Shown here piece after piece: positions 1 through 64,000 of a DNA stretch of 64,000 bases; within the stretch, counting starts at the first letter, position 1, and every line of letters begins with the position of its first letter. The stretch is from Nitrospirota bacterium (GTDB lineage Bacteria; Nitrospirota; Thermodesulfovibrionia; Thermodesulfovibrionales; Dissulfurispiraceae), in the NCBI GenBank assembly GCA_963790025.1, contig CAWBMP010000003.1:160001-224000 (forward strand), in the 5' to 3' direction. The notes below the pieces were generated by a model that saw nothing but the letters and a program-made list of their open reading frames with translations, was not told where the DNA came from and did not search any database. Both the position numbers and the translations under genes were made by a program.

Positions 1-425
1 TCGATGGATTCCTGGGTCTTGTTGGAACCGCTGCTAACTTCAACAATGGGGCCGGCCACCAGAAACCTCTTTGAAAAATCTGTATAAAAAATGCCCTTCT
101 TACCGTTATCATCGACGGATACTTCCCATAGTCCTTTAACAGGACTTATTTGGATGCCCGCAATTTTACCGGTAGAGTGAATTTTTTTTAGTATGCCGAG
201 GGCCTCCTCGTTGGTCAAGGTGTGGCATTTCTTGCAATCGCCGTCGCATCCGCCTTCACTGAAAGTATGGCCCGGGACAGGAAAGAAAAAGGTAAGAAGA
301 AGGCATAAGGCTAACAGAGTTATAGCGTTGAGCCTGCTGCGTTCAGAAAAAAATTGCCTTTGACACCGAACGCTGTACCCGGAGCACTGTACGCAGGAGG
401 CCTTTAATCCATCAACCTTTATCAT
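1..425 (-). CDS. DsbC-family thiol:disulfide isomerase, N-terminal part (runs off window), with N-terminal CxxCH
   Basis: Manual translation, absent from the ORF track: hydrophobic signal segment, GGCDGDCKKCHTL, then SPVKGLWEVSVDDNGKKGIFYTDFSKRFLVAGPIVEV, resembling the DsbC N-terminal dimerisation domain. Start codon uncertain. Confidence 0.65.
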   Translation of the reverse strand, partial: MIKVDGLKASCVQCSGYSVRCQRQFFSERSRLNAITLLALCLLLTFFFPVPGHTFSEGGCDGDCKKCHTLTNEEALGILKKIHSTGKIAGIQISPVKGLWEVSVDDNGKKGIFYTDFSKRFLVAGPIVEVSSGSNKTQESI

Positions 426-451
426 ATTTGTTATGTTAATCAATTTTCTCT

Positions 452-481
452 TTGAATTTCAAGTTACAGTTTTGTTATAAT
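452..481 (+). promoter_or_regulatory. sigma70-type promoter of scpB
   Basis: TTGAAT-18 nt-TATAAT with extended TG, ending 8 nt before the ATG at 490. Confidence 0.5.
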
Positions 482-489
482 TCACGGCA

Positions 490-1020
490 ATGGAGGATTT
501 CTCACCAAAAGCGGTTCTCGAGGCCTTGTTGTTTGTTGCCGGAGAACCCGTAAACATTAGCAGCCTGGTAAAGGCAACAGACCTGCCTGAACACGAAATC
601 AAAAGATTGCTGGACGAATTGTCTTCTGACTACAAGTCCAGGAATTCCGGCATTCTTGTTATCGGGATCGCAGAGGGATACCAGGTGGTAACCGATCCCA
701 ATCTCTCACTGTGGATAAAACGTTTTAAACACATCAACCAAACTAATAAACTCTCGCAGCCTGCCCTTGAGACACTGGCGATAATTGCGTATAAACAGCC
801 TGTAACAAAACTGGAGGTAGACCAATTGCGGGGTGTCAATTCCGACGGGGCCGTCAAGGGCCTTCTGGATAAGCATTTAATTAAAATAGTCGGTAAAAAA
901 GAAACGCCCGGCAGACCGTTTCTATATGGTACGACAAAAGAGTTCATGCAGTACTTTGGCCTCGAAAGTTTAAGCGACTTACCGCCTATAAGTGATTTTT
1001 TAAAGGACGAGGCGGCATAA
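490..1020 (+). CDS. scpB: SMC-Scp complex subunit ScpB
   Basis: LEALLFV, LSQPALETLAIIAYKQPVT, RGVNS and GRPFLYGTT...F...FGL motifs. Confidence 0.95.
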   Translation: MEDFSPKAVLEALLFVAGEPVNISSLVKATDLPEHEIKRLLDELSSDYKSRNSGILVIGIAEGYQVVTDPNLSLWIKRFKHINQTNKLSQPALETLAIIAYKQPVTKLEVDQLRGVNSDGAVKGLLDKHLIKIVGKKETPGRPFLYGTTKEFMQYFGLESLSDLPPISDFLKDEAA

Positions 1021-1045
1021 CTAAACGATTAAAGGAGGACGCAGC

Positions 1046-2212
1046 ATGAAGCGATTTTATGCAGTACTATCCTTTATCATTGCTTTTTCTTTCATCACTG
1101 TAACGGCGGGCGCAAATACTTCCTACACGGTCAGGAAAGGCGATACATTACAGAAGATATGCAAAAAATATAAAGTCAGCGTATTCGAAATAAAGGAATC
1201 CAATGGCCTCAAGTCCAGCAAATTAGGTACCGGAATGAAGCTGTCCATTCCCGGACCCGAAAACAGTCGCAGGAATAAATATACGTCTCGCAACTCAAAG
1301 AATAATTCGTCAAGCTATGCTGTCTCTGAAAGATCCGAAACCAAAAACGCCAAAGACGATGGAACAGTGCATATAGTGAAAAAAGGCGATACGCTGAAAT
1401 CTCTGGCCAGGAAATATGGAGTCACAGTTAATGAATTGAAGAGGGCCAATAATCTGAAAAGGGGCAAATTGAAGATCGGCCAGCAGATCGTGCTCAAAAG
1501 CAATAGCCATGCACCCAATACATATACTGTCAGAAAGGGAGATACGGTCCGTAAGGTTGCGAGGCGCTTCAAGCTGAACGTCGATGATTTAAAAGACATT
1601 AACGGTTTGCAGGGAAACTCTCTTAAGCCCGGTCAAAAACTTTATCTGGCAAGAATTACCCCGAAAATTAGGGAAGCCACTTCTAAACCAACCGACATTT
1701 ATGCAGAAAAAGCCGGCCCTGCGGTTACCTCCGCCCGTCTGGAAGAGGTGAAAGAGATGTCAATTTCTGAAGATGTTCTTGCTGACCTTGATATAAAAGA
1801 GCGTCTTATTCTTTTTGCTAAAAAGATGCTGCACCTACCGTATCATTTCGGCGGAAGTGGCGCAATCGGCCTGGATTGTTCCGCATATGTACAGAAAGTG
1901 TTTGGCTTTATCGGACAGCAGATTCCGCGCAGCGCCCGTGAACAGTTCAACCTTGGAGAAGCTGTAGAAAAAGAAGATCTGGAATCAGGGGACTTGGTTT
2001 TCTTCAAGACCTATGCGTCTTTTCCTTCGCATGTGGGTATTTATCTTGGAAACAACCTTTTCATACATGCCTCATCACTTTCCAGGAAAATAACAATTGA
2101 TAGCCTTGAAACCCCTTACTATTTCAGGCATTTCATCGGCGCCAAGCGCATAATCCCCGATGACGATACTGATGTTGGCCTGATCGAAACACCGGCTGTT
2201 AAAGTGAACTGA
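1046..2212 (+). CDS. LysM (x3) / NlpC-P60 peptidoglycan endopeptidase
   Basis: Signal peptide, three (Y/H)xVxKGDT LysM repeats, C-terminal GLDCSAYV...HVGIY...FIHAS; AGGAGG RBS. Confidence 0.92.
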   Translation: MKRFYAVLSFIIAFSFITVTAGANTSYTVRKGDTLQKICKKYKVSVFEIKESNGLKSSKLGTGMKLSIPGPENSRRNKYTSRNSKNNSSSYAVSERSETKNAKDDGTVHIVKKGDTLKSLARKYGVTVNELKRANNLKRGKLKIGQQIVLKSNSHAPNTYTVRKGDTVRKVARRFKLNVDDLKDINGLQGNSLKPGQKLYLARITPKIREATSKPTDIYAEKAGPAVTSARLEEVKEMSISEDVLADLDIKERLILFAKKMLHLPYHFGGSGAIGLDCSAYVQKVFGFIGQQIPRSAREQFNLGEAVEKEDLESGDLVFFKTYASFPSHVGIYLGNNLFIHASSLSRKITIDSLETPYYFRHFIGAKRIIPDDDTDVGLIETPAVKVN

Positions 2213-2213
2213 T

Positions 2214-3707
2214 TTATTTTCTTAGTACTTCTGGATTAGTATGCGGAATAAACAGCGCCGCGGGGAACTCCTTCATGAATTCACCGTCAGTGTTCATTTC
2301 CCTGTAAGTGACCATAGCGCAGATAGCATCGATGTCCTTGAGGAGAGTACTGTCCATAAGCAGCATTTCGGCCCCGGCGAGAGACGAGTTCCCTAATGGA
2401 ATAAACCTGTCCCGCTGAATATCAGGAATAAACCCTATCCTAATAGCCTTGTCGGTATCTATTCCGGTACCGAGTGCGCCGCTTACATAAAACCTTGCAA
2501 TGTCCCTGAAACTAAGTCCTACAGCCTTGACCATTACATATAATGATGCAAACATTGCGGCCTTGGACCGCAGAAAATTCTCTATGTCGGTTTCCTTGAC
2601 TACAATTGTAGCAGCTTCAGATTCATGCAGGACAAAGCCTTTGCGCCCGTCGGTCTCCCTTATTTTTCCTGAACTGCCGACGAATTTCCCCTGCTGGTTT
2701 ATAATACTTGCGGCATATAGTTCTGAGATCAGATCTATCATGCCGGATCCGCAAATGCCTTTAGGCGGCTTGTCACCGATAGTTTTTATCAAAACAGTAC
2801 CATCGTCCCTTCGGATGTCGACATTACAGATAGCGCCCTCTTCTGCCCTCATACCGGCTTCGGCGATGCCGCTCTCCAGTGCCGGGCCTGCGGCCCCGGC
2901 CCCTACCATTATCCATTCATCACACCCAAGGACAATTTCAGCATTAGTTCCTGCATCAACAATGATAAACGGCTCTTTTTGTTTATATCCTCCTGAAAAA
3001 AGAATACCTGATATGATATCGCCGCCTACATAGCTTCCGGCATTGGGGAATATGTAAACGAGACCCGGTTCATGAATACTGATGCCGATAGTATGAGGCG
3101 CAATGAAAGAAGGTTTATGTACCGCCGGTATATATGGTTCAACCGGAATGGCGTCTACAGACAAGTTCAACAGGAAGTGGGTCATAATAGTATTGCCTGC
3201 AATAATAACTGCTCCGACGTCTTCGATTGCAACTCCGTGCCCGGCACAGAGCTTACCGATTAATTTATTGATTCCGTTGACAAGAAGTGAATGAAGAGAA
3301 TCACCCTTGCCGCCCATGGCCAGGTGCACCCTCGTGAGCACATCCAGCCCGGCACTGATCTGGGGGTTCTCGATTTCAGAACTTCCTATCCGCTCTTTCT
3401 TAATCATGTCGAAGAGCGAGGCGACCATATTTGTTGTGCCTATATCAAGCGCCACAGCATAGGACACCGGCCTTCCTACGTCAATGACCTTATAACTATC
3501 CCCCATGGATCCGAGAACAAGTGTTATCGAAAAATCGTGTTCTCTTAAATAAGCCGGAAGCTTTCTGAGGAGCGCAAGGTCAATGTCTACAGGATCTGCA
3601 ATTCCGATGCTCTTCAATCCATCAAGCAGCCGTTCCTTATCAGCCCGCTTGTCGGATGGTGATGGCTGATCCACGGTCAAGAATACGGTAGTTATAATTG
3701 GTTGCAT
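2214..3707 (-). CDS. ASKHA-type ATPase, RACo/DUF4445 family (reductive activator of corrinoid proteins-like)
   Basis: ALDIGTT, YVGGDIISG, DAGTNAEI, AAGPALE, GICGSG and C-terminal FIPHT motifs; start placed at the internal ATG (MQPII). Confidence 0.85.
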   Translation of the reverse strand: MQPIITTVFLTVDQPSPSDKRADKERLLDGLKSIGIADPVDIDLALLRKLPAYLREHDFSITLVLGSMGDSYKVIDVGRPVSYAVALDIGTTNMVASLFDMIKKERIGSSEIENPQISAGLDVLTRVHLAMGGKGDSLHSLLVNGINKLIGKLCAGHGVAIEDVGAVIIAGNTIMTHFLLNLSVDAIPVEPYIPAVHKPSFIAPHTIGISIHEPGLVYIFPNAGSYVGGDIISGILFSGGYKQKEPFIIVDAGTNAEIVLGCDEWIMVGAGAAGPALESGIAEAGMRAEEGAICNVDIRRDDGTVLIKTIGDKPPKGICGSGMIDLISELYAASIINQQGKFVGSSGKIRETDGRKGFVLHESEAATIVVKETDIENFLRSKAAMFASLYVMVKAVGLSFRDIARFYVSGALGTGIDTDKAIRIGFIPDIQRDRFIPLGNSSLAGAEMLLMDSTLLKDIDAICAMVTYREMNTDGEFMKEFPAALFIPHTNPEVLRK

Positions 3708-3789
3708 ATATTGGAAACCGTCTTTTTTGGTTTTGATTATAACACAACAAGTAAGAGACCGGCGCAAATAGAATTGTCAACCCCGCGAG

Positions 3790-4548
3790 TTACTTTGAGT
3801 TCTTCCCAACATTACTGAAGATAGGAAATCTCATTATTCCGGATTTGGACAATACATATTTCATTGTTACGCCAAGCACCCCGAATCCATATTTGACGCT
3901 CCTGCGAAAGTTTATTGATGAAGCGTCATCAAAATATTTCGTTGGACAGCTTATCTCTCCGATTCTGAATCCGAAATACACAGCCTGGGCGAGTATCTCA
4001 TTATCGAAGACGAAATCATCGGAGTTTGCCTCCAGTGGCAGCGATTCAAGCAGAGCTTGGCTGAATGCCCGGAATCCCGTGTGGTATTCCGAAAGCTTGG
4101 CACCAAGGAGCAAATTTTCTACAAAAGTAAGAAACCGGTTCGCAATATACTTATAGAGCGGCATGCCTCCTTTCAGCGCTCCTCCTCCAAGTATTCTCGA
4201 TCCAAGAACGAGGTCATAATGTCCGGAAATAATCATGGAGGACATTGCCGTTACAAGGCGGGGAGAGTATTGGTAATCAGGGTGGAGCATTACTACTACA
4301 TCAGCCCCTCTTGTCAATGCCTCTTTGTAGCATGTCTTCTGGTTGCCGCCATAGCCGCGATTCTCAATATGAATAATCGTATGAATACCGAGTTTCCTTG
4401 CCTTTAGGGCAGTGTCGTCCCCGCTCCCGTCATCAACCAGGATCACCTCATCTACGATATCCTTCGGAATCTCACGGTACGTCATTTCAAGGGTCTTCGA
4501 TGCATTATAGGCGGGCATGACCACAACGATTTTCTTTTGCTCAAGCAT
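3790..4548 (-). CDS. glycosyltransferase family 2 (DPM1-like)
   Basis: [28 protein letters not shown]; start placed at MLEQKK. Confidence 0.9.
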
Positions 4549-4616
4549 ATATCCCCTCTGCCTTGCGCACATTTTTACAGCAGCTTATTTATAACATAGA
4601 CGCGCCGGTCCCTTCC

Positions 4617-5327
4617 TTAGAATAATTTTGAGATCAGGAATGGGACTGCCGCTTCGACCGGCAGAATTCTTTCTCCCGCCTGGACAACCCGAAACCCCAA
4701 TGCCCGGAACATATCGATCTCATAAGGAATGAACCCCCCTTCCGGTCCGACTGCAAGAGTCACCGGACATCCAACACTGCACGGGAAAGTCTCCGGCGCA
4801 GTCGGATGGGCAACAAGCGGTAGGGTATTTTTCATTATATCCGGCATCTCATCTTCAACAAATGGTTTAAATAAAGGCCGCAACAGCACTTCAGGCTTAA
4901 CAGTATCGCGGGATTGTTCGAGACCCCGCAGCAGTTGTCTTCTGATAATCATTGCATCGAGTGCCGGGCTTTGCCAGAAACTTTTTTCGACCCTTCGGGA
5001 ATTGATGAGAATGATTTTTCTGACACCAAGTGCACTTGTCATATATAACACTCTCCTAAGTATTTTGGGTCTCGGCATGGCAAGAACAAGAGTTATCGGA
5101 AGTTTCGGAGGCGGTTTTTTGTAAAACCGGACTTCCATTTCCAGAGTATCGCCGCTCAATAACGTAACCAGTCCGCTACCGATATCTCCGCCTTCCAGGC
5201 CTACACAGAGTTCATCTCCTATAGAGGCATGGTGTATTTCCAGAACATGCCGCATACGCCGGTCGCTGAGACGCACAAGATGTCTTCCTTCGACAAAATC
5301 GTTTTCAAAAAGAATAATAAGGTTCAT
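4617..5327 (-). CDS. rsmE: 16S rRNA m3U1498 methyltransferase RsmE
   Basis: SPOUT motifs VGPEGGF and GERILPVEAAV; LALPRPK-like motif LAMPRPK. Confidence 0.85.
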   Translation of the reverse strand: MNLIILFENDFVEGRHLVRLSDRRMRHVLEIHHASIGDELCVGLEGGDIGSGLVTLLSGDTLEMEVRFYKKPPPKLPITLVLAMPRPKILRRVLYMTSALGVRKIILINSRRVEKSFWQSPALDAMIIRRQLLRGLEQSRDTVKPEVLLRPLFKPFVEDEMPDIMKNTLPLVAHPTAPETFPCSVGCPVTLAVGPEGGFIPYEIDMFRALGFRVVQAGERILPVEAAVPFLISKLF

Positions 5328-5332
5328 AGTAA

Positions 5333-5534
5333 GTACTTCGATTCATAAATATGGTTGCATTCGAACGCCGCTGCACCCCTCCAGCTTCGTTGCGCTCCTT
5401 CTCCGTACACAAACGGGGTCCCCGGCAAGTCGGAGACTTGCTGGGGTGCAGAACGGTACGCCTCCACTCGCGCGCCTTGCCGGCGCGGCGCATCAACGCT
5501 CTCAATGCGACACCATATTTATGAACTGAAGTAC
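5333..5534. mobile_element. MITE-like element, copy 1, with ~23-bp terminal inverted repeats and a nested 41-bp insert
   Basis: GTACTTCGATTCATAAATATGGT ... ACCATATTTATGAACTGAAGTAC; a reverse-complement homolog lies at 23420-23581; no transposase. Confidence 0.8.
5415..5448. repeat. 34-bp hairpin element (same family as those in gspI and gspG) nested in MITE copy 1
   Basis: GGGGTCCCCGGCAAGTCGGAGACTTGCTGGGGTG; absent from MITE copy 2. Confidence 0.8.
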
Positions 5535-5578
5535 AATCTGCTATTCCAACTGACAGGCGATTTATTGTATAGTGTAAT

Positions 5579-5710
5579 ATGGTGTCCGGAGGATCTTATG
5601 GCCTCGTTTCAGTATCAAAGCGGAAGCCCCGCTGGCTGATTAAAATCCTGATCACGATTATTGCTATTGCATTGGTACTTACTGCCTTCCTGATATTCAG
5701 GCATTATTAA
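5579..5710 (+). CDS. putative 43-aa single-pass membrane protein
   Basis: Manual translation MVSGGSYGLVSVSKRKPRWLIKILITIIAIALVLTAFLIFRHY; basic patch followed by a hydrophobic helix; fills the intergenic gap. Confidence 0.4.
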   Translation: MVSGGSYGLVSVSKRKPRWLIKILITIIAIALVLTAFLIFRHY

Positions 5711-5713
5711 CCT

Positions 5714-7654
5714 TCATCCCTCAAAAAGCACTTTACCCATGTCCCTGGTATCATAGCCGCCCATAGACTCGACAAGTCCCCTGAATTCGTCATCCTCCCG
5801 TATTATTTGCAGCACTATGCGGACCATTTCAGTCTCTATAAACTCACGCGGAATTGCAAGATCATAACGTTCGCTGGCAACCGGGATAAAATCGAGATCG
5901 AGCGCCCTTGCGGACGAGTAAATGGCAAGCCCCGTATCGGCCAGCCCCGTAAGCACAGCCGATGCAATCGCCATATGCGTGTATTCGTCCCTGTCGTAAC
6001 CTTTAATCATAGAGGGGCTGATGCCTTTGTCTCTAAGATATTTATCCAGCAGCAACCTTGTGCCCGAACCGGACTGCCTGTTGATAAAGAGCACATCATC
6101 CCTCAGGAGGTCTTCAAATCCGCCTATGTTTTTTGGATTACCTCTTTTTACAATAAGTCCCTGCTGCCGGTATACAAGATTCACCAGCAATACTTTACGG
6201 TCCGGCAAAAACCGTTTTATGAAGGGAACATTATATTCTCCTGAGTGTTCATCGAGGAGATGTGTTCCGGCGAAATGCGCTTCTCCCCTTTTCAGCGCCA
6301 TCAATCCCCCCATCGACCCCACATGGGCGGAAGACAGTGAGTAATCCTGGTAATTCTTTTTTATACTATTTGCCAATACATCAAGCGCATTGTCGTGGCT
6401 GCCGATACAAACAATAGTATTTTTTACCTCGTCTTTCTTTCTCAACAGTTCAACCGTCACTTCACTGCCCGCGCTCAACCCCTCTGAACCTGCCGGTATT
6501 CTCAATATCCCGTCGGCCCTCACCAGCGACATAAGCAATCCCGCTCCCCTGCCGACAGGAGTTGCAATATGTTTGTCACCTACAAGCCCCACTTTAACGC
6601 GGATAAACTCATCGATGCCCACTGATGAAGCTAGCTGCCTTGAAATAACTGCTTGTATCCTCTCGCCTGGCCCTGCACTGATGCCTGATAGCCGTGCAAT
6701 GACGGGCTTCACGAAAAGTTGAAAAGTAATATAGGCAGATACTGGATACCCCGGTATGCCGAACACCGGCTTCTTGTTGATAAAACCGATTATAATGGGT
6801 TTCCCGGGCTTGATTGCCGCACCGTTGACCAGTACCTCCCCAAGGGACTGTATCGCTGCCAGCGTGTAATCTTCAGAACCTCTTCCTGATCCCGCGTTGA
6901 TCAGAACAATATCGGATAACAGTGACGCATCATAAAGCGCTTTCTTAATTGCCTCGATATCATCTTTAATGACAGGGACCCTGATGGCTTCAGCATTTAA
7001 CTCCCTGGCAAGGCCCTGGAGCAGTACAGAATTATATTCGATGATCTCAGGAGGAACGGGCGGGCGGTCTCTCACCCTTTCAGGTTCAATGATTTCCGTG
7101 CCTGTAGGAATAACAGCCAGTTTGGGTTTTCTCCTGACTTTTATTTCAAGATGCCCGCTCGCAAGCATTGCTCCTATGTCGATCGGTCTTATTAAATGGT
7201 TTTCAGGGATTATTAACTCGGTAGCGACAATATCTTCTCCGATTGTCCGCACATTATGGTAGGGAGGCACCGGCTGGTAAATTTCAATAAATTCCGACTT
7301 CTCTCTTCTGACTATGTTCACATCCTCTATCATTATCACCGCGTTGAATCCTTCCGGCATGGGATCGCCGGTGTCAACATACAAAGCAGTATGCCCCAGC
7401 TCCAATAGAAGCGGTGTTGTCTCACCTGATGCGAAAGTATCGGCAAAACGCACTGCATAGCCGTCCATGGCAGCGGAATGATAAAAGGGCGACGAATACT
7501 TTGCAAAAACAGGCTGTGCAGAAGTCCTGCCCCGCGCTTCGTTAACACTGACCATCTCGGCATCCAGAGCATGCAATCCAATTTCGTCAATATGTTTGAA
7601 CAGAAGTTCAAGTGTCTTTTCGAGAGAAGGCGTATCGAGAAAGACCTGTTTCAT
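5714..7654 (-). CDS. moeA: molybdopterin molybdotransferase MoeA fused to a periplasmic-binding-protein-like (PBP/LysR substrate-binding) domain
   Basis: AAMDGYAV, IPTGTEI, IKPGKP, GIPGYPVSA; C-terminal IGSHD...VGSMGGL...INRQSGSGTR. Confidence 0.9.
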   Translation of the reverse strand: MKQVFLDTPSLEKTLELLFKHIDEIGLHALDAEMVSVNEARGRTSAQPVFAKYSSPFYHSAAMDGYAVRFADTFASGETTPLLLELGHTALYVDTGDPMPEGFNAVIMIEDVNIVRREKSEFIEIYQPVPPYHNVRTIGEDIVATELIIPENHLIRPIDIGAMLASGHLEIKVRRKPKLAVIPTGTEIIEPERVRDRPPVPPEIIEYNSVLLQGLARELNAEAIRVPVIKDDIEAIKKALYDASLLSDIVLINAGSGRGSEDYTLAAIQSLGEVLVNGAAIKPGKPIIIGFINKKPVFGIPGYPVSAYITFQLFVKPVIARLSGISAGPGERIQAVISRQLASSVGIDEFIRVKVGLVGDKHIATPVGRGAGLLMSLVRADGILRIPAGSEGLSAGSEVTVELLRKKDEVKNTIVCIGSHDNALDVLANSIKKNYQDYSLSSAHVGSMGGLMALKRGEAHFAGTHLLDEHSGEYNVPFIKRFLPDRKVLLVNLVYRQQGLIVKRGNPKNIGGFEDLLRDDVLFINRQSGSGTRLLLDKYLRDKGISPSMIKGYDRDEYTHMAIASAVLTGLADTGLAIYSSARALDLDFIPVASERYDLAIPREFIETEMVRIVLQIIREDDEFRGLVESMGGYDTRDMGKVLFEG

Positions 7655-7771
7655 AAAGCCTCCACAAAAGCTAAGAGCCTAGAGTCCGGAGCCAAAAGCC
7701 GACGATATATATTAAGGTATTTATAATTATAACATGAAGGTAGTTATTAAACTTTTTGCCGGATTGAGGAA

Positions 7772-8392
7772 TTATGGTGAGTAATCTTCGATTTTGATAT
7801 TATTAATGTAATCAACCCGAAACCCTGAATTGCTGCATTTGATGATGTTCAGGCAGCCATAATCCTGGTTTATCTTGAACAGATCACGCAGTGAGATCCC
7901 CAGCACATGACACAGGATCAGCCGGTTGACACCGGCATGGCCGACAATGAGAATATTTTCCTCTGCTGGTCCCAGGATGTCATGAAAAGCTGTAATCACG
8001 CGCCTGCCGCACTCGGCAAAGCTCTCGCCACCTGTAATGCGATAATTGAAAATGTCTTCGCCGCGTCTGCTGAACTCTTCCGGTAGACGCTGTGCGATAT
8101 CGGAAAATGTGAAGCCTTCCCACTCGCCAAGACTTATTTCCCTCAGGTCTTTTCGCTCTATAATTTCGATATGCCTGTCAACGGCTATTATCCCGGCCGT
8201 CTGTCTTGTGCGTGAAAGGTCGCTGCAATATATCGAGCACAGATCCTCATCGGCAAGCCTTTTTTGCAAACAGACTGATTGTCTGACACCTTCCTCATCC
8301 AACGGGAGATCGGTCTGTCCTATATATCGTTTCTCATTATCCGGCGATTGCGTTTTCCCATGCCTGACCAAAAATACCGTCAGTAACTTCAT
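7772..8392 (-). CDS. histidine phosphatase family protein (CobC-like)
   Basis: LVRHG, SDLSR, LREISLGEWEG, VGHAGVNR. Confidence 0.85.
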   Translation of the reverse strand: MKLLTVFLVRHGKTQSPDNEKRYIGQTDLPLDEEGVRQSVCLQKRLADEDLCSIYCSDLSRTRQTAGIIAVDRHIEIIERKDLREISLGEWEGFTFSDIAQRLPEEFSRRGEDIFNYRITGGESFAECGRRVITAFHDILGPAEENILIVGHAGVNRLILCHVLGISLRDLFKINQDYGCLNIIKCSNSGFRVDYINNIKIEDYSP

Positions 8393-8396
8393 CTGT

Positions 8397-9725
8397 TCAA
8401 TTCGACTCCGTTATATATCTTTTCCCTGCCGGAGGCGGCAAAGTGCCCTCGCATCGCTCAGTATTGAGGACCACTTTCAACCTGCCGCTGCGCCTTGCCT
8501 CGCATATTGCCGGACTTGTATTCAGTCCCTTGGAAAGCGCACGTTTGACAGCCTGATCAGATCCACTAGCCATCAAAGCCGTAATGATCAGCTTTGTTGC
8601 TCGTCGTGCATTGTCTACCTGGGCCGTAAAGTTGATGACTCCTGGTACCTCAAACAAACCTTCATCCAGTTCGGGCATGTCAAAATAGCGCTTCCCATCT
8701 ATCAAAATGGGGCCTTTTTTTCTTCCGGCAATCTTGTCCAGGCGTCTAAGTATGCTGCCGCATTCGCATGGCCCCGGGAGAAAACGGGAAATATCACCGG
8801 TGCGGTAACGGATGAGGGGCATACCCTGCTGGGTCAAAGTTGTGAAGACGACCTCGCCTTGTTTTCCTTCGGACAGGGGGCCACCGGCATCGTCGACAAT
8901 TTCAAAATATAAATCCGCCTCTCGCAGGTGATATCCGTCATGAGCCTCGCACTCCACTCCGCCACCCAGGCCCATTTCGGTCATGCCGTAATGTTCAAAG
9001 ACACGGCAGTCCCATAGCCGCCGGAGTTCCTTTATAATGACCCCGGGAACATTGTCAGTGCTTAATAGTACACTCTTCAAGCGAAACTTGATGCCCACAG
9101 CATCTGCATATCGAGCAAGCGCGAGTACCTGCACCGGTATCCCGACTAGGGAATTAATAGTCTCCCGACCCATAATTGTCAGTGTGTCCTGAATATTGCG
9201 AACAACGCCATGAGGCACCGGCGTGACGCCTGAACGCTTCAGGGCCGATGCAAGCAAATCACCGACGCTCCCGGCGCGCTCACCCGGCAGCAGTATCAGT
9301 ACCCTGTCACCCTTTTCGACAAGGGTCGACATCCCCTGTTGAAAGAAATCGATCGTCAATTCCTGGTCGGAACGCGTGAAGTACAGGCGTTTGGGGTTGC
9401 CTGTTGTGCCGGATGTGTCCAATGTAACTACCCGGCCGATATCATCCTGCGAAACACAAAGGAAGCGGACAGAGTGTTCCCTTATATCTTCGGCGGTGGT
9501 GAATGGAAAACGGCCCAAATCAGCAAGACTGCTAAGCTCCAAGTCAGCGCCTTTCAACAGGTCCCTGTAAAAAGGGCTTTGAACGGATGCCATGCGTATC
9601 GTCTCCCACAGTTTTTGCAGTTGGTGCGATTGGATTTGCTCCCGGCTCAAGGCATGCCTGTCTGCACCTATCTTGCGGGCTATCCAGGCTTCCAGAGGTG
9701 TCTTTGGGACACATGTCATACTCAT
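8397..9725 (-). CDS. phenylacetate-CoA ligase-like AMP-dependent ligase (DVU_1553 family)
   Basis: TSGTTGNPKR, HYGMTEMG, PLIRYRTGD; located in the Mop cluster; start approximate. Confidence 0.85.
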   Translation of the reverse strand: MSMTCVPKTPLEAWIARKIGADRHALSREQIQSHQLQKLWETIRMASVQSPFYRDLLKGADLELSSLADLGRFPFTTAEDIREHSVRFLCVSQDDIGRVVTLDTSGTTGNPKRLYFTRSDQELTIDFFQQGMSTLVEKGDRVLILLPGERAGSVGDLLASALKRSGVTPVPHGVVRNIQDTLTIMGRETINSLVGIPVQVLALARYADAVGIKFRLKSVLLSTDNVPGVIIKELRRLWDCRVFEHYGMTEMGLGGGVECEAHDGYHLREADLYFEIVDDAGGPLSEGKQGEVVFTTLTQQGMPLIRYRTGDISRFLPGPCECGSILRRLDKIAGRKKGPILIDGKRYFDMPELDEGLFEVPGVINFTAQVDNARRATKLIITALMASGSDQAVKRALSKGLNTSPAICEARRSGRLKVVLNTERCEGTLPPPAGKRYITESN

Positions 9726-9726
9726 A

Positions 9727-11112
9727 TCACAAACAGACCTTTGCACGATATAGCGGCTTGCCTTGCATTGCAGTCAGATTGTATGCGCAAAAAGGGATGA
9801 TCCTGTTATCCGGGCTGACCACATGGATAAAACACTCCCGCAGGCGCTCGAGGTCTAAATTCCAGGCATCCTGGAAAGCCATGCCCGATACGCATAATGA
9901 ATACATGTCGACGCGCTCCAAAAAGTCATCCAGGCTGTCGACTTTCATGAATCTCCCGTGGTCCATCGTCCCGTCTCCACCTGCTATAACCTTATTGTAC
10001 CGGCTTGAGGCCCATCGCCTGGCAACGAAAAGTTGTGCCTTTTTGGCCCCATCTGCCGCAGCTTGCGGCTGACAGCAGCCAACATGTCTTTCCTTCTTCA
10101 ACGACCTTAACTCCCCGTTCTCCATAAGTACAAAGCTCCCGCTAAAGGAGCAATAGGCGTTCTCAGCTGCCGGAGGATGGAAATCGTTAACCTTCATCCT
10201 GCCATGTGTTTGGAGTTCGATTTCACTGATGACCTCGGGAATCGTAATGCGGTCTGAATCGGCGGGTACTTTCGGGTATCTGCCAAAATAACTGATTGGC
10301 TGGAAATGAACTCCCTTTACCACGTGCATCCTCGCGATCGCATACTCTATAATCCTGCCGATGTCCCCGGTATTGATTCCGGGAACCAAGGTAGGCACAA
10401 GTACTACACCTAGTTGATGCGCAGCGCAATTTGAAATAGCTGCATCCTTTACGTCAAGGAGGGCCCTGCCGCGTATTTTCTTATATATAACGTCGGCAGT
10501 ACCGTCGAACTGGAGGAAGACGCATCCAAGTCCGGCCTCTTTGAGACTTCTCACATAACCCGAATCCTCGGACAGACGGAGGCCGTTTGTATTGAGCTGA
10601 AAAAAACTGAAACCCAGAGACCTTCCCACGGCTATTATTTCCGGCAGGTCGTCCCGCAGAGTCGGCTCACCGCCTGACAGCTGGATGTTATAAGGCCCCC
10701 CGCTGTCCAGTAGCATCCGGTACCAACTTTCGATTGTCCTCACATCCGGATCGTTGTCTTCACTTCCGGCTGAGGCAAAACAGACGGGGCAGGTCAAATT
10801 GCATCGTTGAGTAATCTCGATGAGGACGCAACAAGTGTGCTGGCGATGGTCAGGGCACAGGCCGCAGTCAAAAGGGCACCCGTGTTGTACTTTCGTCGCA
10901 CATACTGGAGGCTGGGACGGTGGTTTGGATACGGACCAGGATTTGTAAGAAGGTTGTCCGCGCCAGATGATTGACATGAAGCTGCCATGGTCTGGACAGG
11001 ACTTATCTAAATAGACATCTTCACCTATCGCAACCCGCCTTGCTTCGATGCGTTTCAGACACGCCGGGCAGAGGCTCTCGGTTATCCCTATTACCTCCCA
11101 TTCCCTGACCAT
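9727..11112 (-). CDS. trsS: radical SAM protein TrsS (Cys form)
   Basis: CNLTCPVC radical SAM motif, N-terminal CPAC...CPDH and CPFDCGLCPDH, C-terminal FQDAWNLDLERLRECFIH...PFCAYN. Confidence 0.8.
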   Translation of the reverse strand: MVREWEVIGITESLCPACLKRIEARRVAIGEDVYLDKSCPDHGSFMSIIWRGQPSYKSWSVSKPPSQPPVCATKVQHGCPFDCGLCPDHRQHTCCVLIEITQRCNLTCPVCFASAGSEDNDPDVRTIESWYRMLLDSGGPYNIQLSGGEPTLRDDLPEIIAVGRSLGFSFFQLNTNGLRLSEDSGYVRSLKEAGLGCVFLQFDGTADVIYKKIRGRALLDVKDAAISNCAAHQLGVVLVPTLVPGINTGDIGRIIEYAIARMHVVKGVHFQPISYFGRYPKVPADSDRITIPEVISEIELQTHGRMKVNDFHPPAAENAYCSFSGSFVLMENGELRSLKKERHVGCCQPQAAADGAKKAQLFVARRWASSRYNKVIAGGDGTMDHGRFMKVDSLDDFLERVDMYSLCVSGMAFQDAWNLDLERLRECFIHVVSPDNRIIPFCAYNLTAMQGKPLYRAKVCL

Positions 11113-11114
11113 AC

Positions 11115-11741
11115 TTACAATTCCTTCTTGATACAGCGCTGATCATAGATCACACGTATTTCCGAATAGTCCTCCGGTGTATCGATGTCCAGCAATATCC
11201 CCTTGTCATCCACATCGACCTCGCGGGCTTCTGTCTCATGCCGGGCCAATAAAGATTGCAGACCATCGGGTCCTCTCCAGGACAGTATCTCATGGAACAG
11301 GGTTGAGGGTATCAAAGGCGGGTGCCCGTGTCGGTCCATAAAAGTAGGATAAAATACATAAGCCCCCAACTCTCTATAGGCCCTAATGATTTTTTTCACG
11401 GTAAGACTTTTTACCAGAGGCATGTCAACCGGCAATAAAAAGACGCCTTTAACTCCCGGCCCAAGTGAGCGCAATCCGGCGACAACTGACGAGAACATCC
11501 CTTCGTTATACTTTTCGTTGAATACCCAGCGGACATGCAAGGGGTCCAGCACCGGTTTCAAGTCATCGGCCCGATGTCCAAGGACAACCGTTATATCGTT
11601 TATACCTGCCTGCCGGAAGATCCCGATAACAATTTCAATTACAGTTAAGTTACCCAGCGGCAACAAAGGCTTGAAATCAGACATCCGCGATGAATAGCCG
11701 GCAGCTAATACTATGGCGCTTAAATCCTCTTCGACAACCAT
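11115..11741 (-). CDS. molybdenum cofactor cytidylyltransferase-like NTP transferase (MocA/DVU_1551 family)
   Basis: IVLAAGYSSRM, PVDMP, GHPPLI, DIDTPEDY; adjacent to XdhC and Mop (an MCD enzyme). Confidence 0.85.
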   Translation of the reverse strand: MVVEEDLSAIVLAAGYSSRMSDFKPLLPLGNLTVIEIVIGIFRQAGINDITVVLGHRADDLKPVLDPLHVRWVFNEKYNEGMFSSVVAGLRSLGPGVKGVFLLPVDMPLVKSLTVKKIIRAYRELGAYVFYPTFMDRHGHPPLIPSTLFHEILSWRGPDGLQSLLARHETEAREVDVDDKGILLDIDTPEDYSEIRVIYDQRCIKKEL

Positions 11742-12781
11742 TTCTCTTTTTCAGCCCTCACCTTGATCAGTTCACCGACAATGCTCACGGCAAGTTCCTC
11801 GGGAGTCTCAGCGCCTATATCAGTGCCTATCGGGCAATAGACACGGTCAAAATCCTGCCTGCTGAACCCCTCACCGGCAAGGGCTTCGAATATCTTGTCC
11901 CTTTTTCTCCTGCTTCCGATCATACCGATATATCCTGCCTTAGTCTCCAATGCCCGGGCAAGGACCGTCTTGTCATGAAGGTGTCCCCTAGTAACAATGA
12001 CTATGTAACTGTCCTCGTCAATCGGCAGTTCTGGAAGTCTGTCGAAAGACTCCAGCAAGATGACTTCTGACGGCACCGGAAACCTTTCACGGTTTGCGTA
12101 TTCGGAGCGATCATCCATAACAACCGTCCTGAAACCGACACTCTCGCTCAGGGGCGCGACTTTTTGTGATACATGGCCCGCACCTAAGATGTAGACCGTG
12201 CCGGCATTGCGAAGCGGCTCTACCAGAACTTTTTGATTGCCGAGTGCCTGAGTGTGGATAAAAATACCGTCCGGTTCTGCAATAAGTCTGGAGAGCAATT
12301 GGGGATCGCCGTCGAATCCACCGATGAGTCTTCCGTCCTGCTTTAAAAGACATTGCCGGATATCAGGATTTTGCTGGCTGCCCAGCTTTGTAAGCAGCCA
12401 TCCCTTTCCCTTCCGCTCCAGTATTGCCGCAGCCTCTCTGTAAATAAGCGCGCTGGTCTCATCAGAGCCGTCGATGAAGTCCAGCAACACCTGGCCTTGC
12501 CCTCCGCACATCATATCCATGCCCGAAACATCTTCGCCCGTAAGTTTAAAGGACAATATAACCGGCTGTCCGGAAATCAATACCTTTCTCGCAACCTCAA
12601 TGGCATCGGCCTCCAGACGTCCGCCACCGATAGTACCCCTGATTTCACCATTCATCCTGACCAGCATCCTGGCGCCCGAAGTGCGGGGAGCAGAACCGGA
12701 TTGATCGAAAATGACGGCAACCACAAAACTTTCCCCTTTGTCAAGAAGGTCCGCCATTTCCCGGAATAATTTTTTCATCAA
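11720..12781 (-). CDS. XdhC-family aldehyde oxidoreductase maturation factor
   Basis: GSAPR, GTIGGG, MCGG, GAGHV, TRGHLHD, YIGMIGSRRK, PIGTDIGAETPEELA. Confidence 0.92.
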   Translation of the reverse strand: MMKKLFREMADLLDKGESFVVAVIFDQSGSAPRTSGARMLVRMNGEIRGTIGGGRLEADAIEVARKVLISGQPVILSFKLTGEDVSGMDMMCGGQGQVLLDFIDGSDETSALIYREAAAILERKGKGWLLTKLGSQQNPDIRQCLLKQDGRLIGGFDGDPQLLSRLIAEPDGIFIHTQALGNQKVLVEPLRNAGTVYILGAGHVSQKVAPLSESVGFRTVVMDDRSEYANRERFPVPSEVILLESFDRLPELPIDEDSYIVIVTRGHLHDKTVLARALETKAGYIGMIGSRRKRDKIFEALAGEGFSRQDFDRVYCPIGTDIGAETPEELAVSIVGELIKVRAEKEKWLSKRI

Positions 12782-12802
12782 GATTCCACCGATAGCTTTA
12801 TT

Positions 12803-13252
12803 TCAGCGGGCCTGACCGAAGTCATAATTGTTGGCCCCCAGTATTTCTTTCACCTTTTGGACCGTTGCGAGCAGTATCTCAGGACAGCGCGACAGCCGGT
12901 TGCGGGGGTCGTCCTGAAGGATATCGGAGCAGTTGGTCCCTCCGTACCTGGATTGGTATTCCTTCTCAAACCATTCCACAAGCTCGCTCATCATGAGGTA
13001 AAGACGGCTGTCCGCTTCTTCATCCGGCTTTCCCTTTCCAGCATAGAGTCCGATCAGACAGGCGCCGCCGGTAAGAGTTCCGCATATCTTTCCGCAAAAT
13101 CCGACGCCGCCAAGCAGCCCCGACATGGCCCTTACCAGGTCCGGGTTGCTCTTCCCCTGAGCTTCCAGGGCCATAATGATCATGATCTGGCTGCAATAGA
13201 AGCCCTGCTGAGACAGCTCCAACATACGGATGAAATCGTCATTCATTTGCAC
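12803..13252 (-). CDS. C-GCAxxG-C-C family redox protein (DVU_1555-like)
   Basis: GFYCSQ, ICGTLTGGAC, NCSDI, C-terminal Cys. Confidence 0.8.
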   Translation of the reverse strand: MQMNDDFIRMLELSQQGFYCSQIMIIMALEAQGKSNPDLVRAMSGLLGGVGFCGKICGTLTGGACLIGLYAGKGKPDEEADSRLYLMMSELVEWFEKEYQSRYGGTNCSDILQDDPRNRLSRCPEILLATVQKVKEILGANNYDFGQAR

Positions 13253-13261
13253 GTTATCCTG

Positions 13262-13909
13262 TTATGTGTCCTTTCGGGCAATAAGGAGAAAATAGCTGAG
13301 ACAAGCCTGTTTCAAGGTCTTCAGGTCCGACAGCCCTTCAAAGGAACCATGCTCCATGATCATCCGAAAAACAAATTCCTTCAGCACATGACAATGGTCT
13401 TCCCAAAGCTCAATAGTAAAGCCCCTGCGGGCCAGCTTGCCTGTCAGACTCTCCTCTGTCATTATACCCGACATACAAAACGGAAGCTGCATGTTATGAA
13501 TTAAGTTTATCGCACAGGTGTCACGTGAGTAAACATCGGTCACGACAAGTTTGCCGCCCTGACGCAATGCACGGTTGAATTCGGCCAGGACACGGTCCCT
13601 GTCAGGCAGCACAGAGAGTGTGCATTCTGCCAGAATGCCGTCTAATGAGGCCGAAGCAAACGGCAGTTTTTCAGCTACACACCGGACAAGCGGCAACTCA
13701 GGGTTGCGCCGAATGCCGCGCTTCAATGGAACCTCGGCACAATCGATGCCGATCGCATCAAGGCACGATTCCTGCCGAAGAAATTCTACGCTTTCTCCAG
13801 CGCCACACCCTATATCAGCTACCACGGCACCAGCTTTGAATGAGCAATACCTGATTGCCCTAGCCGTCAACGCAAGCCCGCCAGGACGCATAATATCGGT
13901 GGTAATCAT
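13262..13909 (-). CDS. trsM: class I SAM methyltransferase (DVU_1556/TrsM family)
   Basis: RPGGLALT, DIGCGAG, LAECTLS, C-terminal YFLLIARK. Confidence 0.75.
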   Translation of the reverse strand: MITTDIMRPGGLALTARAIRYCSFKAGAVVADIGCGAGESVEFLRQESCLDAIGIDCAEVPLKRGIRRNPELPLVRCVAEKLPFASASLDGILAECTLSVLPDRDRVLAEFNRALRQGGKLVVTDVYSRDTCAINLIHNMQLPFCMSGIMTEESLTGKLARRGFTIELWEDHCHVLKEFVFRMIMEHGSFEGLSDLKTLKQACLSYFLLIARKDT

Positions 13910-14118
13910 TTGTCTTCCAGCGCCTGTTCCACTTGCAGCATCTTTCCGACAGCCAGTTCCTCAGGTACAAATACAGTGCCGCAAACAGGACATATCGACA
14001 ATTCAACAGGGAATTCACTTCCAAGGTATGAAACCGTCACCTTCCCGGGCATAAGCTCCTTGCCGCACTTTAGGCAAGTCAACTCAGGTCCCGGCGAAAG
14101 GATATTATCTTCGCTCAT
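13906..14118 (-). CDS. small CxxC...CxxC redox protein (DVU_1557 family)
   Basis: CLKCG...CPVCG, C-terminal GKMLQVEQALEDK. Confidence 0.8.
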   Translation of the reverse strand: MSEDNILSPGPELTCLKCGKELMPGKVTVSYLGSEFPVELSICPVCGTVFVPEELAVGKMLQVEQALEDK

Positions 14119-14405
14119 TTAACGATTCCCTCAATCACTTCCATCCTGTGGCTGTATGCGTTGTGAATTATAAAGCCGGAATCGTTAGGAGAATATTCCA
14201 CCCAGTAGGTCACACTTACAGGCCTGTAATGGGCGATGAAACGGCCGGTTGCAGCGTTGAGAATCTTCTCGCCCGTGCTCTCCGCGTGGCGTATTACCTT
14301 TTGTATGTCCCCGACCAGAATCATCCTTGACTCCAGCAAATCCGACACCTCAGGAGATATATAAAGTTCTATGGATTTCTCTTCTTCAGACACCCTTTCC
14401 CCCAC
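14115..14405 (-). CDS. probable C-terminal domain of the upstream FAD/dicluster oxidoreductase, in a different reading frame
   Basis: VTYWVEY...HNAYSHRM motif; overlaps the end of the upstream ORF at a G5 run. Confidence 0.6.
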   Translation of the reverse strand: MGERVSEEEKSIELYISPEVSDLLESRMILVGDIQKVIRHAESTGEKILNAATGRFIAHYRPVSVTYWVEYSPNDSGFIIHNAYSHRMEVIEGIVK

Positions 14406-16465
14406 AGTTCCCTCAAGAGTTGAATTTTCAGTTTGGCGCGATTTTCATGGCGCTGCGAAAAGCCCGGGCCTTTTCTTGCAGCGGGGTCGTCCCGGTTGAC
14501 CGGATCAGGGGCCCAGATCAGATCGAGGATGTGAAGGGCACGCTTACCCCTGGACGAAAAATTGTCCCGGCACATGGCGCAATACGTTATATAGTCGCGG
14601 TCGCTTTCCCCTATTCTTCGTTTGACCACCTTATCTGCAACCAGAGGATTGGCAAAAGACATAAGGCCCCCATAACCGCAACAAGTGGTCAAATGCCGAT
14701 TGTGGCCCAACTCCTCCACCCGAACCCCGAGTTTTCCAAGGATGCAGCGTATTTCCCCCTGTATCGCTTCATCGTATCTGGTAGAACAGGTGTCATGAAC
14801 AGCAACCTCCTGAGGCGGTGTTTCAGGTCCTGACCGTGGCAGTTTGCTCACTGCCAGGATAGACCAGAGAGTTTCCACCTCGGCATCCTTCAAGCGGTCT
14901 CTGAACACCCGGTGGCAGCTCGAACAAGCGGTGATTATGCGTGGAGTTCCCAGCTGCCGCCAAGTTTCGACAAAGGCGCCCATAGTCCGACCGAACAAGT
15001 CCTCTTCACCGGCCCATTCTGCGGGAGCACCGCAGCATCCTAGGACAAGCCCTACTCCACCCCTGATATTTTGCCGCAGATATTCATATACCTTTACCAC
15101 CTGCTGAGGCGATGATGCACTCAACTGGCACCCCGGGAAGAAGACGGCACTGCTGGATGAGAAACCCGGTTGATGTCGCGCAAGGGTAAAGGCCCCGCTA
15201 TTGCTGAAGGCCATGTCCCTCAGCGCAAAATCATGGGCCGAGGCAGGCATTTTCCCTTTCTGTACCATGCTCTGCCTGGCGTCCAGGCAGAGCATGGCCA
15301 TATTCAGGGACACCGGACATACGGCCTCGCAGAGACTGCAGAGTGCGCATGTATTTACCATGCGATTGGCGTGGTGCATTCCCATGATGATGGAGTCGTT
15401 ATTGTAGATTTCTCTCACATACCTCTTGGGATATGAGCCATAATGGGCGAGATACTCGCACACTTTCACACATTCGAGACACTGGCAGTTCAGGCAGCGA
15501 CGCGCCTCGGCTTCCGCTTCTTCGCGGCAGTAGCCCTGCATGCTGTTTTGCATCGGAACTGAGGTAAGCGGTCCGGTCCCCTTAGTATCGGTGTACAACT
15601 GCGTAACGTAGGGGCCCTCGAAAGCGCGGCCCGCGGTCAGGGAAACCCCCTGAAGAAGGCGATCAATCGAAACGGCTGCCAGTCTTCCATCGGAGATCGA
15701 CGTAATCGGTGAGAATTTTAAGTCGCCATAGCGCTGACTACCACCGGAGAATACCTTGCTATTGCTGGTAGCATAAGAGATTGGAGCTATTATGATACGG
15801 CCATCCGGCCCGAGATCAAGATTCAGGCGCAGACCATGAACCGCAACAGGTCCCGGTCCAATATAAACCGCGTCGAATTCGGCAACGATGGAATCAAACG
15901 ATATCCCTTTTCCGGATTCGTTGCTCACTTGGCTGTCCAAGTGAATGACGACCTCCAGGCCTTCGAAAACAACCAGATCCGAGTCTATCAACTGCTGCGG
16001 CAGGGTTTGTCCGTGAATGTTCCTTAAGCATCCGCCAAGTCGGCTGCCCGACTCGAAGATTTCGACCTGATATCCTTTGGAAGCAAGATCGAAGGCAGCT
16101 GTCAAGCCGCTGAGTCCGGCGCCGACTACAGCAACCTTCTTGTCCTTTTTTTGCAAATGTCTGATCTTCGCGGAAGTCCTCTCTCCATAGTCAATGCAGG
16201 CCCTCTCAAGGGCATTGATCATAATGGCTTCTCCCGCCTCGTTTCGCTTGCAGGCAACCTGACAGGGATGGTCGCATATCCTGCTTATGATGCCGGGAAA
16301 GGGCACAGTCTTACTAAAGATAGCAAAACCTGCGGAGTAGTCTCCCTTGCGTATACATTCGATCATGCCCCTGGCATCTACGTGTGCCGGGCATGTGGCA
16401 GTGCATTCAGGCGGCCACTCCTGAATGCACTGGGACTCGCGTTCTCTCGCGCGCTTATGGTCCAT
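14369..16465 (-). CDS. pyridine nucleotide-disulfide oxidoreductase / 4Fe-4S dicluster / CCG-domain protein (DVU_1558-like)
   Basis: CTATCPAHVD, RICDHPC, VVGAGLSG, CLNCQCLECVKVC, CALCSLCEAVCP, two CCG motifs. Confidence 0.85.
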   Translation of the reverse strand: MDHKRARERESQCIQEWPPECTATCPAHVDARGMIECIRKGDYSAGFAIFSKTVPFPGIISRICDHPCQVACKRNEAGEAIMINALERACIDYGERTSAKIRHLQKKDKKVAVVGAGLSGLTAAFDLASKGYQVEIFESGSRLGGCLRNIHGQTLPQQLIDSDLVVFEGLEVVIHLDSQVSNESGKGISFDSIVAEFDAVYIGPGPVAVHGLRLNLDLGPDGRIIIAPISYATSNSKVFSGGSQRYGDLKFSPITSISDGRLAAVSIDRLLQGVSLTAGRAFEGPYVTQLYTDTKGTGPLTSVPMQNSMQGYCREEAEAEARRCLNCQCLECVKVCEYLAHYGSYPKRYVREIYNNDSIIMGMHHANRMVNTCALCSLCEAVCPVSLNMAMLCLDARQSMVQKGKMPASAHDFALRDMAFSNSGAFTLARHQPGFSSSSAVFFPGCQLSASSPQQVVKVYEYLRQNIRGGVGLVLGCCGAPAEWAGEEDLFGRTMGAFVETWRQLGTPRIITACSSCHRVFRDRLKDAEVETLWSILAVSKLPRSGPETPPQEVAVHDTCSTRYDEAIQGEIRCILGKLGVRVEELGHNRHLTTCCGYGGLMSFANPLVADKVVKRRIGESDRDYITYCAMCRDNFSSRGKRALHILDLIWAPDPVNRDDPAARKGPGFSQRHENRAKLKIQLLRELWGKGCLKKRNP

Positions 16466-16477
16466 CTTGATCTCAGC

Positions 16478-19222
16478 TTAATTCTTCTTGCCTTTGGCAT
16501 CCAAAGCAGCCTTGATCACCTCCGGCCTTGCCGGCACACTGGTTATTCGGGCACCGCAGGCGTTATAAATGGCGTTCAGTATCGCCGGATGAGGGGCTGT
16601 CAACGGCGCCTCTCCCACACCGGCTGCGCCGTATGGTCCCAGTGGCCTCGACGTAACATTGTAAATGATCTGAAAATCATCCGGCACATCTTTAGCGTAG
16701 GGCAAGCCGCAGCCCATCAGGGTCGTGTGTTTCTTCAGGTCCTCGAAGTCTTCGCTGAGGGCCAGGCCGATGCCCTGTGCTATGCCTCCATAGATCTGTC
16801 CGTCAACCGTGGCCTTATTGATGACAGTGCCGATATCGGTGACAGTCGTGAACTTGACGACTGTGGCCTTGCCGGTCTTCATATCTACTTCGACTTCCGG
16901 CATAAACAATTCATACATGTAGACCGCGAACGGACTTCCCTGACCTGTTTCACTGCTGCAGGCCGTGCATGCGGCCGCTGCCCATTTGCCGTTGTATCGA
17001 AGCGGAATCTTTTCCGCAACCATTTCGTCATAGGTGCGGTACATTCCGTCGCCTTTGCGCATCGCATTAAGCAGCATGTCACAGGAAACCTTTAACGAAT
17101 TGCCGGTTATAACGGTGCTGCGGCTTCCGCCCGCAGGGCCGCTGTTTGGGCAAGTAGCGGTATCGTTCATGCGAAGCCTGATCTGCCCAGGGCTGAGGCC
17201 GAGAGGCTTGAGGGTCTCGTGGACAAAGGTCAGTGATCCGATGTCCGCGCCTTGACCGTGATCTTCCCAAGTGTTCAGTACAAGCACTCCGTCCGGAGTA
17301 AGTTCTACAGCAGCCTCCGAACCATCCGGACCGTCGAGGCCACATCCGTAGATGCCGAGGGAGATGCCGACTCCGCGTTTCTTGTCAGAGGTGGAGAGTT
17401 CCATGCATCTCTTCTTGGCCTCTTTATACAGTGGACGCAGTTTGTCGAACATAGCTTCAAGACAATAAACATCAGGCTGACAACCGGTAGGAGTGGTGTC
17501 TCCAGGGCGATAAATATTCTTGTAGCGAAGTTCGAATGGATCTATCCCCATCTTTTCGGCAAGTTCGTCCATCAATATCTCTGAGGCCAGGAATGATTGC
17601 GGAGAACCGTAGGCCCTGAACGCCGATCCCCAGGCATGGTTGGTGCAGACCGTGCGGCCCTTGCCGCGGATGTTGGGGATGTTATATCCTGCGCCAATGA
17701 ACTGCGCCTGGCGAACCGTCAGCAGGTCTCCGAACTCGGAGTAAGGACCATGGTCTATAGTCCAGTCGCTCTCCATGGCAATCAACTTCCCGTCCTTGTC
17801 CGCGCCGAACTTAAGTTTGACGAATCCCGGCGAGCGCTTGCCGGTATAGGTGATGTGCTGAAACATCGAATAGGTCAGTGAGACCGGCTTGCCGGTCGCC
17901 ATACAGGCGACGCCGAGAAGTGCCTCCATCGTCGGGCTGAATTTGTAGCCGAATGTGCCGCCGGTCGGGTTTTGGATAATTCGCAGTTTTTCGGGCTCAA
18001 TGCCCAGTCCGGGACATATCATTGCATGGTGGAGAAATATGCCGATGCTCTTGGACTGGATGGTCAGACGGCCCTCTTCGTCGAAATAGGCGCAACCGCA
18101 ATCCGGTTCCATGGTGAGGTGGGGCTGGCGGCTGCAATAGAATTCGTCTTCGACAACATAAGCAGCCTTCAACATCAGAGGCTTCGTATCGTCGCCTTTT
18201 ACTATCCCCTGCTCGTAGTAAACATTGGGAGTGCCGGGATGTATCTCCATGGCATCCGGGGCCATGGCCGCCGGGGCACTCATATATGCCGGAAGGGCCT
18301 CAAGATCGACCTTCACCTTTTTAGCAGCAGCGTCGGCATTCTCCTGAGTGTCGGCGCAGACAATGGCTATTGCATCTCCGTACTGGAAGACCTTGTCCTT
18401 GCACAGGATAGGACGGTCCCAGCCGTCGCCCTTGTTGGACGGGAAGGTAATCAGACCAGTAATAGCGTTCTTGCCTTTCACATCTTTGTGCGTGACTATC
18501 TTGTATACGCCGGGCATGTTTTCGGCCTCCGACGTGTCTATGCCTTTGATGTTCGCATGGGAAACTTCTGCCTGTACGAGGGCCAGTCGCAGAGTATCGG
18601 GAGGCATCTGCAGCGCCACATCGTCGCCGTAATCCCATGTGCCTGTAACTTTTGCAATTGCCGACGGACGCTCATAGGTCGAGCCCATGATGCTTCCATC
18701 CTTGCCGGGCTTGAATAGGAGGTCCTCCTTCTTCAACTCACCTCTCAGCACCCTGGCTGCGTCCATGACTGCATCTACGAGCGGCTTATAGCCCGTGCAG
18801 CGACAGGCATTCCTGTGATTCTGGAACCAGTCGCGCACATCTCCCCGCGTCGGGCTGAGGTTTGTATCCAGCAGGGCCTTGGCAGACATTATGAAGCCGG
18901 GGCTGCAGAAACCACACTGGGCCCCGCCGTGGGCCATCCAGGCCACCTGCAGCGGATGCAGGTTGTCCTCTGTTCCAAGTCCATCTATAGTCAATATCTC
19001 AGCAAAATCCTGCACTGTTTTCATCTTGACGACACACGACCTTACGAGCTTTCCGTCCAGGATGATCGAGCAACATCCGCACTGGCCATGACCGCAGCCT
19101 ATCTTACAGCCTGTCAAAAGCATCTGCTGCCGCAGTACGTTGGCCAGAGATTTCTCCGGATCGACTACCAAAGACCTGGCTACACCGTTGACCTTCAGGA
19201 TCTTTCTCAGCATGTTTTTCAC
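16478..19222 (-). CDS. mop: molybdopterin-dependent aldehyde oxidoreductase (Mop type, 2x[2Fe-2S] + MCD)
   Basis: GCGHGQCGCC, QCGFCSPG, CRCTGY, GGTFGYKFSPT, AFRAYGSPQ, GPAGGSR, GVGE; single-chain architecture of Desulfovibrio Mop. Confidence 0.93.
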   Translation of the reverse strand: MKNMLRKILKVNGVARSLVVDPEKSLANVLRQQMLLTGCKIGCGHGQCGCCSIILDGKLVRSCVVKMKTVQDFAEILTIDGLGTEDNLHPLQVAWMAHGGAQCGFCSPGFIMSAKALLDTNLSPTRGDVRDWFQNHRNACRCTGYKPLVDAVMDAARVLRGELKKEDLLFKPGKDGSIMGSTYERPSAIAKVTGTWDYGDDVALQMPPDTLRLALVQAEVSHANIKGIDTSEAENMPGVYKIVTHKDVKGKNAITGLITFPSNKGDGWDRPILCKDKVFQYGDAIAIVCADTQENADAAAKKVKVDLEALPAYMSAPAAMAPDAMEIHPGTPNVYYEQGIVKGDDTKPLMLKAAYVVEDEFYCSRQPHLTMEPDCGCAYFDEEGRLTIQSKSIGIFLHHAMICPGLGIEPEKLRIIQNPTGGTFGYKFSPTMEALLGVACMATGKPVSLTYSMFQHITYTGKRSPGFVKLKFGADKDGKLIAMESDWTIDHGPYSEFGDLLTVRQAQFIGAGYNIPNIRGKGRTVCTNHAWGSAFRAYGSPQSFLASEILMDELAEKMGIDPFELRYKNIYRPGDTTPTGCQPDVYCLEAMFDKLRPLYKEAKKRCMELSTSDKKRGVGISLGIYGCGLDGPDGSEAAVELTPDGVLVLNTWEDHGQGADIGSLTFVHETLKPLGLSPGQIRLRMNDTATCPNSGPAGGSRSTVITGNSLKVSCDMLLNAMRKGDGMYRTYDEMVAEKIPLRYNGKWAAAACTACSSETGQGSPFAVYMYELFMPEVEVDMKTGKATVVKFTTVTDIGTVINKATVDGQIYGGIAQGIGLALSEDFEDLKKHTTLMGCGLPYAKDVPDDFQIIYNVTSRPLGPYGAAGVGEAPLTAPHPAILNAIYNACGARITSVPARPEVIKAALDAKGKKN

Positions 19223-19255
19223 CTCATTATCAAAATAACAGCGGCTTATGCCGTT

Positions 19256-20281
19256 TCAATTGCCTTTACCGAAAGCGCAGTTGGGATACCGGCAAGGATC
19301 GCAGATAGTGCAAAGTCCTCCATGCGCCAGACGCGTAATGTCCTTGCGGGTAATCTCTTCGCCGGCCAAAATGCGGGGGGCTATCAGATCGAAAATCGTT
19401 GTCTTGTGATACATTACACAACCCGGCAGCCCCAGCACCGGAATATTCCCTATGTATGCCAGCATGAACATAGACCCCGGAAGCACAGGGGCACCGTAAG
19501 CGACAATGCGGCCGCAGGCTGCCCTTATCCCCGCCGGAGTGACGTCATCCGGATCGACCGACATGCCGCCGGTTGTTACGACCATTTCGGCGCCTTCCTG
19601 GATCAGGGTCTGAATTGCCTGCGCAATCATGTCTACGCTGTCGTCGACAAAAATACGCCGGAGGACCGTGCTTCCCAAGTCAGTCATCTTTGTTTCTATG
19701 ACCGGCCCGAACTGGTCCTTTATACGTCCATGGTAAACCTCGCTGCCGGTTGTAACGATGCCGACTTTCAAGGACCGAAGGGGTTTAATCTCAAAGACGG
19801 GATAGCATTTCCGCCCTATGGCTTCCACGCAGCTTATCTTTTCGGTATCTATCACAAGCGGAACTACCCGGCAGCCTGCAACGACCTTTCCGGCTGTTAC
19901 GATCTGGTTTGAGTGTATCGAAGCCAATGCGATCTGTTCTATATCGTTCATCTCTTCCAGCGCACCCGTGTTGATCTTCAAAAGACCCTTTGTTTCGGCC
20001 TTCAACTCAACCTTGCCCTCGACAGGATCGGTTAAGGTAATACCGGGGCCGGCCGCGGCCTTTGCCAGCCTTATAGCCGCGTCATTTTCATGCAGAGTAT
20101 TCTCATCCAGTTCCCAGACGTAAAGATGCTCCTTGCCGAGGTCCAACAGCTTTGGGATGTCTTCACGCTGTATAATATGCCCCTTCTTGAATGCCCTTCC
20201 CTTGAATTTGTTATGAACGATTTCCGTTATATCGTGGCATAATATAGTACCTTCCGCTTCATGCACCGATATTGTTTTCAT
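19256..20281 (-). CDS. molybdopterin-binding protein (MoeA/MoCF_biosynth domain) with C-terminal Cys cluster
   Basis: TGSEVY, TGGMSVDPDD, YGAPVLPG, GLPGC, HGGLCTICDPCRYPNC. Confidence 0.85.
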   Translation of the reverse strand: MKTISVHEAEGTILCHDITEIVHNKFKGRAFKKGHIIQREDIPKLLDLGKEHLYVWELDENTLHENDAAIRLAKAAAGPGITLTDPVEGKVELKAETKGLLKINTGALEEMNDIEQIALASIHSNQIVTAGKVVAGCRVVPLVIDTEKISCVEAIGRKCYPVFEIKPLRSLKVGIVTTGSEVYHGRIKDQFGPVIETKMTDLGSTVLRRIFVDDSVDMIAQAIQTLIQEGAEMVVTTGGMSVDPDDVTPAGIRAACGRIVAYGAPVLPGSMFMLAYIGNIPVLGLPGCVMYHKTTIFDLIAPRILAGEEITRKDITRLAHGGLCTICDPCRYPNCAFGKGN

Positions 20282-20437
20282 CCAATCTCTCCTTTATATA
20301 GCATATTGCTAATCATATCACCTCATCAGGGATAGTGCAACCCCGGTTCGGATATACCAAATTAAATGGTGATCTCTGCAGCAGGCCGCGGATGTTCTGG
20401 CAGGCAGCCGGAAATATAAAGTGATATAATTGATCTC

Positions 20438-21178
20438 ATGGCTTCGGCAAAAACAGCTGGAATAATCATCATCGGCGATGAGATATTGACCGGAAAGGTC
20501 CAGGATACCAATACCTTTTTTCTCACAGGGGAACTCTGGTCCCGGGGCGTAACGGTCCGCCGCATCTCGGTAATTCCGGACATTGTCCATGAGATAGCGG
20601 ACGAAGTGAGTGTTTTTTCGGAAAAATACGACTTCGTATTCACATCCGGCGGCATCGGGCCGACCCACGACGACGTGACTATCGAAGGCATCTCTCTTGC
20701 GTTTGGCGTAAGACCGGTGATAAACGACATCCTGAAGCGAATGCTTGAACAGAAGAGTAAAGACCTTACGCCTGCGCGGCTGAAGATGGCTGAGGTGCCC
20801 GAAGGCGCTGAACTTCTCGACGCAGACGGCCTGATTTTCCCTCTTATCAAATTCAGGAATGTATTTATCTTCCCCGGTATACCCGAACTGCTGAGGAAAA
20901 AATTCCATGCCATCAAAGAACATTTCAACGGGCCGAAAATATTTCTTCGGAAGGTCTATTTCAACGAATTGGAATCAGTTCTGGCGCCTCATCTCAGTGA
21001 AATTGTCAGACTCAAAAAGGGCATCAAGGTCGGCTCTTATCCTGTTATTGATAACCAGGATTATTCGGTCATGGTCACTCTTGAATCCACCAACGGGGAG
21101 GAACTCGATTCCGCAGTCCGCCTTCTTCTCGGGAAAGTACCCCAAGAGAAAGTTGTTCGTGTGGCAGGGGCCGATTGA
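20438..21178 (+). CDS. CinA N-terminal-like molybdopterin-binding / FAD pyrophosphatase family protein
   Basis: IIGDEILTG...DTN, SGGIGPTHDDVT, FPGIP. Confidence 0.85.
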   Translation: MASAKTAGIIIIGDEILTGKVQDTNTFFLTGELWSRGVTVRRISVIPDIVHEIADEVSVFSEKYDFVFTSGGIGPTHDDVTIEGISLAFGVRPVINDILKRMLEQKSKDLTPARLKMAEVPEGAELLDADGLIFPLIKFRNVFIFPGIPELLRKKFHAIKEHFNGPKIFLRKVYFNELESVLAPHLSEIVRLKKGIKVGSYPVIDNQDYSVMVTLESTNGEELDSAVRLLLGKVPQEKVVRVAGAD

Positions 21179-21190
21179 TGCAGCGCTTCC

Positions 21191-22498
21191 ATGAATAAAG
21201 AGAAATCCAAAACTGTACGTAAATCTTCGGATTTGCAGACTATTGAAGTCGCAAAAAACATTCTGGAAGGCAAGGACAAGAAAAACCTCCTGGCGCGACT
21301 CATGCCTTTCCTGGGTCCGGCCTTTATCGCCAGTGTGGCTTATGTCGATCCGGGTAATTTCGCAACAAATATCCAGGGCGGCGCGGAATTCGGGTATTTG
21401 CTGTTATGGGTGATTGTCGCCAGTAATCTGATGGCAATGCTCATCCAGACACTATCGGCCAAGTTGGGCATAGCAACCGGAATGAATCTGGCTGAGCACT
21501 GCAGGACCAATTTCTCAAAGCCGGTAGTCATTGGCATGTGGTTACTGATGGAAGTGGTGGCCATGGCTACCGACCTGGCAGAGTTTTTGGGGGCCTCTTT
21601 GGGGTTTAATCTGTTGTTGGGAGTACCTCTTCTGGTTGGCGCCATCCTCACCGGGATTTCGACGCTCATTATCCTTGGCCTCGAACGGTATGGATTCCGG
21701 CCGCTGGAAGCGGTTATCTCCTCCATGGTAGGCGTGATTGCCCTGTGTTATCTGGTCGAAACCTCTATCGATAAACCGGCCTGGGGAAAGATACTGTACC
21801 ACTCAGTCGTTCCCCAATTTTCGGGATCGGAAAGCGTGCTTTTGGCCACCGGGATATTGGGTGCCACTGTCATGCCGCATGCTATTTTTTTGCATTCCGC
21901 CTTGACTCAGGGTCGCATCGTGGTCAGGGACAGAATACAGTTGCAAAGCCTGTATCATTACGAGATTGCGGATGTAGTTATAGCCATGGGAATTGCAAGT
22001 CTTGTCAATGCCGCTATGCTGATAATGGCAGCCTCAACGTTCCACGAAAAGGGGTTTTCGAACATTGCATCTATTGAAGAGGCATATCGAACACTGGAAC
22101 CCCTTCTGGGAAAGGCCTCGAAGTGGGTTTTTTCCATTTCGCTGCTCGTCTCGGGACTGTCGTCGTCAACAGTGGGGACCAGTGCCGGTCAAGTCATCAT
22201 GCAGGGTTTTCTCAAACGACACATCCCGATATGGATAAGGAGGCTGGTGACAATGCTGCCCGCTATGGTTGTAATCGGGGTGGGTTTGGATCCGACACGC
22301 ACGCTTGTAATCAGCCAGGTGGTACTGAGTTTGGGATTGCCGTTTGCCATTATTCCACTGGTAATGTTTACGCGCAGCAGGGACATAATGGGGGAACTGG
22401 TTAATAAAGGAATTACTACGGCAATTACCTGCGTAATCGCAGCGTTAATAATCGCGCTGAATCTTTACCTTATTTATGATACGCTATTTAAGAGGTGA
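21191..22498 (+). CDS. mntH: Nramp divalent metal (Mn2+/Fe2+) transporter
   Basis: YVDPGNFATN and GATVMPH signature motifs, ~11 TM helices. Confidence 0.95.
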   Translation: MNKEKSKTVRKSSDLQTIEVAKNILEGKDKKNLLARLMPFLGPAFIASVAYVDPGNFATNIQGGAEFGYLLLWVIVASNLMAMLIQTLSAKLGIATGMNLAEHCRTNFSKPVVIGMWLLMEVVAMATDLAEFLGASLGFNLLLGVPLLVGAILTGISTLIILGLERYGFRPLEAVISSMVGVIALCYLVETSIDKPAWGKILYHSVVPQFSGSESVLLATGILGATVMPHAIFLHSALTQGRIVVRDRIQLQSLYHYEIADVVIAMGIASLVNAAMLIMAASTFHEKGFSNIASIEEAYRTLEPLLGKASKWVFSISLLVSGLSSSTVGTSAGQVIMQGFLKRHIPIWIRRLVTMLPAMVVIGVGLDPTRTLVISQVVLSLGLPFAIIPLVMFTRSRDIMGELVNKGITTAITCVIAALIIALNLYLIYDTLFKR

Positions 22499-22506
22499 TA
22501 CTTACC

Positions 22507-23412
22507 ATGTTCAGGCATATACTAGTCCCGTTAGACGGCTCCAGATTGGCAGAAGCGGCACTGCCTGCGGCCGCCTTTCTGTCAAAGAAATTCAATGCGC
22601 TTGTGACTCTCGCTCACGTAATAGAAAGGAATGCTCCCAGCGAGGTCCACGGACAGCCCCATCTGAGAAATTCCGAAGAGGCAACAGCCTATTTAAAAGA
22701 CGTCGCCCTGAGGGCTTTTCCGCCGGTGGTACAGGTCGATTTTCATGTGCATACATCAGGAGTTGACAATGTGGCTGAAAGCATCGTTGAGCACGCAGAT
22801 GAATTGCACCATGACCTGATTATCATGTGCTCCCACGGTCGCGGCAAGGCTATTCACCTGTTTCTTGGAAGCATTGCGCAAGAGGTTATTTCAATGGGGT
22901 CCCTTCCAGTACTTGTGACGCGCCCCGACAAGGACGCAGCTATTCCTGAGTTTTCCTGTAAATCCCTGCTGTTGCCTTTGGACGGCGACCCGGACCATGC
23001 ACAGTCCCTGCCGGTCTCGAAGGAGTTGGCAAGGGTATGCGGCGCAAAACTGCATTTGGCTGTGGTCATTCCGGGTTTCGGTGACCTTTCAGGCCAGGGG
23101 GCGGTGACCAGCCGGTTTTTACCCGGAACGATGTCTAAAATATTGGAAATGTCTGTTCAAAACGCTGACGAGTATCTTCAGCAGCAGTTGGAAGAGCTTC
23201 GGCAAGAAGGTTTTGAAGCAAGCGCCCAAGTGCTCAGGGGAGATCCGGCCTTCGTAATAGATGATTCAGCCAGACAATTTCAAATTGACCTTATTATCAT
23301 GGCGACCCATGGGAAAACAGGTATGGACGCTTTCTGGTCAGGGAGTGTGAGCCATAAAGTATCGGGCCGAAGCAGCGTGCCGATACTGCTGATACCGGTC
23401 AGGAAGAAATGA
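22507..23412 (+). CDS. tandem universal stress protein
   Basis: Two Usp domains: ILVPLDGS...MCSHGRG...GSIA and LLPLDG...MATHGKTG...GSVS. Confidence 0.9.
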   Translation: MFRHILVPLDGSRLAEAALPAAAFLSKKFNALVTLAHVIERNAPSEVHGQPHLRNSEEATAYLKDVALRAFPPVVQVDFHVHTSGVDNVAESIVEHADELHHDLIIMCSHGRGKAIHLFLGSIAQEVISMGSLPVLVTRPDKDAAIPEFSCKSLLLPLDGDPDHAQSLPVSKELARVCGAKLHLAVVIPGFGDLSGQGAVTSRFLPGTMSKILEMSVQNADEYLQQQLEELRQEGFEASAQVLRGDPAFVIDDSARQFQIDLIIMATHGKTGMDAFWSGSVSHKVSGRSSVPILLIPVRKK

Positions 23413-23419
23413 TGCCTTA

Positions 23420-23581
23420 GTGCTTCAGTTCATAAATACGGTGTCGCACAGAGAGCGTCGATGCATCCACGCCGGCAAGGCGCGCGACTGAGGCGTACCG
23501 TTGTGTACGGCGAAGGAGCGCAACGAAGCTGGAGCGGATGCAGCGGCGCTCGAATGCAACCGTATTTATGAATTGAAGTAC
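23420..23581. mobile_element. MITE-like element, copy 2 (opposite orientation, no nested insert)
   Basis: TIRs GTGCTTCAGTTCATAAATACGGT / ACCGTATTTATGAATTGAAGTAC; lies between convergent usp and bactofilin genes. Confidence 0.8.
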
Positions 23582-23962
23582 TTAGTTCCCCATAGATTCT
23601 TTAGAGGGGAAATCAACTATTTTGGTCTCATCCTTCTGTACAAGAGAACGCCCTTCAAAAACACCGCCTTCGGCAACAGACAGTTTTCTTGTGCTGATAT
23701 CTCCTATGAGTTGACCGGTATTTTTAATCTCGATAAGCTCTTCAGCCTTTACATTGCCGATTACCTTGCCGCCGACGATCACCGAGCGCGCTGTTATGTC
23801 CCCTTTAATTGAGCCCTTGTCACCGAGAATCACCCAATCAGCAACGATATTGCCGTTAAAAACACCATCAATTCTAAAAGTACCTTGAGTTGCTATATCG
23901 CCCTTGAATTCAGAATTGGGTCCTATAAGGGCCTCAAGTTTACTATTTTTGTTTGTGAACAT
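23582..23962 (-). CDS. bactofilin (polymer-forming cytoskeletal protein)
   Basis: Repeated G-x-I/V-x-G-x-I beta-helix motifs; typical position after an M23 peptidase. Confidence 0.9.
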   Translation of the reverse strand: MFTNKNSKLEALIGPNSEFKGDIATQGTFRIDGVFNGNIVADWVILGDKGSIKGDITARSVIVGGKVIGNVKAEELIEIKNTGQLIGDISTRKLSVAEGGVFEGRSLVQKDETKIVDFPSKESMGN

Positions 23963-24809
23963 TCTTTGCCTCCATGATGAATTCCCGTGGGTTTATCGCT
24001 TTGCCGTTGTGCCGGACTTCATAGTGAACATGCGGTCCGGTAGAATCCCCGGTAGAGCCCGAGTGGGAGATAATATCACCCCTCCTGACCTTTTCCCCCA
24101 CCTTGACGGCAATAGAAGTATTATGCGCATAAAATGTGGCATTACCGAAGCCGTGTTCTATTACTACCAGATTTCCGCTGCCTGTGCTCCAGCCGGCAAA
24201 GCTGACGATTCCATCAGCTGTGACCCGCACCGGAGTTCCGGCCGGAACTGATATATCAAGGCCCGAATGGAATTCCGGGCTGCCGTCTCTCGGGTTTTCC
24301 CTCGGTCCGAATTCCGATGTAACCCTGCCGTCGACGGGCCATCCTTTCGGTGTCGCCACATAAATATCTTTCTGTCCTTTTAAGAAATCTTTTATGGCCC
24401 CGACATTTTCAATTGTCTTCTTTATTTGTTCCTGTAAGAGGTCCATGTCGATTGAACCCTCATCGTGGGCCGTGACTTTGCTATCAACATTTTCAAGAAT
24501 TTTGTCCTTGCTCTTGAAGGAAAGCAACCTTTCAAATTCCGCCTCGGTATTCTTCAGGGTTGTCATAGTGGATTGTAATTCAGAGAAACGGGCCGTATAA
24601 AAACTCAGTTTGTCTTTCATGCGGTAGTATTCAACTGTGCCGACTGCGGCAGATATAATATATACTGTTCCCACGAACCACAGAAAAACCGAAAAAATAA
24701 TGCCGATCGAGGGCAATTTAAAATTGATGGTTCGCTTGCTGTCATGGGGAATGAGCATTATGCTGACTGGTGTAAAAAGCTTTTTTAGTAGCCTTTTTGC
24801 CTTATACAT
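23943..24809 (-). CDS. M23 family peptidase (membrane-anchored, coiled coil)
   Basis: HSGLD and HVHYE zinc motifs; start placed at the ATG overlapping the purM stop. Confidence 0.9.
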   Translation of the reverse strand: MYKAKRLLKKLFTPVSIMLIPHDSKRTINFKLPSIGIIFSVFLWFVGTVYIISAAVGTVEYYRMKDKLSFYTARFSELQSTMTTLKNTEAEFERLLSFKSKDKILENVDSKVTAHDEGSIDMDLLQEQIKKTIENVGAIKDFLKGQKDIYVATPKGWPVDGRVTSEFGPRENPRDGSPEFHSGLDISVPAGTPVRVTADGIVSFAGWSTGSGNLVVIEHGFGNATFYAHNTSIAVKVGEKVRRGDIISHSGSTGDSTGPHVHYEVRHNGKAINPREFIMEAKNVHKQK

Positions 24810-25836
24810 AGCGTATTTTTTCCGTCTCTCCTTTTTCAACAGTACCAATATGGTATGCATCAAAGCCATATTGCCTCAGTCTTGAAATGGACAGCTCAGA
24901 AACTTTTTCAGGTATAACTATAACATAACCGACACCCAAATTAAAGGTTTTTTTCATCTCGCCATCCGAAATATTGCCGAGCTCCTGCAGCATCGTGAAG
25001 ACGCGCGGTACGGGCCAAGAGTCCTTTTTTACCACGGCCGTAAGTCCATCTCCTATAATTCTCGGCACGTTGCCGGTGATCCCACCCCCCGTTATATGGG
25101 CCATACCCCTTATATCGGCATAGGCTGCAATCGCTTTAACAGCGTTGACATATATTTTTGTCGGTGCAAGCAGTATTTCTCCGAGCGGGGCGTTTAACTC
25201 AGGCAGGTACTTGTCGACTGTAAACTGCGCAGCTTCAAAAAATATTTTCCGCGCCAGGGAATATCCATTGCTGTGAAAACCGCTCGACGCGACACCGATA
25301 ATCGCATCACCCGCCTCGATGCGCTCACCGTTGATGATCCCGCTTTTCTCGACCACTCCCACGGCAAAGCCGGCAAGATCGTATTCTTTGGCCTGGTAAA
25401 AACCGGGCATTTCAGCGGTCTCCCCCCCGATAAGGGCGCAGCCGGCCTCATTGCAGCCGTCGGCTATGCCCTTCACCACATCTTTAGCCTTATCGGCATC
25501 AAGCTTCCCGGTAGCAAAATAATCGAGGAAAAAAAGCGGCTCGGCGCCGAGGGTCAGTATATCGTTAACACACATGGCCACCAGGTCGATGCCCACGGTA
25601 TCGTGCTTGTTCATTAGAAAGGCAATCTTGAGTTTTGTACCCACGCCGTCCGTACCGCTGACCAGCACCGGCTCTTTATAGCGTACAGTATCCAGCTTAA
25701 ATAACGCGCCGAAGGAACCGATATCGGTGAGCACTTCGGGCCTGAATGTTTTTTTTACAATAGGCGAGATAAGCTGAACAAGGCGCTCACCCTCGTCAAT
25801 ATCAACACCGGCTTTCTTATAAGTAAATTCTTCCAT
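24802..25836 (-). CDS. purM: phosphoribosylformylglycinamidine cyclo-ligase
   Basis: YKKAGVD, GTDGVGTK, GGETAEMPG, HSNGYSL, HITGGG. Confidence 0.97.
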   Translation of the reverse strand: MEEFTYKKAGVDIDEGERLVQLISPIVKKTFRPEVLTDIGSFGALFKLDTVRYKEPVLVSGTDGVGTKLKIAFLMNKHDTVGIDLVAMCVNDILTLGAEPLFFLDYFATGKLDADKAKDVVKGIADGCNEAGCALIGGETAEMPGFYQAKEYDLAGFAVGVVEKSGIINGERIEAGDAIIGVASSGFHSNGYSLARKIFFEAAQFTVDKYLPELNAPLGEILLAPTKIYVNAVKAIAAYADIRGMAHITGGGITGNVPRIIGDGLTAVVKKDSWPVPRVFTMLQELGNISDGEMKKTFNLGVGYVIVIPEKVSELSISRLRQYGFDAYHIGTVEKGETEKIRYV

Positions 25837-25943
25837 AATATGCGGGAAATAAACTAACTTTGAGGCCTAATTAAGATACCATAATGAGGGTATTTAGGTC
25901 ACGCAACGACCGTAAAGGGTAGTGGGAAGGGATGAAAGCGGTA

Positions 25944-26774
25944 CTATGAAATGATCTTCATGCTTATATCCACTGCCCTCGCTGAATGGGTCAATGCGCC
26001 GATGGATATCAGGTCAACTCCTGTTTCTGCAATTGTTCTGACATTATTAATATTTACATTGCCTGAAGCCTCTATAAGCGCCCTGCCCTTTGTGATCTTT
26101 ACAGCCTGTGCCATTTCGTCCAAAGACATATTATCGAGCATGATCACATCGGCTCCTGCGTCCAGTGCTTCCCTGAGTTCATCGAAATTCCCGACTTCTA
26201 CCTCTATCTTCATCAAATGATGGGCCTTTTTTGCCAGCCCCACCGCTTCTTTCACCCCTCCGGCAATGCGGATGTGATTATCTTTTATAAGAACGCCGTC
26301 GTAAAGCCCGTAACGATGATTATCGCCGCCCCCTGTCTGCACGCCGTATTTATCCATAAAACGCATTCCAGGCGCGGTCTTCCGGGTATCAACTATTTTC
26401 ACCGGCAGGTCCGAGACGAGACTTTTGAATGTATGGGTTAATGTTGCGATGCCCGATACCCGCTGCAATATATTAAGCGCCGTCCGCTCCCCTGCCAGCA
26501 GACCCCGCGCATTTCCTGTCACTTCTGCTATTTCGCTGCCCTTTGCTATATCAATCCCTTCTTCAAAGAAAACTTTCACGTCTATACGGGGATCAATGAT
26601 CAAAAAAACCTCTCTGACAAAAGGCATTCCGGCCAGAATAAGGTCTTCTTTAGCGCGGATAATTGCCTTTGCTTCCTTACTTGCAGGCACAATCAGCAAT
26701 GAGGTGATATCGCCATGCCCCAGATCTTCAGAAAGGGCAATATGTATTGTTTCCCTGACTAATCCGGAAAACAT
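25944..26774 (-). CDS. nadC: nicotinate-nucleotide pyrophosphorylase
   Basis: EDLGHGDITS, ERTALN, DTRKT, LIKDNH, MLDN, GALTHS; start at MFSGL. Confidence 0.95.
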   Translation of the reverse strand: MFSGLVRETIHIALSEDLGHGDITSLLIVPASKEAKAIIRAKEDLILAGMPFVREVFLIIDPRIDVKVFFEEGIDIAKGSEIAEVTGNARGLLAGERTALNILQRVSGIATLTHTFKSLVSDLPVKIVDTRKTAPGMRFMDKYGVQTGGGDNHRYGLYDGVLIKDNHIRIAGGVKEAVGLAKKAHHLMKIEVEVGNFDELREALDAGADVIMLDNMSLDEMAQAVKITKGRALIEASGNVNINNVRTIAETGVDLISIGALTHSARAVDISMKIIS

Positions 26775-26779
26775 CTTTC

Positions 26780-27271
26780 TTATCGCCGTCTGAATAAAGA
26801 AAAGAGTCCGAATATCCCACCGGCAACGGCCCCGATGGCAAGTGCACTGTGCCAATCGAGGAGCGTGGTCACAGTCCCATTTATATTTTTGCCGATCATG
26901 AGAATCGAGGTACTGTTATTGGCGTTGACCTCATTGGAAACTATGACACCGACAGCACTTTTGTTTGCATTGATTTCTCCGGAAGACACGGCAACCGGCA
27001 CAAATGAGAAGTTCAGATCCGTCCTGTCGCCTGCGGCAAGTAAGCCGATGCTCTGGTTCAGGGTAAGTGTTTCGCCTCTCATGAGCACGGCCGCCCCCTG
27101 AGTAACCTCTATGCGCTCGCCATCGATGCTCAGCGAGCCCACCTGCTGCAGCTCTATATGACCTCCGTCTACAGCCCGAACAGTGCTTTGCTTAATAGTC
27201 ACAAATTCAGCCTCGACAAGGTCAAGGGCCTTGCCTTCTATATCCATCATCTCTTTTTCCATTGCATCCAC
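26780..27271 (-). CDS. hypothetical protein with beta-rich repeats and a C-terminal membrane anchor
   Basis: GGAGG RBS, fits the valS-nadC operon, hydrophobic C-terminus ending RRR. Confidence 0.6.
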   Translation of the reverse strand: MDAMEKEMMDIEGKALDLVEAEFVTIKQSTVRAVDGGHIELQQVGSLSIDGERIEVTQGAAVLMRGETLTLNQSIGLLAAGDRTDLNFSFVPVAVSSGEINANKSAVGVIVSNEVNANNSTSILMIGKNINGTVTTLLDWHSALAIGAVAGGIFGLFSLFRRR

Positions 27272-27366
27272 CTCCGTTTTTTTTAAAACAATTTATGAGT
27301 ATAAGAGTAAATAAGTGAAAAGAAGTTTTTATTACCGATATACCCATCTACTACCCATTTACTATA

Positions 27367-30276
27367 TTAAATGGTTCTCAGGAGCTTTACATTCTCCTCC
27401 AGTTTCACTCTTTTGCTTAAAAGGTCGTCATATTTAGTCTTGTCCTTTTCCAGAACATTCTTTGGGGCGTTCTTTAAAAAATCCTCATTACGCAGTTTTT
27501 TATTCAAAAAAGTCAGTGTTTCATCGATTTTAGCCATTTCTTTCTGGAGTCTTTGTACCTCAGCGCCCACATCCAGCAATCCACTTAAAGGAATATACAC
27601 CTCCATTCCTTCATGTACGGCAACGGCAGAGCCTTCCACTCGCACTATGCCCGGCCCCAGGTTAATCTCTTTGCATCTTGTCAATTTTCTTATCGATACA
27701 AGGTTATCATAAATAACATCTTCTACTTCCTTGGAAAATGTTTTGATGTCCGCCCTGATTTCCACCGAAGGCGCTATGTTCAACTCTCCCCGTATACTCC
27801 GTATTCCAGTTACAGCATTGAGCAAAATCTCCATCTGATGTTCCGCATCATGAAATCTGGGCAGCTTTGTGGGATACTGCATGAACATCAGTGAGCCGGC
27901 ACTCAAATCGCTTGCGGGCTGCGCGTTGAGTTCCCGGTCGGGGGCCCCGGCACTGACGTCAAATACATTGTGCCATATATCCTCGGTTACAAAGGGGATA
28001 AACGGATGGAGTAATTTGAGACTTTGTTCGAGAACAAAAAACAGGCAATCGACTACCGCTGTTTTTTCCCCGCTATCGTCCTGATAGAGCAAAGGCTTTG
28101 TAATCTCAAGATACCAATCACAGAATTCATGCCAGATGAAATGATATAGACTTGCCGTAGCATCGTTAAACCGGTAATTTTCGAGATTTCTGTTGACCTC
28201 GTCCACTGTGAATGCCAGCCTGCTCAGTATCCATTGGCTCGCAATGTCCGGCTTCTCAATGTTTCTAAGCCTGAAAAGAACAAAGAAAGCTTCCAAATCT
28301 TTTTCTCTTGTCCACGATGATTCATTTTTAATGATGAATTTGGCAGCATTCCAGAGCTTATTAATAAAGTGACGGTATCCCTCCAGCCGCTCCTCCGAAA
28401 ATCTTACATCCCTCCCTTGTGCCGCGAAAGCGGCAAGACAGAATCTGAAGGCGTCAGCACCGTATTTCCCTATCATCAGCAGCGGGTCCACTACGTTACC
28501 TTTAGACTTGCTCATTTTCTGTCCCTTGGCATCGCGAACAAGCGCATGGATATAAACGTCGGTGAAAGGCACTTCATCCGTGCATTTCAACCCCATCATA
28601 AGCATGCGGGCCACCCAGAAAAACAGGATATCAAAACCGGTGACAAGAACACTGGTAGGATAAAATGTTTTTAGATCGTCAGTTGTATCAGGCCACCCGA
28701 GCGTTGAAAAGGGCCATAGCGCCGATGAAAACCAGGTATCCAGCACATCGGGATCACGAATAATGTGACTGCTCTTGCAATCAGGACATTCCATTACGTC
28801 CTCTCTGCGACAAAAGGAAGTTACCTCTTTCGCCACCCGTATTATCTTGGAATTCCTGATAATACCCTCATGGTTCATGCCTTGAGACCGCAAATCAGCG
28901 TAGGTCCCACCCAAAACTTTTTTTCCTGAAAGCGTCACCGGGTTGAAAAAAATATGTTCGATCATAGTACCCTGTTTACGTCCGTCCGGACCATTACAAT
29001 CAGGACAGTACCAGACAGGTATCCTGTGCCCCCACCATATCTGCCGTGAGATGCACCAATCTCTTATGTCCCTCATCCATGCAAAGTAATTATTGTCCCA
29101 CGAGGATGGTATAAGTTTTGTCTTGCCGTCCTCAACTGCTTTTATCGCCCTGGAAGCAAGCGATTCTATTTTGACGTACCACTGGACAGTAAGAAGTGGC
29201 TCAATGACTGTCTTGCAGCGGTAGCAGTGGCCGACCGCATGCCGGTGTTTTTTTTCTCCTTCCAGCAATCCCTTGTCTTTCAGATCGTTGACAAGTTTCT
29301 TTCTGCAGTCGTACCGGTCGAGTCCCTTGCACTCTTCACCCGCTTCGGTGCTCATACGAGCGTCCTCGGTGATAACGCTTATGGAAGGGAGGTGGTGGCG
29401 TTTCCCCATCGCCTCATCATTAAAATCGTGTGCCGGAGTCACTTTCACAGCACCTGTACCGAATGAGGATTCGACAGCCGGATCGGCGATTATGGGAATT
29501 TCCCTTCCTGTAAAGGGAAGTTCTACGGTCTTCCCTATCAGCCGGACATATCGCTCATCCTCCGGATTCACCGCTACCGCCGTGTCGCCGAGCATTGTCT
29601 CGGGTCTTGTCGTAGCAACAGTTATATAACCCTCTTTATCAAGTGGGGGGGGAAGCGGGTATTTAATGTAATAGAGTGCCCCGTCAATTTCTTCGTATTC
29701 CACTTCAAGATCCGACAACGCAGTATGGCAGCGCGGGCACCAGTTTATCAGGCGGTTGTCGCGATAGACCAAACCCTCTTCAAAGAGCCTGACAAATACC
29801 TCCCGCACCGCCCTGGAAAGTCCCTCATCGAGTGTGAAGCGTTCTCTTGACCAATCACAGGAAGCCCCCAGCTTTTTAAGCTGGTGAATTATCTTCCCCC
29901 CGTATTCGGATTTCCATTGCCAGATCCTCTCGATAAACGCATCTCTGCCCATTTCATATCTGTTCAGACCTTCTTTCGCAAGCTCTCTTTCCACCACATT
30001 CTGCGTCGCTATGCCTGCGTGGTCTGTGCCGGGGACCCATAGAACCTTATGCCCCGACATTCTTTTCCACCGGGCAAGAATATCCTGTACGGTTGCATTA
30101 AGCGCATGTCCCATATGAAGGGATCCTGTAACATTCGGAGGCGGGATGACTATACTGAACGATTCCCTGGGAGCATCGGGAGCAGGCTTGAAGTATCCGC
30201 GAGATTCCCATAACGCATACCATTTATCTTCAATTTCTTCCGGGTTGTAGTTCTGTTTAATCTCTATCATATTCAC
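27367..30276 (-). CDS. valS: valine--tRNA ligase
   Basis: PPPNVTGSLHMGH, WCISRQ, DTWFSS, KMSKS, C-terminal coiled coil. Confidence 0.98.
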   Translation of the reverse strand: MNMIEIKQNYNPEEIEDKWYALWESRGYFKPAPDAPRESFSIVIPPPNVTGSLHMGHALNATVQDILARWKRMSGHKVLWVPGTDHAGIATQNVVERELAKEGLNRYEMGRDAFIERIWQWKSEYGGKIIHQLKKLGASCDWSRERFTLDEGLSRAVREVFVRLFEEGLVYRDNRLINWCPRCHTALSDLEVEYEEIDGALYYIKYPLPPPLDKEGYITVATTRPETMLGDTAVAVNPEDERYVRLIGKTVELPFTGREIPIIADPAVESSFGTGAVKVTPAHDFNDEAMGKRHHLPSISVITEDARMSTEAGEECKGLDRYDCRKKLVNDLKDKGLLEGEKKHRHAVGHCYRCKTVIEPLLTVQWYVKIESLASRAIKAVEDGKTKLIPSSWDNNYFAWMRDIRDWCISRQIWWGHRIPVWYCPDCNGPDGRKQGTMIEHIFFNPVTLSGKKVLGGTYADLRSQGMNHEGIIRNSKIIRVAKEVTSFCRREDVMECPDCKSSHIIRDPDVLDTWFSSALWPFSTLGWPDTTDDLKTFYPTSVLVTGFDILFFWVARMLMMGLKCTDEVPFTDVYIHALVRDAKGQKMSKSKGNVVDPLLMIGKYGADAFRFCLAAFAAQGRDVRFSEERLEGYRHFINKLWNAAKFIIKNESSWTREKDLEAFFVLFRLRNIEKPDIASQWILSRLAFTVDEVNRNLENYRFNDATASLYHFIWHEFCDWYLEITKPLLYQDDSGEKTAVVDCLFFVLEQSLKLLHPFIPFVTEDIWHNVFDVSAGAPDRELNAQPASDLSAGSLMFMQYPTKLPRFHDAEHQMEILLNAVTGIRSIRGELNIAPSVEIRADIKTFSKEVEDVIYDNLVSIRKLTRCKEINLGPGIVRVEGSAVAVHEGMEVYIPLSGLLDVGAEVQRLQKEMAKIDETLTFLNKKLRNEDFLKNAPKNVLEKDKTKYDDLLSKRVKLEENVKLLRTI

Positions 30277-30356
30277 ACTTGATTAGTTACCTTTATTATA
30301 TTGTAAAGTTTGATTATAAATCGCAGGAAGCAGGGATATTTCCAAGGGACAATTTA

Positions 30357-31295
30357 TCAGGGCTGCGCAGTAATTTTTTTAATCTCTTTCTTTATTATCG
30401 TTTCTGCCACGTCAGGGACGATCCTGTTTATAGCAGCGCTAATTTCATCGTGCAGAGATTGCATCATTTCATTTACCAGTTCTCTTGTTACATCCTCGAT
30501 AATCTTTGGTGCATTCTGCGTCAAAGTTGCGGAAACAGTCTCCCTGACTGAAGCGGCCAGCTCCGGGACAATATCGTTGCCGAGGATATCTGAGACCCTG
30601 CGGTCAACAGACTGCCTCACTATCTCCCGAATATCGTTTCTGGATGGTAGTTCAATGGAATCGACAGACGCGCTGAAGCCGACAACAGGAGCTTCTGTCT
30701 CCTCCGTTTTCAGCGCATTTTTAAGGTCATCCTCAAAGCCTGTGCTGAATGAAGCAAGGGCCGCCTTCGCATCGTATTCCTCTTCAGTCATCGATTTAAA
30801 CGCATCATTGTCCTCTATGGCAACCGGCATCTCTGTTTCCCTTTCCGGCTCTTCAAGAGAAAAAGATTCTGTTATTTCCTGGACAGCAACCGTGGCAACA
30901 GGCGCTGTCGCCCCCCCGGCTTCCATGCCGACCAGAAGCGATTTAACCTTGCTGATTAATTCCTGGGATTCAAAGGGCTTCACAATGAAATCATCTGCAC
31001 CTACAGATTTTGCATACTCTTCATCGAAAGGTTCAAAAGCACCGGTAAGAAGGATGACAGGTAGATGGACTGTAGCGGCACTGTTCTTGATTTTTTCGCA
31101 AAGCTGGTAACCGTTCAATTTCGGCATCTCGATGTCAGCAAGCACTATATGCGGGCTGAAGGACCCAAGAGCCTCAAGTGCCTGTTCTCCATCGTTAACA
31201 GCCTTAATTTCAAAATCATCGTCACCAAGTACTAATTCAACGACTTTCTGAATAGTAAGACTGTCATCAGCCAACAGCAATCTATAAGAGGCCAT
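30357..31295 (-). CDS. response regulator, RomR-like (receiver, acidic linker, helical C-terminus)
   Basis: LLADDSLTIQKVV receiver domain with KPF; acidic linker; C-terminal IVPDVAETIIKKEI; adjacent to valS. Confidence 0.7.
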   Translation of the reverse strand: MASYRLLLADDSLTIQKVVELVLGDDDFEIKAVNDGEQALEALGSFSPHIVLADIEMPKLNGYQLCEKIKNSAATVHLPVILLTGAFEPFDEEYAKSVGADDFIVKPFESQELISKVKSLLVGMEAGGATAPVATVAVQEITESFSLEEPERETEMPVAIEDNDAFKSMTEEEYDAKAALASFSTGFEDDLKNALKTEETEAPVVGFSASVDSIELPSRNDIREIVRQSVDRRVSDILGNDIVPELAASVRETVSATLTQNAPKIIEDVTRELVNEMMQSLHDEISAAINRIVPDVAETIIKKEIKKITAQP

Positions 31296-31362
31296 ATTCT
31301 ATTTCCTCATTATATGCTTTCGGAGCAATTCACACAGATTTTAGAAGTATATAGTAAATTTG

Positions 31363-31734
31363 TCAAGATTTTTTCTTGCTCCTGTAGTCCTCTATCGCCT
31401 TTTTCAGGGCGTCTGCTCCAAGATTCGAACAATGCATCTTCTGCGGCGGCAGCCCACCCAACTCCGCAGCCACCGTTTCTTTAGATATGCTCAGTGCCTC
31501 GTCGAGGGTCTTTCCCTTCACCAGTTCCGTAATCATACTGCTGACTGCAATGGCGGAACCGCACCCGAACGTCCTGAATTTCGCATCTACAATCCTGTCA
31601 TTCTCGACCTTTATGAAAATCTGCATGGAGTCTCCGCATGTAGGGTTCCCTTCCATGCCCACTCCATCTGCATCAGGAATTTCACCGACATTCCTTGGAT
31701 TCATGAAATGGTCCATTACTTTTTGCGAATACAT
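31363..31734 (-). CDS. iscU: Fe-S scaffold IscU/NifU N-type
   Basis: YSQKVMDHF, CGD, FGCGSAIA, LPPQKMHCS. Confidence 0.95.
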   Translation of the reverse strand: MYSQKVMDHFMNPRNVGEIPDADGVGMEGNPTCGDSMQIFIKVENDRIVDAKFRTFGCGSAIAVSSMITELVKGKTLDEALSISKETVAAELGGLPPQKMHCSNLGADALKKAIEDYRSKKKS

Positions 31735-31737
31735 TGT

Positions 31738-32937
31738 CTAACCTCCCGTGTAACATTTCTCCGCCTCGCCGCCTTCTCCCCATCCTTTTGAAAACGGAGA
31801 CATGTCACGCAATTTTTTGACCACTTGAGGAAATTCCTCAAGGAAGTAATTGATGTCCTCCATAGAATTGTCCATGCCGAGACTGAAAACTATCGATCCC
31901 TGAGCAAGGGCCGACTGTATGCCTAACGACAGAAGTATGGGCGAGGACTTCAACGCCCTGGAAGAACATGCTGAACCGCTTGCCGATAATATTCCTTTCA
32001 TCGACAGCATTAATAGCATGGCTTCCCCCTCAATAAATTCAACAACAAAGCTCGAATGATGGGGAAGTCTTTTTTCAGGATGCCCTGTAAGATAAACATT
32101 CGGCACCTTCAGCACACCCTCGATCAACGCATCCCTCAAGCCCCTGCAATGTTCCATTCTGTCCGGCAGTTCCCGTGCTGCAATCTCTGCCGCTTTGCCC
32201 ATCCCGGCTATCGCAGGAACGTTCTCTGTACCGGCCCTTCTGCCGCCTTCCTGAATCCCGCCGTAAATCAGCGGGGCAACACGCAATCCTTCTCTTATAT
32301 AAAGCGCACCGGCCCCTTTTGGGCCGTAAAACTGGTGTGCCGCCATGCTGAAAAGATCGACGCCGAGTTTTTTTATTTCAACCGGGATATTGCCGGTAGT
32401 TGCCACACCATCCGCATGCATGGTAATCCCCCGCTCCTTTGCAATTATAGCGATCTCGCGAATGGGCTCTATGGTGCCGATTTCACTGCTGGCGTGAGTG
32501 ACTGAAATAAGAATAGTCTCTTTGTTTATTGATTTTTTTACTGTATCAGGATCAACAGTCCCGTGTTTGTCAACAGGAAGATAGGTGACAACAAACCCGC
32601 TTTTTTCGAGAAAGCGCGCCGAATTCAGAATTGAGTGGTGCTCAACCTTTGAGACAATGACGTGTTTACCCTGGTTCTGACGCGCAAAGGCTATGCCCCT
32701 GAGTGCGAAGTTATTGGCTTCTGCGCCGCTTGAAGTAAAAACAACTGTGGAGGGTTTTACACTGATCAGGTTCGCTACCTGTCCCCGCGCCTTTTCTATA
32801 GCATCCCTCGCGGTCCCGCCGAGGTCATAAACGCTCAGCGGGTTTCCAAAATCCTCTTTGAAATAAGGCATCATTGCATCCAGCACTTCCGGATGCAACG
32901 GATTTGTCGCAACATGATCAAAATAACACCTTCTCAT
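31738..32937 (-). CDS. iscS: IscS/NifS-family cysteine desulfurase homolog (PLP Lys replaced by Gln)
   Basis: GNPLS, SGAEANN, EHHS, RAGTENV, SGSACSS; AAHQFYGPKG in place of xxHKxxGPKG. Confidence 0.88.
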   Translation of the reverse strand: MRRCYFDHVATNPLHPEVLDAMMPYFKEDFGNPLSVYDLGGTARDAIEKARGQVANLISVKPSTVVFTSSGAEANNFALRGIAFARQNQGKHVIVSKVEHHSILNSARFLEKSGFVVTYLPVDKHGTVDPDTVKKSINKETILISVTHASSEIGTIEPIREIAIIAKERGITMHADGVATTGNIPVEIKKLGVDLFSMAAHQFYGPKGAGALYIREGLRVAPLIYGGIQEGGRRAGTENVPAIAGMGKAAEIAARELPDRMEHCRGLRDALIEGVLKVPNVYLTGHPEKRLPHHSSFVVEFIEGEAMLLMLSMKGILSASGSACSSRALKSSPILLSLGIQSALAQGSIVFSLGMDNSMEDINYFLEEFPQVVKKLRDMSPFSKGWGEGGEAEKCYTGG

Positions 32938-32965
32938 AAATAATCTCCCTTAAAAAAGCAAAAAA

Positions 32966-33265
32966 TTAGCCACTTAATTGGGTCGTCCTCTGTGTCACTG
33001 TGCTCTCTGTGGTTAATTTTGCCGTTTTCCTTACATAAAACTTGTAATAGTCTTCATCCTCATCCAGCCCGATAAATTCGTTCCCTGTCCGTTCGCACCA
33101 TTGCGGAATGTCCTCAAGCGCACCATCATAGTCAGTCAATATCGCGAGCACCTGACCCTGATCAAGCCCTTTGATCATCTCATCGAGTTTGAGCAGATGC
33201 ATCGGACACATCATATATACAATATCAGCAGTAATGTCTGCCTTGACTCCATGGACGAATTTCAT
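32966..33265 (-). CDS. TusA/SirA-family sulfur carrier
   Basis: D-x5-CPMH motif, GQVLAILTD...DIPQWC...G pattern; lies within the isc operon. Confidence 0.75.
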   Translation of the reverse strand: MKFVHGVKADITADIVYMMCPMHLLKLDEMIKGLDQGQVLAILTDYDGALEDIPQWCERTGNEFIGLDEDEDYYKFYVRKTAKLTTESTVTQRTTQLSG

Positions 33266-33342
33266 ATCATCTTAAGGGCAGACAAAGGTAAAGGTAGAGG
33301 GTAAGATAAATACATGTTCTTAACCGTTGCCTTTATCTATGC

Positions 33343-33789
33343 CTATGCCTTTACCTTTATTTTTTCCTCTTCCTTTATTTTCAGATCGCCTGCCAGCAGG
33401 TTCCCCAATGTAATTGTCTTCAAGAAGGCTTCTATTTGCTCACCTAAAGCTTTCCAGAGCAGGTGAGTGACACAGTTATCCACTCTTATGCAGCCTTCCT
33501 CCGGATTAAGGCATGAAGTTATCGCTACCGGCCCTTCAAGCTCACTCACGATAGAGGCAATGCTGATTCTTTCGGGCCCTTTGCTCAAAAGATACCCTCC
33601 GCCCGGCCCTTTAACGCTTTTTATGAGTCCGGCTTTCCTGAGTTTATTCAATATCTGCTCAAGATAGGCAACAGAGACATCCTGTTTCTCAGATATTTCC
33701 TTGATGGTAACGGGCTGGACCGGGTAACCACGAGCTATTTCGTACATTGCCCTGACGCCATACTGCCCTTTTGTAGATAACCGCAGCAT
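33343..33789 (-). CDS. iscR: Rrf2-family Fe-S regulator IscR
   Basis: LSTKGQYG, YLEQI, SVKGPGGGY, C-x6-C-x5-C-x2-H ligand set. Confidence 0.88.
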   Translation of the reverse strand: MLRLSTKGQYGVRAMYEIARGYPVQPVTIKEISEKQDVSVAYLEQILNKLRKAGLIKSVKGPGGGYLLSKGPERISIASIVSELEGPVAITSCLNPEEGCIRVDNCVTHLLWKALGEQIEAFLKTITLGNLLAGDLKIKEEEKIKVKA

Positions 33790-33795
33790 ACGTCT

Positions 33796-33828
33796 ATGCT
33801 ATAAAACCCTACTGATTTTGTCAAGTAT
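33796..33828 (-). promoter_or_regulatory. sigma70 promoter overlapped by a type-1 IscR-like operator
   Basis: Minus strand ATACTTGACAAAATCAGTAGGGTTT resembles the IscR type-1 site; TTGACA-17 nt-TAGCAT ends 6 nt before the iscR ATG. Confidence 0.7.
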
Positions 33829-33954
33829 TCATACAAAAAAAACAGGCACTGGGTAATGGGCTAGAGGAAAACAAAAAGTGTAAAAACAAATTTACAGGTT
33901 TTTTTTATAATCCTATAGTCCTATAGCCCATTGCCCAGTGCCTGGTGCCTGCCT

Positions 33955-34293
33955 TCACCTGCCTTTTTCAGGTCTCAATTCATGCATTCTTCTTTCTTCC
34001 GGGCTCATCCCTATTTCATTCATCATATCCTGGGCTCTTTGGAGTTTCATAGTTGCTTTCTCATCGATACGGCATTGTTCCAGTTCCTCAACTGTTTTAG
34101 CCTGAGACACGCAACTTTTTGTCGTATGCAAACTATGCTCAAACAGTTCGATATTGCTAAGTATTTCTTTTTTGTTCTTCTCAATAGCGGGTTCCTGTTG
34201 AGACGCCTCTTCTGAGATCGCGGAATGAACAGAGAAGAGACATAAGAAAATAAAAGCCGACACCAATAAATAAAAACCTTTTTTAAAAGTCAC
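33955..34293 (-). CDS. hypothetical secreted protein
   Basis: Signal-peptide-like N-terminus, helical body with two Cys. Confidence 0.55.
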   Translation of the reverse strand: MTFKKGFYLLVSAFIFLCLFSVHSAISEEASQQEPAIEKNKKEILSNIELFEHSLHTTKSCVSQAKTVEELEQCRIDEKATMKLQRAQDMMNEIGMSPEERRMHELRPEKGR

Positions 34294-34561
34294 TTCCTAC
34301 CCCCTTTTGGGGCTCTCGGGAAAATACCTCAAACCCTCTTTTAACTCCATTTATTCTATAGCAGATTAAACCCGCATTGTCAATTGACACGGTAGTGGGC
34401 CAGTTTGTTTTTGCTCTGGATCACCTGGGTTATCAGTAGCGGTCTGCGGGATGACAAAAATTCGGCCCTGTTGTTTATTATCCTCTTTTTGATATACTAA
34501 TTCTGTTGTCTTGATAATTGCATTGATATGCGTATATAGCGGCCCATAACCCGGAGAATTA

Positions 34562-36400
34562 ATGCAGGGACGTTTCATACATACGATTCAGTTTGTCTTT
34601 GCCGCTTTGTCGGCGGTTGTTGTCATTGCGTCAACAGAAACTCCGTCGTATTCGCAGGAGCAAAGCAACCCTCAACCTACATTAACAACGCCCGACATCC
34701 TGCAAAACCAGCCCGTTCAGCCACCTCCAGCGCAACCACCTGTGCCACCCTCGCCTGTTCAGTTACCGCCCACACCACTTGTTCAGTCGCCTCCGGCACA
34801 ACCACCTGTGCCACCCTCGCCTGTTCAGTTACCGCCCACACCACTTATTAAGGCGCCTCCGGCACAACCACCTGTTGGGCCGCCGACTCTGCCGACGCCT
34901 GTCCGGCCACCTGTATCCGGTCAGCACTCAAGTCTGTTATCGGGAATGAAAAGAGGCGATATCAGTTTCAATTTCGATGATGCAGATATCTATGAAGTCA
35001 TACAGACAGTTTTCGGGGACATCCTGAAGAAGAATTATATGGTGGACCCTTCTGTTAAAGGAAGGATCACCTTCAGAACAGTCAGTGCTGTCCCCAAAGA
35101 CGACGTGCTGTCACTTATGGAGATACTGCTCAAAATGAACGGCGCAGGCTTTATTGAGGAAAACGGACTCTATAAGATACTTCCAGTTGATCAAATACCC
35201 GGCACCACACCCAAAGTTTTTGTCTATCCACTGCAAAACAGCAAGGCAACTCATATAGCGCAGCTCCTGCAATCAATATTCACTGCTGGCAGCAGCACTC
35301 CAGGGTCCACTGTGCCGCCACCGCCCCAGCCATCCCAGGCAACTACAACCGTCACCAAGACAGGCGGCACCGCTTTTTCGCTGGGGTCCGGGCATTTGGT
35401 GGGCCCAAATACAAAGGTGCTTGCCGATGAGATAACCAACTCGCTGATTGTCCTGTCCACGCAGGACGATTATAATTTTATTGAAGAAACTGTGAAGAAA
35501 CTCGACACAACCCCCCGCCAGGTAATGATCGAGGTGCTTATAGCGGAAATAACCCTGACAAACGAATTTCAGTTTGGCCTGGAATGGGTCATGCAAAACG
35601 CAACAAAAATCCATATTCCCGGCATCGCAAGACCTGTAACCGCAGCCGGACCTATAGGACAAAACTCAAATTTGCTGTCGTCGTCATCCGTTAGTTTGCC
35701 GAACGGCATTTCGGGTTTCTCCTGGGCCTTGCAAGATGCTTCGGGCAATGTAAAGACCCTGCTGCAAAGTCTTGCGTCGGAAGATTTGCTAACCGTGCTT
35801 GCCTCTCCCCATATCCTTGCCGCCGATAACCGCGAGGCGCGCATACAGATCGGCAGTCAGGTCCCCATAGCCACATCGCAGGCAACAGCAGTAGGCACAT
35901 CGAACAGCATCCTGTCCACCATCCAGTATAAAGACATCGGCACTATCCTGAAGGTAAAGCCCCAGATCAACGAGAGCGGACTCGTTGCCATGGAAGTGTC
36001 ACAGGAGGTATCCGATTTCTCCACGCAGAATGTGCTCGGCACCTCCCAGTTTATCTTTTCTAAACGAGAGGCAACTACCAACCTTGTAGCTCAGGACGGC
36101 CAGACCATAGTGATCGGGGGTCTTATACAGGACAACATAGACAAGAGCAAGTCAGGCATACCATTTCTGAACAGTATCCCGATACTGGGCTATCTCTTCG
36201 GCACAAATGATAATAAACGGACAAAAACGGAAATCATTGTCCTGCTTACACCGCACGTTATCAAGAACCAGGACGATTCAAACAAAGTATCAACCGATTA
36301 CATAAACAGACTTAAAGGTGATAATAAAACTAATAAAGACTTAAACATCGACAAATATACCCAACAACCCGCTGAAAGTACACCGCAAAATAGCAAATAA
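34562..36400 (+). CDS. gspD: type II secretion secretin GspD (short form, Pro-rich N-terminus)
   Basis: N0 domain ISFNFDDADI, QVMIEVLIAE, A.IQIGSQVP, QYKDIG.ILKVKP.IN, IPILGYLF. Confidence 0.9.
   Translation: MQGRFIHTIQFVFAALSAVVVIASTETPSYSQEQSNPQPTLTTPDILQNQPVQPPPAQPPVPPSPVQLPPTPLVQSPPAQPPVPPSPVQLPPTPLIKAPPAQPPVGPPTLPTPVRPPVSGQHSSLLSGMKRGDISFNFDDADIYEVIQTVFGDILKKNYMVDPSVKGRITFRTVSAVPKDDVLSLMEILLKMNGAGFIEENGLYKILPVDQIPGTTPKVFVYPLQNSKATHIAQLLQSIFTAGSSTPGSTVPPPPQPSQATTTVTKTGGTAFSLGSGHLVGPNTKVLADEITNSLIVLSTQDDYNFIEETVKKLDTTPRQVMIEVLIAEITLTNEFQFGLEWVMQNATKIHIPGIARPVTAAGPIGQNSNLLSSSSVSLPNGISGFSWALQDASGNVKTLLQSLASEDLLTVLASPHILAADNREARIQIGSQVPIATSQATAVGTSNSILSTIQYKDIGTILKVKPQINESGLVAMEVSQEVSDFSTQNVLGTSQFIFSKREATTNLVAQDGQTIVIGGLIQDNIDKSKSGIPFLNSIPILGYLFGTNDNKRTKTEIIVLLTPHVIKNQDDSNKVSTDYINRLKGDNKTNKDLNIDKYTQQPAESTPQNSK
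34724..34875 (+). repeat. 66-bp tandem repeat (~2.3 copies) encoding PPAQPPVPPSPVQLPPTPLxxx in GspD
   Basis: Units start at 34724, 34790 and 34856. Confidence 0.85.
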
Positions 36401-36448
36401 GTGCAAACATGAAAGGACCGGGTAGAAGACTGGTCGGGTCCATACTGT

Positions 36449-37084
36449 TTATCTGTTCATATGCGGCGTGATAGCTCTCCTGCCGAGGTTGGGCGGAGTA
36501 GAACCAGTACTAGAAGCAGGAGCACCAGGCACGGAAGGAACAGCAGCAGCGGTTTTTGCCGCTGTCTCTTTTCCCCTGTCTTTAGGGTCCGCGAGCATGA
36601 CTGTCATGACCTCTTTGTCCCTGACCATAACAACCCTGTCAGGCTCAACGCTTTTCAGCACAAAACCGCTCAATGTTTCTCCTTTTTTAAGCACCCGGGT
36701 CCGATTGCCCCTTCCCGGCGTGCTCACCGGGGCCTTCTTATCAACCATATAGGCCAGACCCGTTTCATCGGTGATCAAGGTGCCGTAAAGCACGAATTCA
36801 GGTATGGGCAGGGGTTTTGCAGCCACCTTTTCAGGTGGTATCTTCCTGTCTGGATGGAAAAGGTTCTGATCAGCGATCAGCGCATAGTCAATGAGAGATT
36901 GAGCAGGTTCGGCCTTCGTCTTCCGGGCATTCTCTGTTACCGGCGCCGCCTTTACAGCTGGTGGCGTAATCCTCAACGTCTTGACAACCGGAGGTGAAAA
37001 AACATACTGGGCTGATGCAACTGCAACTGCCACCAAAAGTATATTAAGCAGATTAATGCTTCTCAAAATATAGCCCGGCATCAT
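36449..37084 (-). CDS. T2SS GspC-like protein
   Basis: N-terminal TM helix, NLFHPDR, LYGTLI...G.TLSGFVLKSVEPDRVVM (HR-like domain); last gene of the gsp operon. Confidence 0.6.
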   Translation of the reverse strand: MMPGYILRSINLLNILLVAVAVASAQYVFSPPVVKTLRITPPAVKAAPVTENARKTKAEPAQSLIDYALIADQNLFHPDRKIPPEKVAAKPLPIPEFVLYGTLITDETGLAYMVDKKAPVSTPGRGNRTRVLKKGETLSGFVLKSVEPDRVVMVRDKEVMTVMLADPKDRGKETAAKTAAAVPSVPGAPASSTGSTPPNLGRRAITPHMNR

Positions 37085-37632
37085 CTCCCCCCGGCCAGCG
37101 CCGATACGTCCAGCTTCACCGATAGCTCTCTGGGATCATTGAAATTCTTGATGCGTGCATCAAGTTCCTTTACCACAAGGTACGGGGTCCGCGTCTCGAT
37201 TGCATAAAGGACATCAGCCAGTGCCCGAGTATCAGGAAATGTTACGTCCATGCTGACGTTGATCACCGTGAATTTTCCAAGCGTCTCGGGTTTGCTCACA
37301 CGCTCGCTCGATGTTGTTCCGCCCCTCGCAGTGATCATACCTTTCACCGTTTCACTCAAAGACGCAGCTATAATGGACGGGGTCTGCCCCTCCATTAGTT
37401 TTGAGTTTTCTGTCTTCCTTAATTCTTTAAGTGCCGCAAGCTGTTTTTGCAATTCCGGCTTTTCCGCAACAAGCGCCGTATATTTGGCGAGCGTTCTGCT
37501 CTTGGCCGTCTCTTCTTCCTTCATGACGGCCAACTGCGACTGAACTCTCTGATAGCCGTACTGGTACGCAACAAGAACTAAAAGTATCACGATCAGCGGT
37601 ATCGAAAATAACAGGAGTCTATTTTTTTCCAT
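37081..37632 (-). CDS. gspM: T2SS GspM/PilO-like protein
   Basis: TM helix, coiled coil, ferredoxin-like C-terminal domain (LYAIETRTPYLVV); gene order. Confidence 0.7.
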   Translation of the reverse strand: MEKNRLLLFSIPLIVILLVLVAYQYGYQRVQSQLAVMKEEETAKSRTLAKYTALVAEKPELQKQLAALKELRKTENSKLMEGQTPSIIAASLSETVKGMITARGGTTSSERVSKPETLGKFTVINVSMDVTFPDTRALADVLYAIETRTPYLVVKELDARIKNFNDPRELSVKLDVSALAGGR

Positions 37633-37670
37633 TTTGACTCTCTGGCCCTTTGACACTCTGACACTGTCTT

Positions 37671-39251
37671 TTATTGCTTTGCATTCGTTTTTCCCTGTGT
37701 CCGGCTTAAAGCACGGCCTGGAGGCCCTGCCTGCTGGCCTCTACTGCCGGCTGCTGTCGGCTGGGTTTGTTTTATTCCCTTGATTTCCATTTTTATACTA
37801 AACCGGTCTGAGTTCATGCGAACGTCCCTGAACGTCGGAGTAGAGAACTCTGCCTTGCCAAAATATTGCGATGCCTCGAGCCTGGACAAGAGTTCAGAGG
37901 CGGATTTTGAATAACCCTCGATCTCTGCCCTCGATTCTATTATCCTGAATCTCGTAAGCCAGGCCGACTTGGGAAGGACCACTGTCAGTTCTTTCAGTAT
38001 AGTTAGCACCAGCGGCCTGCTTTCCTTGAATCCGTTGATTCTTGCTATCTCTCCATTAACAGCTTCTATTTCCTTTTTCAGTGCCTCGGAATTCTTCGCT
38101 TCTGCCTTGCCAAGCTTTATCTGACGATCAATCGCCGCAAGCCTTTGCTCTTCAACCTGTATCGGTGCCAGAAAGTATCCAATGCCCAGGGCCAGCAGGA
38201 TCGCCACAAGGATTGCTGTCAATGCCAGGGGTATCTCTGCCTTTGCACGCCGTCCCCTTGTGAGCAGATCCAGCTTTCCCGACCCAGGGCTCAATGATTC
38301 CATCATTCCGCCTGTCGCCGGATAAGCAGCTTCCTTTTGTTCATCCAGCATTACTACCGGAATTCCCAATCCCGTCCGCACCCTCTCCCTTAAAGCCGGC
38401 CTGCCGTCCCTGAGCAAGGCGTATATATGCCGGTCATTGCTTCCATCCTTTGCTGCGGCCATCAGCGGTTTTATATCAGCCGCTATCCTTTCGGCCCTCG
38501 ATTTGTCGTCTTCAGCTGAAAACCTCCAGCTGACTACTTCATGCAGGGTGCCGCCCAGGAACAGCGCACCTTCGTAGTCATCCCCCTCCGTCCCGATAAA
38601 TAGAAAATCCCCCTGTTTGCTCCCTTTGCTGATAGTCCGGCACAACTCCCCCATACCCGCGATATTCAACGTAACACTGTCCACTATGTACCCCTGTTCT
38701 CCAAGCGCCCCGATGTATTCGTTTATTTGTTCCACTTTCGCTGCTGAGATTACTATTTTTATCTTCCCGGCACTCTCACCTGCTATGGTGAAGTCATAAA
38801 AAGCCTCCTCAGGTTTGAAGGGCAGGAGCCTGTCGAACTCATAAGTTACGGCATTGGATATGTTCTCCCTGACAGCAGCCGGGAATTCGGCAGACCTGAT
38901 TATGGCCCAGGCCTTCGGGATGCTCAGGGTGACGCCTGCTCCCGTAACACCGAGTTCCTTTGCAGCCAATGTTACCGCGGAGGCCACCTCTTTCGGCAGA
39001 GGGTAGGCATGGTCGGCAGACGGGTAATGTTTTACTCCCCTGACCGTAAGGGACGACAGAAAGCGCGTGCCGTATGCTACCGACACGCCGCTCCTTTCAA
39101 CAGCCACGCAGAGGGCCTTCCTCAATGCGATCCGGTCATCCGCAGCGCTGAAAACAAAGATGTCCCTTAGAGGGACGGCAATTCTGCCTATCCACGATAA
39201 TGTATTATCAATAAATGGGCCTATCTTCCTGATAGCTTCTATTTTGTTCAT
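37671..39251 (-). CDS. gspL: T2SS GspL (actin-like cytoplasmic domain plus PilN domain)
   Basis: YEFDRLLPF, single TM helix, LPKSAWLT...IEGYS...LE.S.YF PilN motif. Confidence 0.75.
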   Translation of the reverse strand: MNKIEAIRKIGPFIDNTLSWIGRIAVPLRDIFVFSAADDRIALRKALCVAVERSGVSVAYGTRFLSSLTVRGVKHYPSADHAYPLPKEVASAVTLAAKELGVTGAGVTLSIPKAWAIIRSAEFPAAVRENISNAVTYEFDRLLPFKPEEAFYDFTIAGESAGKIKIVISAAKVEQINEYIGALGEQGYIVDSVTLNIAGMGELCRTISKGSKQGDFLFIGTEGDDYEGALFLGGTLHEVVSWRFSAEDDKSRAERIAADIKPLMAAAKDGSNDRHIYALLRDGRPALRERVRTGLGIPVVMLDEQKEAAYPATGGMMESLSPGSGKLDLLTRGRRAKAEIPLALTAILVAILLALGIGYFLAPIQVEEQRLAAIDRQIKLGKAEAKNSEALKKEIEAVNGEIARINGFKESRPLVLTILKELTVVLPKSAWLTRFRIIESRAEIEGYSKSASELLSRLEASQYFGKAEFSTPTFRDVRMNSDRFSIKMEIKGIKQTQPTAAGSRGQQAGPPGRALSRTQGKTNAKQ

Positions 39252-39282
39252 CGTACTTTGTATGTGGTCCTTATTCCGTTTT

Positions 39283-40230
39283 TTAGTGTACTCTGTATGC
39301 CGGGCTTTTATAATACACGTATTTGCATTTATTCTGGATGTCGATGATTACAGTCGCTTTGACAGGATAGCCGGCTTTCTCGTCTCCTTTGAGCCCCTGC
39401 GATTCCACAGTGAAGACGTTGGTTTCATCCACAGTAATATAGGGGACAATAAGACTGTAACCGCCTGCGACTATCTGCTGGACTGCATCCAACTTCTTTA
39501 TGGGCTGGTCCTGCCGGGTCTTGATTATCTGATCAGCCAGGTCCGCAGTCATGCCGGGCAGGGCCATTATGACTTCTTTCGATGCATAGTTGAGGTTCAC
39601 AAGAGTACTCTTGGAGTTCACTGTTAGAAAATCAATGATGCCCTTTTGATTGCCGTCTCCGTAAAGTATGGCAGGAGTCACTCCCTTGACGAGCAGAAGT
39701 TCCTCAATAGTGTCGAAATCGGCCTTCTTCGTTTTGTATGGATTTGGCAGCGACATATAATAATCATCTCCTGCGCCATTAAGCCGTGTCAAGCCGCTGG
39801 GGTCTTTGAAGTCCATTATGGAGTCCACAATCTTATCGGCTTCATCGTCCTTTATTCCGATGTTCAGAAGCAAGTTTTTCAGCAATATATCAGGGACCTT
39901 GTTGATGTCCAGTTTGCCAGATTCTCCCATGATACTAACCGAATAACGTCCTTCGCCCACATGATCTGTATATGTAGTGCCGTCGGCCCCCCACACTTCC
40001 ATGCCCGGCAATATTATCTCATTATTCAAATTTTGCCTGCGATAAATGATCTCGAATATTCCCCGCTCGATGCCGGCATCTGCAAGCAATTTTCTTTCCG
40101 CATTGTCCCTGAAAACCATGGAGGCATGCGTTTCCGTCCTGGCAAGAAAAGAAAAAGACAGCACCAGGACCATGAGAATCGCCAGCGCCCACATGACCAC
40201 GAACAGGGCAATGCCGTCATTCCTACCCAT
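39283..40230 (-). CDS. gspK: minor pseudopilin GspK
   Basis: G|IALFVVMW cleavage site, ESGKLDIN, FDTIEELLLVKG, VNLNYAS; start approximate. Confidence 0.88.
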   Translation of the reverse strand: MGRNDGIALFVVMWALAILMVLVLSFSFLARTETHASMVFRDNAERKLLADAGIERGIFEIIYRRQNLNNEIILPGMEVWGADGTTYTDHVGEGRYSVSIMGESGKLDINKVPDILLKNLLLNIGIKDDEADKIVDSIMDFKDPSGLTRLNGAGDDYYMSLPNPYKTKKADFDTIEELLLVKGVTPAILYGDGNQKGIIDFLTVNSKSTLVNLNYASKEVIMALPGMTADLADQIIKTRQDQPIKKLDAVQQIVAGGYSLIVPYITVDETNVFTVESQGLKGDEKAGYPVKATVIIDIQNKCKYVYYKSPAYRVH

Positions 40231-40846
40231 TGGTGACATTGGCAATCGACACGGTTGCATCCTGCGGACCCCCTACTTTCATCGGAATTATCAGCAATGT
40301 CTCGCTGCGCCCATTGACAAGATGCAGACGGATTTTATCAGGCATTGTGTCGGTGCCGGACCACTGGTCAGTCCACGTGCCCTTTTCGTCTGTAGGACCT
40401 TTATAGAAATATTCAAAATAGATATGATCCAGGAAGTCAAAAAGCCTCACATCTCCCCTGCCAGGTTCTCCTGTAGCGCTCTCTTCAACATGCAATTCCT
40501 GCTTTCCCCATGCATCGGACATTACCTTATAACTTACCATCACGTATCCGCGCCGGCCGCTCCAAAGGGAATAATTGCTGGGGAACTGCATGGATAAGCC
40601 GTCGCCTTTAAACAAAAAAGTCTGTCCCGCTTCTTCCTGTGTTGCAATTACCAATGCCGATTGTATCTGTGAATCGACGATATTCAAAGATGCCCTGAAC
40701 CTTTCGAGCGATCCTATCCTTCTTTCTCCGGAATCCACAGTCCGCAAGCCGAGCCGCATGGCCAGACCGATAATCACTATAATAATTCCGATCATGGTAA
40801 CGGATATCAGCAGCTCGATAAGCGTATAACCATTATTTTTTTTCAT
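40223..40846 (-). CDS. gspJ: minor pseudopilin GspJ
   Basis: G|YTLIELL type IV N-methylation motif; gene order. Confidence 0.8.
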   Translation of the reverse strand: MKKNNGYTLIELLISVTMIGIIIVIIGLAMRLGLRTVDSGERRIGSLERFRASLNIVDSQIQSALVIATQEEAGQTFLFKGDGLSMQFPSNYSLWSGRRGYVMVSYKVMSDAWGKQELHVEESATGEPGRGDVRLFDFLDHIYFEYFYKGPTDEKGTWTDQWSGTDTMPDKIRLHLVNGRSETLLIIPMKVGGPQDATVSIANVTNG

Positions 40847-40873
40847 TTGTTTCTTAACTCTGACACTGTTGGA

Positions 40874-41404
40874 TTAAATTTCCTTCTTCACTACTTTCAG
40901 GGTCCTGACAGTCAGCCATCTGTCCCATGGTCCTTTTCTCCACAGTACCGTGATTCCTATGTCAAGCATCCTTACCTGCAGGTTATCAGCCTTTTCTTTA
41001 AGCGTCTCTTTTACAGAAGCGTTTATCCGGTAGCCGTCATCGGTAACTTCACTCCAGTCCTTCTCCGCAAGAGCATCGTCGGCAAGCAGTTCCCGCATCC
41101 TGGACTCCGCTTTCACAACTGCGGCAACATAATCCTGAGAGACCGTTATGCCCCTGAGGTCTGCAGAAAAGAGCCGCACTATGATAAGCAAGGCTATGGC
41201 CACAAGTGCAAGCGCCACAAGAATTTCGACTAAGGTGAAACCGGAAACCGGTGCACATCGTTCGACGTTCTTCGTTCTGCGCTCTCGCACCCCAAAAAGT
41301 CTGCAACTTTTCGGGGACCCCCTCTGCACCCCAAAAAGTCTGCAACTTTTCGGGGACCCCGTCTTTGACAGAATATCAGATAACGTGAATTTACAGAGTG
41401 CCAT
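40874..41404 (-). CDS. gspI: minor pseudopilin GspI with unusually long, repeat-containing leader
   Basis: G|FTLVEIL motif preceded by a ~55-aa leader containing GSPKSCRLFGV twice; start coupled to the gspH stop (TAATG). Confidence 0.8.
   Translation of the reverse strand: MALCKFTLSDILSKTGSPKSCRLFGVQRGSPKSCRLFGVRERRTKNVERCAPVSGFTLVEILVALALVAIALLIIVRLFSADLRGITVSQDYVAAVVKAESRMRELLADDALAEKDWSEVTDDGYRINASVKETLKEKADNLQVRMLDIGITVLWRKGPWDRWLTVRTLKVVKKEI
41288..41360. repeat. two identical 34-bp hairpin elements, 39-bp period, in frame in the gspI leader
   Basis: CACCCCAAAAAGTCTGCAACTTTTCGGGGACCCC at 41288 and 41327. Confidence 0.92.
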
Positions 41405-41850
41405 TATTTCATCACCACCGATCCGACTACCGGATCAATAATAATTCTGATTTCCTTTTTTTTACCGGCAAGTATGATTGTTCCACCCTGCACCGGACCT
41501 GCCGGCTGAAATGTCAGGGAGTATGTCCCCTTCCTGATCTCACCGGCATAAGGGTCCAGCACCCTTACGGTAATATCCGAATCAATGCTTTTACGGCTGC
41601 GACCATCTATGCCGTACTGTCTTGCATCGAGGTCAATATACAGTTTCTTGCCTGCGCCGTCAATCTGCGTAAGCTGATGGGCATAATGGATAGTTGCAGA
41701 CAACTCACGCGCCGCAGCACTTAGCTTGTTTGCCGTCAATGTATTTGAGAAAAAAAGCGTGGTAAGTCCCATTATGAGCGCGATAAGGACCATGACGATC
41801 AGCATTTCAAGCAGCGTAAAGCCATGTTTGTTCACTATACAGAACCCCAA
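41404..41850 (-). CDS. gspH: minor pseudopilin GspH/FimT-like
   Basis: G|FTLLEML motif; C-terminal F.P.G...GG.I.L. Confidence 0.8.
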   Translation of the reverse strand: MGFCIVNKHGFTLLEMLIVMVLIALIMGLTTLFFSNTLTANKLSAAARELSATIHYAHQLTQIDGAGKKLYIDLDARQYGIDGRSRKSIDSDITVRVLDPYAGEIRKGTYSLTFQPAGPVQGGTIILAGKKKEIRIIIDPVVGSVVMK

Positions 41851-41973
41851 ATGAAATTAACCAAAGAAGCACCGAGACACAGAGAAAAAATTGTTCATTA
41901 AAAAGGCTTTTCGATTTTTAACTATCATCATCTTTTCTCTGTGCCTCCGTGTCTCTGTGTTTTACTTTACAGG

Positions 41974-43164
41974 TTAAAACGGAAGGTCCGTTATGCTGAA
42001 TATAGCGGTCAGCATCGAAATAACAATGAACCCGATCACCAGCCCCATCCCGAGGATCAAAGCCGGTTCCAGAAAGCTGATAAGCCTCTTGACCGAAGAC
42101 TTCAGGCTCTTCTCATAAGTAGAGGCAACCCTTATCAGCATCGTATCCAATTGTCCTGTCTCTTCACCAACCTTGACCATCGAGAGTGCCAGTTGCGGAA
42201 ATACCTGCGTGGCGGCAAGAGGTCCTGCTATCCCCTTGCCTTCCTTGGCGCCTCTGGAGACGGCATCAATGGCGGATGCGATGACCTGGTTGCTTATAAT
42301 ATCTTTGGCATTTGAGAGCGCCAGAAGCAGGGGCACCCCGCTCTGAAGCAGCGTTCCCAGTGTCCTGCAGAACCGGGCGGTCTCTATTTTTGTGATTATG
42401 TCACTCAGCAATTTGAGCTTGACGGCGTCGAACCTGTACCTGCCTTCTGCGGTCCTGATATAACCCTTGAATGCCAGCCATATACCAAACACGCCCGCAG
42501 CCATCAGCCACCAGTATGATTTCAAAACGTCGCTTACGGAAAGCAGTATTTGCGTCGAAAGCGGCAGGGCCGTTCCCATCTCTTTAAAAATCACGGCGAA
42601 TTTCGGCAGCACGTATGTGAGGAGGACCCCAATAGATATGCTGCTGGTGAGTATAAGTATCACCGGATAAATCATCGCGGAAACGATATGGTCTTTCAGT
42701 TCTTTTGAAGACTCCAGGAATTCATTTAGCTTGTCAAGTACCACGTCGACAACGCCGCCGGACTCGCCCGCCCGTATCATATTCACGTAAAGTCTCGGAA
42801 AGACCTTCGGATGGCGCTGCAGAGCATCGGAGAAAGAATTGCCCTCGCGCAGTGATTTCGCAATGCCCTGGACCACCCTTTTCATCTCTCCGCTTTCGGA
42901 TATCTCAGCCAATATGCCCAGGCTCCTGTCAAGGGGAAGTCCAGCTCCGAGCAATGCAGAGAGTTCAGCGGTGAAGGTCACGAGGTCGGCCGTGCCGGAC
43001 CTGAGGGAAAACCGTCTTTTCTTCTCTGCCTGGGCACTGATATTCAAAAGAATGACGCCCGACGTCTTGATCCGCTCCAGCGCTGCAGCCTCATCCATGG
43101 CTTCTATAAATCCATCGGTGACCGCACCGTCAGGGGATGCCGCCCTATATGAAAAAATCGCCAT
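41974..43164 (-). CDS. gspF: T2SS inner membrane platform GspF
   Basis: LLGAGLPL, MIRAGESGG, AMIYP, VGEETG, LEP. Confidence 0.93.
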   Translation of the reverse strand: MAIFSYRAASPDGAVTDGFIEAMDEAAALERIKTSGVILLNISAQAEKKRRFSLRSGTADLVTFTAELSALLGAGLPLDRSLGILAEISESGEMKRVVQGIAKSLREGNSFSDALQRHPKVFPRLYVNMIRAGESGGVVDVVLDKLNEFLESSKELKDHIVSAMIYPVILILTSSISIGVLLTYVLPKFAVIFKEMGTALPLSTQILLSVSDVLKSYWWLMAAGVFGIWLAFKGYIRTAEGRYRFDAVKLKLLSDIITKIETARFCRTLGTLLQSGVPLLLALSNAKDIISNQVIASAIDAVSRGAKEGKGIAGPLAATQVFPQLALSMVKVGEETGQLDTMLIRVASTYEKSLKSSVKRLISFLEPALILGMGLVIGFIVISMLTAIFSITDLPF

Positions 43165-44675
43165 CAGCCTTCCTGCGTCACCCTAAGCAGTTCACTCAGA
43201 GTAGTCATGCCGGCCTTTATCTTTTCAACTCCATCTTCAAGCAGGGTCTTCATCCCGTTGCGCCGTGCCAATTCCCTGATCTTGTTTGCATCCACATTGT
43301 GCACGATAAGGTTGCGCAAATCATCGTCCACCACGATCAGCTCGAATATTCCTATCCGGCCGCGGTATCCCGTAAAAGAACACTTATCACATCCGCGCCC
43401 CTTATATGCGTCTGAAATCCGGAGGGCGCCATACTCTGCCGATGCCTGATCGGGCTCTTTGCATGAGGGACAGATTGATCTTACAAGTCTCTGTGCAAGT
43501 ATTCCGCGTATAGTGGATGTCAGCAGGAACTTCTCTACACCCATGTCATGCAGTCTGGTGATGGCGCTTGGGGCGTCATTGGTGTGGAGTGTCGAGAAAA
43601 CAAGGTGGCCCGTGAGGGCCGCCTGGATCGCTATCTCCGCAGTATCGAGGTCTCTCGTTTCTCCTATCATTATGACATCGGGGTCCTGTCTGACTATATG
43701 CCTCAGCGTGTTTGCGAAATTCAGGCCGATTTGCGGCTTTATCTGCATCTGGTTGATCCCTTTGAGCTGGTACTCCACAGGATCTTCAACGGTAATGATC
43801 TTTTTATCAGGGGAGTTTATTTTGTCAAGCGCTCCATAGAGCGTAGTTGTCTTCCCGCTTCCCGTAGGGCCGGTTACAAGTACTATGCCGTTGGGCCTCG
43901 TGATCAACTGCTCAAAAGCAGCGAGTGTTTCCGGGAAAAAGCCGAGACGCTCAAGGTCAACTACAATACTTTCCTTATCCAGGATCCTCATCACCACGCT
44001 TTCACCATGCACGACGGGTATTGTAGAAATGCGCAGGTCAATTTCTTTTTCTCCCACTTTAAGCCGTATGCGGCCATCCTGCGGCAGTCTACGTTCGGCA
44101 ATATTCAGCTTTGCAGTAAGTTTGATTCTCGATACGATAGCAGCCTGCAGCTTTTTGGGCACCGATTCTATATCATGGAGGATGCCGTCAATGCGGTACC
44201 TGACTTTCATCTCATCCTGAAAAGGTTCGATGTGTATATCGCTTGCCCTGTTCTCAACAGCTCTGACTATAAGCATATTGACCAATTTGATTATGGGAGC
44301 CTCAGACGCAAGGTCTTTCAAATGCCCTACGTCCTCTTCATCATTTCTCAGAAACTCAAGCCCGCTCTTGTCGCCTATCTCTTCTATAAGCTTGTTTATG
44401 TCCTGCGATTCCTGTCCGTAGAATTTCGACATGTACTCGTCGAGCACACCGTTATCCACGCCGTATACTTTAATGTCTGCGGAGGTTGCGACACGGAGAG
44501 CATCGATAGTTGACCTGTCAGCAGGATCTGCCATAGCCACACTCAACACATTATTATTGAAATCCAGGAGCACTATCCTGCTCTCGCGGATAAAACGGGA
44601 GTTTATGCCCCCAAAAATAAAGGGGACCCTGGGCATTTCCTCAAGTTTCAGATAGGGTACTTCTTTAGTCATCAT
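43164..44675 (-). CDS. gspE: T2SS ATPase GspE
   Basis: ASDIHIEP, GPTGSGKTTT, EDPVEY, RQDPD, TGHLV.STLH, CPSC...CDKC. Confidence 0.95.
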   Translation of the reverse strand: MMTKEVPYLKLEEMPRVPFIFGGINSRFIRESRIVLLDFNNNVLSVAMADPADRSTIDALRVATSADIKVYGVDNGVLDEYMSKFYGQESQDINKLIEEIGDKSGLEFLRNDEEDVGHLKDLASEAPIIKLVNMLIVRAVENRASDIHIEPFQDEMKVRYRIDGILHDIESVPKKLQAAIVSRIKLTAKLNIAERRLPQDGRIRLKVGEKEIDLRISTIPVVHGESVVMRILDKESIVVDLERLGFFPETLAAFEQLITRPNGIVLVTGPTGSGKTTTLYGALDKINSPDKKIITVEDPVEYQLKGINQMQIKPQIGLNFANTLRHIVRQDPDVIMIGETRDLDTAEIAIQAALTGHLVFSTLHTNDAPSAITRLHDMGVEKFLLTSTIRGILAQRLVRSICPSCKEPDQASAEYGALRISDAYKGRGCDKCSFTGYRGRIGIFELIVVDDDLRNLIVHNVDANKIRELARRNGMKTLLEDGVEKIKAGMTTLSELLRVTQEG

Positions 44676-44741
44676 TGCTTTCTCTCAGTTCTTCAGCTTC
44701 TTGCCTTTCGCCTCGAACCTATAGCCTATTGCCTTGTCTTT

Positions 44742-45248
44742 TCATTCCCAGCTTACAACGTCCTTGTCTTCGCCTTCGCCCCCTGGATTGCCGTCTCTAC
44801 CAAAGGAATAAAGATCAAATTCTCCATGAGTGCCGGGGCAATCGTAGTGGTAAGGTCTTCCCCACGGGTCGTTAGGCACACCCTTTCTCAGATACGGCCC
44901 CTCCCATTTTTCGATTCCGGGATTAGCGACCAGGGCATTCAATCCCTCCTGTGAGGTTGGATATCTGCCGGTATCAAGCCTGAACTGGTCTAACGCTTGT
45001 TCGAACAACTCAATCTGCGCCTTTGCAGCACCTTGCTTCCCCTTTCCCAGTTTTGGAAAAAGCTGGGGCCCCACAAGTGCCGCCAAAAGACCCAAAATAA
45101 CCAGTACGACAAGCAGCTCTACAAGTGTAAATCCCTTCTCTCTCGCCCTAGCCCCAGAAAGTCTGCGACTTTCCGGAGACCCCCTTAGCACCCCAGAAAG
45201 TCTGCGACTTTCCGGAGACCCCGTTTCAATACAAGAGTTTCGCAGCAT
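44742..45248 (-). CDS. gspG: major pseudopilin GspG with repeat-containing leader
   Basis: G|FTLVELL, LDTGRYP...GL.AL, WEGPYL, DPWG; leader contains GSPESRRLSG twice; alternative start at 45293. Confidence 0.92.
   Translation of the reverse strand: MLRNSCIETGSPESRRLSGVLRGSPESRRLSGARAREKGFTLVELLVVLVILGLLAALVGPQLFPKLGKGKQGAAKAQIELFEQALDQFRLDTGRYPTSQEGLNALVANPGIEKWEGPYLRKGVPNDPWGRPYHYDCPGTHGEFDLYSFGRDGNPGGEGEDKDVVSWE
45150..45222. repeat. two 34-bp hairpin elements, 39-bp period, in frame in the gspG leader
   Basis: (AG/CA)CCCCAGAAAGTCTGCGACTTTCCGGAGACCCC at 45150 and 45189. Confidence 0.92.
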
Positions 45249-45524
45249 CACTTGTTTCCTCCAAATGGCTTTCCAACTTCCATGTTTAGTCATGAATTAT
45301 ATATAGGAGACATTAAAAACATCACTCAATAAAAATAGAATATCTCTCTGTAAAGTATCACTAACAGAGCATACAAGTCAATGCGTTAACAATCCAGGAG
45401 TTCCCCCATTTTTTTAAAACTATAAAAGACCACTTCTTTAAAACTGTATCCGCTTATTCTTTAATGACTTATTTCTTTTATGCCCCTATTTTCGAGGGCA
45501 GTCCTGGTTAACAAACCCTGGATA

Positions 45525-46097
45525 CTAACACTTCTTTCGCCTGAAGCGGTGGACTGCCCAGACAGCGATACCGATACCTGATATCATAAACAACACAACG
45601 ACCTCAAAGTGTTTTACATCATGGATCAGCTTCTCAATGGCGTACCCGAAAAAATATCCCCCTGCGGAGACCACTACCGACCATATGAGCGCCCCTATGG
45701 CATTAAACAGGATAAAACGTTCCGCTTTTACGCCTTTGTTCATACCGAGGACTATCGGAGTCAGAATTCGAATGCCATACACAAATCTGAAGCCTACCAT
45801 TATGAGATCATGATACCGGGCCATAAGGCAGTGCACCTTATCAACGCGTTTTTCCCACAGTTTATGCCGTTCCAGCAATTGCCTGCCCTTGATCCGTCCT
45901 ATAAAGAAGTACAACTGGTCGCCGGAGAAACTCCCTATAAATGCAACCAGCATTACAGCAGACAGGTCAAGATACCCCAAACTGGCTACAACACCGCCTA
46001 TCAGCAATATCGTTTCTCCTTCAATAAACGTTCCTGCAAGCAAGGCATAGTAGCCGTATGTCTCTACAAGTGAGCGAAGCAGCGTACTTTTATCCAT
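45525..46097 (-). CDS. DedA family membrane protein
   Basis: YGY.AL..GTFIEGE, GDQLYFFIGR, FRFVYGIR; start coupled to the nupC stop. Confidence 0.9.
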   Translation of the reverse strand: MDKSTLLRSLVETYGYYALLAGTFIEGETILLIGGVVASLGYLDLSAVMLVAFIGSFSGDQLYFFIGRIKGRQLLERHKLWEKRVDKVHCLMARYHDLIMVGFRFVYGIRILTPIVLGMNKGVKAERFILFNAIGALIWSVVVSAGGYFFGYAIEKLIHDVKHFEVVVLFMISGIGIAVWAVHRFRRKKC

Positions 46098-47359
46098 TAC
46101 CTGAGAATCCCGATCACGGCCCCAGTCATGCACGTGGCGAGCGTTCCGGCAATGAGAGACCTGATTCCAAGTCCCACGATCTCGGTGCGGCGCTCAGGTA
46201 CCATGCTGCCGAGCCCGCCGATAAGTATGCCGAGACTGCCGAAATTTGCGAAGCTGCTCAGGGCATAGGTCATGATCAATCTGGACCGGGGACTGAGTGC
46301 TTCAGGCGGAAGCTTGGCCAGATCCAGAAAGGCAAGCAGTTCATTAAGAATTGTCTTCGTGCCCATCAGGGACCCTGCAGTTTGCGCCTCTGACCATGGA
46401 ATGCCGAAAAGCCAGACAACAGGGGCCATAACGAAGCCCAACAATCGCTGCAATGTAACAGGTTCGCCTGCTATGGCCGGCAGGAGACCGAGCACAACAT
46501 TAACAAAATGGACCAGCGCAACCATGACTACCAGCATTGCAACTATGTTTAAAAGAAGCTGGAGGGCATCGATTGTACCTTTCACAATTGCATCCATAGC
46601 GCTTGTGGCCGTTTGACGCGGTATTAGAGAGCCGTTAGTTTGATTTCCGCACTCCGGCACCATGATGCGCGCTATCGTGATCGCCGCCGCCACATGTATA
46701 AAGGAAGCGGTGAGAATATTTCCAAGAGGATCGGGAATAACTCCTTGCAGAATGGTTGAATATAAAACCATTACTGTTCCGGCTATACAGGCCATTCCGC
46801 ATACCATCAGGGAGAAAATCTCGCTCCTTGTCATTTCCTGCAAATACGGCTTTATAACCAGGGGGGACTCCACCATCCCCAAAAAAATCGTTGTCGAAGC
46901 CCCGAGTCCCAGGGCGCCGCCGATATTCAGCGTCTTTTGCAGCACCACCGAAAATGCCCTGACAATATACGGCATAATTTTCCAGTAGAAGAAAAGGGAC
47001 GAAAGAGCTCCAATCACCAATACCAGTGGAAGCGCCTGAAACGCCAGGACGAAGGTAGCGACCGGATCCTTGACAAAAAACGGCGGAGCAGCGCCGCCGA
47101 TATAACCAAACACGAATGAAGTTCCTGCCCTGGTGGATTCCTCAAGGGAAAGGACCAACCCGTTTAGAAACAGGAAAAAACTTTTGAAGAACGGGACGTA
47201 AAGCAGGAGTGCCGCAATACTTATCTGAACAATAATTCCGGCAAGCACTCCCCGGTAATTGACCTTCCCCCTGTTTTCGCTGATAGTCCAGGCAATGCAT
47301 GTAAGTACCAGCAGCCCGGCCATTCCCTGAAAGTGCATCAGCCGCTCCTCGTCGATCAC
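46097..47359 (-). CDS. concentrative nucleoside transporter (NupC/CNT)
   Basis: FVFG, FLGMVESP, GTKTILNE, FANFGSLGI. Confidence 0.92.
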   Translation of the reverse strand: MIDEERLMHFQGMAGLLVLTCIAWTISENRGKVNYRGVLAGIIVQISIAALLLYVPFFKSFFLFLNGLVLSLEESTRAGTSFVFGYIGGAAPPFFVKDPVATFVLAFQALPLVLVIGALSSLFFYWKIMPYIVRAFSVVLQKTLNIGGALGLGASTTIFLGMVESPLVIKPYLQEMTRSEIFSLMVCGMACIAGTVMVLYSTILQGVIPDPLGNILTASFIHVAAAITIARIMVPECGNQTNGSLIPRQTATSAMDAIVKGTIDALQLLLNIVAMLVVMVALVHFVNVVLGLLPAIAGEPVTLQRLLGFVMAPVVWLFGIPWSEAQTAGSLMGTKTILNELLAFLDLAKLPPEALSPRSRLIMTYALSSFANFGSLGILIGGLGSMVPERRTEIVGLGIRSLIAGTLATCMTGAVIGILR

Positions 47360-47470
47360 AATATTATTCTCGGATAGCGCTGATTATTTTACCATGTCAG
47401 CTTTTTTTCCGTACAATGAGCACGCGGCGCAGAGGACTACTTCACCAGGTCTTTCAGATTGGAGCAGGGG

Positions 47471-48148
47471 TTAGACGAACTCTATCCCTGCCCTGAACAT
47501 ATTATTATCTATCAGAACTGTGTTCCTGACGAAGCCCGCCACATAATCGATTCCATCCATGATTGCATCGAAGCTGATCAAAGAGCCGGGTTTGACCGGG
47601 TAAGCGGTATTAATGCCCATTCCTGCCTTGCTCACATCAACTATATACCCGTTGTGATAGAGTATTTCAATATCATCCGGGCAGTTTACCCTGAACATGA
47701 TCGCCTTGAAACATGCCGTGCGCTCAATGCGCCTCCACTCATTTACAGGTGGTATGGTACCGGCGGCGGAATCAGGGAAGGCCATGCCGTTTTCCATGAG
47801 TTGTTGTGTGATTGCTTTTACATATGCCAGTTCAAAGGGTTTGGGAATGAAAAGATAGGAATTTTTTTCTATCAGTTCCTTTGTTGCATCGTCAATGCAT
47901 GAGGCTGACATAACGAGTATCTTGGATTCAGGAGAGTGTTGTTTGATTTTCAGCATCACATCGAGGCCGTTCATATCCGGGAGACGCAAATCGAGAAAAC
48001 AGAGCTGATAAAAACAGCGGCGGCTCTCTTCTACGGCATCAGAGCCATTGTTGACGGTTTTTACTTCCAATCCATCGCCCTTGAGCGCCTTTGCCAACGA
48101 AAAGAGAATCAGCGGCTCGTCATCTACTATCAATATCTTCTTCATCAC
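47471..48148 (-). CDS. response regulator with C-terminal PilZ domain
   Basis: ILIVDDE...LDLRLPD...KPF receiver; RRIER (RxxxR) and DVSKAG (DxSxxG) PilZ motifs. Confidence 0.8.
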   Translation of the reverse strand: MMKKILIVDDEPLILFSLAKALKGDGLEVKTVNNGSDAVEESRRCFYQLCFLDLRLPDMNGLDVMLKIKQHSPESKILVMSASCIDDATKELIEKNSYLFIPKPFELAYVKAITQQLMENGMAFPDSAAGTIPPVNEWRRIERTACFKAIMFRVNCPDDIEILYHNGYIVDVSKAGMGINTAYPVKPGSLISFDAIMDGIDYVAGFVRNTVLIDNNMFRAGIEFV

Positions 48149-48398
48149 GGTTTATTAATGCAAGTGTGATACCGCATTTGCCGGGAGGTCCAATACTTGC
48201 ATAATGCTACTGAAATTCGTTGTTTATAAATGAGTTCCAGTGACGGTTGCCTTTTGAAGCGGCTAACTGCGGTGCTACGAATATGGTCAAATAGCTATAT
48301 GCTCCTGTGATATGACCTATTGGCATCACTTCTTTTGTCTGTTTTTTTTGTGTTAAAATAGAATCGCGTTTAAAGACGAAGTTTAGCAGGAGTTTATT

Positions 48399-49751
48399 GT
48401 GCAAGAAAAAAACCGGAAAAAGATATCGTGTGTTCAGTGCATCATGGGAATAGTTTTACTCTTGACAATGTTAGTTGCTTCAGGCGCTAAAGTCTTTGCT
48501 GAAGAGGGCTGCGTAACTGGAAAATGCCACACTTCGATAACATCGGGGGCGGTCGTGCACGCTGTGGCCTCGTCCTGTGATTCCTGCCATGAAGCGGTCA
48601 GCAAGCAGCATCCGCAAAAATCGGTAAAGACATTCAAGCTTGTGCAGGAACCACCCGGGCTCTGCGCAACATGCCATGCGCCGTTCGGCTCCAAAAAATA
48701 TGTCCATACCGCGGTTAAAAACGGCATGTGCACCTCGTGCCATGACCCGCACTCCTCCGCCCAGCAGAAGCTGCTTGTGAAAAAGCCGGACGAACTTTGC
48801 GGAATGTGCCATCCGGACAAGACGGAGTTCAAATATATGCACGGACCGGCAGCGGCCGGCGATTGTTTGATGTGCCACAATCCGCATGAATCCGACAATA
48901 AAGCGCAGACCGTGAAATCCGGCGCCGACATATGCTTCAGCTGCCACGTAGATATGCAAAAAGAATTGAAAAAGGCGCACGTCCACCCTGCAATGGAAAA
49001 CGGCTGTACCTCCTGTCACAATCCGCACGGCTCCTCATTCAGAAAGTTTTTCGCCGCGGAAGGCAACGAACTTTGCTTCCAGTGCCATCCGGAGATCGAA
49101 GAAAAGATAAAAGGGGCGGCGATCGTGCATGCTCCCATAAAGAGCGCATCGGGTTGCGTTTCGTGCCATTCTCCGCATGCAAGCGATGCAGAAAAGCTCC
49201 TTCCGAAATCTGGCAAGGATTTATGCCTTTCGTGCCACACCAAGCTGCTGAAAAAAACAGACACGGTGCTTCACGGTCCTATTAAAGAGGGCAAATGCAC
49301 GCCCTGCCATGATCCGCACGGGTCTGTTAATGCAAGGCTTCTGATAAAGGAGTTCCCAACGGACATGTACGTGCCGTACACCGAGAATGAGTATGCTCTC
49401 TGTTTCTCCTGCCACAAAAGGGACCTCCTTCTCTTTCCCGAGACCTCTTTTGCCACGGGCTTCAGGGACGGTGACAGAAACCTCCATTATCTCCATGTGA
49501 ACAGGAAGGAAAAAGGCAGGAGTTGCGTGATATGCCATGCGCTTCACGGAGGCACACTGCCGAAGTTGATAAACGAGAATGCCAAGTTCGGGAATTGGAA
49601 CTTGCCAATCAAATTTGAGAAAACGGAAAACGGAGGGGGTTGTTCTCCGGGATGCCATAGTCCGTTCGGCTATGACAGGAAGAATCCGGTAAAAGGAGGT
49701 CAGCCGGTGCCGACAAAAGAGAAAGAAAAGGAAAAAGGGAAAAAACAGTAA
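48399..49751 (+). CDS. periplasmic multiheme cytochrome c (13 CxxCH, 1 CX4CH, 1 CX3CH; paired-CxxCH family)
   Basis: Signal peptide, repeated CxxCHxPH...LCxxCH units; AGGAG RBS. Confidence 0.92.
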   Translation: MQEKNRKKISCVQCIMGIVLLLTMLVASGAKVFAEEGCVTGKCHTSITSGAVVHAVASSCDSCHEAVSKQHPQKSVKTFKLVQEPPGLCATCHAPFGSKKYVHTAVKNGMCTSCHDPHSSAQQKLLVKKPDELCGMCHPDKTEFKYMHGPAAAGDCLMCHNPHESDNKAQTVKSGADICFSCHVDMQKELKKAHVHPAMENGCTSCHNPHGSSFRKFFAAEGNELCFQCHPEIEEKIKGAAIVHAPIKSASGCVSCHSPHASDAEKLLPKSGKDLCLSCHTKLLKKTDTVLHGPIKEGKCTPCHDPHGSVNARLLIKEFPTDMYVPYTENEYALCFSCHKRDLLLFPETSFATGFRDGDRNLHYLHVNRKEKGRSCVICHALHGGTLPKLINENAKFGNWNLPIKFEKTENGGGCSPGCHSPFGYDRKNPVKGGQPVPTKEKEKEKGKKQ

Positions 49752-50335
49752 TGGAACAGCACCAGTCAAACGAAACGGTTGAACGGTCTTATCCTTACCG
49801 GGTCGCGGTCCAATGCACGGTCACCTTTCTGTCCGGGCTGCTCCTGACCTCGCTTGTCATCTGGCTTTATTCCTACAGGGTACCGGCTGCGTCCTATGCG
49901 GAGAATTACAAAATTCTTTCGCAGCTCAGAAACGAGATTGTCTGCTCATCGCTTGTTATTTACACGGTAACGTCACTCTTCATTATTGGAAGTATCGCTG
50001 TACTTTCCCTGCTTTATTCCCATAGAGTAGCGGGTCCGCTCTATAAACTCGGCTTGTTCGTGCGCAAGACAGCTCTTGGAGATTTTACCGGGAGCGTAAC
50101 ATTCAGGCAGACGGACGTTATTCATCCGCTTGCCGAGGATGTCAATGAACTCATCGCTTTCTACCGTGCAACAGTTACTCAACTGGAAACCAAGGCACAT
50201 GAACTGGACAGCGCCGCCCGGGTGATAAGCGACGCCGCCCTGCCGCCCTCCCGCGATGAACTGCAGAAGGTGATCGTTGATATCTGCGGAAAAGCCGATG
50301 AAATCGGGGACATACTGAGCCATTTCAGGTTATGA
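49751..50335 (+). CDS. 2-TM HAMP-domain membrane protein without a signalling domain
   Basis: Two TM helices, SHRVAGPL...GDF HAMP domain, short coiled coil. Confidence 0.75.
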   Translation: MEQHQSNETVERSYPYRVAVQCTVTFLSGLLLTSLVIWLYSYRVPAASYAENYKILSQLRNEIVCSSLVIYTVTSLFIIGSIAVLSLLYSHRVAGPLYKLGLFVRKTALGDFTGSVTFRQTDVIHPLAEDVNELIAFYRATVTQLETKAHELDSAARVISDAALPPSRDELQKVIVDICGKADEIGDILSHFRL

Positions 50336-51150
50336 GCCGCGAGAAAGTTCTTTTCCTGACTTTTTTGCTGCTCTCTGGTGCATTAGTTTATAGTATGGGA
50401 AAAGACCCGCATTCATTCCCGCAGTCTGAATGTTTGAATTGCCATTCAGTGGACGCGTCCGGAACGGTCGCCAAACATACGAGGGAGCCTGTTACAATAG
50501 TCTGTAAAAAATGCCATGAAGACGTTTTTTCAAAAGGGTACATTCACCCCGTTAACGTCCGGCCCGGTTCTGTTAAAGTTCCCAGAGACATGCCGCTATC
50601 TGCATCCGGTGAAATCACTTGCAGCACATGCCATAATATGCACACGCCGGGTCTTACGCCGTTCGGAACAAAATCATACTATCTGCGGCGCTTTGAATCC
50701 GGGAAAAAATTCTGCGAGGCGTGTCACAAGAGAGGGCCCGGAACAGAATCACACCAGGCGGCCCTTGGGGAGGCCCACTTCAGCGCAAAATATATTATTA
50801 CCGACCCTTCGCAAAAGCTAGATTCCATGTCGAAGGACTGCATCTCCTGCCACGACGGTTCATTCTCGTCATCGGTCATGGCCGCAGGGACGTGGCAGCA
50901 TGGCAGGGACTTCTTAAGGTTCGACAAGGGAGGGCATCCCATCGGTGTCGATTATGAAGAGGCAAGGACACGTAGAGGGTCGAAGTCGGACCTTAAGCCT
51001 ATCGGTGCGGTTGACCGTCGGCTGCGTTTTTTTAACGGCAGGGTCGGGTGCGGTACCTGTCACAATCCCTACTCGACAATAGAAAAACAACTTGTGATGA
51101 GCGACAGGGAAAGCAGGCTCTGCTTTTCATGCCATTCCATGGGGAGGTAG
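50332..51150 (+). CDS. heptaheme cytochrome c
   Basis: CLNCH, CKKCH, CSTCH, CEACH, CISCH, CGTCH, CFSCH; signal peptide. Confidence 0.9.
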   Translation: MSREKVLFLTFLLLSGALVYSMGKDPHSFPQSECLNCHSVDASGTVAKHTREPVTIVCKKCHEDVFSKGYIHPVNVRPGSVKVPRDMPLSASGEITCSTCHNMHTPGLTPFGTKSYYLRRFESGKKFCEACHKRGPGTESHQAALGEAHFSAKYIITDPSQKLDSMSKDCISCHDGSFSSSVMAAGTWQHGRDFLRFDKGGHPIGVDYEEARTRRGSKSDLKPIGAVDRRLRFFNGRVGCGTCHNPYSTIEKQLVMSDRESRLCFSCHSMGR

Positions 51151-51152
51151 CG

Positions 51153-51731
51153 ATGGACAAAGGATATAAAAGAAGGCATTATTTCATCAATAAGGATTTT
51201 CAGGGGAAATTCATTATACAGCTTCTGGCGATATCGTCTGTGGGCAGCATTTTTGCCGTATTGCTTTTCATTTTCTTTGCCAACAGGAAGATAGACAGCT
51301 TGCTCTATTCGATGATGATCCCCTCCTCCATATTCAGGGGCAATATCCTGCTGAAGGAGGCCCTTTGGGCCAATGGCATCGCAGTGGTCATCATTGCAAT
51401 CATATTTATGGCTGTCGTGAGGAGGATTTTAGGGAAAATTACCGGTCCTCTGCATGATATCAGGAACGGTATAGTAAATATCGGCAGCGGCAATCTGACG
51501 TCCAGGATTGTCCTGCGCAGTAAAGATGAATTCCAGGACTTTGCGGACGGAGTGAACAACCTAAGCACTGAGATCCATAGCAGGTTCTCCGCAATTGACA
51601 GGAGGGCGGAAAAGATCGCCGCACTGGCGGAAGAGCTTGGGAAGTTTGGTGATGCTGAAAGCGAACGCATTGCCGGTTTGATGAGGGAGATAAGCGAGCT
51701 CGATCAGGAAATAGGAGCGTTCAGGAAATGA
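51153..51731 (+). CDS. 2-TM HAMP-domain membrane protein without a signalling domain
   Basis: GGGGAGG RBS, RRHYFINKDFQ N-terminus, two TM helices, ITGPL...GNL...DEF HAMP. Confidence 0.8.
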   Translation: MDKGYKRRHYFINKDFQGKFIIQLLAISSVGSIFAVLLFIFFANRKIDSLLYSMMIPSSIFRGNILLKEALWANGIAVVIIAIIFMAVVRRILGKITGPLHDIRNGIVNIGSGNLTSRIVLRSKDEFQDFADGVNNLSTEIHSRFSAIDRRAEKIAALAEELGKFGDAESERIAGLMREISELDQEIGAFRK

Positions 51732-52147
51732 CTGCTGAAAAGTCAAAGGGCGCAGGGCACATGGCGGCAGTGTCATTTTTTCTGGTCTTTGCCTTTACCT
51801 TTTTCCCTGCAACCCTTTATGCGGTCCATGATACTATTGAGGCGATGCGGTGCCTCGATTGCCATTTACGGCTTCCTTTTGATGAAAACCGGGCGTACCT
51901 GTTCAATGAAGAAATTGCCGCGGTTTGCAATACATGCCATAAGCGTTTTGTGCATACACATCCTGTCGAAATCATTCCTTCGATGTCGATTCCCCCTGAT
52001 ATGCCGCTTGACGGCAAAGGGAGGATGACCTGTATAACCTGCCACTTATTTCATAGCCGCGATATCCCTGCGGACGGGGAAAAGACATTTCTTCTGAGAC
52101 ACGAAAATGGAAAAACGTTTTGCTGCATCTGCCATACGAAATTGTAA
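51728..52147 (+). CDS. small tetraheme cytochrome c
   Basis: CLDCH, CNTCH, CITCH, CCICH; signal peptide. Confidence 0.88.
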   Translation: MTAEKSKGAGHMAAVSFFLVFAFTFFPATLYAVHDTIEAMRCLDCHLRLPFDENRAYLFNEEIAAVCNTCHKRFVHTHPVEIIPSMSIPPDMPLDGKGRMTCITCHLFHSRDIPADGEKTFLLRHENGKTFCCICHTKL

Positions 52148-52178
52148 AAAGGCGGGCGGGACGTCCCGCCTGCCTTTT
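52146..52178. terminator. bidirectional intrinsic terminator
   Basis: AAAAAGGCGGGCGGGACGTCCCGCCTGCCTTTT between convergent genes. Confidence 0.8.
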
Positions 52179-52705
52179 GCGCTCATATCAACCTTATGTT
52201 GCTAGTTGGAAGAGCTGATAGCTACTCCTGTTACTGCGCCGGTTGTCACCGGAACAGTGGCCGCCGGGTTTGCAAATGTATACCCCGACTTGGTCACCGT
52301 AATAGTATAGGTGCCTGGCACTACGTTTGTGAAGGTGAAGGCCCCACTGGCGTTGGTGCTGGTGATACCCTTGGTCACGCCACTGAGCTTAAGGGTAAGA
52401 GATGCTGCCGAAAGCGGGGTGCCCGCCAGGTTAGTCACTGTGCCGCTGACCGTGTATTTGGCCGGCACCGTTACTGTCTGGCTGGAGGTTGCACTTATGC
52501 CTGAAACAGTAGCCGTGTCAATAATATTAAAGGTGTTGTTTGTAGTATAGGTGTGGGTAAACACACCGCCTGCACTGCCTGTTGAAAGACCAGTGCCGTC
52601 ACCCCAGTTGATGGATACCGAGGAACCTGAGGTTGAGCTGTCTGTCAGGGTAACGGTCGAGCCGGTTACACTGAGAGCAAAGTTGTCGGTGGGCGGGATG
52701 TTCAC
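52146..52705. repeat. ~560-bp near-identical direct repeat, copy A (terminator plus C-terminal domains)
   Basis: Matches 54833-55392 at offset 2687, with about 15 mismatches by eye. Confidence 0.92.
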
Positions 52706-54763
52706 TGTTACGGCTTTAGTTATCGATTCGGGCCGTAGTTCTGCACCGTTGGTGTTTGTGACGGTCAGAGTAACAGAATAGGGATTTACACCGAAGGATG
52801 CAGAGGTATAGCTATGGTTGATCTTGATGCTGTTGCTGTTGTCGGTTGCGCCGTCCCCAAAGACCCAACTATAGGTACAGATGCCGCCGACAGGGCAGAC
52901 AGTAGATGAGGCATCGAAGCTGACGGTATTGGTGCTGCCTGACTGCGCCCAGGTAAAGTTAGGCGTCGGGAAAGTAAGGTGGATGTTGTTTGCATCTCCC
53001 GCAAGCTCGATCTTTGCTTTGTATGGAGCATTGCTTTGCGTAGGATTCATGGTTACGACAGCATTATTTACCGTTGATCCCGCAGCATCGACCAGCGTGA
53101 TTGTATTGCCCGATACCGCAGCTATGTACGTGAAAAGATCGGCTCCTCCACCCCCGGCCCCGGCTATCTTGATCCTTTGTCCTTCGCCAAGACCTGTTCC
53201 GTTGGCAACGGTTAGAGTGACAGGGTTAGAAAGCGTCAGGGAGCCGTTCGTAGTAATCTGAGCTGTCCCGCCTCCGTGGCACTGACCGCAGGCCAGATCC
53301 AAATCCACCCAAACCGAATTCTTGCCGGGAAACGTGCTGCCGTCATCAGCAGTGTTGGGAAATATCTGCCCTCCGTTAAATTGGGAGGGTGCAGGGAAAG
53401 TAGTATAGGCTGCACTGACACTGATCCTGAAGAGGTGCAATCTGACAGCTTTGCCGTTGTTGGGCCTCACCATGTGGCAGACTTCGCACGAATTACTGTA
53501 AAGCGACGTATCAAACGGTGTGCCGGCCGACTGCGGATGGGCGGTATTGGACACAACGATTTCAGTATGACAAACGTCACATGTGACCAGTATCGGCTGG
53601 GCGCCGGTTGCAGCCTTGACAGCATCCACAGTCGATTGGTGCGGGTCATGGCATGCAGCAGTACAGCCCAGATTGTTATAGCCGTCATTGAACTGGCTGG
53701 CATAGTAAGCCGGATTGTTTATCTGACCGGTGTTTGTCAGTCCGTTGTTGTTCTGTCCTGCAGTGCCGGAGAACCTGCCATGCGGGCTGTTCAGAAACTC
53801 CTGGGTCACCGGGTAGCCGGCAAAAGCAGGCACATACACCCCATTATTGCCGACAGGCAGGTAGAGAGCAGGAGAAAAGTTGTTGGGTGTTGCAGGGTTG
53901 CCGGCCATATCAACGGTATTCTGGCCGGGCGGGTTCTGGTGGCAGTTATAGCAAAGCGCTGTACCGTCCTGGTTTGAGGGGCCGGGGGCGAAATCGACAT
54001 CATCGCCCGAGTATTGCGGCGTCACATCATGACAGCGTGTACAGGTAACTCCGTCAAACACCCATGAATTGCCCGTATAGCCAATCTGAGAAGAGACGGT
54101 AGGACCGGGCTGAGCAGCTGTCAGCAATAAAGGGTCCGGGTTGGATTTCAGAATGCCCGGCCTCGGGTTGTAGAGAAAGGTATTGGCTACAGTGATATTG
54201 TTGGTGGGGCTATTGTATGGAACGAAGGCAGTTGCCGTAACTGCGCCATAGCCTGTAGTGTGGCACTTTGCACACGTATACCCGCTTCCTGGTTGTGTAC
54301 CCTGTGAGTTCAGATATGATCCGTAGATAACATTTGGATTGGCAGCCGTTGACATCCAATCGCCATAAATATAATATAGCGGGGCTTTTGACCCGTCAGC
54401 CATGGTAAGCAATCCATTAAAAAAGTCTATTGCCCTCCCCGACGTGTCGGTCTGATATACCTGCCCGCCTGCCCCTACCCAGTATGCTGCCGACACGCCT
54501 GCCGTGACCTTACGCAGCACGTTCTTGTGTCCTGTCAGGAGATAGCCGGTTTTGTCCGAATCAGGCATTATGTTAGGATTATGGCAGGCCAAACATTGTT
54601 TGTTTGCAGCAGAGGCTTGCGACCAATCCCATCCGCCGTTGCCGTTCGGAACGGCGCCGTCGCCTACGAATGACCACGCCCCGGCAGTGTGAGGCAACAT
54701 AAGAAGCAACAGTGTGAATGCAATCAGCAATAATAGAACATAAGCACTGGTTTTTCGAATCAT
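52202..54763 (-). CDS. secreted octaheme cytochrome c (7 CxxCH, 1 CX3CH) with PKD and carboxypeptidase-regulatory-like C-terminal domains
   Basis: Signal peptide, GAGGAGG RBS, heme motifs, W.FGDG and WGDG PKD motifs, G.F.F..V.PGTY.I.V.K.GY tail. Confidence 0.85.
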   Translation of the reverse strand: MIRKTSAYVLLLLIAFTLLLLMLPHTAGAWSFVGDGAVPNGNGGWDWSQASAANKQCLACHNPNIMPDSDKTGYLLTGHKNVLRKVTAGVSAAYWVGAGGQVYQTDTSGRAIDFFNGLLTMADGSKAPLYYIYGDWMSTAANPNVIYGSYLNSQGTQPGSGYTCAKCHTTGYGAVTATAFVPYNSPTNNITVANTFLYNPRPGILKSNPDPLLLTAAQPGPTVSSQIGYTGNSWVFDGVTCTRCHDVTPQYSGDDVDFAPGPSNQDGTALCYNCHQNPPGQNTVDMAGNPATPNNFSPALYLPVGNNGVYVPAFAGYPVTQEFLNSPHGRFSGTAGQNNNGLTNTGQINNPAYYASQFNDGYNNLGCTAACHDPHQSTVDAVKAATGAQPILVTCDVCHTEIVVSNTAHPQSAGTPFDTSLYSNSCEVCHMVRPNNGKAVRLHLFRISVSAAYTTFPAPSQFNGGQIFPNTADDGSTFPGKNSVWVDLDLACGQCHGGGTAQITTNGSLTLSNPVTLTVANGTGLGEGQRIKIAGAGGGGADLFTYIAAVSGNTITLVDAAGSTVNNAVVTMNPTQSNAPYKAKIELAGDANNIHLTFPTPNFTWAQSGSTNTVSFDASSTVCPVGGICTYSWVFGDGATDNSNSIKINHSYTSASFGVNPYSVTLTVTNTNGAELRPESITKAVTVNIPPTDNFALSVTGSTVTLTDSSTSGSSVSINWGDGTGLSTGSAGGVFTHTYTTNNTFNIIDTATVSGISATSSQTVTVPAKYTVSGTVTNLAGTPLSAASLTLKLSGVTKGITSTNASGAFTFTNVVPGTYTITVTKSGYTFANPAATVPVTTGAVTGVAISSSN

Positions 54764-54832
54764 TCGGGTAACCCTCCTCGAACGTTTTACGAAGTATCGC
54801 GTTGTCGAACTTTGCTCACTATTCCAGTATGC

Positions 54833-54866
54833 AAAAAGGCAGGCGGGACGTCCCGCCTGCCTTTTG
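54833..54866 (-). terminator. intrinsic terminator after the large octaheme gene
   Basis: Perfect stem AAAAGGCAGGCGGGAC/GTCCCGCCTGCCTTTT. Confidence 0.8.
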
Positions 54867-55392
54867 CGCTCATATCAACCTTGTGTTGCTAGTTGGAAGA
54901 GCTGATAGCTACTCCTGTTACTGCGCCGGTTGTCACCGGAACAGTGGCCGCCGGGTTTGCAAATGTATACCCCGACTTGGTCACCGTAATAGTATAGGTG
55001 CCTGGCACTACGTTTGTGAAGGTGAAGGCCCCACTGGCGTTGGTGCTGGTGATACCCTTGGTCACGCCACTGAGCTTAAGGGTAAGAGATGCTGCCGAAA
55101 GCGGGGTGCCAGCCAGGTTAGTCACTGTGCCGCTGACCGCGTATTTGGCCGGCACCGTTACCTTCTGGCTGGAGGTTGCGCTTATGCCCGAAACAGTAGC
55201 GGTGTCAACAATCGTAAAGGTGTTGTTTGTAGTATAGGTGTGGGTAAACACACCGCCTGCACTGCCTGTTGAAAGACCGGTGCCGTCACCCCAGTTGATG
55301 GATACCGAGGAACCTGAGGTTGAGCTGTCTGTCAGGGTAACGGTCGAGCCGGTTACACTGAGAGCAAAGTTGTCGGTGGGAGCGATGTTCAC
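54833..55392. repeat. ~560-bp near-identical direct repeat, copy B
   Basis: Matches 52146-52705. Confidence 0.92.
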
Positions 55393-58389
55393 AGCCACCG
55401 TGCTGGTCTGGAAATCGTACATTTCATTAGTCGTGTCGTAAACCATCAGCTGAACAGTGTACTGATTGGAACCGACGGTTGGAGTGAACACATGCTGACC
55501 TGAAGTGCTGGTATTAAGGATGCTTGTGTTGTTGGCACCGCTTGCGGGATCACCGAAATTCCAGTCGTACACACAGTTGCCGCTAGGACAGGTCGCGGAA
55601 GAGGCATCGAAGTTTACTGTACCGGTCTTGTCCTGTGTCTGCTGCCAGGTGAATTGGGCTGCAGGAGTACCACTGTGCATGTTCCTTGCGTCTGCTGCCA
55701 GCTCAGTTTTGGATTTGTAAGGAGCATTATTGGTGACGTAATTGGATCCGAAGCTTCCGCCGTGGCACTGGCCGCAAGCCATATCAAGGTCGACCCAGAC
55801 AGCATTGTTATATAACACTGTGGCATCTTTCTTGAATTCCGGTGCGGTTTGTGCGTCTCTATCCATCAGGGTTCCGGCGGGCAAGGCACTCCATGTGCCG
55901 CTGTTCGCGGTACAATTGGCGGAACTGGTATCAGACTGGTACACAACAGGTAAACTCGGAGCATTCTGGACCGGACCGGCATGTACGCTGCACGTTCCGT
56001 TGTAGAACTGGCCCGTTGTCGGGAAGGTACTGTAAGTTGAACTTGAATTGATTCTCCATACATGGACCGGCATCGAATTCTGATTGCCGTTTGCCAAGGC
56101 CTGTGTAGCCATGTGGCAGACTTCGCACGAACCATTGGGATAGAGAGTGGTATCGAACGGAGTACCGGGAGTCTGAGGATGATTAAACGATGCTACCTGC
56201 GGTGTAGCAGTGTCGGTAGCGCCGGTCGAAGCATTGTTCACGTGGCAATCTGCACACGTTTTTCTGATGGCCGCCCCTGCCTGGCTGTCTACAAAGAGGC
56301 TGTTGTGAACATCATGACAGGTGGTGCATGTACCCTGGTAGCCGGACTGAGTTGTGGCTCCACCTACATCATCTCTCCAAGCGTAGCCTGATATGGCAGT
56401 ACATTGTGCCTGGGTTGTAATCGGCGAGCCGTTGCTCTGGGTCGTTGCCAGACTGCTGCTGGTGCTGCCCTGGAAGCAGGAGTAGCCTTTGAATATACTG
56501 TTATATTCTGCTGCCACGGCTGTGCCTGCAGAATCATAAAGATCATTTTCACCAAGGGGGTTCGGCGTAATGGAGCCGTTGCCGGTCTGTGCGCCGAGGT
56601 ATCTGGCATGAACGCTGTTCAGGAACGAGTTGCCGAGAACATGGCCGTTGAAGTCGCGGCCTGCTGCTGCCCCGTGGCTGACACCTGTCGGGATTATTGT
56701 CGGATCAAACTGTGATGTTCCGCTTGTTGAACCGCCCTCGGCTGGATACAACTTTGCGATACTCTGGTGGCAGCCGAAGCAGAGATTATTCCTGCCTACT
56801 CCATCAGCGAGATTGCCCATTCCACTACTTGTAGGATATGTTGAAGGGAAGGACGATGCGGCAATCTGAGCCGCAGTTACCGAAGGAACAGTTGCATTGT
56901 GACATCTTGAGCAGTTGATGCCTTCGAGGTCCCAAGCATAGCCGGCTTTAACAGCACTGGCATAACCTGCGCCGGCGGCAGTGGGCTGTTGCCCAACGTA
57001 TCCAGGGGTGCCGACTGACTGCACACCTGGTGTTGCGGCAGTGCCGCCACTAAAGCCGGTCGAATGGCAGTTTGCACAACTGTAATTGCTGCCTGCAATA
57101 GCAACGCTCGGAAGCGCAGCCATCCAGTCACCATAGATGTAATACATAGGATTCGAGCCGTCCAAAGCACTTCCGGCGGCCCCAAGAACTCCAAATGTCA
57201 TCGCATTTGTGCCGTCGGTAGTATAAACAACGCCGTTAGCACCTGCCCACGCGAGGCCGGGTGTGACCTTCCTCAGCATGTTTTTATGGCCGGTCTGAAG
57301 ATACGAATCTTTGTATCTGTTGAACGGGCCGTTATACTGCACTAAAGTGCTGTGGCAGTGGAGACAACCATTATCGCCATTTACAGCCTGCTGGGTGAGG
57401 TCAAAAACGACACCCTTGGTAATGGAGGTATCAACAAGCGTAACCTGATATCCCGGACCCATGGGAATCCAGTTGGACCAGGAGCCGCCATTTGCAAGAC
57501 ATGCTCCCTGGGTGGTAAGAGTGCTCAGATCAACAGTTGCGCCTGCTGCTGCGGTTACTCCGCCGATTACGGCAGTACTTCCAGTTACAGCCGTTAAGGC
57601 ACTGTTAAGCGGTCCGGCGACACCATAAGCATAAACGCAGTTGCCTGAGCTAACAGACCAACCAAATGATGTCGTGGCGTTGGTGCTTGTGGATGGGCAG
57701 GTCGATGAAGTGTAACCAGTCGCTCTCATACTTGTATAGCAGAAACCTGTGTTGGACGCTTGAGTGGTACCTTGCGCCCCAAAAGTCAGAGGATTTCCGC
57801 TGCCATCCTGTCCCCTGAACTGCCAGCCATAGGCTATACACATGGCCGAAGTGCCGTTAGCTTTATTGTTGACGCCCGTGGCATTGGCTAATACGCCCCC
57901 CAAGGCATTACACATTTGAGAGTCCCTGTCCAGGTTCTTCAAAGAAATGCCGGTTAGAATGTTCCCGCTTCCATCAATTGTCACGCAGGTGCTGCTGCCC
58001 GGTGCGGCATACTTGAGGCCTGATGTGTTGCTTCCTGTCTTTCCGCATACATTGGCCAAAGTGTCGTTGGAAGTGATCGCAGTCACGGAAACAAGCCTCG
58101 CATCGCAATCTCTCTTGGTGAGAATAGTAGGATCAGTAACCATATTGCCGCTAGCGTCTATGCTGAGAACGCATATGCCGTCACTGGGTGCTATCCAGTT
58201 GCTGAATGTAACACCACCAGTTGTCCCGTTAGCATTAGTAGCGGTAAGATGTATGCCGTCAGCGGCTACCACACCATTCTGAACCGCACCGTCACTTTGG
58301 TACATTGCCCCGGCATTTCCTATCATCATAAATGAAGAAATGACAAGGGCAACGATCGACATGAGAATCATCAAACGTTTTTGCTTCAT
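54889..58389 (-). CDS. large secreted octaheme cytochrome c with Cys-rich N-terminal region, PKD and carboxypeptidase-regulatory-like domains
   Basis: CLHCH, CANCH, CSRCH, CFGCH, CTTCH, CADCH, CEVCH, CGQCH; paralog of 52202-54763 (shared TGHKN.LRKVT, YYIYGDWM, VWVDLD.ACGQCHGG). Confidence 0.87.
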   Translation of the reverse strand: MKQKRLMILMSIVALVISSFMMIGNAGAMYQSDGAVQNGVVAADGIHLTATNANGTTGGVTFSNWIAPSDGICVLSIDASGNMVTDPTILTKRDCDARLVSVTAITSNDTLANVCGKTGSNTSGLKYAAPGSSTCVTIDGSGNILTGISLKNLDRDSQMCNALGGVLANATGVNNKANGTSAMCIAYGWQFRGQDGSGNPLTFGAQGTTQASNTGFCYTSMRATGYTSSTCPSTSTNATTSFGWSVSSGNCVYAYGVAGPLNSALTAVTGSTAVIGGVTAAAGATVDLSTLTTQGACLANGGSWSNWIPMGPGYQVTLVDTSITKGVVFDLTQQAVNGDNGCLHCHSTLVQYNGPFNRYKDSYLQTGHKNMLRKVTPGLAWAGANGVVYTTDGTNAMTFGVLGAAGSALDGSNPMYYIYGDWMAALPSVAIAGSNYSCANCHSTGFSGGTAATPGVQSVGTPGYVGQQPTAAGAGYASAVKAGYAWDLEGINCSRCHNATVPSVTAAQIAASSFPSTYPTSSGMGNLADGVGRNNLCFGCHQSIAKLYPAEGGSTSGTSQFDPTIIPTGVSHGAAAGRDFNGHVLGNSFLNSVHARYLGAQTGNGSITPNPLGENDLYDSAGTAVAAEYNSIFKGYSCFQGSTSSSLATTQSNGSPITTQAQCTAISGYAWRDDVGGATTQSGYQGTCTTCHDVHNSLFVDSQAGAAIRKTCADCHVNNASTGATDTATPQVASFNHPQTPGTPFDTTLYPNGSCEVCHMATQALANGNQNSMPVHVWRINSSSTYSTFPTTGQFYNGTCSVHAGPVQNAPSLPVVYQSDTSSANCTANSGTWSALPAGTLMDRDAQTAPEFKKDATVLYNNAVWVDLDMACGQCHGGSFGSNYVTNNAPYKSKTELAADARNMHSGTPAAQFTWQQTQDKTGTVNFDASSATCPSGNCVYDWNFGDPASGANNTSILNTSTSGQHVFTPTVGSNQYTVQLMVYDTTNEMYDFQTSTVAVNIAPTDNFALSVTGSTVTLTDSSTSGSSVSINWGDGTGLSTGSAGGVFTHTYTTNNTFTIVDTATVSGISATSSQKVTVPAKYAVSGTVTNLAGTPLSAASLTLKLSGVTKGITSTNASGAFTFTNVVPGTYTITVTKSGYTFANPAATVPVTTGAVTGVAISSSN

Positions 58390-58571
58390 TAAAGCCCCCT
58401 TTTAAATAGGTATTTATACGCAAGTCATATGCAACGCATTGCCTTCTATTTGTTCACTACGTCTTCTCTTTTGAACGACACTCTGTCTTCTGCGATCACC
58501 TCCTCGTTATTCCAATGCTGCCATGTGGTAATCCTGCTACGCGGTAAAAAATTTGGGGGTACAATATGATT

Positions 58572-58587
58572 AGCATAAACTGTACCA
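58572..58587 (-). promoter_or_regulatory. sigma54 (-24/-12) promoter for the octaheme genes
   Basis: Minus strand TGGTACAGTTTATGCT, GG-N10-GC spacing. Confidence 0.65.
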
Positions 58588-58973
58588 AGCCATTGAAATG
58601 ACATATCCAACAGGGGAGCTTTGCTATAACTTATTATTATAAAAGGAGGATTTGTAGATAGTCCGACCGGGGTCCTAATAATGGGTGCACCTTTCCGGCA
58701 GCGCGTAATTGGTGAAATAGCGAGGTCGGGTACAGCAATTTCACGGAAAACGAAAAAGGCAAAGGGTGTCAGGCCAAAACCTGAGGACTGAAGGGCGGCA
58801 GAAAGAACGGCCGCGCTTCATTTTTATATAGAAGACGTCCCAGAAAACTTTTAAGGACGTTCCGCGTTTTCACCGGAAGCTCCGGCCATATCACCAGTCT
58901 TTTTGCTGTTGTGATGCACTTCAATTCCGGATTTTTCCTTATTTTAAAACGAGATAGCTATGGTTAATGATTG

Positions 58974-58989
58974 TGGCACACAGCTTGCT
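58974..58989 (+). promoter_or_regulatory. sigma54 (-24/-12) promoter for the omcE-like gene
   Basis: TGGCACACAGCTTGCT, near-consensus. Confidence 0.8.
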
Positions 58990-59155
58990 TCTACAAAGGA
59001 TAAGATTTCGGAGATTACCTGCCGGTAAAAAGTTTTAGGAAGTGCCCTTTCTTTAGATGGGGGTCCGAAGAGGGGCGAGAGAAAATCTGCTTTAAGCAGA
59101 ATGAAATCAGCAGGAACTGTAAGACTAAAAAATACTGATCTAGGAGGAATTAGCA

Positions 59156-60010
59156 ATGAAGAAACAATTGGTTTTAGTGCTGGCACTGATGCTGGCGATG
59201 TTTTTGGTAGGTAATGCATATGGTTATACGCCCGGCGCAGGTATTAAGACAAGCCCGCATGACCTCAGTAAGGCAGGCGGCAGCATAGGCAAGCCCTACG
59301 GCGGGGCAACTGAACAGGCCGGCCTGGACAGAATTTGCGTGTACTGCCATGCCCCTCACCATACGATAAAGCCAAGCGATGCGTCAACTTTAGCTTATAG
59401 TTATGTGCCGCTATGGAACCATGATTTAACCACACAGACATTTACTATGTATACAAACAATTCTGGTAATGTCTCTGGTGATCCTACCCGCCAGGCTCCC
59501 GGCTCCGGCGGTCAGGTGAATAATCTTGCGGCTACTGCGGGGAGCCCCTCAACGCTTTGCCTCAGCTGCCACGATGGAACAGTAGCAACTGACGCATACG
59601 GCAACGGAGGCGGTCCCAGCAGTTCAGGCTACGGCAGCTACAACTGGTCGCCTTCCAAAAGTTCCGGCACCCAGTTCATCCAGAATAACGCATACCAGAT
59701 CGGCGCAGGCGGAGACCTTAGCAATCATCATCCCATCGGATTCGACTATATCAAAGCATACAATAACAGCCAGAGCAGCCAAAACGGAGATTACGCACTT
59801 GCGAACATCAGCACACCCATGGGAACCGGCAGGACAATAGGCCAGCTTCTGTGGAATGCAACATGGAATACTAATAGGACGACTCAGACGGGCGGCACTA
59901 TGGAGTGCACCACATGCCATTCCGTGCACAACAAGGCCAACACCGGCCAGAGACTCCTGTGGGTAGAAGACACAAACAGCGCCTTCTGTATGACCTGTCA
60001 CCTTAAATAA
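59156..60010 (+). CDS. omcE: OmcE-like tetraheme extracellular cytochrome (nanowire-type)
   Basis: Ordered motifs HDLS, ICVYCHAPH, PLWN, TFTMY, LCLSCHDG, DLSNHHPIGF, ECTTCHSVH, FCMTCH match my recollection of the Geobacter OmcE pattern; AGGAGG RBS; signal peptide. Confidence 0.8.
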   Translation: MKKQLVLVLALMLAMFLVGNAYGYTPGAGIKTSPHDLSKAGGSIGKPYGGATEQAGLDRICVYCHAPHHTIKPSDASTLAYSYVPLWNHDLTTQTFTMYTNNSGNVSGDPTRQAPGSGGQVNNLAATAGSPSTLCLSCHDGTVATDAYGNGGGPSSSGYGSYNWSPSKSSGTQFIQNNAYQIGAGGDLSNHHPIGFDYIKAYNNSQSSQNGDYALANISTPMGTGRTIGQLLWNATWNTNRTTQTGGTMECTTCHSVHNKANTGQRLLWVEDTNSAFCMTCHLK

Positions 60011-60029
60011 GTTTCATCTCTATTCGTAC

Positions 60030-60065
60030 AAAAAGGGGGGGATGGTCAGCCATTCCCCCCTTTTT
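60030..60065 (+). terminator. intrinsic terminator after the omcE-like gene
   Basis: AAAAAGGGGGGGATGG-TCAG-CCATTCCCCCCTTTTT. Confidence 0.8.
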
Positions 60066-60266
60066 AATGGAAAAACAAAAGGAAGTATCTGAGTGTCTGA
60101 GCATCAAAGCAGGGTCTTCAAAAGTCTTTTACTTTAATGCTGTGACACTCTGATACTCTGACACTTCCTTCTGGTGGTTAAATGATAAAACTGTCAGTTA
60201 TGTGGTATTCTAAAATTGTTTCTCCCTGCTATGGAAGAGAACGATATTACGTAAAGAGGTGTTGTA

Positions 60267-61454
60267 ATGAAAAAGCTGTTTATTTTCTGCACAGCATTTG
60301 TGTTTGCCGTGGCGGTCGGTTGCGCCATGCCCGAGAAAAAAGAGGAAACCAAGGTTTTCTACCCGGAACCTCCTGAATTGCCACGCATTCAGTTTCTCGC
60401 GTCGTTTACAGGGTCAAAGGACATTGAGCCCGAGAAGTCGGCCCTGGATGTCTTTCTGACCGGCAAGGAATCGGGCAGACTCCTGCAAAAGCCGTATGGA
60501 GTTGCCATTTACAATGGGAAGATGTATGTCTGCGACACAATGCAGGGCGTTATGATCTTCGATTTTCAGAAGAGGATGTTAAGGCCCCTGCAGGGCGACC
60601 GCGGGCCCGGCAAGCTGGTGCAGCCGATCAACATCAGCATAGACAGGGCCGGAAATAAATATGTGGCCGACCCTGCCCGCGGACAGGTGGTTGAATACGA
60701 TAAGGACGATTTCTACGTAAGGGCGATCGGGACGCCCGGCGGGTGGAGGCCGGTGGATGCCGCAGTATACGAGGACAGCGTTTATGTGGCCGATATAAAA
60801 AACGCCGAAATAAAGGTGTTTGACAGAGAGACCGGAGCTCCCGTCCGGCAGTTCGGCCAGACAGGAGAACCGAAAGACCGTCTGTCGCTGCCGGCCAACA
60901 TCGCATTTGACCCTGAAGGAGACCTCTATGTTTCGGACATAGGGAGATTTCAGATCGTAAAGTTCGACCGGGACGGCCATGTCAGGGGGACGTTCGGTGA
61001 GCTCGGCTCCGAAGCGGGGCACTTTGCCCGGCCCAAGGGAATCTCTGTCGACCGGAACGGCAATCTGTATGCGGTAGATTCCGCATTCGACGTGGTGCAG
61101 ATGTTCGATAAAGATGCGCATCTCCTGCTTTTCTTCGGCAAGGCTGGGACAGGTCCGGGCGACCTCCAGCTCCCCGCAAAGGTCACTGTGGATTACGACA
61201 ACGTAAAGTATTTTGCAAACTATGCAGACCCAAAGTTCGATATCCAACATATAATTATCGTGACGAACCAGATGGGCGACCGCATGGTCAATGTGTATGC
61301 TTTCGGCAAAGAGAAGGGGAAGAAATACCCCAGCAATGAGGAATTGGAAGCACAGGTAAAAGAGAAGTTCGACAAGCTCAGGAAAGAGCAAGAGGGAAAA
61401 AACAAAGGCAAGGCGGAGGAAGGAACAGACGAGGGCACAAAAAAGTCCGAATAA
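60267..61454 (+). CDS. NHL-repeat beta-propeller lipoprotein
   Basis: Lipobox AVGC; P.PPELPRIQF N-terminus; repeated P..I..D..G..YV.D blades. Confidence 0.88.
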   Translation: MKKLFIFCTAFVFAVAVGCAMPEKKEETKVFYPEPPELPRIQFLASFTGSKDIEPEKSALDVFLTGKESGRLLQKPYGVAIYNGKMYVCDTMQGVMIFDFQKRMLRPLQGDRGPGKLVQPINISIDRAGNKYVADPARGQVVEYDKDDFYVRAIGTPGGWRPVDAAVYEDSVYVADIKNAEIKVFDRETGAPVRQFGQTGEPKDRLSLPANIAFDPEGDLYVSDIGRFQIVKFDRDGHVRGTFGELGSEAGHFARPKGISVDRNGNLYAVDSAFDVVQMFDKDAHLLLFFGKAGTGPGDLQLPAKVTVDYDNVKYFANYADPKFDIQHIIIVTNQMGDRMVNVYAFGKEKGKKYPSNEELEAQVKEKFDKLRKEQEGKNKGKAEEGTDEGTKKSE

Positions 61455-61471
61455 CGGCAGTTTCAAGAACA

Positions 61472-62068
61472 ATGGCAATATGGACAAAAACGGTGTTGCT
61501 GCTCTTCCTTCTGCTCATTGCGGCGGGATGCTCCCGACAGCAAGTGTTGCCTGACCAGTCAGAAAACGTACCGAGCGCGACGAACGGACTATATCGCGTG
61601 TTGGGCTTTTTTATCGATGGATTGACACCGCCTGAAAAGGATAAAGACGCGGGGGGCAAAGTAAGCGCTGAAGCGCCGGGATCGAAGAAAGAGGCGCTAG
61701 GGTACAGGGAACATGGCCCCTATGCAGCTAACCTCTGCGGAGCTTGCCATGTACAGACCGGAAGCAATCAGCTTATTATGCCCGTTGAGGAGCTTTGCCA
61801 GAATTGCCACGTCTTGAATCTCAAAAAGAAAAAGGTCCACGGCCCGGTCGTGACAGGCGGGTGCAAAGTTTGCCATGATCCGCATGCCTCGCCGTACCGC
61901 TTTTTACTTGTGTCCGAATCGAAGGACTTTTGTTATTATTGCCACTCCCGGACGGATATCGAAAAAAGGGAGGTGCACAGGAAAACCGATGTTGGGTGTA
62001 CTTATTGTCACGAGGCCCACGCATCAGACAATGAATACTTGCTGCGAACAGAAGAGGTCGGGAAATGA
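61472..62068 (+). CDS. pentaheme lipoprotein cytochrome c
   Basis: Lipobox AAGC; CGACH, CQNCH, CKVCH, CYYCH, CTYCH. Confidence 0.88.
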   Translation: MAIWTKTVLLLFLLLIAAGCSRQQVLPDQSENVPSATNGLYRVLGFFIDGLTPPEKDKDAGGKVSAEAPGSKKEALGYREHGPYAANLCGACHVQTGSNQLIMPVEELCQNCHVLNLKKKKVHGPVVTGGCKVCHDPHASPYRFLLVSESKDFCYYCHSRTDIEKREVHRKTDVGCTYCHEAHASDNEYLLRTEEVGK

Positions 62069-64000
62069 AGCGCATACTGTGGCTTTTCTTTCTGACTGCG
62101 GCAGCGGTTGCGTCCCCCTCCGTTGCCATGTGCGACATGCAGCAGTTCATACCGAGGATCATAGATTACAGCGGGGAGTTCGACATCTATATGCTGCGTC
62201 AGGCAAACGACAATAAAACGACAAGTGCAAGGACATCGACAGTCGATACTTCCGCCATCGAACAGTTCAGGCTTTCTTCGGCCGGGTATATATACCACCC
62301 GGCATTAATAACGTTTCTCGCGAGCGGATCTTTTGGCCTGCTCCAGGACCAGTTCAAAAACAACGGTACTGCGGCTCCCTGGAGCAACACCGATGCCAAC
62401 GAGTATAACCTGACGCTTCATGTTCTCCCTGAAAAACAGTATTCCCTCGACCTGCTCACCTCGCGTTCGGAGCCTTTTGCGAGTACAGGAGCATTCACCA
62501 ATATTCGGCCGGTCACTTACGTCAACAGTGCGACTTTTTACTATCGTGGAAGTCCCATAAACTTTTCCACCGGCTACACCGATACCAGGACCGTATCTGA
62601 CACAACGACAGACTCACGCTTGCTCAACTTTCAGGCCCAACATGGCGTGCAGCACAGCTTCACTTCTGTCGGATATAGCCGCAGCGACAGCACATCCAGT
62701 GCGGGGACCGATTATTCCAGGGACTATTATCTCCTGTCTAATCAGCTGCAGTTCGAGCGGCTGCTCCTGCGCAGCGAGCTCAAGTATGATGACTATAATA
62801 ACAAAGACCTTTTTCAAACCACTGACGGCACCGACAACTCATGGACCGAATATCTGCACCTGAAACTTCCCTGGCGTTTCGAATCGGACCTCACTTACAG
62901 CCGGACATACAGCGATTCAAAGTCCGTGCCCATCGCCAACTCCGCTGCTTCGGCGCCGCAGAAGCAGTCCAATACGAACGATTCGCTCAATGAGGTTTTA
63001 TCGCATCGCCTCGGTGAGAGCCTGTTCACATCATACGCGTACAATGACACTACCAACAAATCTTCGGGTGGACAGTCCGACAACAATAGCAATTCGGTGA
63101 GTGTCTTATACACGAAAAAGATCCCCTGGGGAACATTTACAGCAGGGACCGGCTACACCGTTATGAAGACAGACAATATCGGGTCTGTCATTACGCTGAA
63201 CGAGGTACATACGTCAAAGGCCGATGGAATAGATTCCTTCACCCTGCAGCCCGGCTTGATCGACCCTGCTACGATCGTTGTAGATCTCGTCGCACCCGGG
63301 ACCGGGATCATCTATCCGTTGGTCAATAACGTAAATTACCTGATCGACCATATCGGCAATACGTTCAGGATCACGGTCCAGTCGTTCTTTCTCTTCCCTG
63401 TCCCCGGGTTTACCCCCAATCCGGACATCAATTTTGCATACACCTATAATGTGACCTATAGAAGCACGCAGGGGACATTCGGCCTCCAGACAAACACCAT
63501 CGCCTACAACGCCGGTCTTGCGCTCTTCGCGAACCTTCTCAACCCATATTATAGCCATCAGCAGTCTGACCAGACCTTGGTGTCGGGTTTTTTTCCGGGA
63601 GAGTTATCGAGCTTTACAGTGGACACGGAGGGCATCGTGGTCCAGAAAGCGCCTTTCAGGCTTTCGACAGAATACCAGAAGTATGACTCCGCAAGCAACC
63701 CGAGCAGGACCTGGAGGTCGCGGTTCGACTTCTGGGAGAACATGATGCGCTCGCTGTCCCTTTCGGCAGGGGTTTTCTATAACAAGAGCAACTTTTTGCA
63801 GAGCCAGTCCGGTGCCGGACTGACAAGCCCTTATTCCCAAACAGTGCGCGGGGTGAATGTCTCTGTACAGAAAATATTCCCATGGAACCTGAACCTATCG
63901 GGATCAGGCTATTTTGCGCAAACGACCGGACGCACCGAGTCAAACAACTATTCACTGAACGGGGTGCTAACATGGCGGGTGGGCAGGCTGTCTGTTGATT
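62065..64000 (+). CDS. large outer-membrane beta-barrel protein (porin of porin-cytochrome type), partial
   Basis: Manual translation, absent from the ORF track because it has no stop in the window: MKRILWLFFLTAAAVASP signal, GYIYHP, Ser/Thr/Tyr-rich amphipathic strands, ends ...LTWRVGRLSVD; ATGA-coupled to the pentaheme gene. Confidence 0.75.
   Translation, partial: MKRILWLFFLTAAAVASPSVAMCDMQQFIPRIIDYSGEFDIYMLRQANDNKTTSARTSTVDTSAIEQFRLSSAGYIYHPALITFLASGSFGLLQDQFKNNGTAAPWSNTDANEYNLTLHVLPEKQYSLDLLTSRSEPFASTGAFTNIRPVTYVNSATFYYRGSPINFSTGYTDTRTVSDTTTDSRLLNFQAQHGVQHSFTSVGYSRSDSTSSAGTDYSRDYYLLSNQLQFERLLLRSELKYDDYNNKDLFQTTDGTDNSWTEYLHLKLPWRFESDLTYSRTYSDSKSVPIANSAASAPQKQSNTNDSLNEVLSHRLGESLFTSYAYNDTTNKSSGGQSDNNSNSVSVLYTKKIPWGTFTAGTGYTVMKTDNIGSVITLNEVHTSKADGIDSFTLQPGLIDPATIVVDLVAPGTGIIYPLVNNVNYLIDHIGNTFRITVQSFFLFPVPGFTPNPDINFAYTYNVTYRSTQGTFGLQTNTIAYNAGLALFANLLNPYYSHQQSDQTLVSGFFPGELSSFTVDTEGIVVQKAPFRLSTEYQKYDSASNPSRTWRSRFDFWENMMRSLSLSAGVFYNKSNFLQSQSGAGLTSPYSQTVRGVNVSVQKIFPWNLNLSGSGYFAQTTGRTESNNYSLNGVLTWRVGRLSVD

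Follow-up and report, generated by a model that had tools for sequence, protein, structure and literature searches.

To explain why two pseudopilin genes of a Nitrospirota type II secretion cluster each encode a pair of palindromes just ahead of the prepilin cleavage site, we analyzed the whole 64,000-nucleotide stretch of DNA, hereafter the window. One hairpin of about 35 nt occurs in it five times, as head-to-tail pairs inside gspI and gspG and as a single intergenic copy, giving three sites of which two are pseudopilin leaders (Table 1). We consider it probable that the five hairpins derive from a small non-coding insertion element, palindromic and of the REP/RPE type, whose copies survive at permissive sites. 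The five copies, the 39-bp period of both pairs and the peptides encoded upstream of G↓FTLVE (the arrow marks cleavage), GSPKSCRLFGV twice in GspI and GSPESRRLSG twice in GspG, were all found where the original prediction had placed them.

Table 1. Coordinates of the hairpin copies and of their host genes in the window.
Feature	Position	32-nt core	Strand	Evidence
Type II secretion cluster gspG-E-F-H-I-J-K-L/M-like-M-C	36449..45293		-	Pfam
gspD (cluster neighbour)	34562-36400		+	Pfam
gspG coding sequence	44742..45248		-	Pfam T2SSG + N_methyl; orthologue leaders
gspG hairpin unit 1, 39 bp	45187..45225	45191-45222	-	covariance model 55.8 bits, E 3.4e-10
gspG hairpin unit 2	45148..45186	45152-45183	-	covariance model 46.3 bits
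gspI coding sequence, longest reading	40874..41404		-	Pfam, orthologue alignment
gspI hairpin unit 1	41325..41363	41329-41360	-	covariance model 57.7 bits; TRF period 39
gspI hairpin unit 2	41286..41324	41290-41321	-	covariance model 53.9 bits
Solitary intergenic hairpin copy	5412..5450	5415-5446	+	covariance model 56.3 bits

The copies within one gene are identical, and the gspI and gspG pairs differ from each other by compensated changes. The first gspG unit consists of 3 nt, the core and 4 nt, encodes the leader residues T-GSPESRRLSGVL and folds into a 12-bp stem with a 3-nt loop; the second has the same core, with the 3′ flank CTAG in place of TGCT. The solitary copy lies between an rsmE-like gene (4617-5327, minus strand) and a moeA-like gene (5714-7654, minus strand) and is antisense to both. 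The hairpin pattern had no match in 100 dinucleotide shuffles (0/100); because it was drawn from the same five window copies, this control mainly shows that the motif does not arise by chance. Searching the window with a covariance model (R1) built on 107 family members recovered the same five sites at E values of 1e-10 to 4e-8; beyond these it returned only five echoes of the sites on the opposite strand and two weak matches (E 0.71 and 1.3). TRF reported the gspI array with period 39 and 2.1 copies, and the gspG pair was absent from its list. Scanning for promoters and terminators near gspG and near the fifth copy yielded nothing above shuffle expectation. GC skew placed the plus-strand copy at 5.4 kb and the minus-strand copies at 41-45 kb in one regime, a sample (n = 3) too small for a conclusion.

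Alignment of 107 distinct copies gave the consensus (C)GGGGTCCCC-R-NN-AAGTC-NNN-GACTT-NN-T-GGGG-TG(C), with a 12-bp stem, a 3-nt loop that is mostly GNA, and a unit of about 39 bp bounded by an unpaired GGGGT head preceded by C and by a TG tail (alignment A3). By a hand check, none of the six frames of the consensus contains a stop codon, and because a unit spans 13 codons, a gene that acquires one stays in frame. Across the alignment 97.2% of cells pair, and changes on both sides of the stem account for 78 cells versus 17.3 ± 3.3 in shuffles, with 0/500 shuffles reaching 78; the covarying pairs are those that the search pattern had left free. These compensated changes bear out the proposal that the stems covary and that structure is conserved over sequence. 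The A-C mismatch that had been described as a retained stem feature is present on the plus strand, but on the GGGGTC strand, the mRNA sense of gspG and gspI, the same position is a G.T (G.U) pair. Asymmetry between the strands is strong, with G.T 53 times versus A.C twice at one stem pair, and GCA plus GAA 56 times versus TGC plus TTC 3 times in the loop. A plain double-stranded palindrome does not explain this asymmetry, which is compatible with single-strand recognition.

The Pfam domains of the cluster comprise T2SSG, T2SSE, T2SSF, four N_methyl, T2SSK, PilN/PilM_2, T2SSM_b, T2SSC and Secretin. Prepilin features are present, namely the N-terminal G↓FTLxE methylation motif and, in GspG, the T2SSG domain (Pfam); residues G54, F55, T56, L57 and E59 are invariant in GspG alignment A1. 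The N_methyl domain lies at aa 54-75 of the GspI ORF and 49-74 of the GspG ORF, compared with 1-26 in GspJ and 7-29 in GspH. The leader measures 39 aa in GspG (codons 1-39, 45248-45132, with predicted cleavage after G39, GGA 45134-45132) and up to 55 aa in GspI, versus 12 and 8 aa in the closest relatives. The nearest GspG orthologues, 85-88% identical and 141 aa long, have the 12-aa leader and thus represent the empty site. The hairpin peptide was found in none of 19 aligned GspG relatives, whose closest leaders read MF(R/L)N..RLSNEKG↓FTL, and in none of 28 aligned GspI relatives, the closest being MKNSE(V/A)AG↓FTLLEI. Empty sites, which the original prediction had proposed to look for, therefore exist in both GspG and GspI orthologues as judged at the protein level. 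The orthologous GspG leader already has R-L-S, the residues that the hairpin arm encodes in gspG, which hints at insertion by microhomology or a partly local origin of the stem.

We consider it unlikely that the hairpins escape translation, that is, that the true starts lie downstream and the repeats are 5′-UTR or intercistronic sequence swallowed into ORFs by gene callers. There is precedent for such an error, in that REPs found at the N-termini of ORFs are in many cases probably extragenic according to Di Nocera et al. (2013, PMC3733652). In gspG, however, the start (ATG 45248 or GTG 45251) stands 6-9 nt downstream of a GGAGG Shine-Dalgarno sequence at 45262-45258, and the conserved N-terminus MLRN, matching MFRN in orthologues, lies upstream of both units. 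No ATG, GTG or TTG occurs in frame from hairpin 2 to G↓FTL, nor by eye any CTG or ATT, so at least one gspG unit must be translated. The gspG pair is thus part of a translated, cleavable leader, as had been predicted. For gspI, an alternative in-frame start, GTG at 41290-41288, lies after most of hairpin 2, within its 3′ end, and would give a 17-aa leader; the start of the orthologous gspI genes aligns still further downstream. That orthologous ATG position is occupied by ACG (41275-41273). The GTG has no Shine-Dalgarno sequence and sits in the stem. The upstream ATG at 41404 overlaps the gspH stop (TAATG), a typical coupling arrangement, and places G(-1) at codon 55 (41242-41240). The gspI copies are accordingly probably translated from this gspH-coupled ATG. 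Upstream in gspI stands an FTLSDIL stretch that may be a duplication.

A scan of species genomes found the hairpin at at least 122 loci, compared with a chance expectation of about 17 matches by our own arithmetic for an 18-base pattern in 596 Gb on both strands. The full hairpin is formed by 125 of the 127 listed matches; the other two (L011 and L111) were dropped. The source contig was not among the matches listed. Nitrospirota MAGs are multi-copy, with 11 of the first 80 listed loci coming from one assembly, and related copies among the matches listed come from Dormibacterota, Clostridia, Bacteroidota, Betaproteobacteria and others. Head-to-tail pairs recur elsewhere, with a period of 39 bp in Dormibacterota (L043, L077) and of 40-42 bp in others. 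This distribution bears on whether the repeats could have arisen separately in each gene, through template switching at a quasi-palindrome and subsequent duplication by slippage, and not as copies of a dispersed element. Identity within a gene combined with compensated differences between genes would fit such a local origin, as would the R-L-S of the ancestral GspG leader and the lack of any visible target-site duplication at the 12 junctions inspected by eye. We nevertheless regard it as very improbable, because the same 32-nt core recurs, its unpaired GGGGT head and its TG tail included, at these loci in many genomes, repeatedly within related MAGs, and at a third site in the window.

BLASTN of the canonical 37-mer gave no match in PLSDB or INPHARED, where the low-complexity filter may hide hits. 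Searching GspI aa 14-45 against 1.84 billion representatives returned two matches, both to other repeat-derived peptides and uninformative on host range.

Outside the window the copies are mostly intergenic, but they also lie in frame in genes and inside a riboswitch. At 6 of the 40 Nitrospirota-labelled loci with flanks, the hairpin is in frame inside a Pfam-supported protein (SMC, DnaE, Gmk, a CBS protein, the histidine phosphatase His_Phos_1 and GspD), three times sense and three times antisense; at three further Nitrospirota loci it supplies a C-terminal tail (Tig, DUF1385 and Cas6), so that Pfam-supported ORFs hold it at 9/40 loci. The Gmk insert is exactly 13 residues long by comparison with E. 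coli Gmk (1s96). At L040 the hairpin is an unaligned insert inside a cobalamin riboswitch (91.6 bits, model positions 1-189). Among Nitrospirota copies that lie outside long ORFs and have a gene on either side, 9 point the same way as both neighbours and 11 the opposite way, and there is no orientation bias relative to transcription. In Clostridia the copies precede relaxase genes by about 180 bp. No CRISPR repeat array accompanies the cas6-adjacent copy in L054, and all-against-all BLASTP of 355 flank ORFs revealed no family shared beyond orthologous neighbourhoods.

The idea that prepilin leaders serve the element as a safe haven is not supported by this placement, since no leader bias appears outside the window: a G↓FTLxE-like motif follows within 240 nt downstream of 1 of the 127 listed copies, and that one is spurious. 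Since unrelated genes also host the element in frame, a riboswitch contains it and most copies are intergenic, the cleavable leader counts as one of many permissive sites and not as a preferred haven.

The same evidence bears on whether the tandem hairpins act as a cis-acting RNA device, selected or co-opted, that sets translation rate or mRNA stability of the major pseudopilin GspG and the minor pseudopilin GspI, a reading to which we assign a low probability. It would account for both pairs being sense, doubled and in the same reading frame near the start of a pseudopilin gene, and for pseudopilin genes making up two of the three window sites. The two hairpin regions, moreover, fold far better than shuffles (z -3.97 at -58.7 kcal/mol; z -3.47 at -60 kcal/mol), and the sense strand retains the G.U pair. 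The closest orthologues nevertheless function without hairpins, and elsewhere the copies occur in both orientations, in coding as well as intergenic DNA, with only the single spurious motif downstream; on these grounds the earlier suggestion that the hairpins tune pseudopilin translation is disfavoured. The hairpins also match no Rfam family: with Rfam 15 the whole window gave no hit at gathering score, and at E values up to 10 the gspI hairpins gave only noise, the best being Guanidine-II, which scored 17.9 bits on the opposite strand where the cut-off is 32. Within the cluster itself, gspH, gspJ and gspK carry no hairpin inserts. A dedicated regulatory role of the hairpins is unlikely.

The insertion-element reading can be compared with known systems. 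REPs are repetitive extragenic palindromes tagged by GTAG or CGTC, some of them mobilised by RAYT Y1 transposases. For intragenic REP/RPE inserts, PMC3733652 reports that over half are dimers or groups encoding 20-30 aa, and that REP copies lie inside ORFs of known proteins, DnaE included, and often at N-termini. The hairpin family resembles REPs in being an interspersed, multi-copy stem-loop of 20-40 bp with structure conserved over sequence, and in having copies inside ORFs of known proteins, DnaE among them. It differs in its longer stem (12 bp) with a 3-nt loop, and in its GGGGT head and TG(C) tail, no GTAG/CGTC tag being present in the 107 copies. Its pairs are head-to-tail and not inverted dimers as in REPINs, whereas head-to-tail REP pairs are described in PMC3733652 as absent or under-represented. 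Further differences from REPs are the near-identical cores across several phyla and the share of Nitrospirota loci within Pfam-supported ORFs; no RAYT gene was found near the copies. A literature search by sequence words found no description of the hairpin sequence, nor did the supplements of PMC3733652 contain one. The proposal of an undescribed mobile hairpin family thus stands as regards an interspersed family with no printed description found, but intragenic REP/RPE inserts as such had already been described (PMC3733652).

Rickettsia palindromic elements (RPE), cited in the background of PMC3733652, are likewise palindromic repeats in frame in functional protein genes. Both families are tolerated at permissive positions. 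RPE-1 is about 100-150 bp long and known only from Rickettsia; the hairpin family, with a 39-bp unit in Nitrospirota and other phyla, is unlike RPE in length, consensus sequence and host. Long leaders before G↓F(T/S)L..E are also found in prepilins such as type IVb pilins and are compatible with prepilin peptidase processing. In type IVb pilins, however, leader length is a family trait, while the extra length of GspG and GspI comes from a repeat that was inserted recently and that close orthologues lack. By-eye comparison with consensus sequences dismissed a sigma-54 promoter (wrong spacing), ANTAR dual hexaloops (the hairpin loop has only 3 nt), a Tn3-type 38-bp inverted repeat (which the hairpin resembles solely at its GGGGTCT start and at one TAAG end) and a type III antitoxin repeat.

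With respect to mobility, the expected RAYT/TnpA gene flanked by the motif was not encountered. Pfam searches showed no RAYT, transposase or other Y1 gene in the window, none of 320 flanking ORFs matched a transposase at E-value limits of 1e-3 to 1e-8, at which a weak match could be missed, and neither the window nor the scanned flank ORFs showed a Y1_Tnp or TnpB domain. TIR repeats, which flank genes of TIRYT / TnpA-Y1 subclass 2.1, have the motif GGGG[AT][CG]A[CG], and this subclass is widespread, at 14.9% of strains (PMC3733652, PMC6006769). The hairpin start GGGGTCCC is one mismatch from the TIR motif, which is a motif resemblance only; no TIRYT-type gene adjoins any hairpin copy examined, unlike the case of TIR repeats. 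A subclass this widespread could explain a cross-phylum partner.

Under the preferred reading, one copy would have landed in the leader-coding stretch of gspG and another at the extreme 5′ end of gspI, in a Nitrospirota lineage near Dissulfurispiraceae, and each would then have undergone a local head-to-tail doubling. The element probably moved as DNA, by way of a hairpin intermediate in single-stranded form and with its enzyme supplied in trans. Prepilin peptidase would remove the leader, long inserts included, at G↓FTL, leaving the mature pseudopilins unchanged; the proteins would tolerate the 26 additional residues, which are basic in this reading frame, and the inserts may persist because the site is permissive and not as a service to secretion. 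A wider reading is possible, if doubtful: an undescribed superfamily of palindromic elements compatible with coding sequence would span several phyla, occupy protein-coding genes, riboswitches and intergenic DNA, and have this hairpin as its core. A widespread enzyme acting on single strands (HUH/Y1, possibly TIRYT-like or relaxase-like) would mobilise it in trans, recognising the GGGGT head together with the G.T and GNA features specific to one strand. If so, the relaxase proximity in Clostridia would tie the hairpin to transfer or priming functions. Should conservation of the core across phyla reflect a shared trans-acting enzyme, it would offer a handle on how REP-like sequences spread without a RAYT neighbour, a question raised for CGTC repeats in PMC3733652.

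These results have consequences for annotation. The long, odd leaders of GspG and GspI, like the 13-residue segments GSPKS.RLFG, GVPEKS.TFWG and G(A/T)PKS.RLFGDP in Nitrospirota housekeeping proteins, are repeat insertions and not domains, and gene callers and family models should expect such inserts. The locus also indicates that there is room for 26 foreign residues in a cleavable class III signal peptide, and it adds an example of in-frame palindromic inserts from outside Rickettsia and the proteobacteria. Copies in gspD were further observed in another MAG (L047); together with two of the three window sites, they place the involvement of type II secretion above a naive random model.

The type II secretion cluster lies on the minus strand at approximately 36.4-45.3 kb and, by Pfam, runs in the order gspG, E, F, H, I, J, K, an L/M-like gene, M, and C; gspD is oriented divergently on the plus strand. 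Five copies of one hairpin were found in the window, and the two 32-nt cores within each pseudopilin gene are identical and spaced 39 bp apart. Four positions distinguish the gspG cores from the gspI cores, and two of these four make up one compensated pair. On folding, the GGGGTC-starting strand of each copy gave a 12-bp stem with a 3-nt loop; the A-C mismatch originally described is a G.T/G.U pair on this strand. Positions, period, and folding were all recovered, confirming the hairpins predicted in gspI and gspG and the fifth copy. The search pattern, derived from the same five copies, had matches in 0 of 100 dinucleotide shuffles of the window. A covariance model of 107 family members recovered the same five sites and no further diverged copies in the window.

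Hairpin copies and associated features in the window and at loci (L numbers) with hairpin matches outside it
Feature	Position or locus	Strand	Orientation	Setting
gspI hairpin cores	41329-41360 and 41290-41321	minus
gspG hairpin cores	45191-45222 and 45152-45183	minus
Solitary hairpin core	5415-5446	plus		between rsmE-like and moeA-like genes
gspD tandem repeat	34715-34875	plus
Multihaem cytochrome region	48399-62068
SMC	L002		sense	just before hinge
DnaE	L029		sense	after OB fold
GspD, another Nitrospirota MAG	L047:1900-2152	minus	sense	two to three hairpins, signal peptide-N0 gap (..GGVPKKSETFWGNSGVPKAGPPENSRFSG..)
Gmk	L006		antisense	inside guanylate kinase domain
CBS-pair protein	L001		antisense	between CBS domains
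Histidine phosphatase	L049		antisense	inside domain
Cobalamin riboswitch	L040:1950-2183	minus		upstream of cbiM
Mobilisation locus	L070:1354-1900			nikA-like gene and relaxase downstream
Mobilisation locus	L041:1100-1340			nikA-like gene downstream
Mobilisation locus	L053:498-720			Mob_Pre downstream
Dormibacterota repeat, one type	L033, L043, L057, L064, L077
Dormibacterota repeat, other type	L014, L044, L072, L110

A pattern with 18 fixed bases, run against one genome per species, returned at least 122 stretches outside the window; chance expectation for this pattern, by our own arithmetic, is approximately 17 matches. Eighty stretches are listed with 2-kb flanks: 40 come from 16 Nitrospirota-type assemblies (11 from one MAG), and the remainder include Dormibacterota (8), Clostridia and other Bacillota MAGs, and Paludibacteraceae (3). 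Single loci among the matches listed fall in Chloroflexota, Burkholderiales, Chitinilyticum piscinae (an isolate), Thermaerobacter, Aquificales, and Acidobacteriota. The full hairpin is present in 125 of the 127 matches listed (exceptions, L011 and L111), and the family consensus reads (C)GGGGTCCCC-R-NN-AAGTC-NNN-GACTT-NN-T-GGGG-TG, with C before the head in 90 and TG after the tail in 70 of the 127 copies listed. Six of the 12 stem pairs were fixed by the search pattern; the free pairs covary strongly, both sides having changed in 39 and 31 sequences at two of them. Overall, 97.2% of stem cells pair, and the observed covariation was reached in 0 of 500 shuffles. Strand asymmetry is evident in the fifth stem pair (A-T 54, G.T 53, A.C 2) and in the loops (GCA 33 and GAA 23 versus TGC 1 and TTC 2). 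In number and in covariation, these matches bear out in substance the mobile hairpin family of the original prediction; we found no printed mention of its sequence in the literature and no Rfam family for it.

Protein homologues of both pseudopilins were then compared. The best GspG homologues, labelled Dissulfurispiraceae, Nitrospirae, or Thermodesulfovibrionales by their sources, are 85-88% identical to the window protein and 141 aa long, with 12-residue leaders, and the closest GspI homologues have 8-residue leaders. Orthologous empty sites are present at the protein level, the hairpin peptide occurring in 0 of 19 aligned GspG and 0 of 28 aligned GspI homologues. This absence, together with the 142 aa that remain of the window GspG after subtraction of 2 x 13 residues, indicates, judged from protein sequences alone, that the inserts are younger than the split from these relatives. 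R-L-S is already found in ancestral GspG leaders in the alignment and may have guided the insertion. Several of the more distant GspI homologues have unusual N-terminal extensions of other kinds, among which two types recur (..SNPPFPPLVKGGEGGF.. and ..GDTETRRL..SPFHRF..), and leaders of 25-40 residues are predicted for P0146, P0147, P0150, P0151, P0155, P0158, P0164, P0166, P0168, and P0174. The extensions look like read-through of other repeats or genuinely long leaders; under either reading, the GspI leader junction is tolerant of extra sequence.

In gspG, no in-frame ATG, GTG, or TTG occurs from hairpin 2 to the G/FTLVE cleavage site. A GGAGG at 45262-45258 lies 6 nt ahead of GTG 45251 and 9 nt ahead of ATG 45248, and the peptide from this ATG opens MLRN, the closest homologues opening MF(R/L)N. 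Because no start lies downstream and the GGAGG precedes a start shared with homologues, the gene sequence indicates a leader of 39 residues (MLRNSCIET, two 13-residue hairpin units, and REKG) in which both units are translated. The longest gspI frame begins at ATG 41404, where the start codon overlaps the gspH stop (TAATG); read from there, the leader is 55 residues long. Close homologues start with ATG (MKNSE.AG/FTL) at the position where the window reads ACG (41273-41275, minus strand; T-K-N); the original gspI start seems to have been lost, and gspI must now start upstream. The sole other candidate, GTG 41290 in the 3' arm of hairpin 2, has no Shine-Dalgarno sequence, and translation from ATG 41404 is likely. 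Prepilin peptidase would be expected to remove the 26 hairpin residues with the leader, and for that reason the leader would accommodate these additional, largely basic residues harmlessly.

Ahead of its hairpins, gspI also has an in-frame K-FTLSDIL, resembling the true G/FTLVEIL; positions 41369-41389 and 41219-41239 (both minus strand) align in 21 columns, of which 17 are identical and 2 are gaps, a match equalled in 23 of 2000 shuffles. This stretch may be a decayed duplicate of the gspI 5' end, made when the insert arrived.

The originally proposed preference for prepilin leaders was not supported: a prepilin-like motif lies no more than 240 nt downstream in 1 of the 127 copies listed, and that instance is spurious. 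Read by hand, the consensus contains no stop codon in any of six frames, which explains its frequent read-through. Among the 40 Nitrospirota loci listed, six carry a copy in frame inside a Pfam-supported protein, and three more Nitrospirota copies form C-terminal tails (trigger factor, DUF1385, and Cas6). Comparison of the L006 Gmk with E. coli guanylate kinase (1s96) revealed one clean 13-residue insertion, corresponding to the 39-bp unit of 3 nt, 32-nt core, and 4 nt seen in the window. The L040 riboswitch matched the whole Rfam model at 91.6 bits, the hairpin being left out of the alignment as an insertion close to model position 151. The L047 GspD is a second secretion-system protein hosting the hairpin. 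P0195, a 111-aa protein, opens with three 18-residue repeats (MIPKSCRLFGQDHAQNQR) followed by a Usp-like body; the PKSCRLFG part of the repeat is identical to the peptide encoded by the gspI hairpins. This identity suggests that another organism has a related hairpin whose outer flanks differ and whose period is 54 bp.

Nitrospirota copies outside long ORFs lie mostly between co-directional genes, co-oriented with both neighbours in 9 cases and opposed to both in 11. These near-even orientations make unlikely any strand-specific RNA function that depends on the host transcript, and they count against the main rival explanation, a regulatory role for the hairpins, which we regard as quite improbable. 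Head-to-tail pairs recur at 39 bp in Dormibacterota (L043, L077) and at 40-42 bp in one MAG each of Eubacteriales and Nitrospirota and in a Burkholderiales array, so that doubling is characteristic of the family rather than a design particular to pilins. At more than a dozen loci among the matches listed, additional copies occur no more than 2 kb away.

Pfam searches detected no transposase domain in the 64-kb window and no Y1 transposase among 320 flank ORFs, and an all-against-all comparison of 355 flank ORFs revealed no recurrent neighbour protein. The flanking genes are ordinary housekeeping genes, with Mu-like prophage genes in L004 and L008, and no target-site duplication was visible at 12 hairpin junctions. 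GNA triloops closed by C-G form a very stable DNA mini-hairpin; such loops and the strand asymmetry would fit recognition of single-stranded DNA by an HUH enzyme. Inverted repeats flanking TIRYT (Y1 transposase subclass 2.1) genes have GGGG[AT][CG]A[CG] in common, according to PMC3733652 and PMC6006769, and GGGGTCCC of the hairpin is one mismatch from this motif, a resemblance only.

A conserved, structured stretch of approximately 100 nt, rich in purines, follows the hairpin in gut Clostridia MAGs. In three loci (L070, L041, and L053), the hairpin lies approximately 180 bp upstream of mobilisation genes identified by Pfam. In L017, L018, L022, and L062 (one Eubacteriales assembly), L068 (another Clostridia MAG), L096, L100, and L103, it lies around position 2001 or 301 and in every case comes after a hairpin and T-run resembling an intrinsic terminator, with TTGTC and TGATT as invariant flanks; this arrangement suggests either that the target lies close to terminators or that the repeat is a longer composite. 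The Clostridia contexts suggest ties to mobile DNA. Transfer origins and single-strand origins typically occupy such a position, approximately 180 bp upstream of nikA-like/relaxase or Mob_Pre genes, and in L107 the hairpin abuts tRNA 3'-end fragments. In Dormibacterota, the hairpin forms part of two longer repeats, both multi-copy and each bounded by distinct conserved flanks of at least 60 nt; the dnaA-rnpA-yidC region holds one copy pair.

In-frame palindromic inserts are already known as a kind, since the account of Di Nocera et al. 2013 (PMC3733652) describes GTAG- and CGTC-tagged REPs from more than 80 species, some wholly inside ORFs of known proteins, one of them in DnaE of Rickettsia conorii. 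Over half of the intragenic REPs described there are dimers or groups coding for 20-30 residues, and many lie at N-termini, some of those being probably extragenic. In contrast to the REPs of that account, the present hairpin has a GGGGT head without either tag, a longer stem, and a 3-nt loop; its pairs are head-to-tail, an arrangement described there as missing or under-represented; copies are common in Nitrospirota coding DNA (9 of the 40 loci listed); and its core is near-identical across phyla.

Two further features lie in or beside the secretion genes. Within the window gspD, a 66-bp unit repeated in tandem (2.4 copies, 92% matches) encodes a proline-rich stretch (PPAQPPVPPSPVQLPPTPL..) that separates the signal peptide region of the secretin from its N0 domain. 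The region adjoining the cluster is dense in multihaem cytochrome genes with doubled CXXCH and MtrC/MtrF-like domains, and includes two large proteins (853 and 1166 aa) with PKD/CarboxypepD_reg domains.

What the first reader, a model, noticed from the sequence alone, without database searches (positions are those of the whole stretch)
59156..64000. OmcE-type cytochrome nanowire gene coupled to an NHL lipoprotein, pentaheme lipoprotein and porin, apparently outside Geobacter
Seen: a tetraheme protein with the OmcE motif order, its own sigma54 promoter, a strong RBS and its own terminator (the layout of an abundant structural subunit), followed by an NHL propeller lipoprotein, a pentaheme lipoprotein and a >640-aa beta-barrel. 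Known: Geobacter sulfurreducens OmcE polymerises into conductive filaments and is encoded beside an NHL-repeat gene and cytochromes; porin-cytochrome complexes carry electrons across the outer membrane. Inference: this organism, probably a Nitrospirota-like anaerobe, encodes a nanowire plus the conduit or assembly apparatus that anchors it.
Basis: partly seen in the sequence, partly recalled or inferred. Interest (0 to 1): 0.85.

Follow-up and report, generated by a model that had tools for sequence, protein, structure and literature searches.

The report
OmcE-type cytochrome nanowire cluster, Nitrospirota
A sulfur-metabolising Nitrospirota bacterium carries a complete copy of the gene set that Geobacter relatives use to build conductive OmcE "cytochrome nanowires" and wire them through the outer membrane, but this kind of cluster, and its presence in this phylum, is already in print.

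Summary

The 284-aa tetrahaem protein is a true OmcE relative. The G. sulfurreducens OmcE filament (7TFS) is its best match by sequence (E 1.3e-13, end to end) and by fold (Z 10.5). All four CxxCH motifs and all four distal histidines are kept.

The genome is Nitrospirota (Dissulfurispiraceae-like), not Geobacterales. The cluster runs about 5 kb past the window. It adds a SurA-like prolyl isomerase, a second NHL lipoprotein and a 12-haem cytochrome.

The same seven genes in the same order occur in 15 of 18 Nitrospirota loci examined. Parts of the set occur in 21 named phyla. It matches the published omcE minimal cluster (mBio 2026, which lists Nitrospirota) and the uet cluster (bioRxiv 2022). 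This scan has met it before on other DNA (49 notes).

Verdict: a new member of a known kind.

Filament formation itself remains an inference.

One point may be new. The conserved 12-haem cytochrome has an N-terminal OmcE-like head, also in Geobacter, which makes it an in-cluster candidate for the filament's base or cap.

The parts
58974..58989 (+). sigma-54 -24/-12 promoter element (TGGCAC-N5-TTGCT) of the OmcE-like gene
   Evidence: Sequence. Only exact match in the window, 0.11 expected. One of 4 in the genome. rpoN present. Element conserved upstream of orthologues in 16 of 18 Nitrospirota loci.
59142..59147 (+). Shine-Dalgarno AGGAGG, 8 nt before the ATG
   Evidence: Read.
59156..60010 (+). 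OmcE-family tetrahaem cytochrome (P0001, 284 aa), the presumed secreted filament subunit
   Evidence: PDB by sequence: 7tfs_A E 1.3e-13 end to end, 9yuq_N E 1.5e-8. Foldseek: 7tfs is the only significant hit, E 1.2e-5. VIA-align: Z 10.5, rmsd 3.5 A, 182 of 202 residues. Four CxxCH plus H35, H68, H192 and H258 conserved.
60030..60065 (+). intrinsic terminator hairpin with T-run directly after the subunit gene
   Evidence: dG -30 kcal/mol, z -4.9. A similar hairpin in 13 of 15 Nitrospirota cassettes.
60267..61454 (+). NHL six-bladed beta-propeller lipoprotein 1 (P0002, 395 aa)
   Evidence: Pfam NHL E 4.1e-11. PDB NHL propellers down to E 3e-31. Lipobox by eye. Orthologue sits next to the OmcE-like gene in 67 of 79 loci from other genomes.
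61472..62068 (+). pentahaem lipoprotein cytochrome (P0003, 198 aa)
   Evidence: Five CxxCH. Paired_CXXCH_1 E 3.2e-24. Only PDB hit is chain A of the Mtr complex entry 6r2q, E 8.1e-6. Lipobox by eye.
62065..64000 (+). large outer-membrane protein, presumed beta-barrel (P0124). The full gene is 678 aa and ends 101 nt beyond the window.
   Evidence: Full ORF. Signal peptide; C-terminal ...RRQLF, and 10 of the 13 other positional orthologues printed also end in an aromatic residue. No Pfam or NCBIfam family. No PDB relative by profile. Positional orthologue of the 'large beta-barrel' of the published omcE cluster.
52202..58389 (-). two paralogous giant secreted multihaem cytochromes (853 and 1166 aa) with PKD and CarboxypepD_reg domains, transcribed divergently. 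They lie in the same accessory island but are not part of the conserved cassette.
   Evidence: Pfam. 7(+1) and 8 haem motifs; 165 of the last 190 residues identical. No DNA match in the same-genus genome.
48399..52144 (+). further island genes: 13-haem cytochrome, 194-aa protein without family, 7-haem cytochrome, HAMP protein, 4-haem cytochrome
   Evidence: Pfam and NCBIfam. Motif counts. No DNA match in the same-genus genome.

Best explanation
This is the left half of an omcE/uet-type extracellular electron-transfer gene cluster in a Dissulfurispiraceae-like Nitrospirota genome.

The cassette has seven genes:
- an OmcE-family tetrahaem subunit
- NHL propeller lipoprotein 1
- a pentahaem lipoprotein
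- a 678-aa outer-membrane barrel
- a SurA-like prolyl isomerase
- NHL propeller lipoprotein 2
- a 12-haem cytochrome with an OmcE-like N-terminal head

Proposed working (inferred):
1. A sigma-54 promoter, driven by a nearby enhancer-binding response regulator and its kinase, transcribes the subunit gene strongly. A terminator lets only part of the transcripts run on into the apparatus genes.
2. The subunit is exported by Sec and receives its haems in the periplasm.
3. It passes through or docks on the barrel. The propeller lipoproteins and the prolyl isomerase act as scaffold and chaperone.
4. Outside the cell it polymerises head to tail. One conserved histidine of each subunit ligates a haem of its neighbour, giving a continuous haem chain.
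5. The lipoprotein cytochrome, the 12-haem cytochrome and the neighbouring c7-type cytochromes carry electrons between periplasm and filament.

Shown: homology, conserved ligands, conserved gene order, conserved promoter and terminator, taxonomy, accessory-island status.
Inferred: polymerisation, localisation of each part, direction of electron flow.

My odds: membership of the omcE/uet cluster kind about 0.9; that the subunit forms a filament about 0.55-0.6.
For: Subunit.
- OmcE filament 7tfs_A is the best PDB hit by sequence, E 1.3e-13 over query 16-284 and chain 14-232. Next is D. soudanensis OmcE 9yuq_N at 1.5e-8.
- The AF2 model (pLDDT 70.1) hits only 7tfs significantly in Foldseek.
- Against 48,161 PDB representatives 7tfs_A stands alone at Z 10.5. 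The next is the OmcS nanowire at Z 3.5.
- In 60 aligned relatives H35, H192, H258 and three of the four CxxCH are invariant; H68 and C61 are at 90% or more.
- In 92 stand-alone modules all 16 haem-ligand positions are kept in at least 90.
- These are the features PMC13712944 names as conserved: four CxxCH and four other His.

Cluster.
- Gene content.
- It equals the published minimal omcE cluster of two multihaem cytochromes, two propeller lipoproteins, OmcE and a large barrel.
- It also matches the uet parts list of tetrahaem, prolyl isomerase, barrel, c7 trihaems, two NHL proteins and an undecahaem.
- The same seven genes in the same order occur in 15 of 18 Nitrospirota loci.
- OmcE-like, NHL1, NHL2 and the large cytochrome occur together in 31 of 79 loci from other genomes, in 11 named phyla including Geobacter and Geomonas.

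Regulation.
- Sigma-54 element.
- A sigma-54 activator plus kinase lie 3.6 kb downstream.
- Activator homologues occur in 11 of 18 Nitrospirota loci.
- Terminator.

Context.
- 10 of the genome's 22 ORFs with four or more CxxCH lie in this 24.6-kb stretch.

Taxonomy.
Against: - Identity to solved OmcE is only 26-31%.
- The model is of middling confidence. Residues 44-50, 116-124 and 153-165 fall under pLDDT 50. These are G/S/T/N-rich insertions absent from OmcE, which is 232 aa against 284 here.
- Filaments have been shown only for three Desulfuromonadia (PMC13712944, abstract and discussion).
- The authors of that paper state that tetrahaem OmcE-like genes are widespread and not all need polymerise.
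- The uet authors proposed electron uptake and left open whether UetA is a monomer or a polymer.
- The barrel has no detectable relative of known structure, and I could not model it.
- The cluster was not found in the same-genus genome, which is 98% complete. It is therefore accessory, not core physiology.
Confidence: 0.75

Rival explanations
1. Porin-cytochrome conduit without a filament. The tetrahaem protein is a monomeric surface cap, UetA-like, sitting on a barrel-embedded multihaem cytochrome in the manner of MtrC on MtrAB. The propellers stabilise the complex.
For: - The uet model places UetA and UetJ at the surface and allows one of them to be the trans-membrane conduit.
- Deng et al. 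2018 read NHL propellers as stabilisers of outer-membrane cytochrome complexes.
- The peat preprint models its four EET clusters, among them the acidobacterial 'porin-scaffold-cytochrome' EET1, as Mtr-like conduits.
- The pentahaem lipoprotein's only PDB hit is chain A of the Mtr complex entry 6r2q.
- Polymerisation was not tested here.
Against: - The histidine that I take (inference, not tested) to be the one donated to the neighbour is H35, the equivalent of the His in OmcE's N-terminal KHDLS. It is kept in 91 of 92 stand-alone modules and is invariant in 60 aligned relatives.
- A dedicated strong promoter, a strong RBS and a terminator around the subunit gene alone are conserved in Nitrospirota. 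This fits a protein made in large excess over the apparatus.
- The best structural match by far is a filament subunit.
Confidence: 0.3
2. The same apparatus is used mainly for electron uptake from minerals, cathodes or partner cells, not for electron export.
For: - The uet cluster was defined in a cathode-oxidising electroautotroph and was expressed according to electrode potential.
- It is also listed among iron-oxidiser conduits in Gallionella.
- Haem chains are reversible in principle (general knowledge).
- The host has dsrA. Its named relatives are Dissulfurispira-type sulfur metabolisers (the lifestyle is recalled, not tested).
Against: - Nothing in the sequence sets a direction.
- In Geobacter and Desulfuromonas, OmcE is linked to Fe(III) oxide and electrode reduction.
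- No oxidase or carbon-fixation linkage was looked for here.
Confidence: 0.3
3. An ordinary periplasmic cytochrome operon that only resembles OmcE through shared CxxCH motifs.
For: Pfam and NCBIfam give only generic multihaem domain hits for the subunit.
Against: - The alignment to OmcE is end to end and includes the non-motif His and other blocks such as PLWN, DG and HP-x-F.
- 7tfs is singled out among 48,161 chains.
- Synteny with lipoproteins and an outer-membrane protein holds across many phyla.
Confidence: 0.03

Closest known systems
omcE nanowire gene cluster of Desulfuromonadia. Includes the G. sulfurreducens OmcE filament (PDB 7TFS) and the D. soudanensis WTL OmcE bundles (PDB 9YUQ). 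Source: Petersen et al., mBio 2026, PMC13712944; abstract and sections 7, 8, 9 and 12 read.
   Same: - Tetrahaem subunit with the same four CxxCH and four distal His.
- The same minimal gene set: two multihaem cytochromes, two propeller lipoproteins, the subunit and a large barrel.
- The same gene order as in Geobacter sp. locus L043.
- The paper already lists Nitrospirota among five phyla with such clusters.
   Different: - 26-31% identity to OmcE.
- The subunit is about 50 aa longer, with G/S/T/N-rich insertions and seven N-x-S/T sequons.
- No glycosylation gene block was seen among the ORFs I scanned.
- A SurA-like prolyl isomerase lies inside the cassette. It is constant in the Nitrospirota loci. 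It was hit in only 3 of the 79 loci from other genomes (L006, L051, L081).
- Sigma-54 control.
- The cluster lies in a roughly 22-kb accessory island with other large cytochromes.
- Filament not demonstrated.
uet (undecahaem electron transfer) cluster of 'Ca. Tenderia electrophaga'. Source: Eddie et al., bioRxiv 10.1101/2022.05.06.490989; abstract and passages read.
   Same: The parts list matches: tetrahaem UetA, prolyl isomerase UetB, barrel UetC, c7-type trihaem proteins UetD/E/G, two NHL proteins UetH/I and undecahaem UetJ. Here two cytochromes, each with two c7 'nanowire_3heme' domains, lie just downstream.
   Different: - Gene order differs.
- No cupredoxin (UetF) was seen among the ORFs scanned.
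- I compared composition only, not Tenderia sequences.
- That system is proposed for electron uptake in an aerobe.
- No paper in the searched library holds both 'UetJ' and 'OmcE'.
Acidobacteriota 'EET1' porin-scaffold-cytochrome cluster. Source: bioRxiv 10.64898/2026.05.27.727921; section 9 and passages read.
   Same: A conserved porin plus scaffold plus multihaem cytochrome architecture with 'OmcE-like' cytochromes. Two Acidobacteriota loci in my set carry the four-part core (L005 and L051), and L005 also has the small cytochrome and the barrel.
   Different: I could not see their figures or accessions, so identity of EET1 with this cassette is likely but not checked. They model it as an Mtr-like conduit, not a filament.
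MtrCAB / Pcc porin-cytochrome conduits of Shewanella and Geobacter
   Same: The logic is the same: an outer-membrane barrel plus periplasmic and surface multihaem cytochromes. There is weak sequence likeness of the small and large cytochromes to chain A of the Mtr complex entry 6r2q.
   Different: - The barrel profile finds no PDB chain at all at E up to 10.
- Two NHL lipoproteins and an OmcE-family protein are not part of Mtr or Pcc systems.
OmcS nanowire and its companion genes
   Same: A secreted cytochrome polymer with inter-subunit His ligation (review PMC12307469, passages). PMC13712944 cites a hypothesis of porin-like mounting aided by other proteins. OmcS is the second structural match, at Z 3.5.
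   Different: No sequence relationship. OmcS has six haems. I did not read the paper on the companion genes.

Membership tests
OmcE cytochrome-nanowire subunit family | Four CxxCH motifs in OmcE order, alignable end to end with OmcE | tested here: met
   7tfs_A E 1.3e-13, query 16-284 against chain 14-232. Motifs at C61, C135, C251 and C278.
OmcE cytochrome-nanowire subunit family | Four further conserved histidines that complete bis-His ligation, one of them given to the neighbouring subunit | tested here: met
   H35, H68, H192 and H258 align with OmcE His. They are invariant or at 90% or more in 60 relatives and kept in 91-92 of 92 stand-alone modules. Which His is the inter-subunit one was not tested.
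OmcE cytochrome-nanowire subunit family | OmcE fold | tested here: met
   Foldseek: 7tfs E 1.2e-5, prob 1.00, TMt 0.56. VIA-align: Z 10.5, rmsd 3.5 A, 182 of 202 residues. Caveat: the model has pLDDT 70.1 and no haems.
OmcE cytochrome-nanowire subunit family | Head-to-tail polymerisation into an extracellular filament | not testable with these tools
No RNA or protein data. Needs microscopy.
OmcE cytochrome-nanowire subunit family | Large beta-barrel gene and beta-propeller lipoprotein gene nearby. This is the filter Petersen et al. used for 'potentially nanowire-forming' homologues. | tested here: met
   NHL lipoprotein and the 678-aa outer-membrane protein lie directly downstream. Filter quoted.
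omcE minimal gene cluster (PMC13712944, section 8) | Two multihaem cytochromes, two propeller lipoproteins, the OmcE subunit and a large barrel | tested here: met
   All six are present, plus a prolyl isomerase. Orthology to the Geobacter and Geomonas loci by phmmer.
uet cluster (Eddie et al. 2022) | UetA-J parts: tetrahaem, prolyl isomerase, barrel, c7 trihaems, cupredoxin, two NHL proteins, undecahaem | tested here: inconclusive
   Every part except the cupredoxin has a counterpart by domain content. No Tenderia sequence was compared.
Mtr/Pcc porin-cytochrome complexes | Barrel homologous to MtrB/PioB-type porins, with a decahaem MtrA-type partner | tested here: inconclusive
   The barrel profile A2 gave 0 PDB hits at E up to 10. 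There are only weak local likenesses of the cytochromes to 6r2q chain A. No structure of the barrel could be predicted.
sigma-54-dependent promoter | GG-N10-GC core in a TGGCAC-N5-TTGCW context, rpoN and an activator in the genome | tested here: met
   Transcription start not tested.

The most novel reading that the evidence does not exclude
The conserved roughly 600-aa, 12-haem cytochrome of the cassette (P0127, the UetJ counterpart) is not just a feeder cytochrome. Its N-terminal 200 residues are a complete OmcE-type module that co-polymerises with the OmcE-like subunit. The protein would then be the filament's base or cap, and its eight-haem tail would plug the haem chain into the barrel and the periplasm.

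Petersen et al. write that no OmcE-like anchor or tip candidate appears in omcE operons.

Here the family profile matches OmcE at E 2e-48 over the whole OmcE chain. In a Geobacter sp. cluster the head matches OmcE better (6.6e-29) than that cluster's own OmcE-like gene does (9.6e-16).

All 16 haem-ligand positions are kept in 40 of 40 heads. The residue after the N-terminal His differs by class: Asn in 36 of 40 heads, Asp in 87 of 92 subunits.

The 32 aligned orthologues keep 12 haem motifs and exactly 12 invariant non-motif His.

In the best tree the heads lie on one side of a branch, but support is only 35.8.

Probability: 0.3. Interest if true: 0.65.

Novelty: new member of a known kind. 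Interest (0 to 1): 0.3.

Why it matters
It adds a well-assembled example (five contigs, 98.8% complete) of the OmcE-type apparatus in a sulfur-metabolising Nitrospirota lineage. There, electron exchange with iron minerals or partner cells would link the sulfur and iron cycles.

The comparative data gathered here show three things.
- The cassette, with its sigma-54 promoter and its terminator after the subunit gene, is a stable unit in four Nitrospirota families.
- It is accessory: it was not found in the sister species.
- Its components occur in many more phyla than the five named in print.

The more useful lead is general and not specific to this window. Every cluster examined encodes a large cytochrome with an OmcE-like head. 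This makes the open question of how nanowires are anchored, started or capped testable by deleting or tagging one gene in Geobacter.

Tried and rejected
- Oligomer test: complex prediction for the subunit with the head of the 12-haem cytochrome (plus haems) was unavailable. No oligomer test was done.
Strand number and pore size are therefore unknown.
- Crude strand count: an alternating-hydrophobicity count gave 26 segments. It is not reliable and is not used.
- Barrel by profile and Atlas: the profile found no PDB hit at E up to 10. The ESM Atlas gave only unnamed clusters at 0.98-0.99, and porin families only below 0.9.
- Expression: no RNA holder is listed for the locus. Only small-share DNA holders were found, and none were laid.
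- Rfam on 58300-60300: nothing near a gathering score.
- Activator site: repeat search of the promoter region gave only short repeats. The inverted repeat at 58712-58744 is a possible activator site, but this is unsupported.
- Kinship of named loci to this genome is not reported by the tool. Taxonomy was taken from valyl-tRNA synthetase hits instead.
- Papers not readable: the original OmcE paper (PMC9357133) is not held. The supplement of PMC13712944 could not be read. I therefore could not see which Nitrospirota sequence they used, nor which His is the inter-subunit ligand.
- Giant upstream cytochromes: no PDB relatives beyond their C-terminal beta-sandwich domain.
- Tree of modules: the split between heads and subunits is in the best tree but has SH-aLRT of only 35.8. 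A single origin is neither shown nor rejected.
- Reading as a plain periplasmic cytochrome operon: rejected (see rivals).

Full report
**What is in the sequence**

| Window position | Product | Key evidence |
|---|---|---|
| 59156-60010 (+) | 284-aa protein, signal peptide, four CxxCH at C61, C135, C251, C278 | |
| 60267-61454 (+) | 395-aa NHL-repeat protein, lipobox-like N-terminus | Pfam NHL E 4.1e-11, |
| 61472-62068 (+) | 198-aa protein, lipobox-like N-terminus, five CxxCH | |
| 62065 to window end (+) | runs off the window; 678 aa in the genome, ends ...RIRRQLF | |

The regulatory signals are real.
- TGGCACacagcTTGCT at 58974-58989 is the only exact match to TGGCAC-N5-TTGCW in the window, with 0.11 expected.
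- It is one of four such sites in the 3.45-Mb genome.
- rpoN is present.
- AGGAGG lies 8 nt before the ATG.
- The hairpin at 60030-60065 folds at -30 kcal/mol (z -4.9) and is followed by UUUUU.

**What the first gene is**

By sequence, the best solved relative of the 284-aa protein is chain 7tfs_A, E 1.3e-13, aligned over query 16-284 and chain 14-232. The next is 9yuq_N at E 1.5e-8. 7TFS is titled 'Cryo-EM of the OmcE nanowires from Geobacter sulfurreducens'. 9YUQ is the Desulfuromonas soudanensis OmcE bundle.

An AlphaFold2 model built on 60 relatives has pLDDT 70.1 and carries no haems.
- In Foldseek it hits only 7tfs significantly: E 1.2e-5, prob 1.00.
- In an all-against-all alignment to 48,161 PDB representatives, 7tfs_A stands alone at Z 10.5 (rmsd 3.5 A, 182 of 202 residues, 31% identity).
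- The next is the OmcS nanowire at Z 3.5.

In the 60-sequence alignment H35, H192, H258 and three CxxCH are invariant, and H68 and C61 are at 90% or more. In 92 stand-alone modules taken from genome loci, all 16 haem-ligand positions are kept in at least 90. Petersen et al. name these same features as conserved among OmcE homologues (PMC13712944, section 7).

The family is large.
- 1076 proteins at E up to 0.001 among 2703 candidates in the word-indexed search.
- 2329 cluster representatives at E up to 0.001, 574 at 1e-10 and 45 at 1e-30 in the exhaustive search.

**Taxonomy**

The valyl-tRNA synthetase of the window (27367-30276) finds as best named relatives:
- proteins labelled Nitrospirae/Nitrospirota bacterium (83%)
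- Dissulfurispiraceae bacterium (80-81%)
- Dissulfurispira thermophila (68%)

That family lies in Thermodesulfovibrionales, Nitrospirota. The closest named homologue of the OmcE-like protein itself (76%) is also labelled Dissulfurispiraceae. dsrA is present above its curated cut-off. The genome is therefore not Geobacterales.

**The whole cluster**

The window ends inside the fourth gene. Positions past 64000 are given as window-equivalent coordinates read from the genome.

| Position | Strand | Product | Evidence |
|---|---|---|---|
| to 64101 | + | barrel | |
| 64154-65209 | + | 351-aa SurA_N plus rotamase protein | |
| 65240-66274 | + | second NHL lipoprotein, NHL E 5.8e-24 | |
| 66271-68070 | + | 599-aa cytochrome, 11 CxxCH and one CxxxCH | |
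| 68078-68866 | + | 262-aa protein, nearest Atlas clusters named 'NrfJ family' at 0.96 (a lead only) | |

On the other strand follow:
- a cytochrome with two c7 'nanowire_3heme' domains
- a TPR protein
- a 106-aa ORF
- a second double-c7 cytochrome
- a response regulator with a sigma-54 activator domain
- a HAMP-PAS histidine kinase

The set of subunit, two propeller lipoproteins, two multihaem cytochromes and a large barrel equals the minimal omcE cluster of Desulfuromonadia (PMC13712944, section 8).

With the prolyl isomerase and the c7 cytochromes it also matches the parts list of the uet cluster of 'Ca. Tenderia electrophaga' (Eddie et al., bioRxiv 2022). That cluster has also been reported in Gallionella (PMC10734462).

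**Conservation**

A pattern scan of one genome per species found 524 stretches encoding relatives. The best 80 were kept as 79 loci, from 21 named phyla. I searched their ORFs with the eight proteins of this locus.
- 67 of 79 have an NHL gene beside the OmcE-like gene.
- 31 of 79 hold OmcE-like, NHL1, NHL2 and the large cytochrome within the DNA fetched, in 11 named phyla. These include Geobacter sp. (L043) and Geomonas (L047).
- Many loci are cut by contig ends, so these are lower bounds.

In the window's own phylum, 77 of 401 sampled genomes (G000 included) match the subunit at E up to 1e-10. Many of these matches fall in long ORFs and are probably heads of the large cytochrome. Seventeen other genomes match at E up to 1e-38.

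I fetched 19 regions and scanned 18 of them, from 16 genomes in four family codes. The 2.7-kb contig L093 was left out.
- 15 of 18 carry all seven genes in the same order, prolyl isomerase included.
- One is cut by a contig end.
- Two are lone second copies in genomes that also have a full cassette.
- A relaxed sigma-54 element lies upstream of the subunit gene in 16 of these 18 loci, against a background of 0.059 per 600 nt. The two without it are the lone copies.
- A GC-rich hairpin plus T-run follows the subunit gene in 13 of the 15 cassettes.
- A homologue of the sigma-54 activator lies within the fetched DNA in 11 of 18, often next to the large cytochrome gene.
- Outside the phylum the sigma-54 element is less common: 16 of 82 genes with enough upstream DNA, against a background of 0.037.

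**Accessory island**

The one other sampled genome of the same genus (G326, 98% complete) has no match to:
- the subunit at 1e-10
- the 12-haem cytochrome at 1e-5
- the barrel profile at 1e-5

The cytochrome query did find its orthologue in 4 of 4 other genomes.

At the DNA level G326 keeps the block from the 106-aa ORF through the second c7 cytochrome, activator, kinase and two further genes at 80-87% identity. Within about 1 kb of that block it has matches to the response-regulator gene of window 47471-48148, at 68-74% and in inverted orientation.

Nothing in G326 matches window-equivalent 48150-70358. So about 22 kb is present here and not found in the sister species. This stretch holds five further cytochromes, the seven-gene cassette, the NrfJ-like gene, one c7 cytochrome and the TPR gene.

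Ten of the genome's 22 ORFs with four or more CxxCH lie between 48000 and 72600.

**The large cytochrome has an OmcE-like head**

Residues 25-231 of the 599-aa protein match OmcE better than the subunit does: 7tfs_A E 4e-23, and 9yuq_N E 3.5e-18 to the end of that chain. The subunit and this head align over 272 columns at 26% identity, E 1e-15.

A profile of 32 orthologues matches 7tfs_A at 2e-48 over chain residues 9-232 and 9yuq_N at 5.5e-40. The rest of the protein finds only generic multihaem relatives: OcwA at 6.9e-11, 6r2q chain A and 6qvm.

In the Geobacter sp. locus the orthologue's head scores 6.6e-29 against OmcE, while that locus's own OmcE-like gene scores 9.6e-16.

The 32 orthologues are 36-52% identical to P0127. 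They keep 12 haem motifs and exactly 12 invariant non-motif histidines.

All 16 haem-ligand positions of the OmcE module are kept in 40 of 40 heads. The residue after the N-terminal His is Asn in 36 of 40 heads but Asp in 87 of 92 stand-alone subunits.

In a quick maximum-likelihood tree of 133 modules:
- The 40 heads, plus one apparently split gene, form one side of a branch, but SH-aLRT is only 35.8.
- They lie inside a well-supported set of 57 (support 99).
- The label needs 2 changes, against about 34 when shuffled.

Petersen et al. state that no OmcE-like tip or anchor candidate appears in omcE operons (section 12). No paper in the searched library holds both 'UetJ' and 'OmcE'. This is the basis of my novel reading. 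It was not tested further because the complex predictor was unavailable.

**Mechanism and its limits**

I commit to the reading given under Best explanation. The promoter, RBS and terminator frame the subunit gene alone, as for major subunits of other surface fibres.

Polymerisation, localisation and the direction of electron flow are inferences.
- Identity to solved OmcE is low.
- The subunit carries long G/S/T/N-rich insertions that are poorly modelled, and seven N-x-S/T sequons.
- Filaments are proven only in three Desulfuromonadia.
- The barrel has no relative of known structure, and I could not model it.

**Novelty**

Three papers in the library hold both 'OmcE' and 'Nitrospirota'. One of them reports OmcE homologues with porin and propeller genes in that phylum.

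The uet cluster (2022) and the acidobacterial 'porin-scaffold-cytochrome' EET1 cluster (bioRxiv 10.64898/2026.05.27.727921, section 9) describe the same kind of apparatus. NHL propellers next to outer-membrane cytochromes were noted in 2018 (PMC5815863).

No paper holds 'Dissulfurispiraceae' with 'multiheme'.

This scan has already noted the cassette on other DNA: 49 notes in at least 44 genomes, Nitrospirota among them.

The locus is therefore a new member of a known kind. Its interest lies in the comparative details and in the general lead on the large cytochrome's head.

Noticed in passing
window 34562-45293: A type II secretion gene set lies 3-14 kb upstream of the cytochrome island. It comprises GspD secretin, GspM-like, PilM/PilN-like, GspK, pseudopilins, GspF, GspE and GspG. 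Parts of it are conserved in the same-genus genome at another place. A role in exporting the large secreted cytochromes is possible but untested.
   Followed up: partly
window 52202-54763 and 54889-58389 (- strand): Two paralogous secreted cytochromes of 853 and 1166 aa have 7(+1) and 8 haem motifs, a PKD domain in the 853-aa one, and a CarboxypepD_reg-like C-terminal domain. Their last 190 residues are 165/190 identical, which suggests recent duplication or gene conversion. There is no NCBIfam family and no PDB relative for the haem part.
   Followed up: partly
window 48399-52144: A 13-haem cytochrome (DmsE/MtrA-like by NCBIfam, below cut-off), a 194-aa protein with no family, a 7-haem cytochrome, a HAMP-domain protein and a 162-aa 4-haem cytochrome. 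Together with the cassette, 10 of the genome's 22 ORFs with four or more CxxCH sit in 24.6 kb.
   Followed up: partly
window-equivalent 48150-70358 (G000:C3:208150-230358): About 22 kb has no DNA match in the one same-genus genome sampled, although both flanks are kept there at 68-87% identity, the left one inverted. This is an accessory electron-transfer island. No mobile-element genes were looked for.
   Followed up: partly
L003 9078-9866 (window-equivalent 68078-68866): A 262-aa secreted protein lies after the 12-haem cytochrome and has no Pfam or NCBIfam family. The nearest ESM Atlas clusters are auto-named 'NrfJ family protein' at 0.96. Relatives lie near the cassette in two other loci, L049 and L062, but in none of the 18 Nitrospirota loci.
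   Followed up: partly
L003 9874-10662 and 11680-12519 (- strand): Two cytochromes each carry two c7-type 'nanowire_3heme' (TIGR04257) domains. They are the likely periplasmic feeders, like UetD/E/G. One lies inside the island. The other, together with the sigma-54 activator and kinase, is kept in the sister species, which lacks the cassette.
   Followed up: partly
window 59156-60010: The subunit has seven N-x-S/T sequons. Its mature part is 12.6% Gly, 11.5% Thr, 10.3% Ser and 8.0% Asn, concentrated in insertions relative to OmcE. G. sulfurreducens OmcE shows densities read as glycans. No glycosyltransferase genes were seen among the neighbouring ORFs scanned here.
   Followed up: no
window 58712-58744: The inverted repeat GTGAAATAGC / GCAATTTCAC lies about 230-260 nt upstream of the sigma-54 element. 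It is a possible activator binding site. It was not compared with orthologous promoters.
   Followed up: no
L105 15853-17000: In one Nitrospirota cassette the second NHL gene is split into two ORFs, a possible frameshift or assembly error. In locus L051 the large cytochrome appears split after its OmcE-like head.
   Followed up: no
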